Shown here: piece by piece, positions 1-64,000 of the stretch
How positions within the stretch are numbered: position 1 is the first letter of the stretch
Layout of the letters: each line of letters opens with the position of its first letter
From: an uncultured virus (IMG/VR IMGVR_UViG_3300010998_001248)
Taxonomy: Duplodnaviria > Heunggongvirae > Uroviricota > Caudoviricetes
DNA: 64,000 bases
Strand: one strand, 5' to 3'
IMG/VR virus record: IMGVR_UViG_3300010998_001248
Notes under the pieces: generated by a model
Told to the model about the DNA's origin: nothing
The model's database searches: none
The model's input: only the letters and a program-made list of their open reading frames with translations
Position numbers and translations under genes: made by a program

Positions 1-552
1 TTATACATCACCCCACAAATCATTACCATCACAAATTACCTGACCCTCAAAACAAATTGTATGCGGCAATAGTTTCCAGCATACATATACTGCTTGAAAT
101 GGAGGAGAAATTAAATTTTTATCATCTCTACTGATAAACTTTGTTCTCCCATTAGGTACTAATATCTGAATATAATTATCACGAAACATTGTAAATCTCT
201 TTTTACTATCAAAGATACCATTCATACCAACAAGCATTGCAAAAGGCTTTCCTAAATCAAATAGTCTTTGGAATACCTTTTCTTTCACGCTATATGGAGG
301 ATTACTTACTATCATGTCATAATGTTCTTCCGGTTCATACTTAAAAAAGTCTTTACCTTCGGCTATATGACTTGATATTACGTTAATACCCCCCCCATTT
401 AACACTTTTACATATTGACTCTCTGGTAAATCAAAAGGACACCATACTTTACTGCCTTTAGGAATATAAGGTAATATCACTTCTACCGCATGTTGTGGTG
501 TGTACCATTCATCATTTTTACTTAAATTCTTTACCGCCAGCGCAAAGCCCAT
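1..552 (-). CDS. Phage DNA N6-adenine methyltransferase-like protein
   Basis: DEWYTP N-terminal motif and SNPPY catalytic motif; contains an in-frame G8 tract (C8 at 389-396). Confidence 0.75.
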   Translation of the reverse strand: MGFALAVKNLSKNDEWYTPQHAVEVILPYIPKGSKVWCPFDLPESQYVKVLNGGGINVISSHIAEGKDFFKYEPEEHYDMIVSNPPYSVKEKVFQRLFDLGKPFAMLVGMNGIFDSKKRFTMFRDNYIQILVPNGRTKFISRDDKNLISPPFQAVYVCWKLLPHTICFEGQVICDGNDLWGDV

Positions 553-944
553 TATTGGCTAACCTCATTTTCACGCTCCCGCTTTAATCCCACCAGCGTA
601 TGTGCCATGCGTTCAATAGCACGCTCCCAAAAATCATGCTTCAGGGATTTTTCTTTCGGTTCGAATGGAGCGAAAATTAAATGCAGCAGTTCATGCACCA
701 GTACTTCTTCCATGTCATACGGGAACGGCGCGTTAGGATTAGCGTCAATAGGATCCATAAGTTTGATTGTGGCACGCACGCTCTGGATGTCTTGCCATAT
801 TTCGCCGTCCGACTTCGATGAATACAGTTCTTTGTCCCGGCAAACCATCACTTTAATATCCCACGCCTGCAATTTTAATTTTTCCTGCCAGTATTCTTTC
901 AACATATTCAGGTGTTCTTGATTTTGTACTTCATTTTCTCTCAT
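552..944 (-). CDS. Hypothetical protein with HExxH zinc-metallopeptidase-like motif
   Basis: LVHELLH motif; visibly GC-richer than the flanking phage backbone. Confidence 0.55.
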   Translation of the reverse strand: MRENEVQNQEHLNMLKEYWQEKLKLQAWDIKVMVCRDKELYSSKSDGEIWQDIQSVRATIKLMDPIDANPNAPFPYDMEEVLVHELLHLIFAPFEPKEKSLKHDFWERAIERMAHTLVGLKRERENEVSQ

Positions 945-946
945 TC

Positions 947-1129
947 TTACACCTCTTTCACTTCTGAAACACGAAACTTCGGTTCTCTGGAAAATACCAT
1001 TTGGTTATGTACGATTGCCCCAGCTTCTTCTGCGTCCTTTGCTTTAATGAGAAGCTGCCGCGTGTGATCAACTTTTCCGTCATACCGCAATATTTCCACT
1101 GTAACCTCGTATGTATTATATTTGCTCAT
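947..1129 (-). CDS. Small hypothetical protein
   Basis: 60-aa ORF, translationally coupled to the upstream ORF and similar to 1126..1290. Confidence 0.6.
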   Translation of the reverse strand: MSKYNTYEVTVEILRYDGKVDHTRQLLIKAKDAEEAGAIVHNQMVFSREPKFRVSEVKEV

Positions 1130-1290
1130 TCTTTCACCTCGGTAATCACATGCGGCGGGTCGTTTACCAACATTGTTTCCAGCTTTTCTTTCGCCTTTTC
1201 TTCCGTATCAGCATCCACCCGGAACAATGCTTTGCTTTTTGTCGTTCCGTCTGGCCTTTTGTATGCTACTGTAATCTCGAACGTTTTCAT
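1126..1290 (-). CDS. Small hypothetical protein (54 aa, absent from the ORF track)
   Basis: MKTFEITVAYKRPDGTTKSKALFRVDADTEEKAKEKLETMLVNDPPHVITEVKE; its TGA overlaps the ATG of 947..1129. Confidence 0.6.
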   Translation of the reverse strand: MKTFEITVAYKRPDGTTKSKALFRVDADTEEKAKEKLETMLVNDPPHVITEVKE

Positions 1291-1662
1291 GGTGTCACCC
1301 CTTTGAAAAATTTAATGAATCGACGCGGGCCATGGTTATTTGCCCAGGCATATTCCTTGATTAATTGGCAAGCCAGTATGTATTCTTCTTTGATTTCGCT
1401 TCTTAACGGATGCGCAGTGGTAAAAACATCAATGGCATTCATAACACGTAGCATCATCAAATTCCACATAATGTTATTTTTTGGCATTTTCTTCCACCCT
1501 TTCTTCAAAATTTATAAACACTCTTTTATATTCATATCCAACCTGCACTATCGCATGGCAATAACAGCAAGGGTCTTGCTTTAGGCTGCGTTTCTGATAC
1601 CGGCAGTTCCCGCACGGCATTGCGTAAATGCCTATACCGTTTGTGATTTTGTAGTTCACAAT

Positions 1663-1968
1663 TCACTCCTTGTGTGGTTGTTTTAACCATAGTTCCCACT
1701 TCTTTGCATTTTCAAATTTGCAACCAATAGTAATATTTTTGCGGCACAATTCTCTATTTTCTTCGTCACATATTTGACAACAGTTTTCTGCGACTTTATC
1801 TAACCATTCGGCTTTATCTTTGGTTGGCAAAGTATCAAACCATTCTTCGTTGGTCTGCACTTCGCCTTTGCCGTTACAGGCTGGGCAATAAAGATTGATT
1901 CTACCTTGTCGGTATTTAGGATTATTTTTAATAATATTGCCTGTTCCGTTACAGTATATACATTTCAT
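1663..1968 (-). CDS. DnaJ-type zinc-finger small protein
   Basis: CIYCNGTG and CPACNGKG (CxxCxGxG) repeats. Confidence 0.55.
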   Translation of the reverse strand: MKCIYCNGTGNIIKNNPKYRQGRINLYCPACNGKGEVQTNEEWFDTLPTKDKAEWLDKVAENCCQICDEENRELCRKNITIGCKFENAKKWELWLKQPHKE

Positions 1969-2160
1969 TTATGCACCTCATATTTCCTCAAAACGGCGGC
2001 AATAGCCACCAATCTACAAAGCCATCTGCACAGCGTTCTAATCCTTTTCGTTCATAATGCGCAACAAGCCGGCGCATTTGCCTACGCCTTCTTGGTTTTA
2101 TGAACCAATACTGCCGTCTAAACGATCGCTGGAAGCGCCGCCGTCTTTTCAGTGTTTCGG

Positions 2161-2448
2161 TTAAGGTGTCTCTATCTTGCATCGTAAAATCCGCCTCCCA
2201 AACTTCCAGCATTCGTCTTCTGTTGCCAGGAACAGATCCAGCCGGTCACTGTACCCGCCGCCGAAGCGGTCTGTTACTGTCAGCACTCGTCCGTCCGGCA
2301 ATGTTACCTTGCTGCCGAACGGTAAGTGATCTGCAGCGCACATCCCCGGCCTGGGCCATACACCGGATGCTGTGGGATTACCAGAGTGACAATAGGCCGA
2401 ACAGTTCAATACCTGCCAAAAAACCGCGAATAAGATTATGCGTTTCAT
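2161..2448 (-). CDS. 3D-domain (MltA-like) protein, copy 1
   Basis: SAYC...TASG...AADHLPFGSKV...DRFGG...RLDLF pattern of 3D domains. Confidence 0.75.
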   Translation of the reverse strand: MKRIILFAVFWQVLNCSAYCHSGNPTASGVWPRPGMCAADHLPFGSKVTLPDGRVLTVTDRFGGGYSDRLDLFLATEDECWKFGRRILRCKIETP

Positions 2449-2672
2449 ATTATCCCCATTTCTTCAGATGTTAGCGGTTTGCTCATATCAAACCAAAGGT
2501 TGCATTCAATTGTCGGCAATACGCTTTTTCCCTCAAAGTTCTTCGTTGTATAGATCTTTGAGACACAAATATTCCCCTTTTTGATTCCCTCTTTCCTTGC
2601 TTGCAAAATACATTCTTTTGGATTTTTCGCAATTCCGCATTTCTTATTATTAAACCAAATATACATAATTTC

Positions 2673-2843
2673 TTACCCCCACGGAAATTCCCTGATCATG
2701 TTTTCTTCCCCGATAATCGGTATCAGGCTGTCTTTCATAAAGACAGCCGCACGTGTCAAGCTTGCTGCTTCGCAGATGTTGTCTATCCACTCTTTCTTTG
2801 GTATGACTTTTTCTTTTCTGTTCCCGGTTTCTGCGCCTATAAC
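2673..2843 (-). pseudogene. Start-less C-terminal fragment resembling phage gp37/gp68 (DUF5131) proteins
   Basis: Frame reads VIGAETGNRKEKVIPKKEWIDNICEAASLTRAAVFMKDSLIPIIGEENMIREFPWG*; there is no start codon after the upstream in-frame TGA. Confidence 0.55.
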
Positions 2844-3042
2844 ACTATAATAGTTAACACAATATCAATTATTATTTTTGCAACCATTTGAATCACTATC
2901 GCTTTCTTCTTCAGAAAAAGCAGCTACTCCAGATTGTATAAATTTATCAAAATCTTCTCTTTTGATTTCCCATGTTTTAAGCCATTCGTAAAAACTATCT
3001 CTGCAAACTTCTTTAGAAATCGCATAAGCAATATGCACTCCC

Positions 3043-3465
3043 TTATTCATGTTTATCCTCCAAACCTTCACCAATCAGTTTTTTACAGATTTCTGATTTA
3101 TGTTTTTCTGCTTCTTCTTTCGTTCTAAAAACATTTCCGCAGAATAATAAAGCAAGATCAATAGTATTTCTATTACTGCTGCTCCAATAAGCTTCTTCTA
3201 CATTTATCGGTTCTGAAGTTGATATAAAAAAGAATCTTTCACCGGCTTTTGGCTTAAATGGAAGTTTGACGATTTCTAATTCGCCTGTGAGTACTGCTCT
3301 TGTTTTACAGCTTTGTACCCAACTATATTCATCTTTATATTCCAAACCTCCGCTTTCATCAAAGCGAAAAGTTTGGTCATATACTGTATTTTTACCGCAT
3401 TTTAACTTAAACTCTTCCCTAACTCCAACACCAAGTAATTTACAAATTTCAGGTATTAAATTCAT
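3043..3465 (-). CDS. Hypothetical phage protein
   Basis: 140-aa ORF coupled to the dnaE C-terminal gene; GNVFRTKEEAE motif common in phage hypotheticals. Confidence 0.6.
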   Translation of the reverse strand: MNLIPEICKLLGVGVREEFKLKCGKNTVYDQTFRFDESGGLEYKDEYSWVQSCKTRAVLTGELEIVKLPFKPKAGERFFFISTSEPINVEEAYWSSSNRNTIDLALLFCGNVFRTKEEAEKHKSEICKKLIGEGLEDKHE

Positions 3466-4751
3466 TTAGGTTTTCCAACTCCTTCTAATATATTCCTTTT
3501 ACTAATCTTAAACAGATAAACAGCGTTTTCCTCTAACTGTTGATATTTAGAAGCAAACATTACAAGCTCTAAAGTTTGACCATCAATAAAATCAACTTTT
3601 ACAAAAGCCATATCGTTTTTATTTTTATCTTTGATTTTTTTGAACTTGATCACAACACCAAGAACATACTGTACGCCTACTTTTTCTGGAAAATACCTAT
3701 CCACATTAGTAGTATTATACTGAGCATAACGATTCTTGAATGTCATACCAAGTACTTCAATTTCCCCTTTTACTACATCATAATTATTTGAATTAGAAAT
3801 AATGGTTTTGATTTCATCAATGCTTTTCTCATACGATTCAATAGCTTCTCTTGCTCTTTCTACCTGTTTAACCAATGTAGCGTATTTTTTAGTTGCACGA
3901 TTGGCATTCTCAAGCTCTGCACTTTTTGCATATAAATACTCTTCTTTTTTATGCAAATTAGTTTTAGCATTCTCAAGCTCTGCACTTTTTGCATATAAAT
4001 ACTCTTCTTTTTTATGCAAATTAGTTTTAGCATTCTCAAGCTCTGTATGATAATCAAGAGCAATATTAAGCATCTCTCCTCTTGTCATATTAAAGCAATC
4101 GCAAGCTCCAGCTTTTATCAATGCTTCTTTTATACGTTTGTTATATCCATTCCTATTGAAGAACTCCTGTAAACTATCACCTGGATCATACTCAATTGTG
4201 ATGTTATTAATCCCTTTAATATAAGTTAATCCCATGATAATTGATTCATAGTCATATAGCTCAAACTCATTATTGCCAAAGCTAACATCAGGAGGAATAA
4301 TCTTAATTCCCATTTTTTTACATTCCTCAATATATTCGACAACCTTATCAGAATCTCCGATATTGCCATTGAGTAAAGAACACATATATTCCAATGGATA
4401 ATTAGCTTTAAGATATGCTGTCTGATATGCAATCAAGCCATACTCTACAGAATGAGCCTTATTGAATAGATAACCGGAACACGCTTGAATACTTGTAGCA
4501 AGCTTCTGAGCATTTTCTTTACTCAGACCACCATATTCTTGAAAAGCTTTCAGTAAATCAGGGATTAAAGCATCAAGCTCTTCCTTGATTTTCCTGCCAA
4601 TCGTCTTTCTGATTTTATCTGCCTTACCAGCAGAATAACCAGCAAGCTTCATAGCTATCTCTGTAACCTGTTCCTGGAAAATTAACTGACCATAAGTAGG
4701 AGCTAATATTTCATCAAGTTTAGGACTTATATTGTCAAGTAATACTGCCAT
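3462..4751 (-). CDS. dnaE: DNA polymerase III alpha, C-terminal half (fingers, HhH, OB)
   Basis: ILAPTYGQLIFQEQV, YLFNKAHS, QTAYLKANYP, GLTYIKG, KDKNKNDMAFV motifs; own GAGGTG RBS and ATG. Confidence 0.9.
   Translation of the reverse strand: MAVLLDNISPKLDEILAPTYGQLIFQEQVTEIAMKLAGYSAGKADKIRKTIGRKIKEELDALIPDLLKAFQEYGGLSKENAQKLATSIQACSGYLFNKAHSVEYGLIAYQTAYLKANYPLEYMCSLLNGNIGDSDKVVEYIEECKKMGIKIIPPDVSFGNNEFELYDYESIIMGLTYIKGINNITIEYDPGDSLQEFFNRNGYNKRIKEALIKAGACDCFNMTRGEMLNIALDYHTELENAKTNLHKKEEYLYAKSAELENAKTNLHKKEEYLYAKSAELENANRATKKYATLVKQVERAREAIESYEKSIDEIKTIISNSNNYDVVKGEIEVLGMTFKNRYAQYNTTNVDRYFPEKVGVQYVLGVVIKFKKIKDKNKNDMAFVKVDFIDGQTLELVMFASKYQQLEENAVYLFKISKRNILEGVGKPK
3904..4045. repeat. Perfect 63-bp in-frame tandem duplication (about 2.25 copies) in dnaE-C
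   Basis: Unit starting GCATTCTCAAGCTCTG at 3904, 3967 and 4030; encodes ELENAKTNLHKKEEYLYAKSA twice. Confidence 0.95.
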
Positions 4752-6592
4752 TGATACACCTCATAGCTCTTTTATAACCAATGTATTTATCATCTTCAGC
4801 ATCATCTCTTGTCTGGTAGATAATACCAAGTTGTTCTCTAATCTTATCTGTTGTTGTATTTCCATAATAAGATTCAATAACAATTACTTTTTTGATACTG
4901 TCAATGTATGCAATGGAATAATATTTATCTCCAATATTTAATCGCAAGAGTCACCTATGCTAAACCTAATGTAATATTTACCATTTTTCTCAATAAAATG
5001 TTCACCATACAAACCATAACCCATGAGTATTGATACTCCAAAAAATTCCCTTCTCTTATTTTTTGGAATATAGCCGCCATTTGCTATTGATTCATCATAT
5101 AATTCTTTTGATATTTCACGTTCTATTTCTTTCATATTGATCTCCTTTAATTATTTTATCTACTACCTGATACCTTTTAATTTGCTTTTTAATCCATTCT
5201 TTAGCTGTTTCTTCACTTTGGAAATCTTTTACTGCTATAACTTGATCATCTTTATCATATATTTTCGCTGTATATAAAATCTGTATGGTAGCTCTATATT
5301 TGTTTTCCATAATTACTGCACCTGTTTGTTAATCATATTGTTTATGATTGAGATAATTTTCTCAGCATCTTCTTTGATGTATTGCAGATATTTTTCTTCT
5401 CCTATTAGCTGATAGGCATAATAATCATCATCTAAATATTTAACTGCATCATATAATCCTTCTTCCATAAGTTACTCCTCACATTCAAAGCTCTGTTCGA
5501 TTGATTTAATGATATTAATAATTCCAAAGCCATTGTCTTTCATCCATTTTAATCTTGACTTGACAACAGCAATATCGGCATTGTCGCTAACAAACATTGC
5601 GTCCTTTTTGATTTCATCAGTCATTCTTATAATTGTTTCCATATTCTCAAGGATAAATTTTCTTTCCAATTTCACACACTCCTATCTATCATTCGTAATC
5701 ATCACACTTACTGGAAAAATCGCTGACAGAATGAATGCCATTGTAATTGTTTTTCAACATTGCTGCATAGCTATTGCTGTACTGATTTCTTCCACATTTA
5801 GAATTTTTACAGTCACTTCCGCAAAAACAATAGTCAAAATCAAATAAACGATTTCTTTTTACATTATCATTAATAAAATAGCTATTATTCTTGTTTTCGT
5901 TCATACAGTACCTCTCTCATAATCTTTCAATTTATCTTCAGCAGAAAGTAATCTCTTGATATTTGCATACAACCTGTCAGATAAACTCCGACCATCAGAA
6001 CCATGATTCCTACAGCTAACATCAACACTTTTAGCACCATAATAAGGTTTTCTGTATTCTCTCTTTTTGTTGTTGCTTTTACCTAACCAGTTATCAAACA
6101 CAATAATCACTCCTTTAATTTACAAAAACATAGGTTTTTAACAATTATGATTTTTAAGAGGTATAAGACTATAAGCAAGCTATGTTATATGTCAAAATAC
6201 CCCTTGTTTTTATTGATTTTGACAGTAAAATGACCTGTTTATTTATCTAATTTCTTAGATTTTTCTCTTTCTGCTCTTTCCTGGTTACAAACTTTATAAA
6301 GATAGAAAAACAAGTCCTCTAAAGCTTGAATCACAGCATGGTCTTTAATCGCTGTTTCGTAAAGTAGTTCATCATAAAATGTATCTATTTTCTGTTTATC
6401 AAGCACTTTGCTTCTCCTTCCCTTTTTTAACCTCTTCTTCAAAAAGTTTTGCAAGTTCACCAGAGTTAGCCATAGCAATAGCAGTCCTGATTTTTTCTCT
6501 CATTTCGATAGCCTTTTTAGCTCTGATTGCATCCTGCTTTGCTAACTGTTTACTGATCCAAATATCTCTTGCTTCATTACGCTGATTTTTGT

Positions 6593-6937
6593 TCATTTAA
6601 TTTCTCCTTTATTCTTTATTGAATGATAATGACTAAATAAATCGCCAGTATCTTTTCCTAACTTACGCAATCTTTCATGTTCTTTGATATGGTCATCAAT
6701 AGTCAGTAATTGTAAATGGTTAATATTAAGGCAGTTTCGATTTAAACATACATAATGTAGCTGATAGCCTTCAGGAACTTTACCATGATAATATTCCCAT
6801 AACCATTTATGTAATGTTACTTTTCCGACACCAGGTAAACGAATACGCATATAGCCATTATGATTGTATTTATGCGATATACAGACTATGCAGCCATTTT
6901 TCATAGTGTCAAACTTAATTGGATATTTTGTTGGCAA
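6593..6937 (-). CDS. HNH endonuclease-like protein
   Basis: GYMRI...LHKW...LHYVCLNRNCLNINHL pattern of phage HNH nucleases, partly degenerate. Confidence 0.7.
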   Translation of the reverse strand: MPTKYPIKFDTMKNGCIVCISHKYNHNGYMRIRLPGVGKVTLHKWLWEYYHGKVPEGYQLHYVCLNRNCLNINHLQLLTIDDHIKEHERLRKLGKDTGDLFSHYHSIKNKGEIK

Positions 6938-7595
6938 TTAAACCTCCCCATTGTTGAGCCATTGCTTTTGCTATACCAGGAAAAGTCTTGCTTCTGATAA
7001 TACTTCTTTGCTCTTTAGGTAACTTAAAAGCATTGGCGTACCATTCAGGCATACTCTTTCCTGATTTAAATTTTATTCTTTCTGGTGGTTTTACAATATT
7101 TGTAGGTACAAGTGTTGGTAATCCTTTTAGCCATAATCCTGTTCGTTTTTCATAAGCATCACCGAACATATACGGCTGGATATATTGAGTGGGAGCTATA
7201 GGCAACCCATATTTTTCAGCTAAATCTGGAAAGTATTTCTGTATGTACCCCCCCCTATTGCCAGAAATGATATTTACTGGATTTTCAATAGAAACGTACT
7301 TACAGTTCTCTATTTCCAAAAATTTACAGAAAAACTCAATCGCTTCACGTTGCCTACCATCCTCACGTTTTTTAGGAAACCAGCAAGCTCCTGATACCGC
7401 TAAGTGAGTGCATGGAGGGAAGGCTATGATCATATCCCATTTTTCTTTCAGTAAAGGCGTTACATCCTGCTGTAAATGCCATTCAGGATGATTACCGGAA
7501 CATGGTAATAAATCACAACTGTATGCTTCATGACCTAACTTGCGAAACTCTATCGTCACTCTTTGGCTTTCTTCACAAGCAACTAAAACTCTCAA
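6915..7595 (-). CDS. Short DNA cytosine methyltransferase-like protein
   Basis: RVLVACEES, AFPPCTHL, IENPV and RSKTFPGIA motifs; in-frame G8 tract (C8 at 7248-7255). Confidence 0.75.
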   Translation of the reverse strand: MRVLVACEESQRVTIEFRKLGHEAYSCDLLPCSGNHPEWHLQQDVTPLLKEKWDMIIAFPPCTHLAVSGACWFPKKREDGRQREAIEFFCKFLEIENCKYVSIENPVNIISGNRGGYIQKYFPDLAEKYGLPIAPTQYIQPYMFGDAYEKRTGLWLKGLPTLVPTNIVKPPERIKFKSGKSMPEWYANAFKLPKEQRSIIRSKTFPGIAKAMAQQWGGLIANKISN

Positions 7596-7699
7596 AAATT
7601 TCTCTCCTTTTTTTGTAAAATATTTGTGAACTCCATAGAAAACTGTTGTTCTTGATAATTCAATAACGTTGTATTTTTGATTTACTATAATCTCTTTTG

Positions 7700-7731
7700 A
7701 AAGTAGTTAAAGTGTTATAAATAAACATAAA
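7700..7731 (-). promoter_or_regulatory. Conserved intergenic motif, copy 1 (TTTATG-N11-CACTTTAACTACTTT)
   Basis: Same motif and spacing at 12276-12307 and 58881-58912. Confidence 0.55.
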
Positions 7732-7922
7732 AAATTAGTAATTATCTCTGTAAATGTGCCAAGATTCATGTAATACAAAGATAACTGTTAAACCGATAAA
7801 AATTACTACAGCACAATTAAATACCGGAATTGTAGCAGGAAAAAATGCTATCATTGAGTATGAAAAATACATTAATGTCATTAGATATGAAATAATGTAA
7901 ACTGTAATGAACATTGTTGTTC

Positions 7923-9824
7923 TCATTTTCTCTTTTTTAAATACTCCTTCCTTTTCTTAATATATTCATCAACAATTCCTAACTGTAATGGAGCTGGTCT
8001 GCCAAGTGCTACGATAGCAACCATATCTTTGAATCCTTCCGGCTGAATACCTCTTACTATTCCCTTCATCATCTCTGATTCTACCTGGAATACTCCATTT
8101 GTTTCAGCTTTACAAAGTAATTCAGAGGTTTTCTTATCATCTAATGGAATATGGTTTATATCAATATTGACTCCTTCGGATTTTAAGAGCTGTAAGCAAT
8201 CCTCAATAATATCCATGTTCTTCAGACCAAGTACATCAACCTTAGCTAACCCTAATTCCTCTAATTCGTGATAATCGTAAGCAGCTAAAAAGCTATCTCC
8301 CTTACGTTCTATTGCACAAAATTCTGTTGGGTCTTTAGGAAAGACAAGGACAGCACTTGCATGAACTGAAGTATTAGCAATCAATCCTTCAAAACTTTTT
8401 GCCAATTCAACAAGTTCTTTGTTGTCTTTAGTAACCTGAATATCATCTAAACTATCAATTACTTTTTTGCTTAATTCCCTTACTACAGTAGACCTTATCC
8501 CTAAAGTCTGACCAGCTCTTTGTAATGCTCCTTTTGCAGCTAAAGCATTGAATGTGCGAACCTGATACACATAGCCGTATTTTTCTCTTAAATAATCAAT
8601 TACTCTTTGCCTGTTTCGCTGTTCCACATCAACATCAATATCTGCTGTAGTTACACGTTCAAGATTACAGAACCTTGAAAAAGTTAAATCGTTTTCAATC
8701 GGATCAACCTTAGTTATATCCATTAGATACGCTACAAGACTTGCACCAACACTACCTCTACCACAACCAAAGCGAATACCATTATCTTGACCCCACTTCA
8801 TATAATCCCATACAATCAGCATCATATTTAAGTAGTCAGCTTTTTCAAGTATTTCCATTTCTTCAAGAAATCTTTCCAGGTATTTACCCTGTTCTGATTT
8901 CGGTATTCTTGTGTTGATTTTACGTTTCCAGCCTTCTCTACAGATAGCTTTCACATATTCTACTTGATTACCACAATCAAAGACAGGAAAGTTATCTTCA
9001 CCAAACTTGATTTCAACATTACATTTCTCAGATATTTCATCTGTATTCCGGATTGACTTTTCAACCACATCTTCAGGCAAATAGCTTAATGCGCTCCTCA
9101 TTTCTTCTTCACTATGCAAGTAGAAATCATCTGTCTGATAGTAGCTGTTTTCATCATTCTCATCAATGCCAATCCACATTTTATGAATTTTGGCATCTTT
9201 TTTATATACATAATGAGCATCACATGTTGCTATTGTATGTATATCAAGTAATCTGGATATATCCACCAAAAGCTTGTTAAACTCAAGTTGCTCAGGCATT
9301 TGATTAGTGTGCAATTCAATGTAGAAATCATCTTGAAAAGTTTCACGATATTTTTTAGCAACATCATAAATTTTTTGTTTATCAAAACCTCCTTCATCAT
9401 TTTTGATTCCTAATATTCCACCAAGACAAGCAGAACCTACAACAAGACCTTCTTTATATTTCATAAGAACATTCCAGTCTATTCTTGGCTTATAGTAAAA
9501 ACCATCAGAGTAAGCTACTGTAGTAAGTTTTAAAATATTTTTATAGCCTTCCATGTTTTTTGCCCATAAGCAGATATGTTGATAATCAAACTTTTCTTTG
9601 ATGGTAATATCATCAGTAATATACGCTTCTACTCCGAAAATGAATTTCAGTCCAGCCTTTTTAGCTAACTTATAATGCGTTAAAAGGCTACTTGTTGAAC
9701 CATGATTAGTAATTGCATAAGAAGTTTGACCTAATTCTGCAATTCTTTTGACAATATCTTCCGGTTTAGCGATTGCATCAAGTACAGAACCTTTATGATC
9801 ATGATTATGTAAGTTTACACACAC
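7923..9824 (-). CDS. dnaE: DNA polymerase III alpha, N-terminal part (PHP, palm, thumb)
   Basis: LHNH PHP motif, GRGS, catalytic DIDVD, KVDVLGL, GVFQ, ALGRPAPL. Confidence 0.92.
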   Translation of the reverse strand: MCVNLHNHDHKGSVLDAIAKPEDIVKRIAELGQTSYAITNHGSTSSLLTHYKLAKKAGLKFIFGVEAYITDDITIKEKFDYQHICLWAKNMEGYKNILKLTTVAYSDGFYYKPRIDWNVLMKYKEGLVVGSACLGGILGIKNDEGGFDKQKIYDVAKKYRETFQDDFYIELHTNQMPEQLEFNKLLVDISRLLDIHTIATCDAHYVYKKDAKIHKMWIGIDENDENSYYQTDDFYLHSEEEMRSALSYLPEDVVEKSIRNTDEISEKCNVEIKFGEDNFPVFDCGNQVEYVKAICREGWKRKINTRIPKSEQGKYLERFLEEMEILEKADYLNMMLIVWDYMKWGQDNGIRFGCGRGSVGASLVAYLMDITKVDPIENDLTFSRFCNLERVTTADIDVDVEQRNRQRVIDYLREKYGYVYQVRTFNALAAKGALQRAGQTLGIRSTVVRELSKKVIDSLDDIQVTKDNKELVELAKSFEGLIANTSVHASAVLVFPKDPTEFCAIERKGDSFLAAYDYHELEELGLAKVDVLGLKNMDIIEDCLQLLKSEGVNIDINHIPLDDKKTSELLCKAETNGVFQVESEMMKGIVRGIQPEGFKDMVAIVALGRPAPLQLGIVDEYIKKRKEYLKKRK

Positions 9825-10577
9825 TTATTATCAGTCCTTAAACCTAATTCATTTTCTTCATATACTGAGTAATTGACAGTAGGAAAGCCTTTTGCAAAGT
9901 GTTGTACAACATATTTTTTATGGTCAAGAACATCAACAATAACTCCCTGTTCTACTGAGCCTGAAACCAAATCAATCAGCCAAACTTTGTCATTCTTTTT
10001 AAATTTGTAAGGAGCTTCAATTTCTGTTTCTTTACCAGTACTATTTAAAAAATCATTCATTGTTTTCTTTAATTTCGATAGTATCATCAACAATCTTAAT
10101 TTCCTCCGTTTTAGCATCATCAGGAATTTCAATCTCTTGAGTTTTTACAATTTCGCATCCAAGATTCTCTAATGGTGTATCTTTCAAAACTGCTTCAGAA
10201 ATACTTTTTAAACCTTTACCTAACATAACCATAGCTTGCTTTTCTGAATCAGTTTCAAGAATTGCAACTAAAGGAATTTTGTATTCAATGATTACTGCTT
10301 TCATTATTTACCTCCGTTTTTATTATCTTGGGAAAATTTTATGATCTATTTCTTCTAATGTTTCAGTAACAGTAATATAGTTACCATTATCAAGAAATAT
10401 TTCCGTATAAAATTCATTACCAAAACTGCGTTTCCTATGCAGACAATTAATTTTATCTACATTAACAACCACTGTTTGATTCTCAATACTTCTTGTTTTC
10501 TTTACCAATGGAACATGTAGAATAATAAATTTCATTTTTCATATCCTCACTTTTATATGGCTTTATAAAAATATTAG

Positions 10578-11702
10578 TCAGCTTACATGTTCAACAATTC
10601 TTTTTAAAACAAAATCAGGACAAGGCTGACACATTCCATTACCAAGAGCTTTAAACCTTGCAGTATCGCAACATGATTTATCATCAATCAGAGTGAAGTT
10701 ATCAGGCAATCCTTGTAACCTCTCACATTCAAGAGGAGTTAGCCTTCTGAGTTTTACATTTTTTTCCAGAATGAAATAGTTCCCTGAAAATGCTTCTTGA
10801 TTTCCTAACCATTGTTTTGTAGCTGCATTAGCCATTAAACAAGGAAAACAGTCTTTACCGCTTGCAATCCCTCTTTTAACATTTAGGACTAATGGAACAT
10901 TGTTTCCTCCTGTTCCTGCTCTTGCTGATAACGTAGGAATATAACCATCATATTCTCTGACAACATCACCTCTATGAGAAATATCATAAACAGGGATTAT
11001 TCGTTTGCTTGATTCATTAGAGCTATACGGAACATTCCTTTTAAGTTCTTTTTTGCTGCTTCTGCTCTCCTTAATATCCCCTGACACGCTCTTGCGCTCA
11101 AAAAGGATTTCTGAGGAACATCTCTTTCCGGTATTAAAATCTGCAACAAGGAATACTCTTTTTCTATCGTGGGCGATTCCGAAGTATTTAGAATTAAGCA
11201 CTCTCCAGGCAACCTCACACTTACTGCTTCGTACCAATCCTGCTTCTGACCATTTTCCAGATTTAGGCATTGGAATTTCGGTTTCTGTGAGCGATTCAAG
11301 CACAGATTTAAAATCCATCCCTTGATTTGAACTGAATGCTCCGCATACGTTTTCCCATACGATAAATCTTGGTGTACCCCCCCCATAGAATGAGTGGAGT
11401 TCTCTGATAATCCTGATTGCTTCTTTAAATAATCCGCTTTCTTTACCATTAAAACCCTCTCTGTTTCCTGCTATTGATAGATTCTGACAAGGACTTCCCA
11501 TAGTTACAATATCAACTTTTGGAATTTTACTACCTATTATGTTTTTAATATCACCAAGTTGTAATGTATTAGGAAAATGCTTTTTCGTTACAGCTATTGG
11601 AAAACGATCTATTTCGCTACTCCATATAGGTTTTATTCCAGCACGTATAGCTGCTAACTGCCAACCACCTATCCCATCAAATAAGCTCCCTAATGTCAAC
11701 AA
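10578..11702 (-). CDS. dcm: DNA cytosine-5 methyltransferase
   Basis: LFDGIGG, GSPCQ, WENV, RKRVF, RRLTPLECERLQG, KALGN motifs; in-frame G8 tract (C8 at 11377-11384). Confidence 0.92.
   Translation of the reverse strand: MLTLGSLFDGIGGWQLAAIRAGIKPIWSSEIDRFPIAVTKKHFPNTLQLGDIKNIIGSKIPKVDIVTMGSPCQNLSIAGNREGFNGKESGLFKEAIRIIRELHSFYGGGTPRFIVWENVCGAFSSNQGMDFKSVLESLTETEIPMPKSGKWSEAGLVRSSKCEVAWRVLNSKYFGIAHDRKRVFLVADFNTGKRCSSEILFERKSVSGDIKESRSSKKELKRNVPYSSNESSKRIIPVYDISHRGDVVREYDGYIPTLSARAGTGGNNVPLVLNVKRGIASGKDCFPCLMANAATKQWLGNQEAFSGNYFILEKNVKLRRLTPLECERLQGLPDNFTLIDDKSCCDTARFKALGNGMCQPCPDFVLKRIVEHVS
10997..11449 (-). CDS. Alternative-frame ORF nested inside dcm
   Basis: 150 stop-free codons in another frame, spanning the G8 tract and ending ...DVPQKSFLSARACQGILRRAE... 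Confidence 0.4.
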   Translation of the reverse strand: MVKKADYLKKQSGLSENSTHSMGGVHQDLSYGKTYAEHSVQIKGWILNLCLNRSQKPKFQCLNLENGQKQDWYEAVSVRLPGECLILNTSESPTIEKEYSLLQILIPERDVPQKSFLSARACQGILRRAEAAKKNLKGMFRIALMNQANE

Positions 11703-12070
11703 TTTTCTTTCCTCATTGTATAACCTTCTTCTCTAACTTCTTTTATTGCAGGAAACCTTACTCGATCACAATAATACAGTTCTAAGCCAGCTTTTACAGC
11801 TTCTATATGTTCTTTCATGCATCCATAGCTTGACCTCCATTCACCACACATAACGATAATGTCACACATTCTATTAATAATTTCTAAATCAATTTCCATA
11901 TAGTCTTTGTGTTCATAATCGCATTTGTGCATGAATTTATTATTATCAAGCGGATTAAATATAATCCAGTCAGGATGAGCAGTTTTTAAATATCTGCAAT
12001 ACTTCCTTGCACTTTTTACATTTCGCTTTTCATCACCTGTGTATGGATGGCTAACATAAACAAACTTCAA
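11696..12070 (-). CDS. DUF4406 / nucleoside 2-deoxyribosyltransferase-like protein
   Basis: VYVSHPYTG...FNP...CD...WRSSYGCMKE pattern. Confidence 0.7.
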   Translation of the reverse strand: MKFVYVSHPYTGDEKRNVKSARKYCRYLKTAHPDWIIFNPLDNNKFMHKCDYEHKDYMEIDLEIINRMCDIIVMCGEWRSSYGCMKEHIEAVKAGLELYYCDRVRFPAIKEVREEGYTMRKENC

Positions 12071-12258
12071 TTATTACTCCTTTTCTCTTTCCATAATTTA
12101 TTCCAGGTTTTTATTGCTGATTCACTGTTTTTGTACCAATACGTTAAATGACAACCGCATTTAGAACATTGCGTACTGTACACAAACATTCCATTTAATA
12201 CTCTGCTCACTACTACGGCTTCACCATTACAGTTACCGCATTTTGATATTTCGCTAAT
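12067..12258 (-). CDS. Lar-like (restriction alleviation) zinc-ribbon protein, apparent ATT start
   Basis: CGNC...CSKC...SAIKTWN; strong AGGAGGTG RBS upstream of ATT, with an in-frame TAA immediately before it. Confidence 0.5.
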   Translation of the reverse strand: MSEISKCGNCNGEAVVVSRVLNGMFVYSTQCSKCGCHLTYWYKNSESAIKTWNKLWKEKRSNN

Positions 12259-12275
12259 TTACTTTAACACCTCCT

Positions 12276-12307
12276 AAAGTAGTTAAAGTGAATGATAAAG
12301 GCATAAA
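12276..12307 (-). promoter_or_regulatory. Conserved intergenic motif, copy 2
   Basis: TTTATG-N11-CACTTTAACTACTTT directly followed by AGGAGG. Confidence 0.55.
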
Positions 12308-12311
12308 AAAA

Positions 12312-12758
12312 TTAACCTTTATGCAGAACGATTATATTTCTCTTTTGTCTGCCAAAGTTCAAGGCATCTGTTAAATTGTCATAGTAAATATCAATTCTGC
12401 ATCCTTTAATTGCGCTGCCTGTATCTTGCACTTCATATACTCCCATTCCGTCAATGTAAATCAATGTTCCATAAGGTAAAATCCTTACATCTGCTGCTAC
12501 ATATCCTTGTCTAACTTTCTTACCGGAACTTGTGATTCCATAACCAGTATCTCCAGGACTTTTACCAGTAGATTCATAACCAGCAGTATAAGCTGTACAT
12601 TCAGCTAAAAACATATCAGCCTTTTGAATATCAGGAATAATATCAACATACACTACTTCTGTCTGAGTTTTAACTGGTTCTTTTTTCTTAGCTAATACTA
12701 TTGGAAATACTGTAAGAAATGACAATATCAATGCTAATACAACCCTCAGTTTAATCAT
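12312..12758 (-). CDS. 3D-domain protein with N-terminal signal/TM segment, copy 2
   Basis: TAYT...GITSSG...VAAD..ILPYGT...QDTGSAIKGCRIDIY. Confidence 0.85.
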   Translation of the reverse strand: MIKLRVVLALILSFLTVFPIVLAKKKEPVKTQTEVVYVDIIPDIQKADMFLAECTAYTAGYESTGKSPGDTGYGITSSGKKVRQGYVAADVRILPYGTLIYIDGMGVYEVQDTGSAIKGCRIDIYYDNLTDALNFGRQKRNIIVLHKG

Positions 12759-12789
12759 CTAACACCTCCTTAAATTTATTTACGTTCAC

Positions 12790-12818
12790 ATTATATATCC
12801 TTTTATATCGTTTGTCAA
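12790..12818 (-). promoter_or_regulatory. Consensus sigma-A promoter
   Basis: TTGACA-17 nt-TATAAT on the minus strand, upstream of the 3D/dcm/dnaE block. Confidence 0.8.
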
Positions 12819-12842
12819 GTAGTTTTAGTAAATATTTATAAA

Positions 12843-12880
12843 CAAAAAAATCGGAGCTAAAGCATAAGCTCTAACTCCGA
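12843..12880 (-). terminator. Intrinsic terminator ending the late operon
   Basis: TCGGAG...CTCCGA stem followed by a T run on the minus strand. Confidence 0.7.
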
Positions 12881-13336
12881 CTATTTAGATACAGCAACAA
12901 TAATAGCAGTAGCTAAAGCACCAAGTAAAATATTTCTTTCTGTCTTTAGCTTACTTTTTTTCTTCTCCTCCTGATTCACGTATTTCTCTAAGTATTGATT
13001 TGCATTCGCTAATGAGTTTATCTGCTTCAGTGAAATCGTTTCCGATTCCTTCAACTTCCTCTCTAATTCCCTTGACTTCGCCAGTGAGTGTATGAGTGAT
13101 TCCTCTTGCTTCTTCAAGAGTTCCTCTAAGCTCTTGATTCTTGTCAATGCTCTCTGATATTTTTCTTGTGACCTCTGATTGGTTTCCGATAGCTTCTGTA
13201 ATCTGTTCTCTAACCTGATTAACTGGCTCTCTGGAACTGTAAAAGATTTCTCTGCCAAGCAGATAACCGGAAAGCCCAAGGACAACCACAATGATAATAA
13301 CAAGCAAAATATTTCCTTTGTCATTTTTAACCTCAT
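12881..13336 (-). CDS. Spanin-like protein (signal peptide, coiled coil, C-terminal hydrophobic segment)
   Basis: Overlaps 12951..13391 out of frame at the end of the late operon. Confidence 0.55.
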   Translation of the reverse strand: MRLKMTKEIFCLLLSLWLSLGFPVICLAEKSFTVPESQLIRLENRLQKLSETNQRSQEKYQRALTRIKSLEELLKKQEESLIHSLAKSRELERKLKESETISLKQINSLANANQYLEKYVNQEEKKKSKLKTERNILLGALATAIIVAVSK

Positions 13337-13391
13337 TCCAATTCAATCCATTTAATTTTGTCAAGATCGTCTTTAGTTTTTGCATCATCAA
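12951..13391 (-). CDS. Inner-membrane spanin-like protein
   Basis: Single TM segment ILLVIIIVVVLGLSGYLLG followed by a long coiled coil. Confidence 0.55.
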   Translation of the reverse strand: MMMQKLKTILTKLNGLNWNEVKNDKGNILLVIIIVVVLGLSGYLLGREIFYSSREPVNQVREQITEAIGNQSEVTRKISESIDKNQELRGTLEEARGITHTLTGEVKGIREEVEGIGNDFTEADKLISECKSILREIRESGGEEKK

Positions 13392-14022
13392 CCATCCCTT
13401 GTAACTGCCATCCTATTTGTTTACATGCTCCGATATGTTTAGATAAATCAGCACAAAACTTTAATACGCCTTCAGCATTCAGCCAATGGATTGTTTTAGT
13501 ATCAGAGCCTTTATCATAACCACGTACAGGGCAACCATTAGGATATTTTTCAACAAACTCCTCAGTATTAACATTCAAGGCTATCCCTTGCATGGTAATC
13601 TGAGTATCAACATCAGAATCATAAGTAACATTGTCTGATACAAAGCCACCAGTGATATGTTCTTCTGTCCATTGTCTAATTTCAATGAGTTTATCTGCTT
13701 TCAGCATATCTAATGTTTTAGATGGAGGTTCAAATACTGCATTTTCAGGAAAAGCACCTAAAACTTCCATAATATGAGGTTTTGCATCATATTCATCAGT
13801 TTCTAACCAATACTGCTCTCCTCTATGATCCTCAAATAAGTTCCATACTTCTCCATTCCATACAGGCGTATATCCTTCCTGGAAAACAGGCTCTACAGTA
13901 GTACAATCTCTTGGTATAACATAAATTGTCTTATGTTCCACCATAGATTTTAAAGCGTTTACCCTTGCATTTTCTTCACCGATAAACTCTTTTGTAGTTT
14001 TACTGAATCTGTAAATCTTCAT
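13333..14022 (-). CDS. Tail fibre assembly protein (DUF4376-like C-terminus)
   Basis: PRDCTTVEP...W...EDHRG N-terminal Tfa-like segment; YDSD...DAKTKDDLDKIKW C-terminus. Confidence 0.7.
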   Translation of the reverse strand: MKIYRFSKTTKEFIGEENARVNALKSMVEHKTIYVIPRDCTTVEPVFQEGYTPVWNGEVWNLFEDHRGEQYWLETDEYDAKPHIMEVLGAFPENAVFEPPSKTLDMLKADKLIEIRQWTEEHITGGFVSDNVTYDSDVDTQITMQGIALNVNTEEFVEKYPNGCPVRGYDKGSDTKTIHWLNAEGVLKFCADLSKHIGACKQIGWQLQGMVDDAKTKDDLDKIKWIELE

Positions 14023-14392
14023 TTTTTAAGTCCCACTCAATACCTTCCACTTCTTCAACAGAATTTGCATCAGCAATCATATCTTTTAATTCTCTATATC
14101 TTTGATGGAGAACGTTACTACGTGCAGCAGCAGAAGCAATAACATTCTTTAAATCAAAAGCAGTAACATTGACTACATCATTATCAGCAGTAGTCCAGTA
14201 AATACTGCCGCCATCACCAACAGCATAAATCGCTGCTAAAATTCGCTGATAAGACTTTTCATCAAAATCATAGAGATGCCCTTTATATTCTACAGGCTGT
14301 GTTTCTCTATAATCACGTACAGCTTTAAGAGCATTTTTCTTCAGCTCTTTCGTTTCTTCAAGCGTAAAACCATTAGACCCAATGTTTGACAT
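14000..14392 (-). CDS. DUF4376-like tail fibre-associated protein
   Basis: YDFDEKSYQRI...WTTADN...ADANSVEEVEGIEW. Confidence 0.7.
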   Translation of the reverse strand: MSNIGSNGFTLEETKELKKNALKAVRDYRETQPVEYKGHLYDFDEKSYQRILAAIYAVGDGGSIYWTTADNDVVNVTAFDLKNVIASAAARSNVLHQRYRELKDMIADANSVEEVEGIEWDLKNEDLQIQ

Positions 14393-15570
14393 ATTGATAC
14401 ACCTCTTAATTCATCAATAAATAAATCATCATACAATTTAATTAAATTACATCTTTGAAGCTTTGACATATATTTATAAAAAGAACCATACCATGACTTG
14501 AACATACTCTCTATGTCATGATACGGAACTTTACCATCAATCAATTTCTTTTTAAGTTTCTTGAGTTTTCTCCGCATAGCTGTAATGCGTTTTGGATTAA
14601 TTTTAACAATAACTCTTCCGGTACTGGTTAAACAATACTGCATTTGTAAAAACTTAAAATTTGAGCTTAATTTATATATCCTTGTCTTTTTTGGATTAAT
14701 AAAAATGCCTATTTCATCAGCAATTTCTTTTATCTTTACCAGGAGTTCTTTTAGTTCTTCTTTAGTTTCGGCAATTATGAATGAATCATCCATGTACCTA
14801 CCATAAAATTTAACGCCACATACGATTTTGATAAAATTATCAATCCTTATAGGATAGAATGTACTAAGGCTTTGTGAACCCTGATCTCCAATATTTAAAG
14901 ATTTTTCCCAAAAATACTTACCTGTTTTAAGCTTTGAAGGAATTTTATTATGCTCAAGAATTTTTAACTTTGTTGTCTTATATCGTTTTCTTTCTTCTTC
15001 AGAAAGATATGAAACATCAACAGCAGAATCATGCAATATCAGAGATAAATACCATTTGTCTTTCTCTGTAGGTAACAGCTTACCTACTTCTTCTTTTAAA
15101 ACCTCATGCAGTATATTGTCATAGAATCCACTATAATCTTCTACCAAAATCCAACCAGTATTAGATTTATGTTGATTAAACCATTTTTGTAAGAACCATT
15201 TAAACCTGTTACGTGCCATTGAAATACCACGTTTTTCAAGAGAAGCATAATTATCATAAATAAGCTTTGGTCTTAATATTGGATTCAAAACATAATCACA
15301 AAAAGCATGACGGGCTACTCTATCTCTCATTCGCAAGCCTTTTATTAACCTTGTCTTACCTCTTTCATTGATAATAAAAGATTTCGGTTCAAAAGTTTTA
15401 TATGTTCCGTCTTTTAATTCCTTTTGCAAAAGAGCTATCTCCAATAAATAATTAGCTTCAAACAATTGAACTTCAGGTTTCCAATTACTATTAAGTTTTG
15501 CTTTTAAATATCCATCATACAGGTAGTTTGCATCAGTAATAACACTATCGTTAAATTCAGAATAATCCAC
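14341..15570 (-). CDS. DGR reverse transcriptase
   Basis: ERGKTR, RDRV, IGDQGSQ (DGR-type GxxxSQ), YGRYMDD, FLQ; adjacent to TR and avd. Confidence 0.95.
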   Translation of the reverse strand: MDYSEFNDSVITDANYLYDGYLKAKLNSNWKPEVQLFEANYLLEIALLQKELKDGTYKTFEPKSFIINERGKTRLIKGLRMRDRVARHAFCDYVLNPILRPKLIYDNYASLEKRGISMARNRFKWFLQKWFNQHKSNTGWILVEDYSGFYDNILHEVLKEEVGKLLPTEKDKWYLSLILHDSAVDVSYLSEEERKRYKTTKLKILEHNKIPSKLKTGKYFWEKSLNIGDQGSQSLSTFYPIRIDNFIKIVCGVKFYGRYMDDSFIIAETKEELKELLVKIKEIADEIGIFINPKKTRIYKLSSNFKFLQMQYCLTSTGRVIVKINPKRITAMRRKLKKLKKKLIDGKVPYHDIESMFKSWYGSFYKYMSKLQRCNLIKLYDDLFIDELRGVSICQTLGLMVLRLKKRKS

Positions 15571-15690
15571 GTTTATAACCTCATCAGACGTATCTGGAAG
15601 TATCGTGTTTAGTATTTACCATATCGGAAGGACAACCTCTCCTTTCTCTTTCCCACTTTCAGCACAGAGCCTACTTAAAATTGTGGAAGT

Positions 15691-15784
15691 GAAATCAGGG
15701 CGAACGCCATAAGAATTCGAAGCGTAGCCGTTGTTCGCATTGCCGTTGTTGTTGACATTCGCAAAGTTCGCAGCGGAACTCACG
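15691..15784 (-). ncRNA. DGR template repeat (TR)
   Basis: 94-bp ungapped match to 16368-16461; rich in AAC/AAT codons; 12 of 16 mismatches are at TR adenines. Confidence 0.95.
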
Positions 15785-15808
15785 GAACAGCGTATTACAG
15801 AGATTGCC

Positions 15809-16282
15809 CTATGTTGCTGGTTTCGTTCTGATTTTATTATCAGATTTTCTCCAGCCTTTAATTAATTTAACTTGATTGTCAATTTCTAATGCAAAACGAG
15901 TGTACTTGTTAATATCCGGTTTAATTGTTTCTATAGAATATTGTAATTCCTGTAGTATTTGATAACAGTTAACTATAGCTCTATCTTGATACAAGCGTCT
16001 TTCAGTCCACTCAGCATCATTAATAGGATATATAGTATTCGCTGCTATTAAATTCGCTATTAAATTACGCAACCTTGTAATAATCACAGTTCTTGAATTT
16101 TCAATAAACCATGATTCAAAAGCAGCTCTCCTTTGGCTACGAAATTCAGATTCCAAAGTGTTTTCTTTCCATTTATAACCAAAATCATAGAGCAATAAAT
16201 TTGTAATATCTTTCCGTAATTTATAAGCGTGATGTAAAACTTCAAATTTAGATTCTTTACGTTTACTTTTTACAACACTCAT
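15809..16282 (-). CDS. avd: DGR accessory variability determinant (Avd-like)
   Basis: Basic, helical 157-aa protein (MSVVKSKR...AANTIYP...RRLYQ...LIKGWRKSD) between VR and TR. Confidence 0.85.
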   Translation of the reverse strand: MSVVKSKRKESKFEVLHHAYKLRKDITNLLLYDFGYKWKENTLESEFRSQRRAAFESWFIENSRTVIITRLRNLIANLIAANTIYPINDAEWTERRLYQDRAIVNCYQILQELQYSIETIKPDINKYTRFALEIDNQVKLIKGWRKSDNKIRTKPAT

Positions 16283-16321
16283 TGTACCTCCTGTATGATA
16301 GACAAATTAGCAAAAAATAAC

Positions 16322-16344
16322 CTATGCTCCATATAGGAGCATAG
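16322..16344. promoter_or_regulatory. DGR target-recognition hairpin downstream of VR
   Basis: CTATGCTCC-ATATA-GGAGCATAG, 9-bp perfect stem, 11 nt past the target stop codon. Confidence 0.75.
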
Positions 16345-16355
16345 ATTTTAGATCA

Positions 16356-17555
16356 TTAGATTAAGGCGAAAGCAGGGCGAACGCCAAGAGAATTCGAAGC
16401 GAGGTAGTAGTACGCAGTGCCGTAGGCGTTGACAATCGCAAAGTGCGCAGCGGAACCCACGTCCATCAACCAGTAATTTTGTCTTATGTTGATATACCTT
16501 GGAGAAAGCCTAAATAACGGCAACTGTGTCTTTTGGCTACCAACAGAATAACCATTATTACCAGAATCGCCCCAAGCTCTCGTTCCATACACCATGACCT
16601 CATTCATTAATTCGACATTGCTATCTTTCCATGCCCAAGATGTATATTTACCGCCTGTGCAAGATGTAGGCAGAAGTTTTCTATGTGTAGGAACATTAGC
16701 CTGACCGAAAGCAGCATAAACCAAGTTCCTTGCTGTATCTAACTCTGCATACAAATCAGTAGCTAAATAACCGCCCTCTGTTGTGTTTACTGCACCAGAT
16801 TCATAAGCACCGCTTGATGTTTTGTGCATCTGAGCATTATACAGGCAAGTATCAGGTACAATAACTACATGGTGTTTTGTGAAATTAGTATCGCCAACAT
16901 TGTACCAATAATCAAATCCTGCAATTCGCCAAACAACACCATTAATAGTCCAGTAATCGCCTACAAACATATCGTCAAAAGTTCCTGCTGTAATCGCTGC
17001 TCTCTGTGCAGATGATACAGATGTTCCTAAGCTTTTACCTCTAAAAATGCTATTATGAAATCCTGCTTCTGACCCAAAAGTATAAAACCAAGCTGTTGTA
17101 GCAATTTGTGTGCTTTTATCATAAGCTGCTGGCGTTACAGACTTGGGAGTACCAGTAAAAGTAGGAGATGCAATAGGAGCATAAGAACCTAACAAAGTCT
17201 TAATAAAAGCTGTAGTTGCGAATTTCTTACTATTATCTGACTGTTCAGGAGTAACACCTAAAACAGCCCCTGTAAAAGTCGCTCCTGCAAGTGCAGCGTA
17301 ATCTCCAAGAGCTGTCATTACATAAGCTGTAGAAGCTGCTTTTGTGGAATTATCCCCTTTGGTTTTAGTACCAACAACAACATTTCCACTTGCTTCAAAA
17401 TCTTTTACAGTAGCTTTATTACTTAAATTTAAGTTTTTAGCTGTAATCGTATTTTCAATATTTATTGCTTTAAAAAATCCGTTTAACCATTTTTTAACTG
17501 AAGTACCAATAGAGCCTTCACCATCAGCTCTTGGAGCAAAATTTCTTGTTGCCAT
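16356..17555 (-). CDS. DGR target: tail fibre / receptor-binding protein with C-terminal CLec-type variable domain
   Basis: Three DxS...ATTA(F/Y/W)-like fibre repeats; ends YWL...GVRPAF and contains the VR. Confidence 0.9.
   Translation of the reverse strand: MATRNFAPRADGEGSIGTSVKKWLNGFFKAINIENTITAKNLNLSNKATVKDFEASGNVVVGTKTKGDNSTKAASTAYVMTALGDYAALAGATFTGAVLGVTPEQSDNSKKFATTAFIKTLLGSYAPIASPTFTGTPKSVTPAAYDKSTQIATTAWFYTFGSEAGFHNSIFRGKSLGTSVSSAQRAAITAGTFDDMFVGDYWTINGVVWRIAGFDYWYNVGDTNFTKHHVVIVPDTCLYNAQMHKTSSGAYESGAVNTTEGGYLATDLYAELDTARNLVYAAFGQANVPTHRKLLPTSCTGGKYTSWAWKDSNVELMNEVMVYGTRAWGDSGNNGYSVGSQKTQLPLFRLSPRYINIRQNYWLMDVGSAAHFAIVNAYGTAYYYLASNSLGVRPAFALI
16368..16461 (-). repeat. DGR variable repeat (VR)
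   Basis: Encodes VGSAAHFAIVNAYGTAYYYLASNSLGVRPAF; aligns to TR without gaps. Confidence 0.95.
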
Positions 17556-17572
17556 ATATTCACCTTCCTATA

Positions 17573-18445
17573 TTAAAATGTTGGAATAATATCACCATTA
17601 TCATCAATATCAAACATCTGAGATGCAACAGGAACTATTTTAGGCATAATGTCACCATTAGAGTCATATTCAAAAGTTTCTGTAATACTTATTGAAATAC
17701 TCGCCCAATATTCAGGAGATGTTACCGGAGGATTACCTGTTGATGTTTTGATACAACGATAAGAAGAACCATCATTAGTAATAACGCAATCACCAGGCTG
17801 ATAAGTCTTTGTACTATCCCAAAATGAATCAATAACAGATGCAGGAAGTACTGACTGAATACCCTGGTATAAAGTCTGTATATCTAATAACGCCTGTTGT
17901 GCAGAAGTATTAGCTTGTTCTGCATTTGTTTCGGAAGATGCAGCATTTGTTTCACTTGATTTCGCATTGGTTTCTGAAGTTTTCGCATTGGTTTCTGAGG
18001 TCTTTGCTTTTGTTTCAGAAGCCTTTGCGTTCGTTTCGCTTGTTTTTGCGTTCGTTTCAGAAGTCTTTGCTTTTGTTTCTGAAGATTTAGCATTGGCTTC
18101 AGAAGTAGCTGCTGCAACTTTACTGTTATTGGCTGAAGTAGCTGAATTAGCTGCTGCTGTAGCACTATTCTTAGCGTTTGTAGCTGAATTAGCAGCCAAG
18201 GTAACACTTGATGTTGCAGTAGTTTTAATTTCTTCAAAATACGTTAAAGCAGCATTATCAAGCGAAATCTGAAGGTAAGCTAAATCTTTCCAGTGACTCT
18301 GACCATCACCAACTTTAAACTTAATTCCTGTTGTAGAACGCTCAACACCCCACTCACCATTAAAGAGAATAGGATTTTTACTGTTCCAATTAGCTGTAGA
18401 ATCAGTCCTATGCTTAATACGTGCTTTCCATAATGTTTTAGCCAA
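17573..18445 (-). CDS. Tail fibre protein (Mtd/hyaluronidase-like N-terminus, heptad repeats, carbohydrate-binding-like domain)
   Basis: NPIL..GE.G...KVGDG..W..L.Y; SETNAK(T/A/S) repeats; WDSTKTYQPGD. Confidence 0.8.
   Translation of the reverse strand: MAKTLWKARIKHRTDSTANWNSKNPILFNGEWGVERSTTGIKFKVGDGQSHWKDLAYLQISLDNAALTYFEEIKTTATSSVTLAANSATNAKNSATAAANSATSANNSKVAAATSEANAKSSETKAKTSETNAKTSETNAKASETKAKTSETNAKTSETNAKSSETNAASSETNAEQANTSAQQALLDIQTLYQGIQSVLPASVIDSFWDSTKTYQPGDCVITNDGSSYRCIKTSTGNPPVTSPEYWASISISITETFEYDSNGDIMPKIVPVASQMFDIDDNGDIIPTF
17925..18105. repeat. Degenerate 21-bp coding tandem repeat (SET[N/K]AK[T/A/S])
   Basis: About eight heptad units within the fibre gene. Confidence 0.85.
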
Positions 18446-18838
18446 TTAATCCACCACCGTTAAAATCACATCATTACCACTGTCAATAATCATCTGAGAA
18501 AGCTCAACACCATCTTTGTTGTACATTCTCAGGCATCCATAAGTCGGAACTAAAGGCTGGTAATCTGCAAACGGATCACGTAAACCAGAACCGCCACCAT
18601 GAATATCACGCCCTCTAAAATCACCTGTAGTGATATAGAAATTTCCGTAAGCAGCTCCGTATTTTCCGTTTGTGATTTCAGCCGAAACATGGAGATACGT
18701 TCCATTAGGGAGGGATTCCCTCAATCCGTTATCGTTATAATAAGCATCTCTGCAAGGATAATCAGCGACTACGCAATAATATTCATCCATTGCATAAATC
18801 CTTTGTTTACTTCTCTGAAACTGGATTTCCTTTATCAA
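18446..18838 (-). CDS. L,D-transpeptidase (YkuD)-family protein, putative endolysin
   Basis: DIHGGG...PTYGCLRM matches the H-x(n)-[ST]xGC[ILV]R catalytic signature; overlaps the holin-like gene. Confidence 0.7.
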   Translation of the reverse strand: MIKEIQFQRSKQRIYAMDEYYCVVADYPCRDAYYNDNGLRESLPNGTYLHVSAEITNGKYGAAYGNFYITTGDFRGRDIHGGGSGLRDPFADYQPLVPTYGCLRMYNKDGVELSQMIIDSGNDVILTVVD

Positions 18839-19196
18839 TCACATCACCTTCTTCATCATCTGGAATACCATTTCCGTTAGCATCTAAAGCAATTTTTGTT
18901 TCACTGGTAACATCAGTAATGTACTTAATCAAAGCCAAAAAGCCAGCACCACAAAGAGGTTTAATGCCTTCCAATAACATGAGTAAATCAAGCTTTGCTA
19001 AAATGACCCACTGATATAACCAACCAATCAGAAACAATGTAAATAACATACATAAATAAATGCACACGAAATTAATCATGTGCATCTTTCCAACTCTATG
19101 TTCTGTTATTTTGTCTGAAAACATCTGTACTACAGAAAAGATTTTATCAACCATTCTCTTCATAGCTGATACCTTCTTCTGTAACAGGATGAACAC
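18807..19196 (-). CDS. Holin-like membrane protein
   Basis: Two hydrophobic segments and an acidic DANGNGIPD tail; upstream of the putative lysin. Confidence 0.6.
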   Translation of the reverse strand: MFILLQKKVSAMKRMVDKIFSVVQMFSDKITEHRVGKMHMINFVCIYLCMLFTLFLIGWLYQWVILAKLDLLMLLEGIKPLCGAGFLALIKYITDVTSETKIALDANGNGIPDDEEGDVIDKGNPVSEK

Positions 19197-19518
19197 TCAT
19201 AGCTTCAATTTTTCTCATGTTAGCTGTCCGGATTCCATTTCCACCTGCTTCATGGTAAATCTTGTAAGAATGAGCATATTTTTCTTTTTTGTCTATAGGG
19301 CAATAACCAAGTGCTTCATATTTTTCGTATGCATCATCTAAATAATTGCCAAGTAACTCACACAAACCACTTTTAACAAGTTCTAAATCGCCAACAATCT
19401 TCTCCATTCTCTGCTCTCTCTCTTTCTGCCTTGCTTCATACTTAATCTGCATACGAAGTACAACACCTGAGAGAACAGAAACCGCAACACCAACTATAAT
19501 ATTGATTAGCACTTCCAT
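19147..19518 (-). CDS. Lysis-cassette membrane protein (holin-associated family)
   Basis: N-terminal TM segment, coiled coil, Y..YH..GGNG motif. Confidence 0.6.
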   Translation of the reverse strand: MEVLINIIVGVAVSVLSGVVLRMQIKYEARQKEREQRMEKIVGDLELVKSGLCELLGNYLDDAYEKYEALGYCPIDKKEKYAHSYKIYHEAGGNGIRTANMRKIEAMSVHPVTEEGISYEENG

Positions 19519-19529
19519 TTAATCACCCC

Positions 19530-20618
19530 TCATTCTGAATTGAATTTACCTCCAATCGCTGAAATGATTTTTTTAACTGCCTTTTCAACACTTTCAAAAA
19601 AGACTATATTTATTGCACATGATTTCCGTAAGCCATTTTCACCTTCCGGTTCTAAAGGACAGCCACCACTACAATAATCTTTAATAACACATTCTTCACA
19701 TGCTTTTAACTTTTTACTATTTAGCCATTTTTCATAGTTCTCAATATATTTTTCTCTGTTGTCATTAACATTACCAATCACAACGCCAGTATTATGACAG
19801 GCATATATGTTCCCATCTAAATCAACATTCAAATTATGATATATTTGACCACAATTCAAATAATGATTATTACCATCCATGCCATTAGCTACAGTCTTAA
19901 TAAAAGGCAAAGCTACCAACAATCTTTTAGTGATGTTCCCACTTAATAGATCATCAGCAGCTTGATTAAAAAATGATTCAGTATTCTTTCTATATTCATC
20001 TAAATCTAAGCAGTACAGCTCTTTAGGCATATCCCATGTAACACGTAAAAGCTCAATATTAGGAACTGCTTTAGGTAATACGATATTCCAATAACCAATT
20101 AATGTATCATAATCAATGTTAAAAGCTGAAGTAGTTGCATCTACAGACAAATTATTAATCTGATTTAACATTGATTTAATCACTAAATCTTTGATAACAT
20201 CTACCCTACGTGTCTTAATGGTATTAATCCCATCATGGCTAAGAGTAAAATTAATATCATTCTCATTCAGAAAATCAACTATATCATGATTCAGTAAACT
20301 CCCATTACTGACAATACCATAAGTAAAGGAACTACCAAAAATCTTTACTATTTCCTTAATTTGTTCAAAGTAAAGTAAAGGTTCACCACCCCAAAACATA
20401 ATGTGAATTTTCTTTTGATTATCACGCTCTTTTATTAATCTCCATAAATACTGCTGTAATTTTTCGCTGATATGTTTCTCTTTATCAGGCTTCATATCAC
20501 ATTGCAAACAGTATTTACAATGGAAATTACAAGCACTACCAAGCATGATATATATACGATTAATATTAGATTCACGAAAACGCATTATTTTTTTATCTGT
20601 TTTTACACGAAAACGCAT
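19530..20618 (-). CDS. Radical SAM protein with SPASM-type C-terminal domain (rSAM-2)
   Basis: CNFHCKYC, WGGEPLL, SNG, SHDG; C-terminal CGQ...IYACH...CEECVIKDYCSGGCP...C. Confidence 0.92.
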   Translation of the reverse strand: MRFRVKTDKKIMRFRESNINRIYIMLGSACNFHCKYCLQCDMKPDKEKHISEKLQQYLWRLIKERDNQKKIHIMFWGGEPLLYFEQIKEIVKIFGSSFTYGIVSNGSLLNHDIVDFLNENDINFTLSHDGINTIKTRRVDVIKDLVIKSMLNQINNLSVDATTSAFNIDYDTLIGYWNIVLPKAVPNIELLRVTWDMPKELYCLDLDEYRKNTESFFNQAADDLLSGNITKRLLVALPFIKTVANGMDGNNHYLNCGQIYHNLNVDLDGNIYACHNTGVVIGNVNDNREKYIENYEKWLNSKKLKACEECVIKDYCSGGCPLEPEGENGLRKSCAINIVFFESVEKAVKKIISAIGGKFNSE

Positions 20619-21289
20619 TATTTACTCCAATCATAAACCAATCGTTCTAAATCAATCATCCTGCCTTTATACCTACAATTTTGAGTACCGATATAAGCCA
20701 TCTCTCCAGGAACATAGCGAAAATTGATAGTATTCAAGCCATCTTGCAATTTAAAACTTTGTCCTGCATGATTAAAGTAAATATCTTCTTTCCAAAAATC
20801 TGATCTAACTAATTCAAAACTAATATTGATACAATTATCAACAATGTTGCCTTTAACATTTTTCAAAGTCCAGCTATATTGCCAATCAAGAGGATGAATA
20901 TAATCTTTAGTGCAATGCTTGTAACTGGAAAAGTCTGTAGTATCAGACTGTAATTCAGTTTCACCTTTTAACAAAAAGACTTTTATAAACAAATCATTTT
21001 CGCTTTTATCAATCTGCATTAATCCTCTATTGTTAAATGTACGCAACATTTCTAAAGGAGTCATATCTAATACCTGTAATATCTCCCTAAAGTTATATAG
21101 AGAATACAGATTGTCAGTAACAGGATTGTACATCACCATTGTAGAAGAACCATTTCTCAAAAGTTCCGTATCAATCACTACTTGCTTTTTGTCAAGTATT
21201 AAAACAAGCTTTTTACCATTAATATTAAGCTTCATCTGTTCTTGACTATGACTTTTACTTACTGCATTAGGAAAAATAAATAAATGCAA
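20618..21289 (-). CDS. Hypothetical protein of the rSAM module
   Basis: 223-aa ORF tightly packed between the two rSAM genes. Confidence 0.7.
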   Translation of the reverse strand: MHLFIFPNAVSKSHSQEQMKLNINGKKLVLILDKKQVVIDTELLRNGSSTMVMYNPVTDNLYSLYNFREILQVLDMTPLEMLRTFNNRGLMQIDKSENDLFIKVFLLKGETELQSDTTDFSSYKHCTKDYIHPLDWQYSWTLKNVKGNIVDNCINISFELVRSDFWKEDIYFNHAGQSFKLQDGLNTINFRYVPGEMAYIGTQNCRYKGRMIDLERLVYDWSK

Positions 21290-22216
21290 TTACATAAACT
21301 CCTTGTGTAATTCATAAAACTTTTTAAACCAGGAATACAACTTAAAATAATACCTACATTCTTTCTCATGCTCTAATGACTTGATACATGCTCCACCACA
21401 CATATCATACACATAGCATGAGCTACATTCAGGAAAATTAACTTTAATATGTTCACTAATATCATCCGGTTTTTGATTGCGTATATAAAGACACGAAAAT
21501 AATTCGCCTTCAGAATTACATTTCTGCCTATAATGATTCACACAATACGTTTCACCAAAATGATATTTAGCTTCATATTGCGACTTTAACTGAGTAAACA
21601 GTCCTTTATATCGCACATTCTCAACACCATATCTTATATAATCAAGTACATACTTTGTTACATACTTTTTATACTGTTCAACAATACTGTCAAAATCATC
21701 ATCAGTTAATCTGTATTGCTTATTACTGTCTGAAGTATAATGCATGATATGAGGAAAAAAAGATAAATGTTTACCTACAATCTTTTCCTTTTCAGCAAAC
21801 TTCTTGATAATATCGTTAAAATTAGTATTACCATGATAGAGTGTGCAAGAAACAGCAATATAAGGATAATCAATCACTTCCTGAAACGGATCATAACCTC
21901 TTAATTCATTATTTCCATCAAAACTGACACAAACTAAAAATTTATGAGATAAAAAATATGGCAGATATTTTTTAATACCTACACCATTCGTAGTTATCTT
22001 AAAATCTGCCATAGGATTAGCTTCTACAACTCTTTGAATATCATTCATATAAAGAGTAGGCTCTCCACCAATAAAGCTAATATGTTTTATATCATTTTTC
22101 TTTATGTAATTTAATAGGTTATCGCTTATGCCATTTTCTATACTATCTTTTTCTCTATGACAGTATTTGCAATTCAGATTACATTTACTACCAAGATATA
22201 TGGTTAAAGCTTTCAA
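21290..22216 (-). CDS. Radical SAM protein with SPASM-type C-terminal domain (rSAM-1)
   Basis: CNLNCKYC, IGGEPTL, TTNG, SFDG; C-terminal YC...SCLY...CSSCYVYDMCGGAC...C. Confidence 0.92.
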   Translation of the reverse strand: MKALTIYLGSKCNLNCKYCHREKDSIENGISDNLLNYIKKNDIKHISFIGGEPTLYMNDIQRVVEANPMADFKITTNGVGIKKYLPYFLSHKFLVCVSFDGNNELRGYDPFQEVIDYPYIAVSCTLYHGNTNFNDIIKKFAEKEKIVGKHLSFFPHIMHYTSDSNKQYRLTDDDFDSIVEQYKKYVTKYVLDYIRYGVENVRYKGLFTQLKSQYEAKYHFGETYCVNHYRQKCNSEGELFSCLYIRNQKPDDISEHIKVNFPECSSCYVYDMCGGACIKSLEHEKECRYYFKLYSWFKKFYELHKEFM

Positions 22217-22219
22217 TAT

Positions 22220-23029
22220 TTACTCCACTATCAAATTATATTCGTTCCAGACTTCATACCATTTTCTGCCAATCTTAATTTTAATCTGTCCTTTATGACC
22301 AAAAGGATATAACCGGAAATGACCTTTTCCATTTTTCAAAACTACCCTACGATTATTAACCAGACCAGCAGTAGATTCAACCAACACAACCTCATTATCA
22401 ATATCACGATTTAAAGGTTCTATAAAATCGCCTTTATATTTCTGTATGGTCAAATCGAAATACTCTTTATCAGATGTAAGAAATACTGTATTAGGTTCTT
22501 CTTTCAAAAACCCTTTTCTGTTTGATTTCCACTCTGTATTTTTAAAACTCAAAGAATAACTATCCCAAAGATTATCTCTTGGATGGTCTTGTTTAATCAA
22601 ATCGTCAGAATTAAAATATCCAATCTCATAATCTTCATCTGCATTAATAGTTGTATTTTCAGGTTTACCTTCAAAAATACGAATTATAATATCTCTTTCA
22701 GTACCATTGATAATACCTGTATCAAGCTGCATAATATCATAATCAGAGAAAAGCTGAATAATATTGGCAAAATCCATTTTGATACTAACACCAAGGCGAT
22801 TTAAATTTAAGAACTTATAATCAGACTTATGAATCTTTCTATAAATCTTAATCTTACCAGGTGTACATACAAGCGCATAGCTATTGTACGGAGATAATGT
22901 TTCTATAATATCAAATCCAGACTTACCACGTTCTTCATCCTGCACTTCTGCTTTAATACTCAAGCTCTGTAAAGTGAGTTTGATTGTATTATTCGCATTA
23001 GATTTTTTGTTAAATAGAATTTTTAACAT
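22220..23029 (-). CDS. Hypothetical protein of the rSAM module
   Basis: 269-aa ORF with AGGTGA RBS; beta-rich-looking C-terminus. Confidence 0.7.
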   Translation of the reverse strand: MLKILFNKKSNANNTIKLTLQSLSIKAEVQDEERGKSGFDIIETLSPYNSYALVCTPGKIKIYRKIHKSDYKFLNLNRLGVSIKMDFANIIQLFSDYDIMQLDTGIINGTERDIIIRIFEGKPENTTINADEDYEIGYFNSDDLIKQDHPRDNLWDSYSLSFKNTEWKSNRKGFLKEEPNTVFLTSDKEYFDLTIQKYKGDFIEPLNRDIDNEVVLVESTAGLVNNRRVVLKNGKGHFRLYPFGHKGQIKIKIGRKWYEVWNEYNLIVE

Positions 23030-23038
23030 TTCATCACC

Positions 23039-23413
23039 TTATATCAACGGATAATTCTCACAAAAGAAATTATCATCATTTTCAACACCAATATCATAGC
23101 AAGTGACAGGTTCTTCTAAATGTTGTATATAAACAGAATCGCTAACAATCCTTCCGTCACGTTGCATAATATAAATAGTTTTTTCTGCTAATTCGCTCAC
23201 ATCTTTAGCACCATAGATTGTGACAATCTTTGTATCTAAAGAAACAGCCAAATTAGGATTATTTTTGAACTTAATAATCGTATCAACCTTATTCTTCTTT
23301 AGCCGTAATATCTTTAAAGGTCTTGACATACGATTAATTGTACTATTTTTCTTTGTTAGTTCGGTTACATCTACATAACCTTTATTAGTTAAAATATTAC
23401 CTTTAACAATCAT
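23039..23413 (-). CDS. Stand-alone degenerate Hint (intein-like) domain protein
   Basis: ILTNKGYVDVTEL resembles Hint block A and VTCYDIGVENDDNFFCEN resembles block F/G; lacks Cys1, TxxH and terminal HN. Confidence 0.7.
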   Translation of the reverse strand: MIVKGNILTNKGYVDVTELTKKNSTINRMSRPLKILRLKKNKVDTIIKFKNNPNLAVSLDTKIVTIYGAKDVSELAEKTIYIMQRDGRIVSDSVYIQHLEEPVTCYDIGVENDDNFFCENYPLI

Positions 23414-23435
23414 ATATTATACCTCCCAACAATAA

Positions 23436-24236
23436 TCACGGCCCACCATCATCACCACAATCACAATCACAGTTACAGTTACAATTACAGTTCGATCCAG
23501 ACAACCTCTTTGATGTGTGAGTATGTGCCATATTTAATAATGCCTGTATCAATGTTTTGATAGAATAAGTTCCTGCCTTAACTGTAGCTTTGTTAACATT
23601 AAATGTTGTAATCCATTCACTTGTAGAAAATTGAGCAGACATAGAAGGATTAAGAGCTGCATGAGTACCGGCAGTAACAGCAAGAGAGTCATTACTTGCG
23701 TTTGCAACTGTAATAGTCCTCTTCCCGTATGAAGTTACTCTACCTTTAGCATCTACAGCAAAATACGGAACTGTAAAACTACGTGCTGTTGAATTAGTAG
23801 TATCTCCAACAGTACCAGCAGTAACCTTATTCCCTAAAGCAAGAGAAATAGATACAGAGCCATTATTACCTACAGTAGCACTACCAGTAATATCACCTGT
23901 TGCTGTAATATGCGTAAGTATTGAAACTAAAGTCCATTTACATGATCCATCTGTAAAAGTTGTTGTACTTGTTGACCATGCTGGCTCATTTGCCCCTGAA
24001 GTTCCTGCTGTAGTACATTTAGCGAATGTTCCAGCAGGAAGGTTAGGACTTCTTAAAAGCTGATTCAATACATATTTTGTAGATGGCTGCCACAAAACAG
24101 CATCAGTAATATTTTCAACTACAGCATGAGTGTTTTTTAAATATGCCTGTAATTCATCCTCTGTAGTAGGTGTTGAAGATGTTTCATACTGGAAAAACCT
24201 GTCTGTATCTCTTATAAGTTTAATTACTTCTGACAT
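23436..24236 (-). CDS. Tail fibre protein with C-terminal (N/D-C)x6 tract
   Basis: Fibre motifs WQPSTKY, CTTAGTSG..EP.W, TGDITGS, VDAKGRVT, HTH; ends SNCNCNCNCDCDCGDDGGP. Confidence 0.8.
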   Translation of the reverse strand: MSEVIKLIRDTDRFFQYETSSTPTTEDELQAYLKNTHAVVENITDAVLWQPSTKYVLNQLLRSPNLPAGTFAKCTTAGTSGANEPAWSTSTTTFTDGSCKWTLVSILTHITATGDITGSATVGNNGSVSISLALGNKVTAGTVGDTTNSTARSFTVPYFAVDAKGRVTSYGKRTITVANASNDSLAVTAGTHAALNPSMSAQFSTSEWITTFNVNKATVKAGTYSIKTLIQALLNMAHTHTSKRLSGSNCNCNCNCDCDCGDDGGP

Positions 24237-24250
24237 TTAATCACCTACCC

Positions 24251-27200
24251 TTAGTATAATGTTTCCTTAATAAACCCTTGCCAAGTCACATCAGCTACAG
24301 CAGATATAGCTGTCTTACTACCATCAGAATTAATCTTATTTACTTTAATCTTGCAAGGGATTCTATCCACAACCTCAAGTTCTAAAACACCATTAACGTT
24401 TGACTGTATAGTGTTAGCACGTACAGCAGTAGTATAATAATGAGGTGTTTTAATTGGAAGAGTTGTTCCAGAGGTTGATATAATTACATTGTCAAAAGTT
24501 TCCATTCTATCCGGAACATCAACATTGACAATAAATTTATTTAACTGAGCGTATTCATTAGCATTAGGCTCAATATGAATCATAATATGGACAGTATCAG
24601 TAGAACCTATCATAACCTTTCCGGTATAAGGCTTATATATACCTGAGAACTGCCATTGTGCTTTTGAAGCTGTATGCCAACCTGAATTAGAAGGTGTAGA
24701 CCACGCTAATGAACCATTTAGCAAACAATACTGTACTGTTGCAGAACCATTGGGAATTTCAAAATCAAGCCAGAACTGACCATAAGATAACGGCTGTGCA
24801 GGAATATAAATATCAAGAGCCTTGCCTTTTGCAGTACCTCTAATATGACCACCTGTAATAGTTCCATTATGGCTGACAACACCCCAATTATTAGCTGACA
24901 TATCTTTTTGGAAAACAATGTTATCCTGTAAAGGTTCACCAAGATTCAAAATACAAGAGCATGGATTTTTACTTTCATTTCCTGCATTATCTACAGCCTT
25001 AATCATTACAGTATGCACACCATCACGTAAAGCTGCTGTTTCAAAAGGCTGTGCAGTAATAAGACCTGTATGCAATTCATGAGCATTTTTCCATGAAGCA
25101 TTTGTGCCTTGAGTATATTTGATTTTAAAACCTGAAATGTCATTCGGTTTAGGATAAGTAAACTCCCACCAAAAACGCCTTACGCCTGTAGGCAACACTT
25201 CAGAGTCAATCTGCCTTACATCAGCAGGAGGTACATCTTTACCAACTACAGTAATTGCTTTAGTAGCTGGTCTGCCTTCAAGACCATCTTTAGATACACC
25301 CTGTACGCAAACCACCCATCTACCAGTAGAAATACCAGTAATTGCTACCGAATTATCAAAAGTAGAAGCATAAGTCTTATAAGTCTTACCACCATCTTTA
25401 GACATTGAAACTTTATAATGATCGAAATATTTATAAAGTAAATTATCCCAACTTACAAACACACCGATAACCAAAGACCCATCCTCAGCAGTATAAGAGT
25501 TTTCAATAACATCAAGATTACTTACTGCTGCCGCTGTCTTTAAATACGGACTGTCTTTATATGTGTAATTAGGAATTGATATTGTAGCACCAAGAGCATC
25601 ATTATAAATACTTGCGTTATATTGCCTACAAGTAAGCTGATATGTTCCTGCATTTGTTTCATCAATCTCTGTAATTCTAAACGGCATTTTTTTAAAGATA
25701 CCGCCATAAGTTACTCTGACAACATCTCCTGCTTCAAGCATCATGCCCTGTGTAGATACGCTAAACGATATTGTCAAAGAACAAGTCTTGTTCAAATCAC
25801 GATAAAGCCTACCTAAACGCAAAGCCTGTTGCTGAGAAGTACATCCGGTTAAACTTACAGTTTTCTCTACAATTCTGTTATTCCTATCTAACTGAGCTTC
25901 TAAATCTTCTACAATTACTTTAACTTCAGTCCAGTTTAAACCAGGTTCTATATATCCAATCTTATATCTGTTCGGAGTATCTTCAATAGAAGTCTGAGTG
26001 ATAGAAACACTGTCTTTTACAATATTATCATCTGTAAAATCATAAATAGGAATTTCCGCTTTCTCTACATGTAAAGCAATCTTTTTATTAATTGTTATCC
26101 ATGTTGCAGAGCAAGCAAACATCTCAGCTAACCAATCAAGAGGTTTTTTAGAGTTATCTAAAACCATATTTAACGTATAACGTTTTCTTTGCCTTGTAAC
26201 TCCCTTTTCGTCAACATAAGGAACATAAGCATCACAATACTTAGCAACTTCCTTAAAGCTGTTATCATCTAAATTGCTTTCTGCAATCCAATAACCACAG
26301 CCATATCTCTTATTGGTCAGGAAATCTCTTATAATCCATGCAGGATTTTCAGAATACTCTTCTACCCAAGCATTATTTTTCCATACTTTAACTTTCCTAC
26401 CCTGTACAATACCATTGATTGTAGGATTACCACCTGACAAACGTGCAGAAGCTATTAAATCAGCACGAATCCAGCAAACATTAGGATAACCGCCTACTTC
26501 ATCATAATTAGATGGAGTTTGACAATCGTATACATGATATGTTCCCATGCTATAACCTCTGTTATCGAGAACAACCATATTATTTCTTTCCGGATCAGAC
26601 GGGTCACAATAACAATTGCATGGCGTAGTTGTTTTAAATTGAATAGCGTTTGCATTAATACCCTTGCTTGATTTATCATTAACTGCTCCGTCAATTTTCC
26701 AACCATCACCAGCATCATTTCTGATATTTTCAATTACTGTTGTGAGTAATGCTGTCTGCTGATTTTGTGTTTCAACATCCTGACAAAGATATTCATGATA
26801 AGTTCCACCAGCTTCAAGTATTAGATAACCATTCCAATCTCCATCTTTTTTCCAACGTACTGTAGCATCTTCATACTGAGTATTGTATATGGAAACGTTT
26901 GTATTATTCTTAATTAAATCGTCATTCGCACATACATTGTAGACATTTTTAATGCCACCTTCGCAAATAACAACGTCCTTTTCAAGATTACGCTGAGAAT
27001 TGTGAGGATTATGCCAAGTTTGTAATCCACCCCACTTGCGAGTACCATAGATTACTGGTATAACAGCACTACTTGAAATTTCATTTGTTATTAAATCGAA
27101 CCGACTATTATCATTAGTACTGTAATCATCTACATCTAATCCAGGTGTTTTTGGTTTTTGGGTAACACTCCAGATAGTTGAAGCAATGCTCATGCCATAC

Positions 27201-27319
27201 ATAGCACCAGCAACAACACGTACAGAGCTGCCAAACCACCCCATAGCACCGCCAACAGCACCTAACGCAAAGCCGGCTATACTAAAGAGCAGTTTACCTG
27301 TGCTTTTGCCTTTACCCAA
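24251..27319 (-). CDS. Tail tip / host-specificity protein (lambda J-like)
   Basis: IPVIYG, GRKV, SENPAW..RDFLTNKRYG, FN3-like C-terminal region; 1022 aa. Confidence 0.85.
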   Translation of the reverse strand: MGKGKSTGKLLFSIAGFALGAVGGAMGWFGSSVRVVAGAMYGMSIASTIWSVTQKPKTPGLDVDDYSTNDNSRFDLITNEISSSAVIPVIYGTRKWGGLQTWHNPHNSQRNLEKDVVICEGGIKNVYNVCANDDLIKNNTNVSIYNTQYEDATVRWKKDGDWNGYLILEAGGTYHEYLCQDVETQNQQTALLTTVIENIRNDAGDGWKIDGAVNDKSSKGINANAIQFKTTTPCNCYCDPSDPERNNMVVLDNRGYSMGTYHVYDCQTPSNYDEVGGYPNVCWIRADLIASARLSGGNPTINGIVQGRKVKVWKNNAWVEEYSENPAWIIRDFLTNKRYGCGYWIAESNLDDNSFKEVAKYCDAYVPYVDEKGVTRQRKRYTLNMVLDNSKKPLDWLAEMFACSATWITINKKIALHVEKAEIPIYDFTDDNIVKDSVSITQTSIEDTPNRYKIGYIEPGLNWTEVKVIVEDLEAQLDRNNRIVEKTVSLTGCTSQQQALRLGRLYRDLNKTCSLTISFSVSTQGMMLEAGDVVRVTYGGIFKKMPFRITEIDETNAGTYQLTCRQYNASIYNDALGATISIPNYTYKDSPYLKTAAAVSNLDVIENSYTAEDGSLVIGVFVSWDNLLYKYFDHYKVSMSKDGGKTYKTYASTFDNSVAITGISTGRWVVCVQGVSKDGLEGRPATKAITVVGKDVPPADVRQIDSEVLPTGVRRFWWEFTYPKPNDISGFKIKYTQGTNASWKNAHELHTGLITAQPFETAALRDGVHTVMIKAVDNAGNESKNPCSCILNLGEPLQDNIVFQKDMSANNWGVVSHNGTITGGHIRGTAKGKALDIYIPAQPLSYGQFWLDFEIPNGSATVQYCLLNGSLAWSTPSNSGWHTASKAQWQFSGIYKPYTGKVMIGSTDTVHIMIHIEPNANEYAQLNKFIVNVDVPDRMETFDNVIISTSGTTLPIKTPHYYTTAVRANTIQSNVNGVLELEVVDRIPCKIKVNKINSDGSKTAISAVADVTWQGFIKETLY

Positions 27320-27332
27320 GTTCTCACCACCT

Positions 27333-28151
27333 TTAGCCTAATCTATATTCTTTCGGAACAGACAGAAAACCACCATAATTCTTTTGATTTCCATACTTCC
27401 TACATGTTTCAATTGTTTTGTCACAGTTTCTTTGTACTGTAGCTGTTTTAGCCATATCTCCCATAAAAGGATAAGCTAACTGAAAAATTCTCTGACCATT
27501 ATTATCATAATAATCTCGACTTATCATTTTCGTTTCATATCCCATGGTTAATAAACCATTATTGTAATACCCAACATCTAAACTTGATAAATCGTTTAAA
27601 ACTATAATTTTAGCACTTGTTGATGTTTCTGTATTGATACTTATTGTACGTGATGCCTTACTTGCCTTACATTCAGAATCGCCAAAAATAGAATTACAAT
27701 AATACTGAGTAGTTCTTGAAGGCTTAGTTGTATAAGGCATAGCAGCCTTAACCTGTACAGTAAATTCGCCATTGCTATATGTAGGATTATCTAAATATCC
27801 ATAAAAGACAATCATATATGCACTTGCATCAGTCAAGCTATCTGGATATAAGATTCTATCTATCTCACAATAACAACCACGAAAATCAAATCCTCCGACC
27901 AAAGCAGCTACCTTGCTTAAATCTGTATCGGCTATCTTTAACTCAACATTATCAATTTTTGAATCAACTGTTGATTTTATAGAACCTCTTTGTACCGGAA
28001 CAGGCTGATAATCATGACCAGCAAAAGAAACTACCTTATCACAATTACATAAACGTACTATCCCTGTAGTTAAAGTAAGTGTATATAATTCAACAAAGAA
28101 ATTTCCGTAAGCTTCTTTCGCTTTTTCAATAATTACAGGTAATATTTTCAT
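27333..28151 (-). CDS. Minor tail / hub protein (gpL, DUF2163-like)
   Basis: C...C...CDKTIETC..YGN..NYGGF cysteine pattern. Confidence 0.8.
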   Translation of the reverse strand: MKILPVIIEKAKEAYGNFFVELYTLTLTTGIVRLCNCDKVVSFAGHDYQPVPVQRGSIKSTVDSKIDNVELKIADTDLSKVAALVGGFDFRGCYCEIDRILYPDSLTDASAYMIVFYGYLDNPTYSNGEFTVQVKAAMPYTTKPSRTTQYYCNSIFGDSECKASKASRTISINTETSTSAKIIVLNDLSSLDVGYYNNGLLTMGYETKMISRDYYDNNGQRIFQLAYPFMGDMAKTATVQRNCDKTIETCRKYGNQKNYGGFLSVPKEYRLG

Positions 28152-28633
28152 GCGCTACCACCCTCAATTAAATCATAAGCAAAATCATCTCTTGTTTCAT
28201 TGCTTGTTGCATCTCCACAATCAATTAAAACACCTGTATCTGTGTCTAAGATAATATGTATAAATGGATCAGTATAAACTCCATCAATGTCAACTACCCT
28301 CATTGTTAAATCAACCGAAACAGAGCCTAATACCCTACCATTTTCATCAAATCCCCAAGTATCATTACTCTGCCAATCAGAAGTAAATTGACAAACATAT
28401 TCTTCATTATCATACATAAATAGAAATCTTTTGCTTTTCCTGTGCATTAAATAGAACTTTTCAATCTCTTTTAAATTAGCTTTTGTGCTATTGAAACTGA
28501 CCTGAAAAGTAACTACTGGAGCAACGCCAACCTCTTGTACAGCAAAAGCACCGCTTTCAAAATCTATAGTCCTATCAAGATAACGTATTGACCTTTTTAC
28601 ATCACCTTGCCATGAAAAATTAAAAACTTGCAT
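28148..28633 (-). CDS. Distal tail protein-like
   Basis: Position between the NlpC/P60 gene and the hub gene; appropriate size. Confidence 0.55.
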   Translation of the reverse strand: MQVFNFSWQGDVKRSIRYLDRTIDFESGAFAVQEVGVAPVVTFQVSFNSTKANLKEIEKFYLMHRKSKRFLFMYDNEEYVCQFTSDWQSNDTWGFDENGRVLGSVSVDLTMRVVDIDGVYTDPFIHIILDTDTGVLIDCGDATSNETRDDFAYDLIEGGSA

Positions 28634-28637
28634 AATA

Positions 28638-29045
28638 TCACTTCCAGTTTTCTTTTAACCTAAAACCACCTCTAAAAAATACGTTCCCACGATTCAAACG
28701 CATTATCATTGATGTTTTAAACTGCTCTAAAATCGTTAAAACCTTATAATTACCAACACACACGCCAGTATGCCCTTCACCATTTATTACAAACAATACA
28801 ACATCTCCATACTGTAAATCTTCATATTTAACTTTATTAAAGTGTTTGTAAAGCCAACGTGCTATTCTATATGGCTCTTTCACGAACCAATCTTTATCAA
28901 TCTTTCTACCATCACGCCATTCAAGCATAATGCCGTGCTGGTAAAAGAAAAGCTGGCATAAACCTATACAATCAGCACCATCAAAATCAGTACCTAAAAA
29001 CTTGTATGGTATGCCAACAAATTTTTCTAAATTTTGTTCTACCAT
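28638..29045 (-). CDS. NlpC/P60 tail-associated protein
   Basis: GIPY..G....GADC.GL...GDVVLF...HTGV. Confidence 0.85.
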   Translation of the reverse strand: MVEQNLEKFVGIPYKFLGTDFDGADCIGLCQLFFYQHGIMLEWRDGRKIDKDWFVKEPYRIARWLYKHFNKVKYEDLQYGDVVLFVINGEGHTGVCVGNYKVLTILEQFKTSMIMRLNRGNVFFRGGFRLKENWK

Positions 29046-29099
29046 TTTAACCCCTAATGTTTTATAATGTTTATATCAACCCTTAAAGGAGGAATTATA

Positions 29100-29591
29100 A
29101 TGAAAACCTTATTTTTTACTTTTGCTTTAACATTAGCAATGTTCAACATTTGCTTTGCGGAAATAAACCAATATACAAACGAATTTGATAACTCTATTGT
29201 TACATACAGTTACTTTGATAGAGGGAATAATGAAAACTCACCAATAGAAATAGTTTTAAGAAAAACTGTTTATAGCAATAAAACAGAATATATGATGTTT
29301 CTCTCTAAACGATATGCACCATCAAGGAGATACTTGGCATTAGAGAACATTAAATTTAAAATAAACAATAATACAGATGATATATTAGATATTGATACAA
29401 GAATCTCTCAAAGTGCTGTAGGTCACACATATTCTTTAAACATCACTCCATATATACAAAGCATCCAAAATGCAGAATCAATAAAAATTCAAATTCCTTC
29501 ATACACAAAAGAAAAACCACAAATTAGATATACATACTACGAAGTAGATAAAAATATTTTACAAGAATGGAAAACTGTAATATCAAAATAA
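29100..29591 (+). CDS. Secreted moron-type protein, opposite strand within the tail operon
   Basis: AAGGAGG RBS before ATG at 29100; signal peptide MKTLFFTFALTLAMFNICFA. Confidence 0.75.
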   Translation: MKTLFFTFALTLAMFNICFAEINQYTNEFDNSIVTYSYFDRGNNENSPIEIVLRKTVYSNKTEYMMFLSKRYAPSRRYLALENIKFKINNNTDDILDIDTRISQSAVGHTYSLNITPYIQSIQNAESIKIQIPSYTKEKPQIRYTYYEVDKNILQEWKTVISK

Positions 29592-29616
29592 AAAGCGGCA
29601 TTATAGCCGCTTTTTT
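29590..29616. terminator. Bidirectional intrinsic terminator
   Basis: AAAAAGCGGC-ATTATA-GCCGCTTTTT between convergent genes. Confidence 0.8.
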
Positions 29617-32600
29617 ATTGCCTATTCAATGCTTTGTTTTTAGCTAATACGCCAATTAATATTTCAGCATTTTCATTAAGGTACTCTGCAAAACTCTTAC
29701 TATCCATAGCAAAAATCTGAATATTAGAAGGCATCTGATTTTTCTCATCAAGTGCTTTCATAGCTACAGCACCTAAGATTTCATTACTCCTACGATCTGC
29801 AATGCTGTTGACTTCTTCGCCAACCTGTAATGTTCTCAATACTTCATCATTTCTGAGTTTAGGAACAACACCAAGCTGACCACGCTGTACATCACCGCCA
29901 GAATGCATCTTAGGAAATGCGTTAATATTACCGCCCATGTGTTTCACAGGGCTTCTTGGGAACTGGACTACACTACTACCGATAGAAGTACTTACTGTTT
30001 TACCTCCACCGCCACCAAATAATCCGAAAGCTTGCATTACTAATCCAAGTATGCTTGCTTGATGCTGTACTTTCAATAAAGAAAGAATTGCGTCTTTAGC
30101 TAATTCCTGCCATAACTTTTTCCATATATCTTTCCAGCTATTTCCTTCAAACAATAACTGAGTAGTTACATCAGCTAATCCTTCACGAATACCAACAGTA
30201 CTATCAAGTTTAGCTTGACGAACATTAGCCATTGTCTGCTTGGCTTCTAATTCCCACTGTTGTAACTTTGTCTTTTCATTATATAAATCCTGTTCGCTCC
30301 ACTTTTTAGTATCATCACTCAAAATCTTTCTCTGAGCATTAACTCTTGCCATCTGAGCAACATACAAATCAGACAAATACTGAATCTTATCAATATTATT
30401 CTGATAATCAGACATTGGACTATTATACCCACTACGTTCTGCAACAGCGGTTTCATATCTATTCTTTAAGTCAGTAGAAATGCGGTTATATACATCATCA
30501 GGCTTCATTGAGAGTTTCGTTTTGTTTAATGATTTATTTACATCCTCAATTTTACCTTCAGTATCTTCAATCTTGCTATTAACCTCAGAGATCATCTTAG
30601 AAATTTCAGTAAAAGATTTCATTTCCTGGAAAGTTTCCTTGTTGACTTCCATAATACGGAGTTTTTGCTCTGAAGTTAAATCGGTAACATATCCTAACTC
30701 TTTAGCTAATTCAGGATTGCCTTCCATCTTAGCGTCAAGAGCTTCTTCCAGTTCTTTCCTGAAAGATTCTAACTGACCTTGATATTCAGTGAGTTCTTTT
30801 AAACGTTTGTTATGAAGCTCTAACCGATTACCTGAAATCTCTGCTGTAATACCATTGATTTCTTCAGCATTGCTTAATTTCTTTAATTCGTTTGAATATT
30901 TCTGAGCGGCGATTTTGCCATCATACCATAATTCATTACGTGTTTTCTGATACTTCAAGCGTTCTGCTTTAGCAGCATAATTATCACCAGAACCACCACT
31001 ACCGCCAGAGCCTTTACCACCCTTTGAACCAGGTTCACCAACTTCTCTTGAAGGTATTCCTGCGTTTAAAGCATTAGAGCCACCAACAGAAGAACCTTTT
31101 GGAACATTCCCCTGTAATCGTGACATCTGACCTTTTAAGCTTTCAAGCTTTTTCAAGTTATTGGTAAAGTCTTTTCTTGCTTCTTCTGTTGCTCTTTTTA
31201 ATCCTTCAGCAGCTTGCTTATCACGTTCATTACGTTTTTCTATCTGACCAGCAATAAAGTCAGAACCGAAAAATCCTGCTTGTCTGATATTATCAGCAGA
31301 AGCTTGTCTTGCCTGGATTAAAAGCTCAATTGCTTCAATCTCTTTCTGATAGCTCTGTATGCGATCTAATGTACCTGAAATAACAGCTTCAGTCTGAGAT
31401 ATTTCAAACTGAGTTGTAGCTATAGCATTTGCATTTGCAGTAGCTAATTTGTTCTTTAATACTTCTATCTCACTTTCTACAGCCTGTTTCGTGAATCCTG
31501 CATTTTCAAGTCTTGCTCTGCTTTCTTCATCAAGTAAAGGTAAAAGACTGTTTATTGCTTCTTTCACATTTTCATTAGCTTTAACTAAATCCTCTTCTTG
31601 AGCTGTAGAATCAGCAGCAATAGTATTGTACTCCTCTTGCGCTTTTTTGAGATTTTCTAAAGCTTCTCTTTTATCATTGAAAACTCTTGCATTGCCTAAT
31701 GCTTCTTCTAATCTCTGACCATTCGCATTATTTAAGAATCCGTCATAAATAGCCATAGCTGCCTGTATAACTGTAACAACCAAACCAACAATGCCTAATG
31801 CTCTGTTCAATAAAGCGAATGATAACGATAATTTATCAACAGCACCAGAAGTTGCATAAATTACATTAATCGAATTACGCAAACTATTACTAATAGCTGA
31901 AATCTTTAACGGAATAAGACTTAAAGCCATTGTAACAGCTTTTAATCCAACTCTCATTAATACCAGGTTCTTTATCGTTACAGCAATGCTTGTTATCTTT
32001 GTAGGGTCTATTTTCTGCATAGCCTGTACAAAGCTTCTTATCATGCCAATTAACTCTCTGATACCTTCTGAAGCACCTGTTTCACTAATTACCTGAATTA
32101 ATCCCTGTAAATCAGCTTTTAATGCAACAATCTGTTTATCAAGAGTTTCATATTGTAATTTTACCTGTTCGTCAGCCCAACCAGCAGAATTTTTACTAAG
32201 ATTAAGGTTTTTCTGAAATTCATCATAAGCAGTTAAAAATGCCAATACATTGTTGTACTGGAACTTACCGCCAGACATAGCTAAAACAGTATCACGAATA
32301 TCTTTATTAGAGTCTTTAAGCTTCTGCATTAATTCAACAATAACATCTTCCATATTGCGTAAATGCTTTACTCCGTTATTGTCTACAGTTTCTAATGCAA
32401 TACCTAAAGCTGCAAATTCCTTACGTGCTTTAGCTGTATTCATACTAACCAACATAGAACGTATAGAACGCCCTACTTCAGCACCACTCTTACCTGTCCT
32501 TGTTGCCATTGTAGCAATGATACCTTGCAGGAAATCAAAGCTAAGTCCTGCTTGATGTGCTGCTCCTGCACTCTGCTCATTTGCTGTAGCTAAGTCAGCA

Positions 32601-33643
32601 GCAGTAACAACAGCAGTATCAGCTAAATGCGCCCATTTATCAACGATTTCACCGGAAACCTGTTGCGCTTCATTGGCATCTTTCAGCTTAATTCCGTACT
32701 GCTGCATTGTAGCTTCAAGAGATTTATTAACCTCAGTCAAGCTCATATTATCAGTAATAGATAATTTAGTACTGTTTCTTACTAATTCCTGTACAATACC
32801 AACATCTTTATACTGTCTGCCCCACAACCTTCCTGCTTCAGTAACTTTCTCAACCTCAGTACCATAATCAGCAGCTACTTTGATAAACTCTCTCATAGCT
32901 TCATTCATGGCTCTTTGGTTATTAGAAAAGCTATCAGGCATTACCTGAGCAAAGTTGACTTTTGCCTGTTCTAACTGAGATAAAGAATTAACCAGCTCAC
33001 CAGGAGCAGTAAAAGCTACATCCATCAATCTTTCTGCTGACATCATTGTAAACTTGGAACGTATTTTAGCTCTAAAATAGTCAATCTTACTATTCAGATC
33101 ATAAAAACCTCTACTCCACTGAATACCGATATTTTTTCGGAAATCGGCTGATTCTTTATTAAGCTCTTTGTACTGGTTTTTTATCTTTTCAAGTTCTAAT
33201 CTTAATTTTGTTTTATCAACATTTTTAAGATGGTTTATCTGATAATTTAATTGAGCAGCTTTATTCTCTAAATCAGTTAATGCAGCTTGATAATTCCTAA
33301 ATTCTTTTTCTATACTACTGCTTTTCTTACTCTCCTGCATCTGTTTAGAAGCTACTTGTATTTTCCTCATTTCTTCAGCTATAGATGATAAATTGCCTTT
33401 AGGCAAGCTATTAACATTGGAAGAAATTTTGTTAATATTTATATTCAGACCTTGAATTAGACTATTTAATTCTATAATCTCATTCTTAACAGTATTAAAG
33501 ACAGGCTTAGAAGCAGTATCTCTTGTTTTTTCAAGCTCTTTGGAAAACTCTTGCCAATTATCTTTTAATTTAGAAAGACTGGCTCTATCGGCTTCAAACT
33601 TTACGCTAATTTTGGCAACATTATCTATTGTGTTTTCTGCCAT
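29615..33643 (-). CDS. Tape measure protein
   Basis: 1342 aa, helical, TP901-type core (ATRTGKSGAEVGRSIRSM); follows the tail chaperone. Confidence 0.92.
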   Translation of the reverse strand: MAENTIDNVAKISVKFEADRASLSKLKDNWQEFSKELEKTRDTASKPVFNTVKNEIIELNSLIQGLNININKISSNVNSLPKGNLSSIAEEMRKIQVASKQMQESKKSSSIEKEFRNYQAALTDLENKAAQLNYQINHLKNVDKTKLRLELEKIKNQYKELNKESADFRKNIGIQWSRGFYDLNSKIDYFRAKIRSKFTMMSAERLMDVAFTAPGELVNSLSQLEQAKVNFAQVMPDSFSNNQRAMNEAMREFIKVAADYGTEVEKVTEAGRLWGRQYKDVGIVQELVRNSTKLSITDNMSLTEVNKSLEATMQQYGIKLKDANEAQQVSGEIVDKWAHLADTAVVTAADLATANEQSAGAAHQAGLSFDFLQGIIATMATRTGKSGAEVGRSIRSMLVSMNTAKARKEFAALGIALETVDNNGVKHLRNMEDVIVELMQKLKDSNKDIRDTVLAMSGGKFQYNNVLAFLTAYDEFQKNLNLSKNSAGWADEQVKLQYETLDKQIVALKADLQGLIQVISETGASEGIRELIGMIRSFVQAMQKIDPTKITSIAVTIKNLVLMRVGLKAVTMALSLIPLKISAISNSLRNSINVIYATSGAVDKLSLSFALLNRALGIVGLVVTVIQAAMAIYDGFLNNANGQRLEEALGNARVFNDKREALENLKKAQEEYNTIAADSTAQEEDLVKANENVKEAINSLLPLLDEESRARLENAGFTKQAVESEIEVLKNKLATANANAIATTQFEISQTEAVISGTLDRIQSYQKEIEAIELLIQARQASADNIRQAGFFGSDFIAGQIEKRNERDKQAAEGLKRATEEARKDFTNNLKKLESLKGQMSRLQGNVPKGSSVGGSNALNAGIPSREVGEPGSKGGKGSGGSGGSGDNYAAKAERLKYQKTRNELWYDGKIAAQKYSNELKKLSNAEEINGITAEISGNRLELHNKRLKELTEYQGQLESFRKELEEALDAKMEGNPELAKELGYVTDLTSEQKLRIMEVNKETFQEMKSFTEISKMISEVNSKIEDTEGKIEDVNKSLNKTKLSMKPDDVYNRISTDLKNRYETAVAERSGYNSPMSDYQNNIDKIQYLSDLYVAQMARVNAQRKILSDDTKKWSEQDLYNEKTKLQQWELEAKQTMANVRQAKLDSTVGIREGLADVTTQLLFEGNSWKDIWKKLWQELAKDAILSLLKVQHQASILGLVMQAFGLFGGGGGKTVSTSIGSSVVQFPRSPVKHMGGNINAFPKMHSGGDVQRGQLGVVPKLRNDEVLRTLQVGEEVNSIADRRSNEILGAVAMKALDEKNQMPSNIQIFAMDSKSFAEYLNENAEILIGVLAKNKALNRQ

Positions 33644-33647
33644 ATAC

Positions 33648-34228
33648 TCACCTACCTGTCACTTCACCTTGTTTTGCTAAATATTGGATTGCATCAGCAC
33701 CTACCATAGTTTCTGATTTATTTCCTTTATTTATTTCTTTTTCAAGCTCTTCACTATTCTTTTTACAACCTTCAAGGATATATTCTAACTGAGGGATTGT
33801 GAGTTCCATTACATCATTCATTGTCATAGATGTATTTTGAATGACAGAAGCGTAAAGCTGACTCCAATCTGTTACTCCGTCATCTCCGTCTGATTGTTTT
33901 TTTTTAGGCTGGATATATCATAAAAAATCTCAAAGACTTTACGTGCTAAACCAAAGTCTAAGAAATCCTCAATTTCATCTTTAGTGTATTTCCCATCAAA
34001 AGCAAGTTCCAGAACTTCTATCATAGAATCCCATGCTTCTGTGTTCTGTTTCCCTTCAGCATCAAAACTGAAAAGATTTCCAATAATATATGTATCATTA
34101 AATTTAGTAGTTAAATCTCTCAACTTATCCTTATACTTCAACTTTGCAGGATAAACCCTACGTTCAATACCATCTCGACAAACAATATCTGTATATGAAG
34201 TAAACGGATCAGGCTTAATAGTTGTCAT
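33648..34228 (-). CDS. Tail assembly chaperone G (33872..34228) with -1 frameshift extension GT ending at 33648
   Basis: CTA AAA AAA AAC slippery site (A9 at 33897-33905); the -1 frame stays open as KQSDGDDGVTDWSQLY...ELTIPQLEY...VTGR* up to the TMP start. Confidence 0.85.
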
Positions 34229-34291
34229 TTAAAATCCTCTTTTCCAAACAATAAAAAATAGGAGAGCCAAAAGCTCTCCCAAAAATTTCAA

Positions 34292-35053
34292 TTAGTCAAC
34301 GTAACGTAAAGAATAAGAAACAAACTTCTTATCTGCACGTCCAGGATCTACAGACTTGAAAGACAGCTCAGGAGCAACCGCTTCACCACGGCTGTAATCC
34401 AAAGACAGACCGCCTTCGCAACGTGCCTTATATACAATAGTAGTCAAAACAGCTTTGCGACCATCCGGTAACTCTGTCGGAAAACTTTCATGCCGTAACT
34501 GTACATAACCAGGTACAGATGTACTCAGAACATCAACTGTAGTACCATCTGTTACATTAAATACATAATCAACTACAACAGTACCAGTAACATCATTGCT
34601 AAACTCTAAAACACCGCCATTAGTAACAGTGAAAGATTTTGTAGCACCAGCAACGGAATCAACATTTTTCAAGCCTTCGCCATTATGCATAACCATAACA
34701 CTGTCAACATCAACACCAGAAGTAGCGGCTAACTGAGCAGAACCTTCACTGATTGTCAGCTCTTCATGCCCTAATGCAATACCTCCAGCATTTTCAGGTA
34801 CACCCTGAGAAGCAGCTACAACACCTAAATCAAAGCAAGCGTTTGTAAACTTAAAGTTTGCACCTTTTTCTTTGATAAAGTTAAAAATCGGAAACAGACT
34901 GTCACCACCAAATACATCTTCAATGGTGGAAGTAATTTCAATAGTCATGTTCTGTAAAGAACCTAACTTAGCCTGTACTTTGCCATCAGCACCAAGCAAG
35001 TAGGCTGTACCAATGCCATACAAAACTAAATTCTTAGAATCAATTTTTGCCAT
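34292..35053 (-). CDS. Major tail tube protein
   Basis: Position before chaperone and TMP; 253 aa; terminator-like hairpin downstream. Confidence 0.75.
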   Translation of the reverse strand: MAKIDSKNLVLYGIGTAYLLGADGKVQAKLGSLQNMTIEITSTIEDVFGGDSLFPIFNFIKEKGANFKFTNACFDLGVVAASQGVPENAGGIALGHEELTISEGSAQLAATSGVDVDSVMVMHNGEGLKNVDSVAGATKSFTVTNGGVLEFSNDVTGTVVVDYVFNVTDGTTVDVLSTSVPGYVQLRHESFPTELPDGRKAVLTTIVYKARCEGGLSLDYSRGEAVAPELSFKSVDPGRADKKFVSYSLRYVD

Positions 35054-35066
35054 TTAAACACCTTCC

Positions 35067-35486
35067 TTATCTACCATCAACTAAAGGATTGTAAATCAAA
35101 CGATATTTATATATACCATTTACACCTGAGAAATGCTGACCTTCATAATTCAGAAGGACTTCTCTGTTCTGAGAATATAGCTGTCTAAATCGTTTAGCAA
35201 TTAGTCCAGCTTCATACATTGTGTGAGTATAAATATCTATATACAAATCGCCAACATTTAACATCCAGTTTTTCTTTAGCTTTTCTGAGTGCATAAAATA
35301 AAATGAAATAAATGGAACATCTTCAGGAACAACATTAACATCTGTCTGATATTCCCTTCTTAGTTTGTTGTTGGCAACATCTAAGAGGTTATCAGCTTCT
35401 TTATCAATGCCTAAAAGATTGCACATTTCATCATCATTCAAGCACCATTCAAAAATTTCATTCAGAAGGTCAAAACTGTAAATCAT
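35067..35486 (-). CDS. Tail terminator-like protein
   Basis: Position and size; PFISF...IDIY pattern. Confidence 0.55.
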   Translation of the reverse strand: MIYSFDLLNEIFEWCLNDDEMCNLLGIDKEADNLLDVANNKLRREYQTDVNVVPEDVPFISFYFMHSEKLKKNWMLNVGDLYIDIYTHTMYEAGLIAKRFRQLYSQNREVLLNYEGQHFSGVNGIYKYRLIYNPLVDGR

Positions 35487-36031
35487 AATCTTATGTTGAC
35501 CTCCATTCCTGTAAATAATTTATATAAAGGAACTGTCCTGATAATATAATCAGATACAGTTTCCATTATTTTTTTTAGATTTTGTTTGATTGCTTCACGA
35601 ACAATATGTTCCGGTTTTAATGGAGCATATTTAGAGTTACCCGTTTTTTCCAAATCTCTATTTACATTAGTATGTGAAACATGTGGATTTCCGTCTAAAT
35701 CATAGTAAACACCTTTAGGTCTTGTTCTGATTTCTAAGCCAATACGATTTCTATTGAAAACATCACTTCTCATGTATTCATCTAAAGCAGGATTATCTCT
35801 GTCCATAGATGAACCTCTGCCATACTCAAGAATCAAAGCTCTCTGACCTATTGCATTAAAGACAAGTTCAATCTCTTCTTTAGCAATCTTTTTGACAGTA
35901 TTCACATCAGCCTTGCCTAAAGATGCAGGATAATGACTATATTCTGACTTAATGATTTTAACAATAGTAGGAGCTACTTCATCAATAGCCTTATTTATTG
36001 CTTCATCTACTTCATTAGAAATATCAATCAT
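35483..36031 (-). CDS. Tail completion / neck protein (HK97 gp10-like)
   Basis: ALILEYGRG motif and position. Confidence 0.55.
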   Translation of the reverse strand: MIDISNEVDEAINKAIDEVAPTIVKIIKSEYSHYPASLGKADVNTVKKIAKEEIELVFNAIGQRALILEYGRGSSMDRDNPALDEYMRSDVFNRNRIGLEIRTRPKGVYYDLDGNPHVSHTNVNRDLEKTGNSKYAPLKPEHIVREAIKQNLKKIMETVSDYIIRTVPLYKLFTGMEVNIRL

Positions 36032-36618
36032 AATTTCCTTTTATCTTCCGATAACTGTAAAATCAATACATTTTTAATAGATGCAGAATCAATGCTATCA
36101 ATCTGATAATTCTTATTGTCAATAACAAGCCTGTCTGCAATCTTTACGCAATCTACAAACTGCAAATACACTACTTTTATTGTACTTTCAAGTAAGCTTG
36201 CATCAAAGAATTTAATCCTTCCATTCGTATCTTTCTGAACGCAAGGAATATCAGATTTAATTTCTGTCATCTGCTTTCCGACAATCTGATTTCCAATATA
36301 TTGATTCTCAATACGATAAATACCACACACGCTATCACATTTCCAGAGATTAGCTTGATTGGAGAAATGTGTCAAACGCATAGCCATACATAAGTATGTG
36401 TCATTGTTCGTTTGATCTATAACAATATCTCCTTCTTGCATTGTTGTGTTTTCTTCTAATAACCCTTTATATTTATGTGTATGAGCAAAATCATTATTAG
36501 AGATGCCTTGCCTTGTGTAATGTACCTTTTCGGTAGCACGTAATTCACCATTCAGATCATAAATATCAGAAATATGAGTTTGCGGAACAAAGAATCCTTG
36601 TATGTTCACGTAAATCAC
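36028..36618 (-). CDS. Head closure-like protein
   Basis: Position; DRLVID...YQIDSID C-terminus. Confidence 0.5.
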   Translation of the reverse strand: MIYVNIQGFFVPQTHISDIYDLNGELRATEKVHYTRQGISNNDFAHTHKYKGLLEENTTMQEGDIVIDQTNNDTYLCMAMRLTHFSNQANLWKCDSVCGIYRIENQYIGNQIVGKQMTEIKSDIPCVQKDTNGRIKFFDASLLESTIKVVYLQFVDCVKIADRLVIDNKNYQIDSIDSASIKNVLILQLSEDKRKL

Positions 36619-37199
36619 TCCTTATATTTGTTAAGGATATTTCTCATATCCTCAGTAAAGAAACTTGAATTACCCATCTCTATTGTATAGTCGAGTGTAC
36701 TCAACTTTTTTAATCCGGCAAAAGAAGAAAACTGTCTAATATTTTGCGCTAACATAGCAGTTACAACCTTAATATCTTCAGGAATCTCCTCAAATCCATA
36801 AGTGTATTCAATCTCTAACAACCTGTTCATTCTGTTTCGACAACCACAAAACATGCCTACACCTAATCCCATAAAAGGAGATACAGGAGCAAGATATGTA
36901 AAATAGCCGTCCATTTCAAGGTCTAAATCAATATCGCTCACTTCAGCAGGATATGATGTAGTTCCCATAGGTGTACGGAAAACTTCTTGTGCAGATGTTA
37001 TCTCAATAACCCTACCATGCCGTAATTTACCTCTTGAATTACGATTGATTTTTACATTCTCTTTTGCTGTGTTTACGCTAAAAGACATTTTACAATAGCC
37101 ATCTATCAACTCAGAAGCAATCACAACATCAGCTACAGTAACACCAGGCTGTGCCGTACAATATGTACTGATTTCTTCTTCTGTCAGATATTGGCTCAT
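36615..37199 (-). CDS. Head-tail connector (adaptor) protein
   Basis: YLT.EE...ASELIDGYC...YTYGFEEIPEDIK. Confidence 0.7.
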   Translation of the reverse strand: MSQYLTEEEISTYCTAQPGVTVADVVIASELIDGYCKMSFSVNTAKENVKINRNSRGKLRHGRVIEITSAQEVFRTPMGTTSYPAEVSDIDLDLEMDGYFTYLAPVSPFMGLGVGMFCGCRNRMNRLLEIEYTYGFEEIPEDIKVVTAMLAQNIRQFSSFAGLKKLSTLDYTIEMGNSSFFTEDMRNILNKYKE

Positions 37200-37200
37200 A

Positions 37201-37437
37201 TCAGATAATCCTCATTTCCTCTAAAACAGGCTTAGTAGACTCAGCTACATTAGCAACACCATCTTTAAACACAACAAATTTACCATTACCAAGATAAACT
37301 GTATGTGTACCATGCTGCATAAGCTTGTCTTTAATTTTTACATCAACACGTTTTTCTATTGATTCACCATTCGCTGTAGCAATCATATTACTCAATACTT
37401 CTGTTTTAACTACAGTATCTTTTCTTGTTCTTGCCAT
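37201..37437 (-). CDS. Small head-associated hypothetical protein
   Basis: 78-aa ORF with AGGAG RBS between the capsid and connector genes. Confidence 0.55.
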   Translation of the reverse strand: MARTRKDTVVKTEVLSNMIATANGESIEKRVDVKIKDKLMQHGTHTVYLGNGKFVVFKDGVANVAESTKPVLEEMRII

Positions 37438-37484
37438 ATATTAACTCCTTAAAAAATTAAAGCTGGCATAAAGCCAGCCTTAAA

Positions 37485-38462
37485 TTATGCGTTTGCAACT
37501 GTCTTGGACAGAATTGTATGAGCGTAACCAGCACCTTTAGCTACGATAGTATCATACTGGAGTGCCATGTACTTTTTAGCCAGACCATAATCAGAGTAGC
37601 CAAACTCAAATACACGAACATTCGGAGAACCTACATAGAAACGAACCAGCAGATTTTCAGAAAGAATGGCAATTTTATGAATTGTAGAACCTGTAGTAGT
37701 TGTAGTATCAAGCGGCAGGAACGGATCAGCAATAATCGGCAGAATACCCATGCAAGTCATAATACCCTGTACTTTGATACCAGGAACGGCTTCTACTTCA
37801 TAAATCTTGCGAGTGTTATTATCAGCTGCTTCTTCCTGTTCGATCAAATCCAGTGTCATAGGATTAACTACGATAACAGAAGGTTTAACGTCATAATCTG
37901 TACGTGCAGCCAGACGAGCTACTTCAGAGCGAATCGCTGTAGTAATCTTAACACCAGTCTTAATTGTACCAGTCTGAGTAATCTGATTCAGCAGACCAAC
38001 ATATTCCAGGTTAGTACTTACAGTCAGGTCTGTAGCAGCACCAGTCCACAGTTTAGAATCCTGTAATGTCAGTACATCATTTACCATATCATTCAGATCA
38101 TCAGCTTTTAACTGAGGGAACTGACCCTGCTGCTTATTTACTTCCAGGTCAAAATGACCAAATTTAATAGCAGATGTGATTGCTTTGATAAAAGCAGATT
38201 TTTCAACACGTACCGGACCGCCTTCGGTAGCATTCAGATTGCGAGGGTCTTTAAAAGCAGCGGTAGACTGACGCTGTGTTTTTTCAAAATAACGTGTCGG
38301 CTGTCCAGTAGCTTCTCTTGTCTGAATACGCTGTAACATCAGACCACGTTTATGTGTTAAATCCAGAATCTCTTTTTCAAAAATAGGTACATGAATAAAA
38401 CCATTACCCATTGCATCAGCAACATTAGCGAAACTTACAAATCCACCCATTTTGTTTTCCAT
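37485..38462 (-). CDS. Major capsid protein
   Basis: Follows protease/scaffold; strongly biased codon use; likely start MENKMGG after the GAGGT RBS. Confidence 0.8.
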   Translation of the reverse strand: MENKMGGFVSFANVADAMGNGFIHVPIFEKEILDLTHKRGLMLQRIQTREATGQPTRYFEKTQRQSTAAFKDPRNLNATEGGPVRVEKSAFIKAITSAIKFGHFDLEVNKQQGQFPQLKADDLNDMVNDVLTLQDSKLWTGAATDLTVSTNLEYVGLLNQITQTGTIKTGVKITTAIRSEVARLAARTDYDVKPSVIVVNPMTLDLIEQEEAADNNTRKIYEVEAVPGIKVQGIMTCMGILPIIADPFLPLDTTTTTGSTIHKIAILSENLLVRFYVGSPNVRVFEFGYSDYGLAKKYMALQYDTIVAKGAGYAHTILSKTVANA

Positions 38463-38540
38463 ATTACACATTACCTCTTTTCTGTAACAAATTAAGCAAT
38501 AAAAAAGCACTCCTTAGAGTGCTATCATTTTTTTAACTGA

Positions 38541-39530
38541 TTATTCAGCTTTCATAGATTTATGCCAAATTTCCATTTTCTTCTTCAGCTTGTCGGAAGC
38601 AGACAGGAATTTGTCATTATCAATCTTTTCAATTTCAGCAGCCAGCTTTTCTTTAGCAGACAGTTCATCTTCCTTACCAACAGGATTAGTTTCTGTCTTG
38701 CGTTCAGGCTGTTTTGCACCAGCTTTAACTTCTGTTTCTTTCGGTTTTGCTTCAAACTTGCTTTCAATAGCAGTCAGCTTCTCATTTACAGCAGAGAAAT
38801 CAATCTCTTTTGCTTCAAGTTTCTCTAAACGTTCATTGACAGGCTTCAGAGCTTCTGCAATTACATTAGCAAAGTCTAAAGTTTTAACCAGTTCTTCAAC
38901 CAAAGCTTTCATAGTTTTTTCATCCATAGAATTACCACCTTCCATTTCTTCTTTCTTGCGACTTGCAGCTAATTGAGTGTCTTTAAATGCTGCTAAATTT
39001 TTATATAAAATCGCTACTCCGGTAAACACAAAATCTTTGATATACCAGTAATTCTCATCCTCTTCCATGTCATTAACTTTAACTTCAACAGAAAAGCCAA
39101 GAGAATCTTTAGCGTTTTTAATCATAAAACATACATCTGAAAAATCTTTTTTCCATAAATGACCAGTAATGTTTACGCTATTACCATTTATATTTGCACT
39201 TTCAACAACACCAATCTTGAATCTGTTATCGTGACCAGTCAGAGCTTCATAAGGATAGCTCCAATTGTCATAAACACAATCAACACCCATGCCCTTAAAA
39301 GTATCTAAAGCTTTAGCAATCGCTTCAGGATAAAATATAATCGGCTTATCAGCACCATACGGAATACCATCAGAAGGTGTTCCTATCGGTAAACAATCAC
39401 CGGAAAACGGCATCTTGTTTATATGTTCTTCCTGAATATCCTCAAAACTAAAACTTGAGAATTTCAGTAAAACGTCTTTATTCTGCACTGTCATTATCGC
39501 CTTCACCTCCTTGTGTAGTTTTATCATCAT
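38541..39530 (-). CDS. Prohead protease / scaffold
   Basis: H...IG, LGFSVE, FTGVAIL...AAF protease-like half plus a charged coiled-coil C-terminus. Confidence 0.75.
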   Translation of the reverse strand: MMIKLHKEVKAIMTVQNKDVLLKFSSFSFEDIQEEHINKMPFSGDCLPIGTPSDGIPYGADKPIIFYPEAIAKALDTFKGMGVDCVYDNWSYPYEALTGHDNRFKIGVVESANINGNSVNITGHLWKKDFSDVCFMIKNAKDSLGFSVEVKVNDMEEDENYWYIKDFVFTGVAILYKNLAAFKDTQLAASRKKEEMEGGNSMDEKTMKALVEELVKTLDFANVIAEALKPVNERLEKLEAKEIDFSAVNEKLTAIESKFEAKPKETEVKAGAKQPERKTETNPVGKEDELSAKEKLAAEIEKIDNDKFLSASDKLKKKMEIWHKSMKAE

Positions 39531-40818
39531 ACCTGTTCTTGCCTACTCCATTAAAACCACCAGTAACTTGATATTCTTTATTGATAGCGGCTTTATATTC
39601 TGATTTACACATATCTTTATATTTGCCATTTTCTTTAGGTAGACCTAATAATTCTCTTGCTTCATTCCTTGTAACTAAATCTGCATCAAAAATCTTTGTA
39701 ATCCTTGTTGTCTTTGCCATCTTTCTTGTTTCGTTATCCTCAAAGACATAACGGAACACAAGCTTCTGACCAAGACCTAAACGACAAATTACTTTCTTAT
39801 TGATATTTTCTTCAATTACTTTAGCAAGAGGTTTAATTGCTTCATCAATAATGTTCTCTTTCTGTTCATCAACAGTACTTCTATCAGTCTGAGAACCTTC
39901 ATTGAATCGTTTCGGATCAATGCCGAATGTGTAAGCGATAATCGTAATCAGAAAATGTTGCCATTGTAAATAAAGACCTTCATCATTAATGGCTGTCAAT
40001 TGATGTGTCTGAATACCATCAGAACCACCAACAATAGGAATCTTACCTGTACCATAAATCTCTTCCTCAAAGTATTTTCGGAATGCTACTACTTTGTTAT
40101 CATCAAGATTTTTTCCAAGGTTAAGAATGAACTTAGGAATTGCATTAGTTGATACTGTTCCTGCATATTCCTGTACATTAAGCAAGTAGTTGATTATATT
40201 AAAAGCACTCTCAAGAGGAGAAGTACCTAATGGAGAATATGTATAATCAATGGTTTTTAAATACATCAAGTCCTGATTTAATAAAGGTATTTTTTCAGTA
40301 CCATTCTTTTTATCCTGGTAATACCTTGGTGTATTCTCATTACCATTCCAGTTAGCATTATATTCAATGGTAAAACCATCTACCGGAAACAACCATATAG
40401 GTCTACTGTAATCACCACTACGGCAAACCTCTATAGCACCACAATCACCTGTTTCAATATCCTCTATTGCAGCACCTAACAAGCTTCTGTAAGTGTCACC
40501 ATTATTAGGATTTTCAATACAGTTTGAAATACAAGCTATCTCATCTTTGTAATCGTAAGCATCATCAAGATTACGTTTTTCAATTACCCAAGGTAAATTA
40601 AGTAAACCATTTTTTGTAATCTGAATCGCTCTGCGACACACAGGAATCTTAGCAAAGTTCCTTAAACATGCAGATGTAACAGGTTTTTTAATCAGGTTTC
40701 CAAGTCTTACAAGGCTAACACCATTGCTTTCATATATAATCACTGTTTCCCTGACAGGATTTTTCCTTGGTCTGCCAAAAAACAGTTCAAATTCCTTACC
40801 AGCTACTTTAAACTGCAA
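39478..40818 (-). CDS. Portal protein
   Basis: GTSPLE, FGIDP, TRNEARELLGLP; follows TerL. Confidence 0.88.
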   Translation of the reverse strand: MQFKVAGKEFELFFGRPRKNPVRETVIIYESNGVSLVRLGNLIKKPVTSACLRNFAKIPVCRRAIQITKNGLLNLPWVIEKRNLDDAYDYKDEIACISNCIENPNNGDTYRSLLGAAIEDIETGDCGAIEVCRSGDYSRPIWLFPVDGFTIEYNANWNGNENTPRYYQDKKNGTEKIPLLNQDLMYLKTIDYTYSPLGTSPLESAFNIINYLLNVQEYAGTVSTNAIPKFILNLGKNLDDNKVVAFRKYFEEEIYGTGKIPIVGGSDGIQTHQLTAINDEGLYLQWQHFLITIIAYTFGIDPKRFNEGSQTDRSTVDEQKENIIDEAIKPLAKVIEENINKKVICRLGLGQKLVFRYVFEDNETRKMAKTTRITKIFDADLVTRNEARELLGLPKENGKYKDMCKSEYKAAINKEYQVTGGFNGVGKNRYDDKTTQGGEGDNDSAE

Positions 40819-42427
40819 ACATCACACCTTCTTTCTTATTAGAAGCATTCAACATAGTTCCTACACTACCAAAACATAAACCTGTTGGTAATGATGCACT
40901 ACCTGTAGGATAGATGCATTCGATAGCAAACTTTAAAGCATCCATGCCATCATCAGAACCTTTGGGGAAACGCTTCATCTCATTAAGCAAGCGAGTTTGT
41001 GATGTATGGAATTTCAATGTGCCATTTTTTACAAAAGGTATTAAACCTTTTAATCGCAAGCCTTTTTCAATCGTTGATTGCATAGGCTCTATAGGTAAAG
41101 GCATATCCATTGCAATAGCTCTTTTAGCGCATTCCTGAGCAAAGAAAGCCTGGAACTGTACTGCTTCAATCCCTACCTTGACAAGCTTTTTGCGATACAT
41201 AATACACATACTGATTAAATCATCAATAATCTTATCCGGTTTACGCCTTGCTATGCTTGCGTTCAAGACATATAAGAGATTATCAGCACCTTTACCGATA
41301 ACTACGATTGCAGAAGTATCTGATTTAGCTTTCTTAGCTAATGAAGGGTCAACACCAATATATACACCAGTTATATCAGGTAATATTGTCCAGTAGCTAA
41401 ACCATTCCTCTTTGAAATCCCTTGTTGCTTCAGAAATCGGATCATTCTGATATTCTGAATCAAAAGATTCTGGATTCATAAAGCGGATTTTCATTAAATC
41501 ATAGTAATGGTCTTTCATCTTCTCAGCCCATAAAATCTTAGTACCCTTGAGCATTGCGTTTCTATGAGCATAGAAAAATTTCTCAGCTTTTGTACCAGCA
41601 TCAGGATTGTTTTCATCACGTAAGATGGCTTCCCATTTATCCCACAAAGGAGATTTTGAAAACTCATATACAGCCTGATATTTCTTTCTATCCCACATGG
41701 AATACTCAGGCATTGTCAGAACCTTGTTCAATAACGATTCATAATTTAAGACAGTTCCAATATAGAAAACTTTTTCATTGACAGAACCACAAGGCAATAA
41801 TGCTTTCTGAAACCAGTTCAATAATTTAGCTCTCTGAGCTTCTGTTTCTACATTTTCATCATTCTCTAAATCATCAATAATTATCTTATCAGGTCTGAAT
41901 TGTCTGTATTTGATACCTCTGAGCTTCTGACCAGCACCTTTACCGACAATCTGTATCTTATCCCTTGTGATTATTTTCTGCTGCGCCCATACGCTGCCTT
42001 CCTTGTTACCGAAAGTATCAAGTATCAGCTCATTCTCTGCTAATTCATCTTTGATAGCCATTACAAACTGTATAGCCTGTTCAGCAGTATCAGATACAAT
42101 CAGAATGTTCTTAGCATAGCCATATAAAGCACACCATAAAGGATAAGCAAAAGATAGAATCTGACTCTTACCATGACCACGAGGAGCAGCTCTCACAAAA
42201 TAATATTTTTCATTATTATTTTTTAAGGTCTGCTCTTCCAGCTTTTTAAAAACTTCTAAATGAAACTCACAAAATTCACCAGTGAATATATTGGGAAAGA
42301 AAGTTTTTGCGAATAAAGCTAAATCAGTAGCACATTCCATTTTTCTTTTCTCTGATACAGACTTAATGCCATTGCTATCATAATCATCAAGAATAGAAAA
42401 AACATTTATACTACCTATGTGCATCAA
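40808..42427 (-). CDS. terL: Terminase large subunit
   Basis: APRGHGKS Walker A, IIIDDLE Walker B, GVDPS...SD, DDGMDA nuclease motifs. Confidence 0.93.
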   Translation of the reverse strand: MMHIGSINVFSILDDYDSNGIKSVSEKRKMECATDLALFAKTFFPNIFTGEFCEFHLEVFKKLEEQTLKNNNEKYYFVRAAPRGHGKSQILSFAYPLWCALYGYAKNILIVSDTAEQAIQFVMAIKDELAENELILDTFGNKEGSVWAQQKIITRDKIQIVGKGAGQKLRGIKYRQFRPDKIIIDDLENDENVETEAQRAKLLNWFQKALLPCGSVNEKVFYIGTVLNYESLLNKVLTMPEYSMWDRKKYQAVYEFSKSPLWDKWEAILRDENNPDAGTKAEKFFYAHRNAMLKGTKILWAEKMKDHYYDLMKIRFMNPESFDSEYQNDPISEATRDFKEEWFSYWTILPDITGVYIGVDPSLAKKAKSDTSAIVVIGKGADNLLYVLNASIARRKPDKIIDDLISMCIMYRKKLVKVGIEAVQFQAFFAQECAKRAIAMDMPLPIEPMQSTIEKGLRLKGLIPFVKNGTLKFHTSQTRLLNEMKRFPKGSDDGMDALKFAIECIYPTGSASLPTGLCFGSVGTMLNASNKKEGVMFAV

Positions 42428-42789
42428 CCTCCTTCCTTTAGTGTTTCATGTAATTTTTTGCTTCTTTTTTCTTTTCTTTGGAATTGATTGTATTAATAAG
42501 ATATTTCTTCTTATTCTTTGTCTGTTCTTTATTACGTTTCTTTTTTACTGTTTTGAGCATTTTTGAATTTCATTATTGATTTACATAACATATTGAAGAA
42601 AAACAGATTTAAAAACATTTTGAATGCGTAATAAAGACAAACGCAACCAAGACCGCAAACCATAGTTGCGATAATTCCTAACGTACTTATGATTTTTCCC
42701 TCCTAAAATAAAAGAATCCGTACCACATATAATGATACGGATAAGTTGACCAGCTCCGAAAGCTGAAGTCCTTTTCACTCTTTAAATTA

Positions 42790-43410
42790 AAAACTGCTGT
42801 TACTACTCTTTTGTTTCACACAGCATTACAAATTTCGCTCTAATCAGTAATAACAGCAGTAGTGGCGATACGCTAAGTATCACCTTTGCACCTCAAGCGA
42901 GAGAGTGGTAGCGATACTCTCTCCAGAATACTCTTTCTACACATGGCAGACGAGCTTGTTGAGTAATTTCCGATCCGCACGAACCAGAACCCTCTATATA
43001 ATGAGTATGCCGTAGCATACCATTTGACTATAGGTAGAATTGCTTCATCTATAGTTCATGCCAAGATTAAAACCAGGAGTTGTGTAGAGATAGGAAATTG
43101 GACTCTTGCGAGTTAGTCATGTAGATATAAAAGAACTCCTGGTAGTGACGATTCGCTAAGAACCGTCATTGCACCATAGACCTCTACTTATACCACGCCG
43201 AGGTGAGCGTTCTTGGATAACTTATATACCGCCTACCATTTCTGGCGGCTGCTTATACGTGGAATATCCCCATATAAGACCGACTGGACACGCATGTTAC
43301 CAGTCCATTCAGTATTAAAACAGTTTTGATAGGCTCTGTAACCAAGATTAAAAGGAAGTTTTAGTTTTAAAGCTCACGAACCACGCCAAGGTACTTCCGG
43401 TTATCGTGAG
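42790..43410 (-). ncRNA. Candidate large ornate structured RNA (ROOL/GOLLD-like by size and context)
   Basis: About 620 nt with no ORF of 60 aa or more and many perfect stems, starting right after tRNA-Ile and ending in a stem plus U run; family not confirmed. Confidence 0.6.
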
Positions 43411-43412
43411 AT

Positions 43413-43487
43413 TGGTAGTTGCTATAGGAGTTGAACCTATATCTATCGCTTATAAGGCGATTGCTCTAACCACTGAGCTAAACAACT
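43413..43487 (-). tRNA. tRNA-Ile(UAU)
   Basis: Anticodon arm ATCGC-CTTATAA-GCGAT, GGTTCAA T-loop, encoded CCA. Confidence 0.88.
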
Positions 43488-43490
43488 ATA

Positions 43491-43581
43491 TGGAGGAAGT
43501 AACAGGACTTGAACCTGTACATGGTATGACCACTACTGGAAGTTTAGCAAACTTCTACCTTACCATTAGGTTTATACTTCC
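43491..43581 (-). tRNA. tRNA-Ser(GCU)
   Basis: GAAGT-TTGCTAA-ACTTC, long variable arm, CCA. Confidence 0.88.
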
Positions 43582-43586
43582 TTATA

Positions 43587-43662
43587 TGGCTCAGATAGCA
43601 GGAATCGAACCTACAACATTCTCCTTAACAGGGAGCTACTCTACCTATTGAGCTATATCTGA
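43587..43662 (-). tRNA. tRNA-Asn(GUU)
   Basis: CTCC-CTGTTAA-GGAG, GGTTCGATTCC, GCCA end. Confidence 0.9.
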
Positions 43663-43665
43663 GTA

Positions 43666-43741
43666 TGGAGCTGGCGATAGGAATTGAACCTACAACCTTC
43701 TGATTAAAAGTCAGATGCTCTGCCTATTGAGCTACACCAGC
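43666..43741 (-). tRNA. tRNA-Lys(UUU)
   Basis: TCTGA-CTTTTAA-TCAGA, CCA. Confidence 0.9.
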
Positions 43742-43742
43742 A

Positions 43743-43818
43743 TGGTAGCGGATGTGAGAATCGAACTCACCTTAACTGACTTATGAGGACAGGAAAGCAA
43801 CCTTGCTTAATATCCGCA
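43743..43818 (-). tRNA. tRNA-Met(CAU), atypical (1:72 mismatch, non-standard D arm)
   Basis: CTCATAA loop, GTTCGATTC T-loop, ACCA end. Confidence 0.7.
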
Positions 43819-44052
43819 ATATTGTTATCGGTTTCAGAGCTAACCGATAAACTCATTATGTCAACCAAGAAGAAGTAAAAGGAGGAGGAAAACTTCTATA
43901 TATTGGCTAATCAGCAAAATAAATGCGATAACACCATGATTACCGCATCTTCCTTAGCATCCGCAAACGCTAAGGGCATTTTCAAGAGAGGAGATGCCAT
44001 TCAAATAAACAGCATCACAATAAAGCTCAATCCACAAAAGCTTTATCAAGAA

Positions 44053-44081
44053 ATAAAAACGGAGAGGTTAGCTACCTCTCC
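44053..44081 (-). terminator. Intrinsic terminator
   Basis: GGAGAGGT-AGCTA-ACCTCTCC followed by GTTTTTATTT on the minus strand. Confidence 0.7.
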
Positions 44082-45826
44082 CCACTGGCTTTAAGGAAAC
44101 TCAGACTATTATGTTCGTCAACATGCAAGTCTTACAAACGAACATCCAGCTACTACTTGTACTTCGTAAGATTCTGTTTACTGTGCTTAATTTTTATGTG
44201 TCCAAGATTTAGGCTTTATAAACACCTGTTAGAACAACACATTAGTCAGTCACATATCGTCTGCACCAGTTCTATGACCACAAGGTTAGAATACCGGAAA
44301 AGTTCCTGTGATCTAAAACTAATCGGCATGATTCTCATTTTACAAGCGAATCAAAGACTTGTTTATATGTAAATGCCTTTTCAGGTCACTTCATATCAGA
44401 AACATCATTTATTTTTGTCAAAATCCATAAAAACACATATAGTTTTGAACTATATCTTTAATGATTAGTATGATTAATCGTGTAGAAAATCATAATCATC
44501 AAAAACAGGTATTTTTATGAATTATAATCTATTCTTTAAATCAAGACAGCAATGATTCAAATATGAATGATTACATAGATTAAATAAATAATATTTTTTT
44601 TAGAGTAATATATAAGAATCTTGCAAAGCAAGATTCTGTGTCTACGCTTTCAACTTCAACTTACGTTTCGTTGAAACCTGTAGACTATCGTATTCATTCG
44701 GTTAAAGTTCCGATAGTCACTTTAACCTCTTGAATACTCTTTGAATTTTAATGATTACTCACTACGTTCATAATCATTAAAATTCTTGTTATCTTGATTT
44801 ACCCTTCTATATATATACGTCCTTTTTGACATTTATGGTAGTTTTTATAAAAATTGTGGATAACTTTTAGAATCAGACGCAACACCCTTGATTAAAAATG
44901 TACCGATTCAGATTTTACCTACATCTTGATTAGTCTTTTTGATTTTATGTGTTACGGCTATATGATCTACAGAGTTCATAAATAGTTCCAAAATACAGGT
45001 AAATCCATTGATTATGACAGGAATTGTTTAATTTATGAATCAGACGATATAACAATAGCCGTAACAGTTAATTTAACACTTGATTTTTAAGGAGTAAAAA
45101 TGTTTAAAATGCAGATATTATGCTGATTATAGGAGTTTTATGAGTAGTTTTTATTGTAACATGAGTATAACGATTAGAAATGGTAGTGATAGTGATAATA
45201 GAATACAGATTAATCTAACACAGCCAGGTCGATTTGAACGAACGGCTGTTTGGTTTAAAAAATCTTACCAGGCTATTACATGTTGTGTATATGGATAAAT
45301 GCAGCAATACCACATAGCTACCGACTTTTTAATATCCTATAATTTATATTATCGGATATTTTCCTATAGTTTACTATGATTAACTATGTAGTTAACTATA
45401 CTTTTATATCATACTATTCCGGTATGATTATAGTGATTATTTTTAAATAGCGACTCCAGAAAAAACGCTTGCATAGTATAAACAGGCTGATTTACAAAAT
45501 TTTACTCTAATTGCCAAAAAATCTATTTATCGTATTATGCTACTTTAATCATAAAATTATGACCTGCTCATAATACTTGATACTATTACTAACTAACAAT
45601 AATATATTAACTATACTATAAATATATATAAATATATTCGACTCTATCATATATAACCAGGATAATATATATCTATATATTATATCATATATTCATTTAC
45701 TTGTCAATACTCCATTATGTATTATCATATACAATAACACTATATAGCGATATATCATAATAACTATGATAATAACTATATATAGTAAAAACTTTATAAA
45801 AATATTAAAATATTAACTATAACTAC

Positions 45827-45855
45827 TTGACAAATACGCTAAACTATACTATAAT
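45827..45855 (+). promoter_or_regulatory. Consensus sigma-A promoter of the first early-type operon
   Basis: TTGACA-17 nt-TATAAT. Confidence 0.8.
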
Positions 45856-45921
45856 ATAGTTAGTAAAGAAAGTAAAGTTAATTACAGAAATATTAAAGTA
45901 AAAATATGGAGGTATTAAAAA

Positions 45922-46017
45922 ATGGTTGAAAAGATTGCAGACAAGTTTACTAACAATGCAGAGTATCTATTAGCAATTGATTTATTAGTAGCATTCATGA
46001 TGTATTTAAAATATTAA
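45922..46017 (+). CDS. 31-aa hydrophobic peptide (absent from the ORF track)
   Basis: GGAGGT RBS; MVEKIADKFTNNAEYLLAIDLLVAFMMYLKY. Confidence 0.5.
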   Translation: MVEKIADKFTNNAEYLLAIDLLVAFMMYLKY

Positions 46018-46023
46018 AAGGGA

Positions 46024-47413
46024 GTGAACAACATGAAAATTATAGTAAATGATAATATATTAAATTATGAAACTGTTAATATAACTTCATATAGCAGAAT
46101 CACAAATTTTGAGTTTTCCTATAGTGACAGATACAACCAAAATAAACACTACGTTGTTAAACGTGATAAAAACAGGCATTATTATTTCCAGGAATTTATA
46201 TATTTTAAACCAGTATCAAAAGTAACCAGAGTTTACAAAAATTTTATCGAATCCGTTTTAGATATTAAAATCACTATTCAAAAATAAGATAGAACATTAA
46301 AAGAAGGGAGAAATTAAAAATGACAGTATTTGAAACTAATATTTTAAGAAATGGTAAAATCATTATTAATAATTTACCAGAAAAAGTAAAAACAGATTTA
46401 TTAGAAAGAATTGCAATATATTATAATAATAAGTATTTAGCAAAACTTAATGTAAATAATACAATGTATGCAGGAATTGCAAAAAATAATGCTTATGTTT
46501 TATACGGTTTTATTAGCTGCTTAGAATCTGCTGATATTATCGACAACAACAAAAGTTATATTTTAAAAAATTTCATTGATATATTATCTAAAAAAAAATG
46601 ACATTGTTAATAATTCCAGCGATATAGCAATTTATGAGAATTTATTAAACTATTTTAAATAACCAGAAGTATAGGGAGGTAAAAATAATATGAATGAATT
46701 TAAAATCACTTCTAAAAATTGGAGTCTAAAAAACATAGCAAACTTCATTTTTAATGAATGCTCACAAAACACATTAACAGGTCAATGGTTAATAACTTTT
46801 GATGAAATCGAAAACAGATATAATATAAAACTTACTCAAGAAATGATAAAAGAAATTGAAACAATCCTATATAAAATTTATGGCAATGCTATTTTAGATA
46901 CAATTATCACAAATGAAGGTTTTGATATAAATATAGGCGGTTTTTATTATGAATCGGATTGTCAAGAATATTTAACAGATGAAGAGGATGAATATAATGT
47001 TTGATTTAATACCATATTATAATTACAAATATGAATACAATTTATTTAATCATAAATACAATAATATTGAAGTTAACAAAATTTGTAAGATGATGTTCCA
47101 AGCGAACGAAACAAAACTGAACGAATTATTTAAACCAGAATATAAAATACAACATATTTTAACAATCAATTACAATAACATTAAAGCATTTATAAAAATT
47201 ATTTGTGAAAGCTTTTTCCCTGCTACTATAGCAAAATGTAAAATATTAAATGGTATCATGAAAAAGTCGAACGTTGCATACAATTCTATTTTATACGATA
47301 TTATAACATACTTGAAAAACACTATTGAAAACACAAAAGAAGATAAAATAAAAAACAGATTGGAAAGAAACAGAAATTTTTTTGCTAAACAATATTTATT
47401 AAAAAGAAGATAA
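46024..47413 (+). CDS. Four small AT-rich hypothetical genes (46024-46287, 46320-46601, 46690-47004, 46979-47413)
   Basis: Each has a GGAG/GAGG RBS; closed by a terminator at 47429-47453. Confidence 0.7.
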
Positions 47414-47428
47414 ATAAAATATTTTACA

Positions 47429-47453
47429 AGCTGCTATTTTTAGCAGCTTTTTT
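47429..47453 (+). terminator. Intrinsic terminator
   Basis: AAGCTGCTA-TTTT-TAGCAGCTT followed by T run. Confidence 0.8.
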
Positions 47454-48008
47454 TATTGCCTGCATTCGATCCGGATTATATGAACGATTATTCAAATATA
47501 ATACTTTATTATGTGAAAGTAAGAATCAGCAGTATTTTTGAATCACAATTTTATTAATTTGTCAATAGGTAAATGCAATATTTTTGTGAAAAATTTGTGA
47601 AAAATACAGGTTTACACTTTTTTCTTACAATGTTACACATTTTTTGCTTGACAAATTTTTATATACTTATTTAGTTTATTTTATAACATATATACGAAAA
47701 TATCGAACGTTTAAAATCGGCTGTAATGCCCGTAAAAAGTTTTCTTAATATAAATACTTGCGTAAAACCGGATCGACGTTACAGAGCATTTTGGAGCGTT
47801 TTGACGGTATTTGTTTACTTTAATATATTAAAGTTTCCTATTTTGCGATATTTTAGTAAAAGTAATTAAAAATTTTACTTGACAAAATAATAAAAATATG
47901 CTTGTATATGCAGCTTTTATCCTGGTTTATTATGTTTTTATCGTTTTTGTGGTTTACTATAATTAACACAATATATAGTATTAAAGTAAATAATTTTATA
48001 AAAATCAC

Positions 48009-48037
48009 TTGACTTTTACTATAATATATACTATAAT
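48009..48037 (+). promoter_or_regulatory. Near-consensus sigma-A promoter of the second early-type operon
   Basis: TTGACT-17 nt-TATAAT. Confidence 0.75.
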
Positions 48038-48164
48038 TACTATAGTAAGAATGATAAGGAAATTAAACCAGGAACAAAAGACAATTCAAAAGGAGGAAGA
48101 TAAAAACAATATTTTTTAAACATTAATATTAACTATAATAAATTAATAAAGGAGTGAAAATTAA

Positions 48165-48779
48165 ATGAGAACAATAACAAAAACAATTAATTTATATCAA
48201 TATAGCGAATTAAGCCAAAAAGCAAAAGAAAAAGTATTAAGTGATTTACATGATATAAATACAGATTATGACTGGTATGATTTTATTTTTGATGATTTTA
48301 TGGAGAGATGTGAAAATTTAGGAATCACAGTAAAATACAGCGATATTGAATTTTCCGGTTTTTGTAGTCAGGGAGATGGAGCCTGCTTTACTACAGATTT
48401 TATAGATATTAAAAAAATTATCGAAGTATTGAAAATTGAATTTAGAAATGATTTTTTAAAAAACTTATTCATAGATTATTTTGACACATACAAAATTATA
48501 AAAATATCAAATTACTATTCACATGAATATACAGTAGCCGTACATTATGAAGATGAATTTAATTATAACCATGGTGGAAGTTATAAAAGAATAGCCGATT
48601 ATTTAGAAAGAAAAGGTGAGGAAATAGAAAACAAATTAGAATCATTAAAAAATCAATTGTGCAGAAAATTATATAGCGACTTGCAAAACGAATATGAATA
48701 TTTGACAAGCGAAGAAGCAATATTAGAAACAATCGAAGCGAACGAATACGAATTTACCGAAGAAGGTGAAATTTACTAA
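48165..48779 (+). CDS. Acidic conserved phage/plasmid early protein
   Basis: ELS..AKEK, FSGFCSQGDGACF and EYEYLTSEEAI.ETIEANEYEF motifs; function not known to me. Confidence 0.65.
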   Translation: MRTITKTINLYQYSELSQKAKEKVLSDLHDINTDYDWYDFIFDDFMERCENLGITVKYSDIEFSGFCSQGDGACFTTDFIDIKKIIEVLKIEFRNDFLKNLFIDYFDTYKIIKISNYYSHEYTVAVHYEDEFNYNHGGSYKRIADYLERKGEEIENKLESLKNQLCRKLYSDLQNEYEYLTSEEAILETIEANEYEFTEEGEIY

Positions 48780-48839
48780 TATTTTTTTACAAAAAAGATT
48801 AACTTTAATAACTTAGATAGTATAAGGGAGGAAATTTAT

Positions 48840-49551
48840 ATGAATACTTTAGAACAAATTAAACAAGCGGAAAAAGCTTTTATTATCTGTTTAAATCCGG
48901 AATCGAACAGTATAAATACAAGGTATGCAATCTATACACAAAATAAAAATGATACTAAATTAAATGTAATCTGGTGTTTAGAAATTGACTATGAAAACCA
49001 TAAAAAAGATAAATTGTTACCTTATCAGGTTTATTTTAAATCAAGTAAATGGAAATATCCGGCTTATCATTTTGTGGTAAATGGTTATGGATTTAATAAA
49101 CAATTAGAATTAAAAACCATGCTGCAAAAGATTAATAAAAATATTAAAGTTTATAATTTTGTTCCTGGCTATGCAATTCATGAAATATAAGGGAGGATTA
49201 TAAAAAATGACTAAAGCAAAAGTTACTAATAAATGGTTAAAAGCAAATTTCAATATTATCAAAATTTGTTATTGTGATTTACAGCACTTGTTAGATTATT
49301 TTAAACCAATGTATTATACATGTGGTATTTATGGCTGGAATTGTGACGTTTATGTAATTGATTATAATAATGTAATTTGTACAGGATATAGAACACCAGA
49401 AGGAAATATTAAATTCAATTATAGTATTGTAAGAAAGTATGAAGAAGAAGCTATGAAGCTATACTACAATAATAATATGGATTATCAGGAAAAGAAAAGA
49501 CAAGCGGAAAAATTATTAAATGATTTTATCAGTGAAGTAAAGGGAGAATAA
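48840..49551 (+). CDS. Two small hypothetical genes (48840-49190, 49207-49551)
   Basis: GGGAGG RBS each; the second has a YTCGIYGWNCDVY motif. Confidence 0.7.
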
Positions 49552-49740
49552 TAAAATGAAAGATATTTTTGAATCAAGAGTGTATATATATAAAGTCGAA
49601 TGGTTAAAAAATTCGATTAATGGAAATGCTGTTGGCGGCGGGCAGAACAACCACTCAAAGGGCGGCGAAAAACGACCAATTTTGGGTAAACTAAGAAACC
49701 AACAACTCAGTTTACTCAATTTATTTTCAAATAGATTCGC

Positions 49741-50589
49741 TTAACGTGGCGAATTTTGTGCAGACACAGGTGCATTCACCTTGGTAGTCTGTACGGAAAT
49801 CGTTTCGCAGTTACTGCCACGGAAGCTGTTTCCTTTTATGGTAATTACCGTTGCAGTATCAAAAATTCTGTCCAACGCACATAACAGTGCGTCGTCTTCA
49901 CTGAAGTCACTTCGCCATTCAGATGGGTACTTGTTGCTGGTAAATACAATATTGAAACTGCCTTCTTTGTTATATCGGCGATCGACCAGATCAAAGAACA
50001 GTCTCGTGTTCTCCTTATCGAATGCACAATGGCCGACTTCGTCAATTATCAAACACGAAGGTCGTACCAGGCTGTTCAGTACAGCGGCAGTTTTACCGGC
50101 GCGTCTGGCTGCTGTAAATCTGTCCCTCAGCTCAGACATCTTAATGAAATAGGTCCTAAGGCCATGGTTGCAGCATTCATAGCCAAACGCTTTGGCCAGA
50201 TGGGTTTTCCCTGTACCTGCCGGACCAATAAACGCTATATTCTTGTGGGCATAAACCGCAGATAAAGTCTGCAGGTTGCGAATCTGGTCCACATTTTTTC
50301 CCCGAAGCAGCGAGAAGTCAAAATTCTGAAATGTCTTCGGATTTTTAATAGATAACCGACTGAACCGCAGCAAAGCCAAAATTGTATTAGCAGCTTTCTT
50401 CTGTTGGATATGTTCTAAGATGAAAGCTACTGCCTGGGCTGCGTCTTCGGACATTGCTTTTTCTTCCGCCAATTCCGCAAACTCTTTCGAAGAAAACGGC
50501 AATTGTAATACTCTGCAGCTTTCTTCAATTGTTTCGAATATGGTTTTATTCATCCTGCTCACCGCCTTTATCGAAATTGAATTTTTCAA
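49741..50589 (-). CDS. istB: IS21 helper ATPase
   Basis: GPAGTGKTHLA, LIIDEVG, TSN, ALDRI, GNSFR. Confidence 0.93.
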   Translation of the reverse strand: MKNSISIKAVSRMNKTIFETIEESCRVLQLPFSSKEFAELAEEKAMSEDAAQAVAFILEHIQQKKAANTILALLRFSRLSIKNPKTFQNFDFSLLRGKNVDQIRNLQTLSAVYAHKNIAFIGPAGTGKTHLAKAFGYECCNHGLRTYFIKMSELRDRFTAARRAGKTAAVLNSLVRPSCLIIDEVGHCAFDKENTRLFFDLVDRRYNKEGSFNIVFTSNKYPSEWRSDFSEDDALLCALDRIFDTATVITIKGNSFRGSNCETISVQTTKVNAPVSAQNSPR

Positions 50590-51856
50590 AGGACAGGTTG
50601 GACACAGGAGATGGAAGCTTGCGAATTTCTGTATGAATCACCGCAGTGGGAAATTCTTCCGGTTGTTCCGGATTTGCATATTGGTCTTTGCAGTGCCGGT
50701 CCTGCTTGCTCCATGTTACCGTATGTGTCACCAATAAACTGCAAGCATCTGCAGAATAGATATACAGCTGTGTATCTTCGCGCCGTACCCGGACGAGGGA
50801 ACCGGTATAGCGGTAAGGTACGCCAAAACGGCGTCCCTCGTAATTTACGAAACCGTCAAAAGAAATCTTCCGTAACGGACAGAGATAGCGAAAAATATCC
50901 TGCGTTTCCAAAAAGGAGGCGGCACGTTTGCTGCAATCGGTCTCGTGCACCTGTTGCGGCACACAATCAGTAGCCCGGTGGTACACTGCGTTCTGTCTGT
51001 TACACCAATCCAATGCGCTTTGGTTTAGATCGGTAATGTCCAGAAAGGAACGGCCAACCAGAAAATTTCCCTTTACAAAACGTACCAGTCGTTCGACTTT
51101 TCCTTTGGTAAAAGGATGCCTGGGTTTGCATAACTTCGTCTGGAAGCCAATGGTTTTCATGAAGTCTTCGTAATCTTTCTGCCATATTGGCTGTCCTTCA
51201 AAATCCCGTTTTATCACAACACTTTTCATGTTGTCTGTCAGGATATATTGGGGAATTCCCATATAACGGAACGCATGGATCATTCCTATAAATAGGTTTT
51301 CCTGTTTGGCATTGGGGAAGAATTCAATGTAGCATTGCCCACAGTGGTGGCAGATCATGGCAAAACAGGCACATTTTATGGTTACGCCATAGTCCGTTGT
51401 AACATAAACGAAGCCCCAGTCCATCTGGTATGCTTCACCGGGTGAAGTATGGTAGCGTCGCCCGCGGTTTCCCTGCGGAGCAATCTGCTTCCGTTTTGCC
51501 GGAATAAGGTGTTTATGCTGACGGATATAACATTTTACGGTTGTGTGTCCGCCGGTATAGCCGAGTTGTTTTAACCGTTCAAAGCAGATAACCGTGTTGC
51601 TAACGCCCGAAGAAAGAAGATGATCTAACACGGAAGTGTAATCATCCAGAATAGACTTTCTCTTCCTGAAATTGTGTTCTGGTGAAAGAAGATTTTTCTT
51701 CCATCGCCTGAGACGACCTCGCGAAATACCGGTCATGCGTTGTAATGCAGCAAGGTTCACCATTTCAATATGAAAAGATTCACCCTGCTCCTCTTTCATT
51801 TTTTGCAGTGCTTGTGATACAATAGTATCCAAGCCATTACCTAATAATTCTTTCAT
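50546..51856 (-). CDS. istA: IS21 DDE transposase
   Basis: PGEAYQMDWG, TDNMKS, KGKVERLV. Confidence 0.93.
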   Translation of the reverse strand: MKELLGNGLDTIVSQALQKMKEEQGESFHIEMVNLAALQRMTGISRGRLRRWKKNLLSPEHNFRKRKSILDDYTSVLDHLLSSGVSNTVICFERLKQLGYTGGHTTVKCYIRQHKHLIPAKRKQIAPQGNRGRRYHTSPGEAYQMDWGFVYVTTDYGVTIKCACFAMICHHCGQCYIEFFPNAKQENLFIGMIHAFRYMGIPQYILTDNMKSVVIKRDFEGQPIWQKDYEDFMKTIGFQTKLCKPRHPFTKGKVERLVRFVKGNFLVGRSFLDITDLNQSALDWCNRQNAVYHRATDCVPQQVHETDCSKRAASFLETQDIFRYLCPLRKISFDGFVNYEGRRFGVPYRYTGSLVRVRREDTQLYIYSADACSLLVTHTVTWSKQDRHCKDQYANPEQPEEFPTAVIHTEIRKLPSPVSNLSFEKFNFDKGGEQDE

Positions 51857-52206
51857 AGTCCTCCTTCACTGAGTTGTTGGTCACATACAGTGTATAGGAT
51901 TTGAAAGAAAAATGTAATGGCTTTTTATTTCGCCTAAATTTGGCTCGCTGATTCCGCCGCAAAATTGGTTCTTATTGCCGCCGTTTCAGTGGTTAAAATT
52001 TCCGCCGCTAACAAAATGCACAATACCAGGTATTTTTTAGAGAAAAATCCGGATCTATGGTTAATAAAGGTAAAACAAAAATGAATAGCAGCAATGCCGG
52101 ATTATTTAGAAATTTTGAGGGAGATTTTGCAACAATAAAATATATTTATGATAAAAATTATAATATCGTGTTATTAGATATTGAAGCATAAAAGGGAGCG
52201 AACAAC

Positions 52207-53204
52207 ATGAAAATATATTCTGTTATTATGGGAAGCTTAATTACATTTATTAACAGTAATTTCTTTTATGGTTTAATTTGTGGTTATTGTCTATATATAA
52301 TTTTATGGAGCTAAGGGAGGTTTATAAAATGGAATTTATCAAACTAAATAAAAAACCTTTAAAAGTTAGCACACAATCAAACGGAAAAGATTATTTTAGA
52401 TTTAAGAATAAAAAATATTATTTAGATACTTTTTTAAGAGTACATAATAATGCATGGTTTAATGATGAAAATTATCCAGATTTTATACATGGAATAAGAA
52501 ATGATTATTATAATTCCTATTGTTTTACTAATTTATGTATAGAGATTATCGAAGGCTATGAAATTTATGTTAACGTTTATGAATTAAAAAAGGAACAATA
52601 AAATGATATTTACTATAATTATCGGCATTATATTATATTTAGCTTTTTGCGACTATTGAAGGGAGTTTATAAAATGACTACTTATGAAGCAATTAAAAAT
52701 TTAAAGTCTTATGAAACAAAAATGAAATATAAAAGAATGAATACAAAAGAGCTATATAAACATATTAGCACGTTTACAATTTATCAAATTATGGAATTAA
52801 TTGATTTATTATCTATGTTTAGCGAATTAGATGATGAAAATCCAATAAGAGTATTTGACATTTCAGAATTAGAAGATTATTTAGAAGTCAATTATTTTGA
52901 TGAAGAGGAAAGCCAGGAAGTTTTAGAGGAATCGAAACAAGATAATTATAACTACTTTTCTTTTGACTATTCGAACGGATTTACATTTTATAAGGATGAA
53001 AAAGATTATGCAAAAACGCTGCTTTCATATTTACCGGAAGTTATGGAAACATTAAAAGATAATATTGATTTAATTGAAGTGACTGATTTATTACAAACTT
53101 ATGAAGATGAATTAAATTATAAAAATTATATAACGTTCGGTTCTGCCTGGAAAAAGTACTGCAATTATAAACCATTTAGAGTTTATATGCAGGAGATAAA
53201 ATAA
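52207..53204 (+). CDS. Small early-type hypothetical genes (35-aa membrane peptide 52207-52314, about 52329-52601, acidic protein about 52674-53204)
   Basis: GGGAG RBS before each; terminator at 53220-53247. Confidence 0.6.
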
Positions 53205-53219
53205 AACTAAATAATATAA

Positions 53220-53247
53220 AAGCCTGGAATTTATCCAGGCTTTTTTT
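53220..53247 (+). terminator. Intrinsic terminator
   Basis: AAGCCTGGA-ATTTA-TCCAGGCTT followed by T run. Confidence 0.8.
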
Positions 53248-53854
53248 ATTGCTGCTTTTCTTTTCTGGCAGTATGATCCGAAACTGTATAAATTTTTCGT
53301 ACAATTAGAAAAAATACCGATCTTGTAAAATAGCTTGTAAGGCGTTCAGATATATCTGTTAATGGTTTTATATGCCTTGTCTTTTTTGCGTTCGTGTATG
53401 ACGTTCTATAAATTGCTTATGACAGCGATATATAATTTATATTAAAAAATGACAGTATAGCTAATATAATAGCCTTTAAACGTCATAAAATCGTTTTTGA
53501 GCTATTATATTGGCTATTCTCTATTGTGTTTATGTTGGCTATTTTACTATGTTTTAGTAGTTTGCAGAATGCAAGCAGCTTAATAAATCACTTTTCCTAT
53601 TTGTTTACTATGTTTTCAATCTATATTATTCATACTAATTTACTATACTATACTTTTCAGGTTTACATTTCCTATTATTTCTATATGAATAATATATTAT
53701 ACTTTTTGGTTGAAATCCTATTATTTCTATAGGAATACGGTATTATACTTTTTAGTTGAAACTACCTTCCTGGCAATTTAGCATATAAGCAAATTTTAAA
53801 ATTGCTGGAAGGTAGAAATTTTAGCATATAAGGACTTTTTAAAATTGCTGGTGG

Positions 53855-54403
53855 TTAGCGGCAAAGATTTTTGAGATCAACGTTTGCGTCAATCTGATTC
53901 CTGAATTTGTCATAAGCTCCTGGAATAGATTTTAACGTACTCACCAAGATACGGATGATTTCTTTCATGTTCTGGAATGTTCCAATATTCGACTGGTATT
54001 TTGCAATATCGTTCAAAAGGTTTTGTTTCCTTGAGATTAGCTTCTCCTGTAATGCTACCATATCTTGATATGGTTCATCAAGTCTTAATTCAGCTTTGTT
54101 TTTAGTTTTTTCTGTTTCAGTTAAAGCTTCTTGCAAAGTATCAAGTCTTGAATCAATCGTATCAATCAGTTTTTTCATTTCGTCATAAGGGTCTACTTCA
54201 TCACCAGATGTTTCTTTTACAGGAAGTAATTCAGAATTTTGTTTTCTGAGATACCTGTGTACAGTCATTTGAGAGATAGGCTCTTCACCTTCCGGTAAGA
54301 ATTTCTCATTGATAATCTTTGCGATTCTTGCATAACTGTACTGCTGCCTTAATTCGTTTACCTTTGCTGCAAGTCCTAATTCGTCAATACGTGTATTTGA
54401 CAT
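53855..54403 (-). CDS. HTH plus coiled-coil protein, terminase small subunit-like
   Basis: SYARIA...ISQMTVHRY HTH followed by helices, as in DUF3486-type TerS; no other TerS candidate next to terL. Confidence 0.5.
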   Translation of the reverse strand: MSNTRIDELGLAAKVNELRQQYSYARIAKIINEKFLPEGEEPISQMTVHRYLRKQNSELLPVKETSGDEVDPYDEMKKLIDTIDSRLDTLQEALTETEKTKNKAELRLDEPYQDMVALQEKLISRKQNLLNDIAKYQSNIGTFQNMKEIIRILVSTLKSIPGAYDKFRNQIDANVDLKNLCR

Positions 54404-54633
54404 ACTATCACTCCTATCTGAATTTCATTTTTGATTTTTCTTTCTCTGAGAGATTTCTCTATTCTGTTTTTGTTTTTGATTTTTGATTTTTGAAAAACAA
54501 ATTGATTTTGGTTTTGGTTCACATACCACCATAATAAATTGATTTTGGTTTTGATTTTCTTACCTTCAGAATAAAATAGGTTATGGTTTTGAGTTTCATT
54601 TTTGATTTTTAACTTTCATAAACAATTTATTTC

Positions 54634-54662
54634 TTGACATATCCTATAAGAGTATATATAAT
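54634..54662 (+). promoter_or_regulatory. Consensus sigma-A promoter of the recombinase
   Basis: TTGACA-17 nt-TATAAT. Confidence 0.8.
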
Positions 54663-54700
54663 AATATACAAGAAGAAATAAAAGAAATGGAGGTCTAATC

Positions 54701-55510
54701 ATGGATGAATTTTTGAGAAAGATTAAGATTACAAAACCTGAGAACACTTATAAGACTTATCGGAATGCTTTATTAGCTTTCTTTCCAGATGGTAAGCTCA
54801 ATTTAGATTTTGATTTTTTACTTTGTGCTATTGAATCATGGAAGGTAAGTACCAATACCAAGGTTTTGAGATGTGCTATCCTAAAAACATTTTTGAATTA
54901 TTACAGGAGATCACATAATATTAAAAGGTATGATGATATTCTTGATTTACTTTCTATCCAAAGAGAAGAAAAGATTCCGGAATGCGTTACATTAGAACAG
55001 TTCCAGGTTATTATTCATCAGAAAATGTCATTGAGATTAAAAACGATTTTAACTCTAATGTATGAAAACGGCATGAGGTCTGACGAAATACTCAATCTTC
55101 AGCTTATGGATTATAATTCTGAAGAGAATACAATCATTATTACAAATCCTAAGAACCATGTAGACAGGATTATTTATTTAACCGATTTAGCTTCTCAGCT
55201 TATCTCAGATTTAATCCATACTTCTAAAGTCAATTCCGACTTCATTTTTCATACCGACACGGGGAATAGAATTGCGAATAGGAATTTACGAAAAGAGGTT
55301 AAGAATATATGTACCAAAGCAGGATTCCCTGAGTTACATGGTCATTCTTTCCGTCATGGTTCTGCTAAGTTCCTTCTGGATCATAATGTAAATCTTGCTA
55401 AAATCCAATCACATTTAGGTCATTCAAGTATTACCACAACCCAAAGATATTTAAAGATTGACAGAAAAGCAAAAGAAGAAATCAAAAACCTGTTTAATGT
55501 TATCGCTTAA
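54701..55510 (+). CDS. Tyrosine recombinase (XerC/D-like, no arm-binding domain evident)
   Basis: GMRSDE, HSFRH, LGHSSITTTQRY; 269 aa. Confidence 0.92.
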   Translation: MDEFLRKIKITKPENTYKTYRNALLAFFPDGKLNLDFDFLLCAIESWKVSTNTKVLRCAILKTFLNYYRRSHNIKRYDDILDLLSIQREEKIPECVTLEQFQVIIHQKMSLRLKTILTLMYENGMRSDEILNLQLMDYNSEENTIIITNPKNHVDRIIYLTDLASQLISDLIHTSKVNSDFIFHTDTGNRIANRNLRKEVKNICTKAGFPELHGHSFRHGSAKFLLDHNVNLAKIQSHLGHSSITTTQRYLKIDRKAKEEIKNLFNVIA

Positions 55511-55521
55511 TTTAGTTATAG

Positions 55522-55552
55522 AAAAGAGGACTGAGAAAGTCCTCTTTTTTTA
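55522..55552. terminator. Bidirectional terminator
   Basis: AAAAGAGGACT-GAGAA-AGTCCTCTTTT. Confidence 0.8.
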
Positions 55553-56266
55553 TGCCATAATCGAATCTGCATCATAAGTATTGAAACCATCAGAAATAAT
55601 ATTTAATTTTTCTAAATCGCAATCTTTTAAATACCAACAATGTTTAGGCTTTCCAGTTCGTTCTCCTTTAACTAACATTGTTTTACCAAGATCGCCATTA
55701 TGGAGAAAGCTATAAGATGTATCAAATTCAACTAAATAAAAAATATCTGACACTCCTTTAGAGATATTAATGATAGTTCCATAATGATTGTATAAACCAT
55801 ATCTAAGTGCTGAACATTTAACTCTATCTCCAATATTGAACTTGTATTTTTCTTTTTTGATACGTTTTAAATTAGTGCCGCTAACAAAATAGCAATCTTT
55901 GTTATTGTTTCTGCCATGACTCCATCCATTATGAAAATCATCAAAACGTACTGCAACTAAGATACCAGTTAAATATAAAACTGTTCCTCTATATCTTTTA
56001 TGTGCATCAAACACTCCTGCATGTATTCCACCTCCGTAACGCTCAAAATTAGCATTAACCAATTCTACTCTATCGCCAGTTTTGAATTTAGGTGTATAGA
56101 TAGTAAACAGGTTCTCCATGACTTCATATTTTTTATCAGGAAAATCATTAAACGATACTTTGACACAATTAGCTATAGTTTCAATAACAATTGCGATAGA
56201 GCCACGCTTAATATCGCCAAAATCTTTTTTTAATACTACAACATCTCCTGATTTAAATTTACTCAT
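55550..56266 (-). CDS. Hypothetical protein with three KF[K/N]xGD[R/V]V SH3-like repeats
   Basis: KFKSGDVV, KFKTGDRV, KFNIGDRV; likely start MSKFK after GGAGG. Confidence 0.65.
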   Translation of the reverse strand: MSKFKSGDVVVLKKDFGDIKRGSIAIVIETIANCVKVSFNDFPDKKYEVMENLFTIYTPKFKTGDRVELVNANFERYGGGIHAGVFDAHKRYRGTVLYLTGILVAVRFDDFHNGWSHGRNNNKDCYFVSGTNLKRIKKEKYKFNIGDRVKCSALRYGLYNHYGTIINISKGVSDIFYLVEFDTSYSFLHNGDLGKTMLVKGERTGKPKHCWYLKDCDLEKLNIISDGFNTYDADSIMA

Positions 56267-56267
56267 G

Positions 56268-56930
56268 TTATTCCTCCACTGTATTTGCATCAATAATTGC
56301 CATGATAACCGCTTTCTTTTCTTCCGGTAATTCAGGAATTTTAGGAAAACATTCTTTTCGTGTGCATTTTTCTTCACATATAGTACAGATTACACCAGCT
56401 CCATTACAGCCAGCTAAGTATTCTGGAATACGGCATACCTGAGTTTTCTTTTTGTTTTTTATAGAGCCGTATTTTCCTGGCCAGGTCATATCTAATGGTA
56501 ATTTCATTTCCATTTCATAAGGACAGCCCATAGATACAGGAGCATTAGGCGTAGCTATTGACTGAGGTTCTTGGAATGTTTCCTTATATGTTTCAACTTT
56601 AGTTCCCATAGCAGCAATCACTTTAGCTTTAATTTTTTGTAACATTTTTGAAACAGTATGCCTTTCTAATGCTAAAGATTCTCCGATACTTTCCATACTT
56701 CTGTACGTGCTTTCATTGAGAATAAAGTATTCATAATCAGAAAGTGCTACACGAATAATCTTATAGATTTCTTCAGCTTCTTGTTGTTTTTCTTTTCGGA
56801 TCAGGACTTCTTCAGGACTGTTATAATCAATATCATCACCAACATTATAGTTGTTAATGTATCTTCTTGTAATCTTACTATCGTTATCGGCAAATCTGCT
56901 TTTGTCATATTTCGCCAAACGTTCTAACAT
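56268..56930 (-). CDS. Sigma-70 region 4-like HTH regulator with Cys-rich tail
   Basis: SPEEVLI...LSDYE...SMESIGESLALERHTVSKML..IKAK. Confidence 0.55.
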   Translation of the reverse strand: MLERLAKYDKSRFADNDSKITRRYINNYNVGDDIDYNSPEEVLIRKEKQQEAEEIYKIIRVALSDYEYFILNESTYRSMESIGESLALERHTVSKMLQKIKAKVIAAMGTKVETYKETFQEPQSIATPNAPVSMGCPYEMEMKLPLDMTWPGKYGSIKNKKKTQVCRIPEYLAGCNGAGVICTICEEKCTRKECFPKIPELPEEKKAVIMAIIDANTVEE

Positions 56931-57262
56931 TCCAGTAGCATCTTCGGCAGAAATCTTTTCTTCCCTGGCTGCATTTACGATATTATCAAAGAGATTAATG
57001 AGAATTACCTCCCTTCTTTGTTCCGTAAACGCAGACGAACTGTAGATTAATAATAAATGTTTCTCTACCGATAACTTTATTTCCGGTATGGCTCATGCGA
57101 ATCACTTTACCTCTTGGAACTTTCTGAGAATCCATTTTTGTAACAGTATCAGCATATTTCTTCAGCCATTTAAAGCCATCCTCTTTATTACCAACAACAG
57201 AAGCAATGTAGTATTCTGTTTTGAATCTACAAAAGTAATTATGAACCAAAACTAATTTTCTT

Positions 57263-57766
57263 TTACGTTTCATTTGTTGAGCCGATACCTCCTTCTCTTG
57301 TCTTTTTAGCTTCGTCATTATCAGCTACAAGGAATTTAGTAAAGATACCCTGGCATAAACGTTCAATCGGTTTCTCGAAAGTAAGCTCTTTTGCAGTAAT
57401 CCCAACCATGATATGACCTTCATTGTCTTTGTTATTGTAATAGTCAGAATCAATGATTCCAGTACTGTTTGAGAGCCTGATACCACGCTTAATACCTACG
57501 GAACTACGAATGTGAATCTGCAAGTATTCATCATTTTTCATGTAAGCTTTAATACCTGTAGGCAATACAACTCCGTTTGTATCACGTACTGTTCTTGCTT
57601 TGGTCATTTCCCATGCTGTTTCTAAATCAAATCCCATTGTGAGGAAATAATAAGTTTCAGGACAGATTACGCAAATATCATATCCAGCACTATTTTTAGT
57701 TCCTCTTTTCGGTAAAGGTAAGTCATATTTAATACAAGAAAGCTTCTCAAATCCTCTATTTTTCAT
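57263..57766 (-). CDS. dut: Trimeric dUTPase
   Basis: SAGYD, IRSS, GIIDSDYY, REGGIGST. Confidence 0.93.
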   Translation of the reverse strand: MKNRGFEKLSCIKYDLPLPKRGTKNSAGYDICVICPETYYFLTMGFDLETAWEMTKARTVRDTNGVVLPTGIKAYMKNDEYLQIHIRSSVGIKRGIRLSNSTGIIDSDYYNNKDNEGHIMVGITAKELTFEKPIERLCQGIFTKFLVADNDEAKKTREGGIGSTNET

Positions 57767-57980
57767 GTTTTCTTTTCTCCTTTTAATTAACTATCAATCA
57801 GTAAAACTTCTATGACACCAAGGGCAACCAGTGATAGGATAGCTCAGATTATCTGCTTCATATACCTGTCTGTGACAGGAAGGACAGATACCTCCACTTG
57901 GTACAAAGTTAGGAACATTATCTTTCCTACATGCTTCAACCTGTTTTTCCTGGTTAGCTAAAATCTTTAATGCAATTGTG

Positions 57981-58601
57981 TTATACATTACAAATCAACT
58001 CCTTAGCCATTGGCAATGTTTCAATCCACTTGCAGAACTCTCTCCACTTTTTAACAGGATGATTTTTACGCTGCTGATAGATAGTTCTAAGCTGGCGATA
58101 ATTTGTAGTCATTCGTGCTGTAAGATTGATTGATGGAGGGATATTGTCTAAAAGTACTTCAAGCTCAATTTTCCCTTCTTTATATGCTTCTACATACCGC
58201 TTTGCAGTATCAATCATACCAAGGTCAGCATGATCTACAGCAAGGTTTTCTAAATCCATCTTAGTAGCGCAATGCACCATACTCATAGAGCTAACGAAAT
58301 CTAAGAAATGATACCTCTGTACTTCCGGACTCCAGGCTTTAGTAGTCTTTAAATCAAACTGTACGATAATTCCATTCAAGAAATTATCATGACCACTTCC
58401 AATAGGAACTGTAGCAAGCTTGATAGCTCTTTTAATATGCTTGTTATCAAACTCTTTTTTATGGATTGCAATATTGATTTCAGTAATTGCTTTTTTGAAA
58501 TCCTGTTGTGATACAGGTTTAGTTAACATAGGATAGCCGGAAGAAAAGATACTTTCGGCTAATCCATATACACGAACATTAGATACTAAGTGCTTTTCCA
58601 T
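57981..58601 (-). CDS. ThyX-like (flavin-dependent thymidylate synthase fold) protein
   Basis: GHDNFL...QRY...NYRQLRTIYQQRKNH...W; divergent from canonical RHR motif. Confidence 0.5.
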   Translation of the reverse strand: MEKHLVSNVRVYGLAESIFSSGYPMLTKPVSQQDFKKAITEINIAIHKKEFDNKHIKRAIKLATVPIGSGHDNFLNGIIVQFDLKTTKAWSPEVQRYHFLDFVSSMSMVHCATKMDLENLAVDHADLGMIDTAKRYVEAYKEGKIELEVLLDNIPPSINLTARMTTNYRQLRTIYQQRKNHPVKKWREFCKWIETLPMAKELICNV

Positions 58602-58880
58602 GAACATCCTCCACTTCATCACTCCAGAAATGCTTTAAATAGATAATATTAATCCTATCGCCAGTGTTTATATCATAAGCACTGATTTCTGCATCAAACC
58701 AGTTCGGATGATTATGTTTGATAAATTCAATAACAGCTTCTTTTGCTTTATCTAAGTCTTTGAATACGCCTTCTATAAATTTTTCATTATCAGGGTCTAA
58801 GTATTTATTATCATCACGATTGAATGTACAAACTACATATACAATATCTCTTTCTTCCATGTTTACTCCCATTTACTTTT

Positions 58881-58912
58881 AAAGTTATTAAAGTTAATAA
58901 AAACTCCATAAA
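58881..58912 (-). promoter_or_regulatory. Conserved intergenic motif, copy 3
   Basis: TTTATG-N11-AACTTTAATAACTTT upstream of a GGGAG RBS. Confidence 0.45.
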
Positions 58913-58968
58913 GAACCGCTACCAAATTTGATTTTGGCAGTTATCAATATGGAGTTTTAATGGTTTAG

Positions 58969-61320
58969 TTATTCACACTTGGAATAGCCACATTCGATAC
59001 AATTAACGCATTTACCTTCAGGCTTCAATGTTCGCTTTCCGCATTCAGGACAGATAGCCAGGTCTTTATGTTCTTCTTTAGCAACCAATATAGGCATTTC
59101 TTTTTCGATTACTGCCTTATCCACTTTGCTTTTACCATGCTGCTCACCTAACATCCTATAACTTTCTTCTAATGCATCAGCGATACAGGAAGGACAGGAT
59201 TTATTGATTTCTTTATGACCATTGCGAATCATATTAGCACATGCAGGACAGATAGCCGAACGAAGGTCTTTAACAATATCCTCTACTTTACCGCCTAACC
59301 GCAACGCTAAGGAAGTCAACCTTGTGATTGTATTGATATTTGCTTGACAACCGCTGTCAGCACCAACAAATACTTCAAAAGGCTTACCATCTTTTTCATT
59401 AACAGTTACATAGAAGTTTCTGACGCAAGCTGTATGGTACACATACGTTCTTCCAAATAAAGCAGGAATATCATTACGTTTTACAGGACTTACAGAATCC
59501 AACTCTACTTTTTTCAAGACAGGCTCTTGAGCTTCGTTATTATCAGTAGTTTCTTCTTTCTTTCCTAAGATACTCAGGCGTTTGCAATTTTCTCTGAATA
59601 CTGTAATACCTTTGCAACCAGCTTTCCATGCCTTGATATACAGATTGAAAATATCCTCTTCTGTTGCTGATTCTTTAAGGTTTACAGTAGAGCTGATAGC
59701 ATTATCAACGTATTTCTGTAATGCTGCCTGGAACTCAACTCTTTCTTCCGGTTTAATATCATAAGTATCAACTACATAAGGAAAGCGATTTTTGATTTCT
59801 TCAATGGTAATATTGTCTGGATCAATACCTTTTACCTTGAGCAAGTGCCATACTGACTTAGCGTAAATATGGAATGTTTTTCCTTCAGCCTGTAACGCAT
59901 GAGTAGTTCTGTCATAGCTTACCTGGAATACTGGCTCAATACCACCTGTATGACCGCACATTGTACTAATCGTACCAGTAGGAGCAATGCTCAGTAATGA
60001 GCCGTTTCCTAAACCATATTTGCGTATTGCATCTTTAGTTTTATTAGGCAAGCTATTCACATAATCTGATTTAAAGATATAATCAACATCAAATTTATCA
60101 AAAGAAGCTACTTCTTGCGCTATTTCATTGCTTATCAGGAAAGCTTGCAGTTTCATTGTTAAACCGACTGTTTTAATGAACTCAATAGATTCTTTAGAGC
60201 CATATCTTAACCCCAAAGCAATTAAGGCATCAGCTACTCCAAATAAACCTAAGCCAATAGCTCTCCAGTCTTTAATGCATTTCCTGTTTGCATCTAAAGG
60301 CTGCATACTGAATCCATAATTAAGTGTTTCATCTAATGCTCTTATACCTAATTCAACAAGGTCTTTAAACTTAGTGTAATCAAAATAAGCAGAATCAGTA
60401 AAAGGTCTTTTCACGCAATTATAGAGATTGATAGAGCCAAGATTGCAGCTATTGTATTCATTACCGAAATACTCAGCACAAGGATTGCTTACATTGATTT
60501 TATAATCTTCTTCAGGATAACCGGAAAGAATATTAGATCGCCTAACTGTATCAATAAAGATAGCTCCTGGTTCTGCATAATCCCACTGTTTAGCTGCAAA
60601 CTTTTTGAAAAATTCCCTTGCGTTAATTTCTTTCTCAATATGCTCTCCTGTAGCACCTGTAAAGAATGAGAGCTTGTAATTTTCGTTGTTTTCTACAGCT
60701 TTCATAAATTCATCAGTAAACAAGATACTGATATTAGCTGCCTGAATCTTATCGTTATTCTGCTTGATTTCTAAAAATTCTTCATTATCAGGATGGTTAC
60801 AATTCAAACCAATCAGGAGTGCTGCTCTCCTGTGATTACATCCAATGATTTCTCCAATCTGATTAAACAAATCCATAAAGCTAACCGCACCTGTAGAAGT
60901 TCTTGCAGCATTGTTTACTTTAGAATCTTTTGGTCTGAGATTAGAGATATTAAGACCGCAACCACCACCATAAGAGAAGATTCTTGCCATGATTTTACAC
61001 GTATCAACAATAGATTCAATATTATCATCAGGCATTGGCAAGATATAGCAATTGCTCATACTTGCCTTGAATTTCCCTTTAGAACCAGCTCCATAAAGAC
61101 TCCTGCCACCCAAGAAGAAATCACCATCATACATAGCCTGTTTAACACGATATTTAATATTATCGCTAAAAATACTGCTTACACGATTAGCAAAATCATC
61201 AAAGGTTTTCTCTCCTTCATGGAGATATTTGTCACGAATGATACGCTTGGCAAGTGGTTCTTCATACCAAGCACCGAACATATTAGTATTACTTACCAAT
61301 GTCAATACCCTCTTCGTCAA
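58969..61320 (-). CDS. nrdJ: Class II (adenosylcobalamin) ribonucleotide reductase
   Basis: SNCY, NPCAE, CNLGSINL, IAPTGT, KGITVFR; C-terminal TSCPD-like and zinc-ribbon segments. Confidence 0.9.
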   Translation of the reverse strand: MTKRVLTLVSNTNMFGAWYEEPLAKRIIRDKYLHEGEKTFDDFANRVSSIFSDNIKYRVKQAMYDGDFFLGGRSLYGAGSKGKFKASMSNCYILPMPDDNIESIVDTCKIMARIFSYGGGCGLNISNLRPKDSKVNNAARTSTGAVSFMDLFNQIGEIIGCNHRRAALLIGLNCNHPDNEEFLEIKQNNDKIQAANISILFTDEFMKAVENNENYKLSFFTGATGEHIEKEINAREFFKKFAAKQWDYAEPGAIFIDTVRRSNILSGYPEEDYKINVSNPCAEYFGNEYNSCNLGSINLYNCVKRPFTDSAYFDYTKFKDLVELGIRALDETLNYGFSMQPLDANRKCIKDWRAIGLGLFGVADALIALGLRYGSKESIEFIKTVGLTMKLQAFLISNEIAQEVASFDKFDVDYIFKSDYVNSLPNKTKDAIRKYGLGNGSLLSIAPTGTISTMCGHTGGIEPVFQVSYDRTTHALQAEGKTFHIYAKSVWHLLKVKGIDPDNITIEEIKNRFPYVVDTYDIKPEERVEFQAALQKYVDNAISSTVNLKESATEEDIFNLYIKAWKAGCKGITVFRENCKRLSILGKKEETTDNNEAQEPVLKKVELDSVSPVKRNDIPALFGRTYVYHTACVRNFYVTVNEKDGKPFEVFVGADSGCQANINTITRLTSLALRLGGKVEDIVKDLRSAICPACANMIRNGHKEINKSCPSCIADALEESYRMLGEQHGKSKVDKAVIEKEMPILVAKEEHKDLAICPECGKRTLKPEGKCVNCIECGYSKCE

Positions 61321-61354
61321 TTACTGTGATTTCGTGTTCTTTAGTATCTAACTC

Positions 61355-62017
61355 CTAGATCATATATACACGCTTATTAAAAAGAGTAGATACACCACGC
61401 ACAATAAATCTAACATTCTCTACCGGACGAGATTCAAACATCCTATAATATTTGTCTTTGCTATTATCAGTATAGTACTTCTCAAATTCCTTATTAATCG
61501 TTCCTTTTGAAATGGCGTCTTTTAAATACACATTACGTTTGTCACCGCCAGAGTATGTATTTCCTGCATTTGTGATTTTAACAACTGTATTGATAGGAAT
61601 AGCACGTTTAGGATATTCACCATCTATTTTCAAAGCAATTTCATTAAAAAACTGATTTTCACATCTTGCTAAAGCAATATCAAAGCCAGTTCTCAAATCA
61701 AACTTATCTTCAGGAGAACATTTTGCGATACCAACGTATTCTTTACCATCTTTGACAAGTTTTACGATTACGATATTTTTTTCTACTTTAACTGTAGTTC
61801 CGTTATAAGAATAATCATAGGACTTGTCTAATTTTTCAGAACTACTCAAAAACAGGTTTCCACCAGGGCTGCCTACAATGCAATCAACATTAATATTTCC
61901 GATTTTACGGCTATCTCTCAGATAACCGACAAAAATAAATGTATTACCGACTAATTTTTTATTTTCTGCTTTATTATTGAGAATAACTTTTTCGCCAATT
62001 TTAAACATCAAGCTCAT
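61355..62017 (-). CDS. Hypothetical protein
   Basis: AKCSPEDKFD..TG..IALAR motif common in phage proteins. Confidence 0.6.
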   Translation of the reverse strand: MSLMFKIGEKVILNNKAENKKLVGNTFIFVGYLRDSRKIGNINVDCIVGSPGGNLFLSSSEKLDKSYDYSYNGTTVKVEKNIVIVKLVKDGKEYVGIAKCSPEDKFDLRTGFDIALARCENQFFNEIALKIDGEYPKRAIPINTVVKITNAGNTYSGGDKRNVYLKDAISKGTINKEFEKYYTDNSKDKYYRMFESRPVENVRFIVRGVSTLFNKRVYMI

Positions 62018-62025
62018 TCCTCCTC

Positions 62026-62352
62026 TTACAGCGCAATCGCTACATTATCAGCTAAAACTTCATTGGTGTAGACTGTTTTACCCTCTTTATTCTTATAGCT
62101 ACCAGTCTGCCAAGTACCAGTGATTAAAACGTCAGTACCTTTAGATACATTTTCCATAACCTTATCAGCAAGCTCTTTGAAACACTTAATGTTAAAGTTA
62201 TTGTATTTTGCTTTATTATCCTTGTCTTTTCCTGCATATACACCAATACGGAAAGAAGCAATGTTCATGCTGCTTGCCTGGTGAATCTCAACATCATTAG
62301 ATACACGACCTGCCAAAACTACTTTATTTGTGCTATACATATTATTTATCAC
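62026..62352 (-). CDS. ssb: Single-stranded DNA-binding protein lacking an acidic tail
   Basis: NKVVLAGR...KG..VLITG...Y.NKEG..VYTNEVLAD. Confidence 0.88.
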   Translation of the reverse strand: MINNMYSTNKVVLAGRVSNDVEIHQASSMNIASFRIGVYAGKDKDNKAKYNNFNIKCFKELADKVMENVSKGTDVLITGTWQTGSYKNKEGKTVYTNEVLADNVAIAL

Positions 62353-62355
62353 CTT

Positions 62356-62925
62356 TTATCTTTCTAATAATTTATTATAAATATCTTCTTTTACTGCAAA
62401 AACAAAATCTAAATACCTATTTGAATCAGGACTTGGACTTATCATACTTACGATCTCTGCATTATCTTGAGCAAAGAAGTTTTCCAAAACCTTGAAATTC
62501 TTATTTTCCATATCTAAGACTGTATGCCTTGTTTTATGTAAGATAATATCTTGGAATATAGCTTGCGGGATTAGATAACAGAACCCTTTAATGTGAACGA
62601 TTCCAAATTGTGTAAGTTCATAGAACCTCTTAAACACCTTATATTGTTTTTTCTTATTTTCAATTTTTATGTTCTGGTCTATTAACCCTTGAATATTGAA
62701 ATCTCCACTGAATTTATCACCAAATTCTTTAGCTAATTCTTTTTTTGAGCCACTTGCAAAAGTCTTATCAATAGGAATGTTCCAGTCATTAAACAGCGCA
62801 AATAACTTTTTTTCTGCATATTTACCAGTATTCCTATTCCGTTTTCCAATGGCTCTACGTTTACTTACCTCCTTCCTGTCACACTTAGTAACTGTACATT
62901 GAGAACAAAGGCATTTACTCCTCAA
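62356..62925 (-). CDS. PD-(D/E)xK nuclease, Holliday junction resolvase-like
   Basis: G...E...ASGS...GD...IENK. Confidence 0.6.
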   Translation of the reverse strand: MRSKCLCSQCTVTKCDRKEVSKRRAIGKRNRNTGKYAEKKLFALFNDWNIPIDKTFASGSKKELAKEFGDKFSGDFNIQGLIDQNIKIENKKKQYKVFKRFYELTQFGIVHIKGFCYLIPQAIFQDIILHKTRHTVLDMENKNFKVLENFFAQDNAEIVSMISPSPDSNRYLDFVFAVKEDIYNKLLER

Positions 62926-63057
62926 TTCTTTTAGGCTTCACTTTCGGATTATACGCCCAACAACCTGGTTTTTTAGGGCAATATTTAGCTTCTTTTAATT
63001 TTTCAAGCTTGAGCTTTTCTTTTTCTAAAATTTCTACTTCTGTAAGTTTTCTTTTCC

Positions 63058-63669
63058 TCATTGTTCCTCCATCATCATTGCTTGTACTCTTTTCACTAAT
63101 TGCTTCATGCTGCCATTATTATCAATCACAAAATCGCATTTTTCTTTAAGAGATGGAATTTCAATCTCAGATTCCTTTGTGAGAATATCTATGTCATAAT
63201 ATCCATCACGTTCTTTCAGGCGATTGTAGATAATATGATCGGAAACATCTATGAAAACCTTATATGCTTCTGGAAAAGATTCAAGTTCAAATAACCTTCG
63301 GCAATCAGTAATAACACATTTGTTTTTATCAGCAAAATGTTTTACAGGATTAACCCAAACATCATTTTTGATTTTCCTCATATCTGTTCCGACTGTCTGA
63401 AGCAACAACCTGTCTTTTTTGTCATTGCAAGGAATATCACGATACCTTTTATAAGCCTGGAAAGCTGCTTCGCCTGAAAGACCAACAACGTTTACCATGA
63501 AGCTCATAACGTTCATTACATCACCAAGCCTGATATAACTGCAAAGTATCTTTAAGTTATTACCAAAAGCAACCATTTTGTACCCAAATTGATTTTCAAG
63601 AATTGTGCCTACTGTATCTTTACCGGAACAAGGGAAACCACAAAGCAGTATAGTTTTCTTTTTAATCAT
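63058..63669 (-). CDS. Deoxynucleoside monophosphate kinase
   Basis: GFPCSGKDT P-loop, RLLLQTVGT, ITDCR, SE. Confidence 0.85.
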   Translation of the reverse strand: MIKKKTILLCGFPCSGKDTVGTILENQFGYKMVAFGNNLKILCSYIRLGDVMNVMSFMVNVVGLSGEAAFQAYKRYRDIPCNDKKDRLLLQTVGTDMRKIKNDVWVNPVKHFADKNKCVITDCRRLFELESFPEAYKVFIDVSDHIIYNRLKERDGYYDIDILTKESEIEIPSLKEKCDFVIDNNGSMKQLVKRVQAMMMEEQ

Positions 63670-64000
63670 TTACTCTCCTTCATATATTTCTCTTGATAGT
63701 AAGGACAGAACTCATTTACGCTACAATAATCTTTGCATTTCAGATCATTCCATCTTACTTTACATACTGGTGGTAACTCATTTGTCTTTAAAGCTTTCAT
63801 TAATCTGTCATACTTAGCTTTCATGTACATTCTTATCCAATGTTCGCTGATTCCATGTAGATTGATTACATAACTCATCTTTGTTAATCCGTATGATTTT
63901 GCAGTTTTATCTAATCCACCACGAATAAGCATCTGGACTTTGATATTCTTTACTTTCAAGCCAACCTTTTTCATTAAGATTTTGTAATATGACAATTGTT
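63666..64000 (-). CDS. C-terminal part of a Cas4-like PD-(D/E)xK exonuclease (5' end outside the window)
   Basis: QLSYY at the window edge; C...CKDYC.V..FCPYY cluster. Confidence 0.6.
   Translation of the reverse strand, partial: QLSYYKILMKKVGLKVKNIKVQMLIRGGLDKTAKSYGLTKMSYVINLHGISEHWIRMYMKAKYDRLMKALKTNELPPVCKVRWNDLKCKDYCSVNEFCPYYQEKYMKESK

Follow-up and report, generated by a model that had tools for sequence, protein, structure and literature searches.

The window, which is the whole 64,000-nucleotide stretch of uncultured virus DNA that was analysed, contains a compact group of genes located 3' of a J-like tail-tip gene, in the order fibre, Hint, X1-rSAM1 pair and X2-rSAM2 pair. The initial annotation had described six tightly packed same-strand genes at this location, and all six ORFs were recovered on the minus strand, where adjacent genes overlap by 1 nt at the closest and lie 22 nt apart at the most. 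The module and its upstream neighbor consist of the following features.

24251..27319, minus strand: J-type central tail fibre/tail tip protein of 1022 aa that bounds the module upstream (phrog_31, 8.3e-91; PF13550, 5.1e-16)
23436..24236, minus strand: fibre protein, 266 aa, proposed substrate (alignment of relatives)
23517..23525, minus strand: HxH motif (H238-T-H240) of the fibre (alignment of relatives)
23457..23492, minus strand: (N/D-C)6 tail of the fibre, residues 249-260, NCNCNCNCDCDC (alignment of relatives)
23039..23413, minus strand: free-standing protein of Hint/BIL fold, 124 aa (AF2 and Foldseek)
22220..23029, minus strand: X1, all-beta protein, 269 aa (X family member)
21290..22216, minus strand: rSAM1, radical SAM/SPASM enzyme, 308 aa (Pfam and motif)
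20618..21289, minus strand: X2, distant paralogue of X1, 223 aa (BLASTP E 3e-4; X profile)
19530..20618, minus strand: rSAM2, radical SAM/SPASM enzyme, 362 aa (Pfam and NCBIfam)

The bordering gene that had been called a tail-tip gene does encode a J-type central tail fibre. The downstream border had been assigned to lysis genes, and this assignment did not hold: the genes adjoining the module on that side encode products of 123, 129, and 130 aa that gave no informative family match, and beyond them lie additional fibre genes as well as a DGR. A candidate 3D-domain wall hydrolase is encoded at 12312-12758. No separate short precursor peptide was found in the whole window; the initial annotation had seen none in the module.

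The fibre protein ends in NCNCNCNCDCDCGDDGGP (longer stretch, ...AHTHTSKRLSGSNCNCNCNCDCDCGDDGGP), where the (N/D-C)6 tail is followed by GDDGGP and then the stop codon. This is the sole CxCxCxC run in the real ORFs of the window. The tail is encoded by a hexanucleotide repeat. The tip module that ends in the Cys tail was common to 14 of the 22 non-self relatives of the fibre (P0002-P0013, P0021, and P0023), all 14 of which retained the tail, and the same module is present in L009, L010, L021, L086, and other loci. The remaining eight relatives (P0014-P0020 and P0022) had in common with the fibre the N-terminal domain only, which is attachment/CBM-like and also present in tail-less fibres, and they carried different tips without the tail. 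Over the 14 aligned rows, with identities down to 30%, C250, C252, C254, C258, C260, and D262 were invariant, and the residues between the tail cysteines varied among N, D, Q, E, and A. Because all 14 tip-module relatives retain the tail, and five Cys and D262 are invariant over the aligned rows, the tail is not a product of chance. An HxH motif approximately 10 residues before the tail is nearly invariant in the fibre family; HxH motifs are known to bind metal in trimeric fibres. The tail itself is filled by overlapping NxxC and C-Xn-D motifs, the former at N249-x-x-C252, N251-x-x-C254, and N253-x-x-C256 and the latter including the invariant pair C258-x3-D262.

The initial annotation had proposed testing whether proteins ending in (N/D-C)n co-occur with these radical SAM enzymes. 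A DNA pattern coding for NCNC[ND]C[ND]C was matched at 78 different viral loci with flanking sequence, and those with the motif no more than 12 residues from the ORF end (48 viral loci) were treated as C-terminal tail loci. The pattern fixed N or D at the non-Cys positions, so that the residue composition count of the tails is biased. Relatives of the enzymes were defined by phmmer (E<1e-5) against the rSAMs of the window, L009, and L010. Such a relative was found in 41 of the 48 viral tail loci, without exception on the strand of the tail and in most cases 0 to 5 kb downstream. Among the seven tail loci without an rSAM, five had approximately 1.1 kb of downstream DNA or less; L077 contained the tail and X with no rSAM within 3.8 kb downstream, and L029 gave a weak rSAM match only. 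For viral control loci in which the motif was non-terminal or in a short ORF, an rSAM was found in 1 of 9; this single positive, L038, is actually a 67-aa tailed protein. For viral controls with no in-frame ORF the count was 2 of 16, both cut by contig ends. The same DNA pattern matched mostly simple repeats in prokaryote genomes, where rSAM relatives were found in 4 of 80 loci: three of these (L134, L185, and L196) had terminal tails together with X, and L152 had a 671-aa protein with a non-terminal tail. None of the 49 prokaryote loci lacking a substantial motif ORF had an rSAM relative.

The reverse search from rSAM2 placed all four of its full-length viral relatives (L003-L006) near Cys-repeat proteins ending in N/D-C runs. 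An exception is Ralstonia phage RP12, in which related rSAMs occur with an X-like protein but no Cys tail. The co-occurrence was borne out in viral sequences, and the outcome that the initial annotation had named as damaging to its reading, frequent occurrence of these rSAM genes without a CxC-tailed protein, was not what these counts gave (41/48 and 4/4). Tail-fibre PHROGs were matched by 12 of the 30 carriers scanned, and all PHROG matches with a named function were tail fibres. The L083 carrier contains collagen repeats, and Achromobacter phage JWF is a cultured carrier. The tail is the only element common to otherwise unrelated carriers, and its unit number differs among them with the cysteines maintained. 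Taken together, these comparisons argue strongly for a relation between the enzymes and the tail. They also lend good support to the earlier proposal that the rSAM substrate is the tip of a virion fibre.

The 124-aa protein encoded next to the fibre was modeled with a pLDDT of 94.7 (AF2), and a Foldseek search with this model matched BIL2 6y75 (TM 0.82, E 8.7e-7), the Clostridium thermocellum BIL 2lwy (TM 0.81), and the gp41-1 intein 6qaz (TM 0.77), confirming the Hint fold that had been suggested for it. Its gene has its own ribosome-binding site. The N terminus reads M-IVKG, compared to C-F-x-A-G in fused forms; the catalytic Cys/Ser at position 1 is absent and replaced by the initiator Met, and the block-B His (T-x-x-H) is also absent, the only His of the protein, H104, not being at block B. 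The protein is therefore predicted from its residues to be catalytically inactive and unable to self-cleave, so that any action it has would need to be in trans. Fused Hint domains with both Cys1 and the block-B His directly follow the tail in related phages (L009, L055, L104, L131, and phage JWF gp028). Cys1 was present in four of the five aligned rows of these fused relatives, and the His was invariant; the fifth row was a JWF segment that starts one residue past the Cys, which is present in the full JWF sequence. In L059, a Peptidase_S74 domain, the endosialidase C-terminal chaperone, follows the tail (1.5e-4). The window protein is thus like BIL/Hedgehog-type Hint domains in fold (6y75 and 2lwy), but it is a separate gene, whereas the BIL/Hint and S74 domains of related phages are fused after the tail and would self-cleave. 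Cleavage of the fused Hint or S74 forms would expose the same tail terminus. Because a stop codon, a self-cleaving Hint domain, or an S74 chaperone comes next, the tail appears to be meant as the mature C terminus.

These features also bear on a reading in which the tail serves as a RiPP-like core, severed from the fibre and freed as a modified peptide, such as a bacteriocin or signal, with the fibre as a giant leader. The layout does resemble a leader followed by a core, and the Hint and S74 domains show that proteolysis takes place beside the tail. However, self-cleaving domains placed after the tail would leave it on the fibre, Pfam, NCBIfam, and PHROG profile searches gave no protease or exporter gene among the module genes in the window, and the proteins that bear the tail are structural fibres from many families. 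We regard release of a peptide as highly improbable.

Both enzymes passed the Pfam Radical_SAM (PF04055) cut-off of 29.5 bits (rSAM1, 37.1; rSAM2, 39.7), with the CxxxCxxC motif starting at residue 12 in rSAM1 and residue 30 in rSAM2. In an alignment of 19 sequences, C12, C16, and C19 (rSAM1 numbering) were invariant, as were the SPASM cysteines C242, C264, C267, C273, C277, and C287 in both enzymes. SPASM domains (TIGR04085/PF13186) are recognized by a motif of seven C-terminal cysteines, with CX2CX5CX3C as part of it, that serves two auxiliary 4Fe-4S clusters. rSAM2 passed TIGR04085 (41.9 versus a cut-off of 27); rSAM1 has the motif, with no SPASM HMM match in Pfam or among the NCBIfam matches listed. 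The top NCBIfam match of both was the PapB family (NF047865), followed by other Cys-modifying SPASM maturases. Membership in the known families was rejected in each case: PapB (115.2 bits for rSAM2 and 57.4 for rSAM1, versus a curated cut-off of 340), QhpD (TIGR03906; 85.1 versus 453, rSAM1 33.8), CrpC (TIGR04463; 52.1 versus 525, rSAM1 21.1), the SCIFF maturase (TIGR03974; 78.8 versus 425, rSAM1 23.0), and anSME (TIGR03942; 69.3 for rSAM2 and 31.9 for rSAM1 versus 349, with a tail lacking the target motif). Because both enzymes score far under every curated cut-off, family assignment gives no guide to their reaction. The closest solved structure to rSAM2 is CteB 5wgg (4.3e-18), and this enzyme is nearest to the PapB/CteB-type thioether maturases. 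An N-terminal RRE is missing in both, since residue 15 of rSAM2 aligns to CteB residue 92 and residue 4 of rSAM1 to SuiB residue 129. The rSAM2 clade is the partner of Cys tails in most other phages, and the rSAM1 clade is confined to the subfamily of the window and gut Firmicutes prophages.

Thioether formation by rSAM/SPASM enzymes in peptides and proteins, which the initial annotation had taken as established, has precedents in NxxcB, PapB, QhpD, and CrpC. According to PMC9389541, NxxcB forms a Cys-to-Asn beta-thioether in NxxC, with the Asn three residues upstream, and tolerates Ala, Gln, or Asp as the acceptor; the Cys is obligatory, and Ser/Thr is not accepted. PMC9413430 describes PapB as making Cys-to-Asp/Glu thioethers and accepting Cys-Xn-Asp for n = 0-6. 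In QhpD/QhpC and CrpC/CrpA, SPASM rSAMs cross-link Cys-repeat regions (ranthionine) of whole proteins, according to PMC13692751, a paper in which phages are nowhere mentioned. No description of a phage system with such a tail and rSAMs was found in the literature searched.

The window is likened to NxxcB/NxxcA, a streptococcal RaS-RiPP system, by substrate motif, an overlapping N-x-x-C run with a matching pattern of tolerated substitutions. NxxcA, however, is a short leader-bearing peptide from a quorum-sensing-linked operon, whereas the candidate substrate here is the C-terminal end of a virion protein, the fibre of 266 aa, and the system lacks both a leader and an RRE and comprises two enzymes plus partners of Ig-like fold. 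PapB/PapA (freyrasin) and CteB/CteA (SCIFF) are the closest to the window enzymes by family match and structure, and the C-Xn-D range reported for PapB takes in the CDCDCGDD segment at the tail; the window differs from these ranthipeptides in its scores (115/57 versus 340), lack of an RRE, protein substrate, and phage structural operon. Whole-protein substrates, as proposed for the window, are described for CrpC/CrpA of Methanococcus voltae and QhpD/QhpC, but those enzymes are cellular and have RRE/N-terminal recognition domains, the window enzymes score under both cut-offs, and the (N/D-C)n motif at the extreme C terminus is unlike either system. The substrate pattern, with invariant Cys and variable N/D/Q/E/A between, matches the acceptor tolerance of NxxcB. 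By analogy with NxxcB, PapB, QhpD, and CrpC, Cys-to-Asn/Asp thioethers are the most likely chemistry.

An alternative that we consider unlikely but worth serious attention is that the tail is an rSAM substrate in a reaction that does not form thioethers, such as Cys oxidation yielding formylglycine (the anSME reaction) or dehydroalanine, epimerization, or C-C/C-O coupling, or that it is chiefly a metal or Fe-S site prepared or loaded by the enzymes. In size and architecture, rSAM1 and rSAM2 are as close to anSME-like enzymes that modify proteins as to RiPP maturases: they are RRE-less, 308-362 aa in length, and have a full SPASM domain, as in protein-acting anSME, and the TIGR03942 match spans almost all of rSAM1 (residues 8-284). 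This reading is also favored by the failure to reach any curated family cut-off and by the nearly invariant HxH, shortly after which the alternating Cys on a presumed trimer could be metal ligands. CxC runs are classic thiolate ligands. Conversely, PapB scores exceeded anSME scores for both enzymes (115 versus 69 and 57 versus 32 bits), the tail contains no C/S-x-P/A-x-R, the target motif of anSME, and the invariant Cys with N/D/Q/E/A tolerance fits the NxxcB acceptor. A purely metal-binding tail would need no rSAM, yet at least one was found in 41 of 48 loci.

X1 has an Ig-like sandwich as its C-terminal domain (150-269) and belongs to a large uncharacterised family, about 1000 clusters at 50% identity, that accompanies the tail and rSAM; X2 was joined to it by BLASTP and the X profile. 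An X homologue was present in 39 of the 48 viral tail loci, with a second partner family in three further loci, and the X gene usually adjoins the rSAM gene. The initial annotation had listed the two unknown proteins and the Hint protein among the partners to be tested for co-occurrence with the tail; the free-standing Hint protein is optional, being absent in L010. The constancy of X, equal to that of the enzyme, and the X-rSAM pairs of the window raise the possibility that the rSAMs have a different target (X, some other protein of the virion, or a molecule of the host), with the tail merely co-occurring in one fibre-tip module, or, as a variant, that they weld the tail covalently onto X or an adjacent chain. 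Phage RP12 is in line with such a target. On the other side, the cysteines of X are few and unconserved (one in X1 and three in X2) and form no repeated motif, the tail alone unites the unrelated carriers, and its changing unit number with constant Cys is as expected of a core substrate. A target outside the tail is therefore improbable.

Our main reading, to which we assign a probability of roughly 0.55, is that the module is a phage-encoded maturation cassette in which thioether-crosslinking, RRE-less rSAMs act on the distal fibre tip. The fibre would be synthesized with its C-terminal (N/D-C)6 tail, and the two rSAM/SPASM enzymes would use the 5'-deoxyadenosyl radical and auxiliary Fe-S clusters to join tail Cys residues to the carbons of neighbouring Asn/Asp. 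The product would be a series of ranthionine-type thioether bridges, arranged as a ladder and not opened by reducing agents, that may stiffen or lock the receptor-proximal tip of the fibre, a presumed trimer. The Ig-like X proteins would be obligatory partners, either adaptors replacing the RRE or chaperones/adhesins of the fibre tip, and the Hint protein may descend from a self-cleaving cap, now split off and dead and probably only a folding or docking helper. A bolder version, which we offer as doubtful speculation, is that the (N/D-C)n terminus, X, and an RRE-less rSAM form one dedicated system in phages of many lineages, as far apart as gut Firmicutes prophages and those infecting aerobic Proteobacteria (Achromobacter phage JWF, for example). 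In it, a dense thioether ladder would covalently join the three fibre chains, or the tip to X, providing resistance to reduction and proteolysis and a length tunable by hexanucleotide-repeat slippage.

These phages thus probably staple their host-binding fibre tip chemically. Should the tail indeed be cross-linked, many phages would build the tip that contacts the host with the help of radical-SAM "natural product" chemistry. This would be a virion post-translational modification overlooked by structural and host-range studies, and recombinant fibres produced without the enzymes would be missing it; a radical cross-link between subunits of a virion would be a modification without a described counterpart. 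For enzymology, these loci would provide many naturally occurring SPASM enzymes that lack an RRE and act on folded proteins, together with a very compact repeat substrate. They also offer two uncharacterised partner families, X and the free-standing dead Hint proteins, and the cultured phage JWF provides a direct test system.

Six tightly packed genes lie in the window as the initial annotation had described them, all on the minus strand and with a spacing of -1 to 22 nucleotides (nt), next to the gene for the J-type central tail fibre, directly after which the module starts.

Genes of the module and the adjoining J gene
24251-27319, minus strand: J-type central tail fibre (phrog_31, 8.3e-91)
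23436-24236, minus strand: ORF for the fibre, 266 amino acids (aa)
23039-23413, minus strand: ORF for the Hint-fold protein, 124 aa
22220-23029, minus strand: ORF for X1, 269 aa
21290-22216, minus strand: ORF for the radical SAM enzyme rSAM1, 308 aa
20618-21289, minus strand: ORF for X2, 223 aa
19530-20618, minus strand: ORF for the radical SAM enzyme rSAM2, 362 aa

Beyond the module, the window carries siphovirus-like structural genes (terminase, portal, tape measure, tail assembly, and J), and the module itself is positioned within a block of fibre genes. The proposal that lysis genes lie directly downstream of it was not confirmed. Family searches gave no support for reading the three small ORFs that follow rSAM2 as lysis genes, and next in order come an Mtd_N fibre gene, a diversity-generating retroelement (DGR) with its target fibre gene, and two fibre/assembly-like genes; a candidate 3D-domain wall hydrolase comes only after these. 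The DNA of the module matched none of the GenBank phages when compared by DNA similarity. The Mtd_N-type fibre gene (17573-18445) contains eight 21-nt tandem units at 17900-18130 that encode a heptad-like SETNAKT repeat. The DGR is complete and is located just downstream of the module (14341-17555); a DGR likewise accompanies the cassette of L010, one of the compared loci with a C-terminal (N/D-C)n run, here called the Cys tail.

Parts of the DGR
14341-15570: reverse transcriptase (RVT_1)
15691-15784: template repeat
15809-16282: Avd (phrog_3206)
16368-16461: variable repeat with 83% identity to the template, located at the 3' end of a tail-fibre gene that codes for 399 aa

Elsewhere in the window, the ORF at 3462-4751 matches the C-terminal part (700-1052) of the DNA polymerase family phrog_405, and the one at 7923-9824 matches its N-terminal part (44-693). 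These pieces are approximately 3 kb apart, with a methyltransferase gene among the intervening DNA; the polymerase gene could be split or interrupted here. Four tRNA genes (Ile-TAT, Ser-GCT, Asn-GTT, and Lys-TTT) are clustered at 43413-43741 and adjoin a stretch of very low G+C content (0.23 to 0.28) at 44000-50000 with opposite skew. The terminase was closest to those of Faecalibacterium and Enterocloster phages (approximately 40% identity), and the relatives of rSAM1 (approximately 47 to 55% identity) came from contigs of up to 2.4 Mb with the source names Ruminococcus, Veillonellaceae, and Phascolarctobacterium. Taken together, these sources indicate that the window is likely from a phage or prophage of gut Firmicutes.

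Both enzymes of the module scored above the Pfam Radical_SAM cut-off, which bears out their earlier identification, and rSAM2 also exceeded the cut-off of the SPASM model TIGR04085. In an alignment of 19 sequences from the window and the compared loci, six C-terminal cysteines, among them those of a CX2CX5CX3C motif, were invariant along with those of CxxxCxxC. The top NCBIfam match of both rSAM2 and rSAM1 was the family of PapB ranthipeptide maturases (115 and 57 bits, respectively), followed by the Cys-modifying SPASM maturases QhpD, SCIFF, CcpM, and CefB, with matches to anSME as well; all of these scores were far under the curated cut-offs. By sequence, both enzymes are placed in the radical SAM/SPASM group but in none of the curated families tested. 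The two are distant kin (35% identity over 112 residues). The closest solved structure to rSAM2 was CteB (5wgg, 4.3e-18), and the alignment begins at CteB residue 92, so that the RiPP recognition element (RRE) is absent from rSAM2; comparison with SuiB showed that rSAM1 likewise lacks it.

The fibre of the window ends in ...AHTHTSKRLSGSNCNCNCNCDCDCGDDGGP. A protein search with this fibre returned 22 non-self relatives, 14 of which (P0002-P0013, P0021, and P0023) have its C-terminal tip module, and the Cys tail was kept in all 14. The other eight (P0014-P0020 and P0022) have only the N-terminal approximately 115 residues in common with it and carry unrelated tips without cysteines. The tail thus follows the C-terminal module and belongs to an exchangeable tip rather than to the attachment domain. 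Within an alignment of 14 rows (the window fibre plus P0002-P0013 and P0021), tail cysteines C250, C252, C254, C258, and C260, together with D262, were invariant at identities down to 30%, an HxH motif was nearly invariant, and the positions between the cysteines were variably occupied by N, D, Q, E, or A. The tail is encoded by a hexanucleotide repeat, with unit numbers that vary between relatives. A tblastn search of GenBank phages with the fibre gave two weak matches, both N-terminal, and a search of genome contigs with the fibre alignment found no related loci.

We investigated whether Cys tails and rSAM genes occur together by searching IMG/VR for DNA encoding the pattern NCNC[ND]C[ND]C. 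At least 122 stretches were found, the flanks of 80 were analysed, and 78 viral loci were classified after removal of the duplicates L022 and L064, with a related rSAM defined by a phmmer E value of <1e-5. Among the matches listed, a related rSAM was present in 41/48 viral loci in which the motif lay ≤12 residues from the end of the ORF and in 4/5 of those in which a longer extension followed, versus 1/9 of the controls with the motif in a short or non-terminal ORF and 2/16 of those with no in-frame ORF. The co-occurrence expected from the initial annotation was thus observed. In the 41 positive loci, the tail gene and the rSAM gene shared a strand, with the rSAM gene lying mostly 0 to 5 kb downstream. 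Five of the seven tail loci that lacked it had at most approximately 1.1 kb of downstream DNA; L077 and L029 were true or near misses. The sole positive among the nine controls (L038) is really a 67-aa tailed protein, and both positives among the 16 were cut by contig ends. In prokaryote genomes, the same DNA pattern falls mostly in simple repeats, and an rSAM profile match was found in 4/80 loci: three (L134, L185, and L196) with a terminal tail and an X protein, and one (L152) with a 671-aa protein that has a long extension after the tail. None of the 49 prokaryote loci of class O or without a motif ORF had an rSAM match.

When the comparison was started from the enzyme, these rSAM genes were not commonly found without a CxC-tailed neighbour. 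The full-length viral relatives of rSAM2 were four (L003-L006; 23 to 29% identity), and all four had Cys-repeat proteins nearby, whose terminal runs include ...CNNCNCQP and ...CDCDCNDGN; two partial matches (L007 and L008) had no Cys-repeat protein nearby. A cultured exception was Ralstonia phage RP12, in which three rSAM genes and the gene for an X-like protein occur with no Cys tail within 6 kb, and which may be, to judge from its genes, a related system with a different substrate. In this jumbo phage (L133, 82025-95038), a 442-aa partner and the X-like ORF075 accompany the rSAM genes, and a small neighbour, ORF074, has HTH-type motifs and no Cys tail. For the window, a different rSAM substrate, or the welding of one protein to another, is improbable in our view. 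Apart from the fibre tail, no alternating-Cys run occurs in any real ORF of the window, which leaves one candidate substrate and, as had been noted for the module, no separate short precursor peptide.

The tail is carried by diverse proteins. Of 59 distinct carriers listed, 30 were compared with PHROGs: 12 matched tail-fibre families, 1 matched only a family of unknown function, and 17 had no match; the carrier of L083 has collagen repeats. In some carriers, N-C dipeptides are densely packed well before the tail, as in GNCNNGNC...NCTNC... (L027:4633-5628, L037:44-943, and L104:1-624), and in L027 and L037, which have the rSAM upstream, the tail is followed by a domain of approximately 170 residues that starts SKI[VI]C and has no Pfam match. 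The closest relatives of the module (L021, L049, L060, L063, and L087) encode a second small substrate-like protein (e.g., L021:2386-2754) with CQxCQx repeats, in which every third residue is Cys, and the same N/D-C tail at its end; its gene is directly before Hint-X1-rSAM1-X2, and the two tailed genes flank an rSAM2-like gene. In L009, L055, L104, and L131, a Hint domain with Cys1 comes straight after the tail (Hom_end_hint down to 2.8e-8), as it does in gp028 of Achromobacter phage JWF (...NCNCDCNCNCS-CFPAGT...), and in L059 a Peptidase_S74 endosialidase-chaperone domain follows (1.5e-4, at the cut-off). All of these C-terminal modules are of self-cleaving kinds, which would once more leave the tail at the end of the mature protein; that the tail is instead released as a peptide we regard as very improbable.

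The 124-aa Hint-like protein gave only a 0.016 match in Pfam. An AF2 model built with six homologues (pLDDT 94.7) resembled BIL and mini-intein structures (6y75, TM 0.82; 2lwy, 0.81; gp41-1, 0.77), in agreement with its earlier description. Its identity was judged by fold because the profile-profile match between free-standing and fused Hint domains was weak, though collinear (probability 6.4%, E 0.0058). The protein begins M-I-V-K-G where the fused relatives show C-F-x-A-G, and the block-B His is missing, whereas the fused relatives retain Cys1 and one invariant His; it is therefore predicted to be unable to catalyse the N-S acyl shift. Its gene is preceded by its own Shine-Dalgarno sequence and is kept as a free-standing gene in L060, L063, L087, L021, and L049 and absent from L010.

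Neither X1 nor X2 matched Pfam, NCBIfam, or PHROG, X1 had no usable match in the ESM Atlas, and Pfam assigned no real family to 37 X members. Because BLASTP related X1 to X2 with an E value of only 3e-4 over 105 residues, their kinship rests on an iterated profile, which, built from X1, X2, and their L010 counterparts, detected 51 ORFs in viral loci. Among the viral matches listed, X was found in 39/48 tail loci, and 3 more had a partner of a second, partly helical family (262 aa in L009; JWF gp029-like); neither was present in 6, 3 of which have <1 kb of downstream DNA. The X gene usually lies between the tail gene and the rSAM gene or directly 3' of the latter. Against 1.84 billion cluster representatives, the profile matched 1001 at E<=1e-3 and 597 at E<=1e-10, mostly of 250 to 320 aa with the conserved domain C-terminal. 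The AF2 model of X1 is all-beta (pLDDT 74.5), and residues 150-269 form an Ig-like sandwich that resembles intimin D0-D1 (6tpl; Z 10.0; 94 residues at rmsd 2.9) and a GH2 C-terminal domain (5euv; Z 10.8; 98 residues at rmsd 2.8). The Ig-like fold is common, and no function for X follows from the modelled fold. The closest viral models are uncharacterised phage proteins, including the ORF075 product encoded beside the RP12 rSAM genes. A complex prediction for rSAM1 and X1 (alignments A3 and A2) gave a score of 0.01 (mark, 0.32), which speaks neither for nor against binding.

We favour, with a probability of roughly 55%, the formation of thioethers between tail cysteines and neighbouring Asn/Asp carbons. 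This reading is based on the relationships of the two enzymes, on the invariance of the tail cysteines and of the Asp at +4 from C258, and on the range of residues (N, D, Q, E, or A) tolerated at the intervening positions. Another modification, or a mainly metal-binding role for the tail, we consider unlikely. According to the respective papers, NxxcB forms a Cys-to-Asn beta-thioether in NxxC and allows Ala, Gln, or Asp as the acceptor but not Ser/Thr in place of Cys (PMC9389541), PapB joins Cys to Asp/Glu and can act on C-Xn-D with n = 0 to 6 (PMC9413430; PMC12373016), and the SPASM enzymes QhpD and CrpC are able to cross-link whole proteins (PMC13692751). The tail has overlapping NxxC and C-Xn-D units, so that an enzyme of either the NxxcB or the PapB type could act on it, and the two enzymes of the module may split its N-C and D-C parts or yield different regiochemistries. 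In the literature searched, supplements aside, we found no paper describing such a phage system; PMC12801897 and PMC6591296 merely list a radical SAM gene, and phages are unmentioned in the CrpC paper (PMC13692751).

The proposed system would put the chemistry of NxxcB, PapB, QhpD, and CrpC on the extreme C-terminus of a virion fibre and, unlike these, would do so with new partners (X and a free, apparently dead Hint protein) and without an RRE. The gene order of the window is found again in JWF (L132, 25827-38768), a cultured siphovirus of an aerobe: J, the fibre gp028 with its tail and a Hint domain that looks active, the 241-aa partner gp029, the rSAM gp030, and an endolysin. This phage offers a ready experimental model for the tail-rSAM system.
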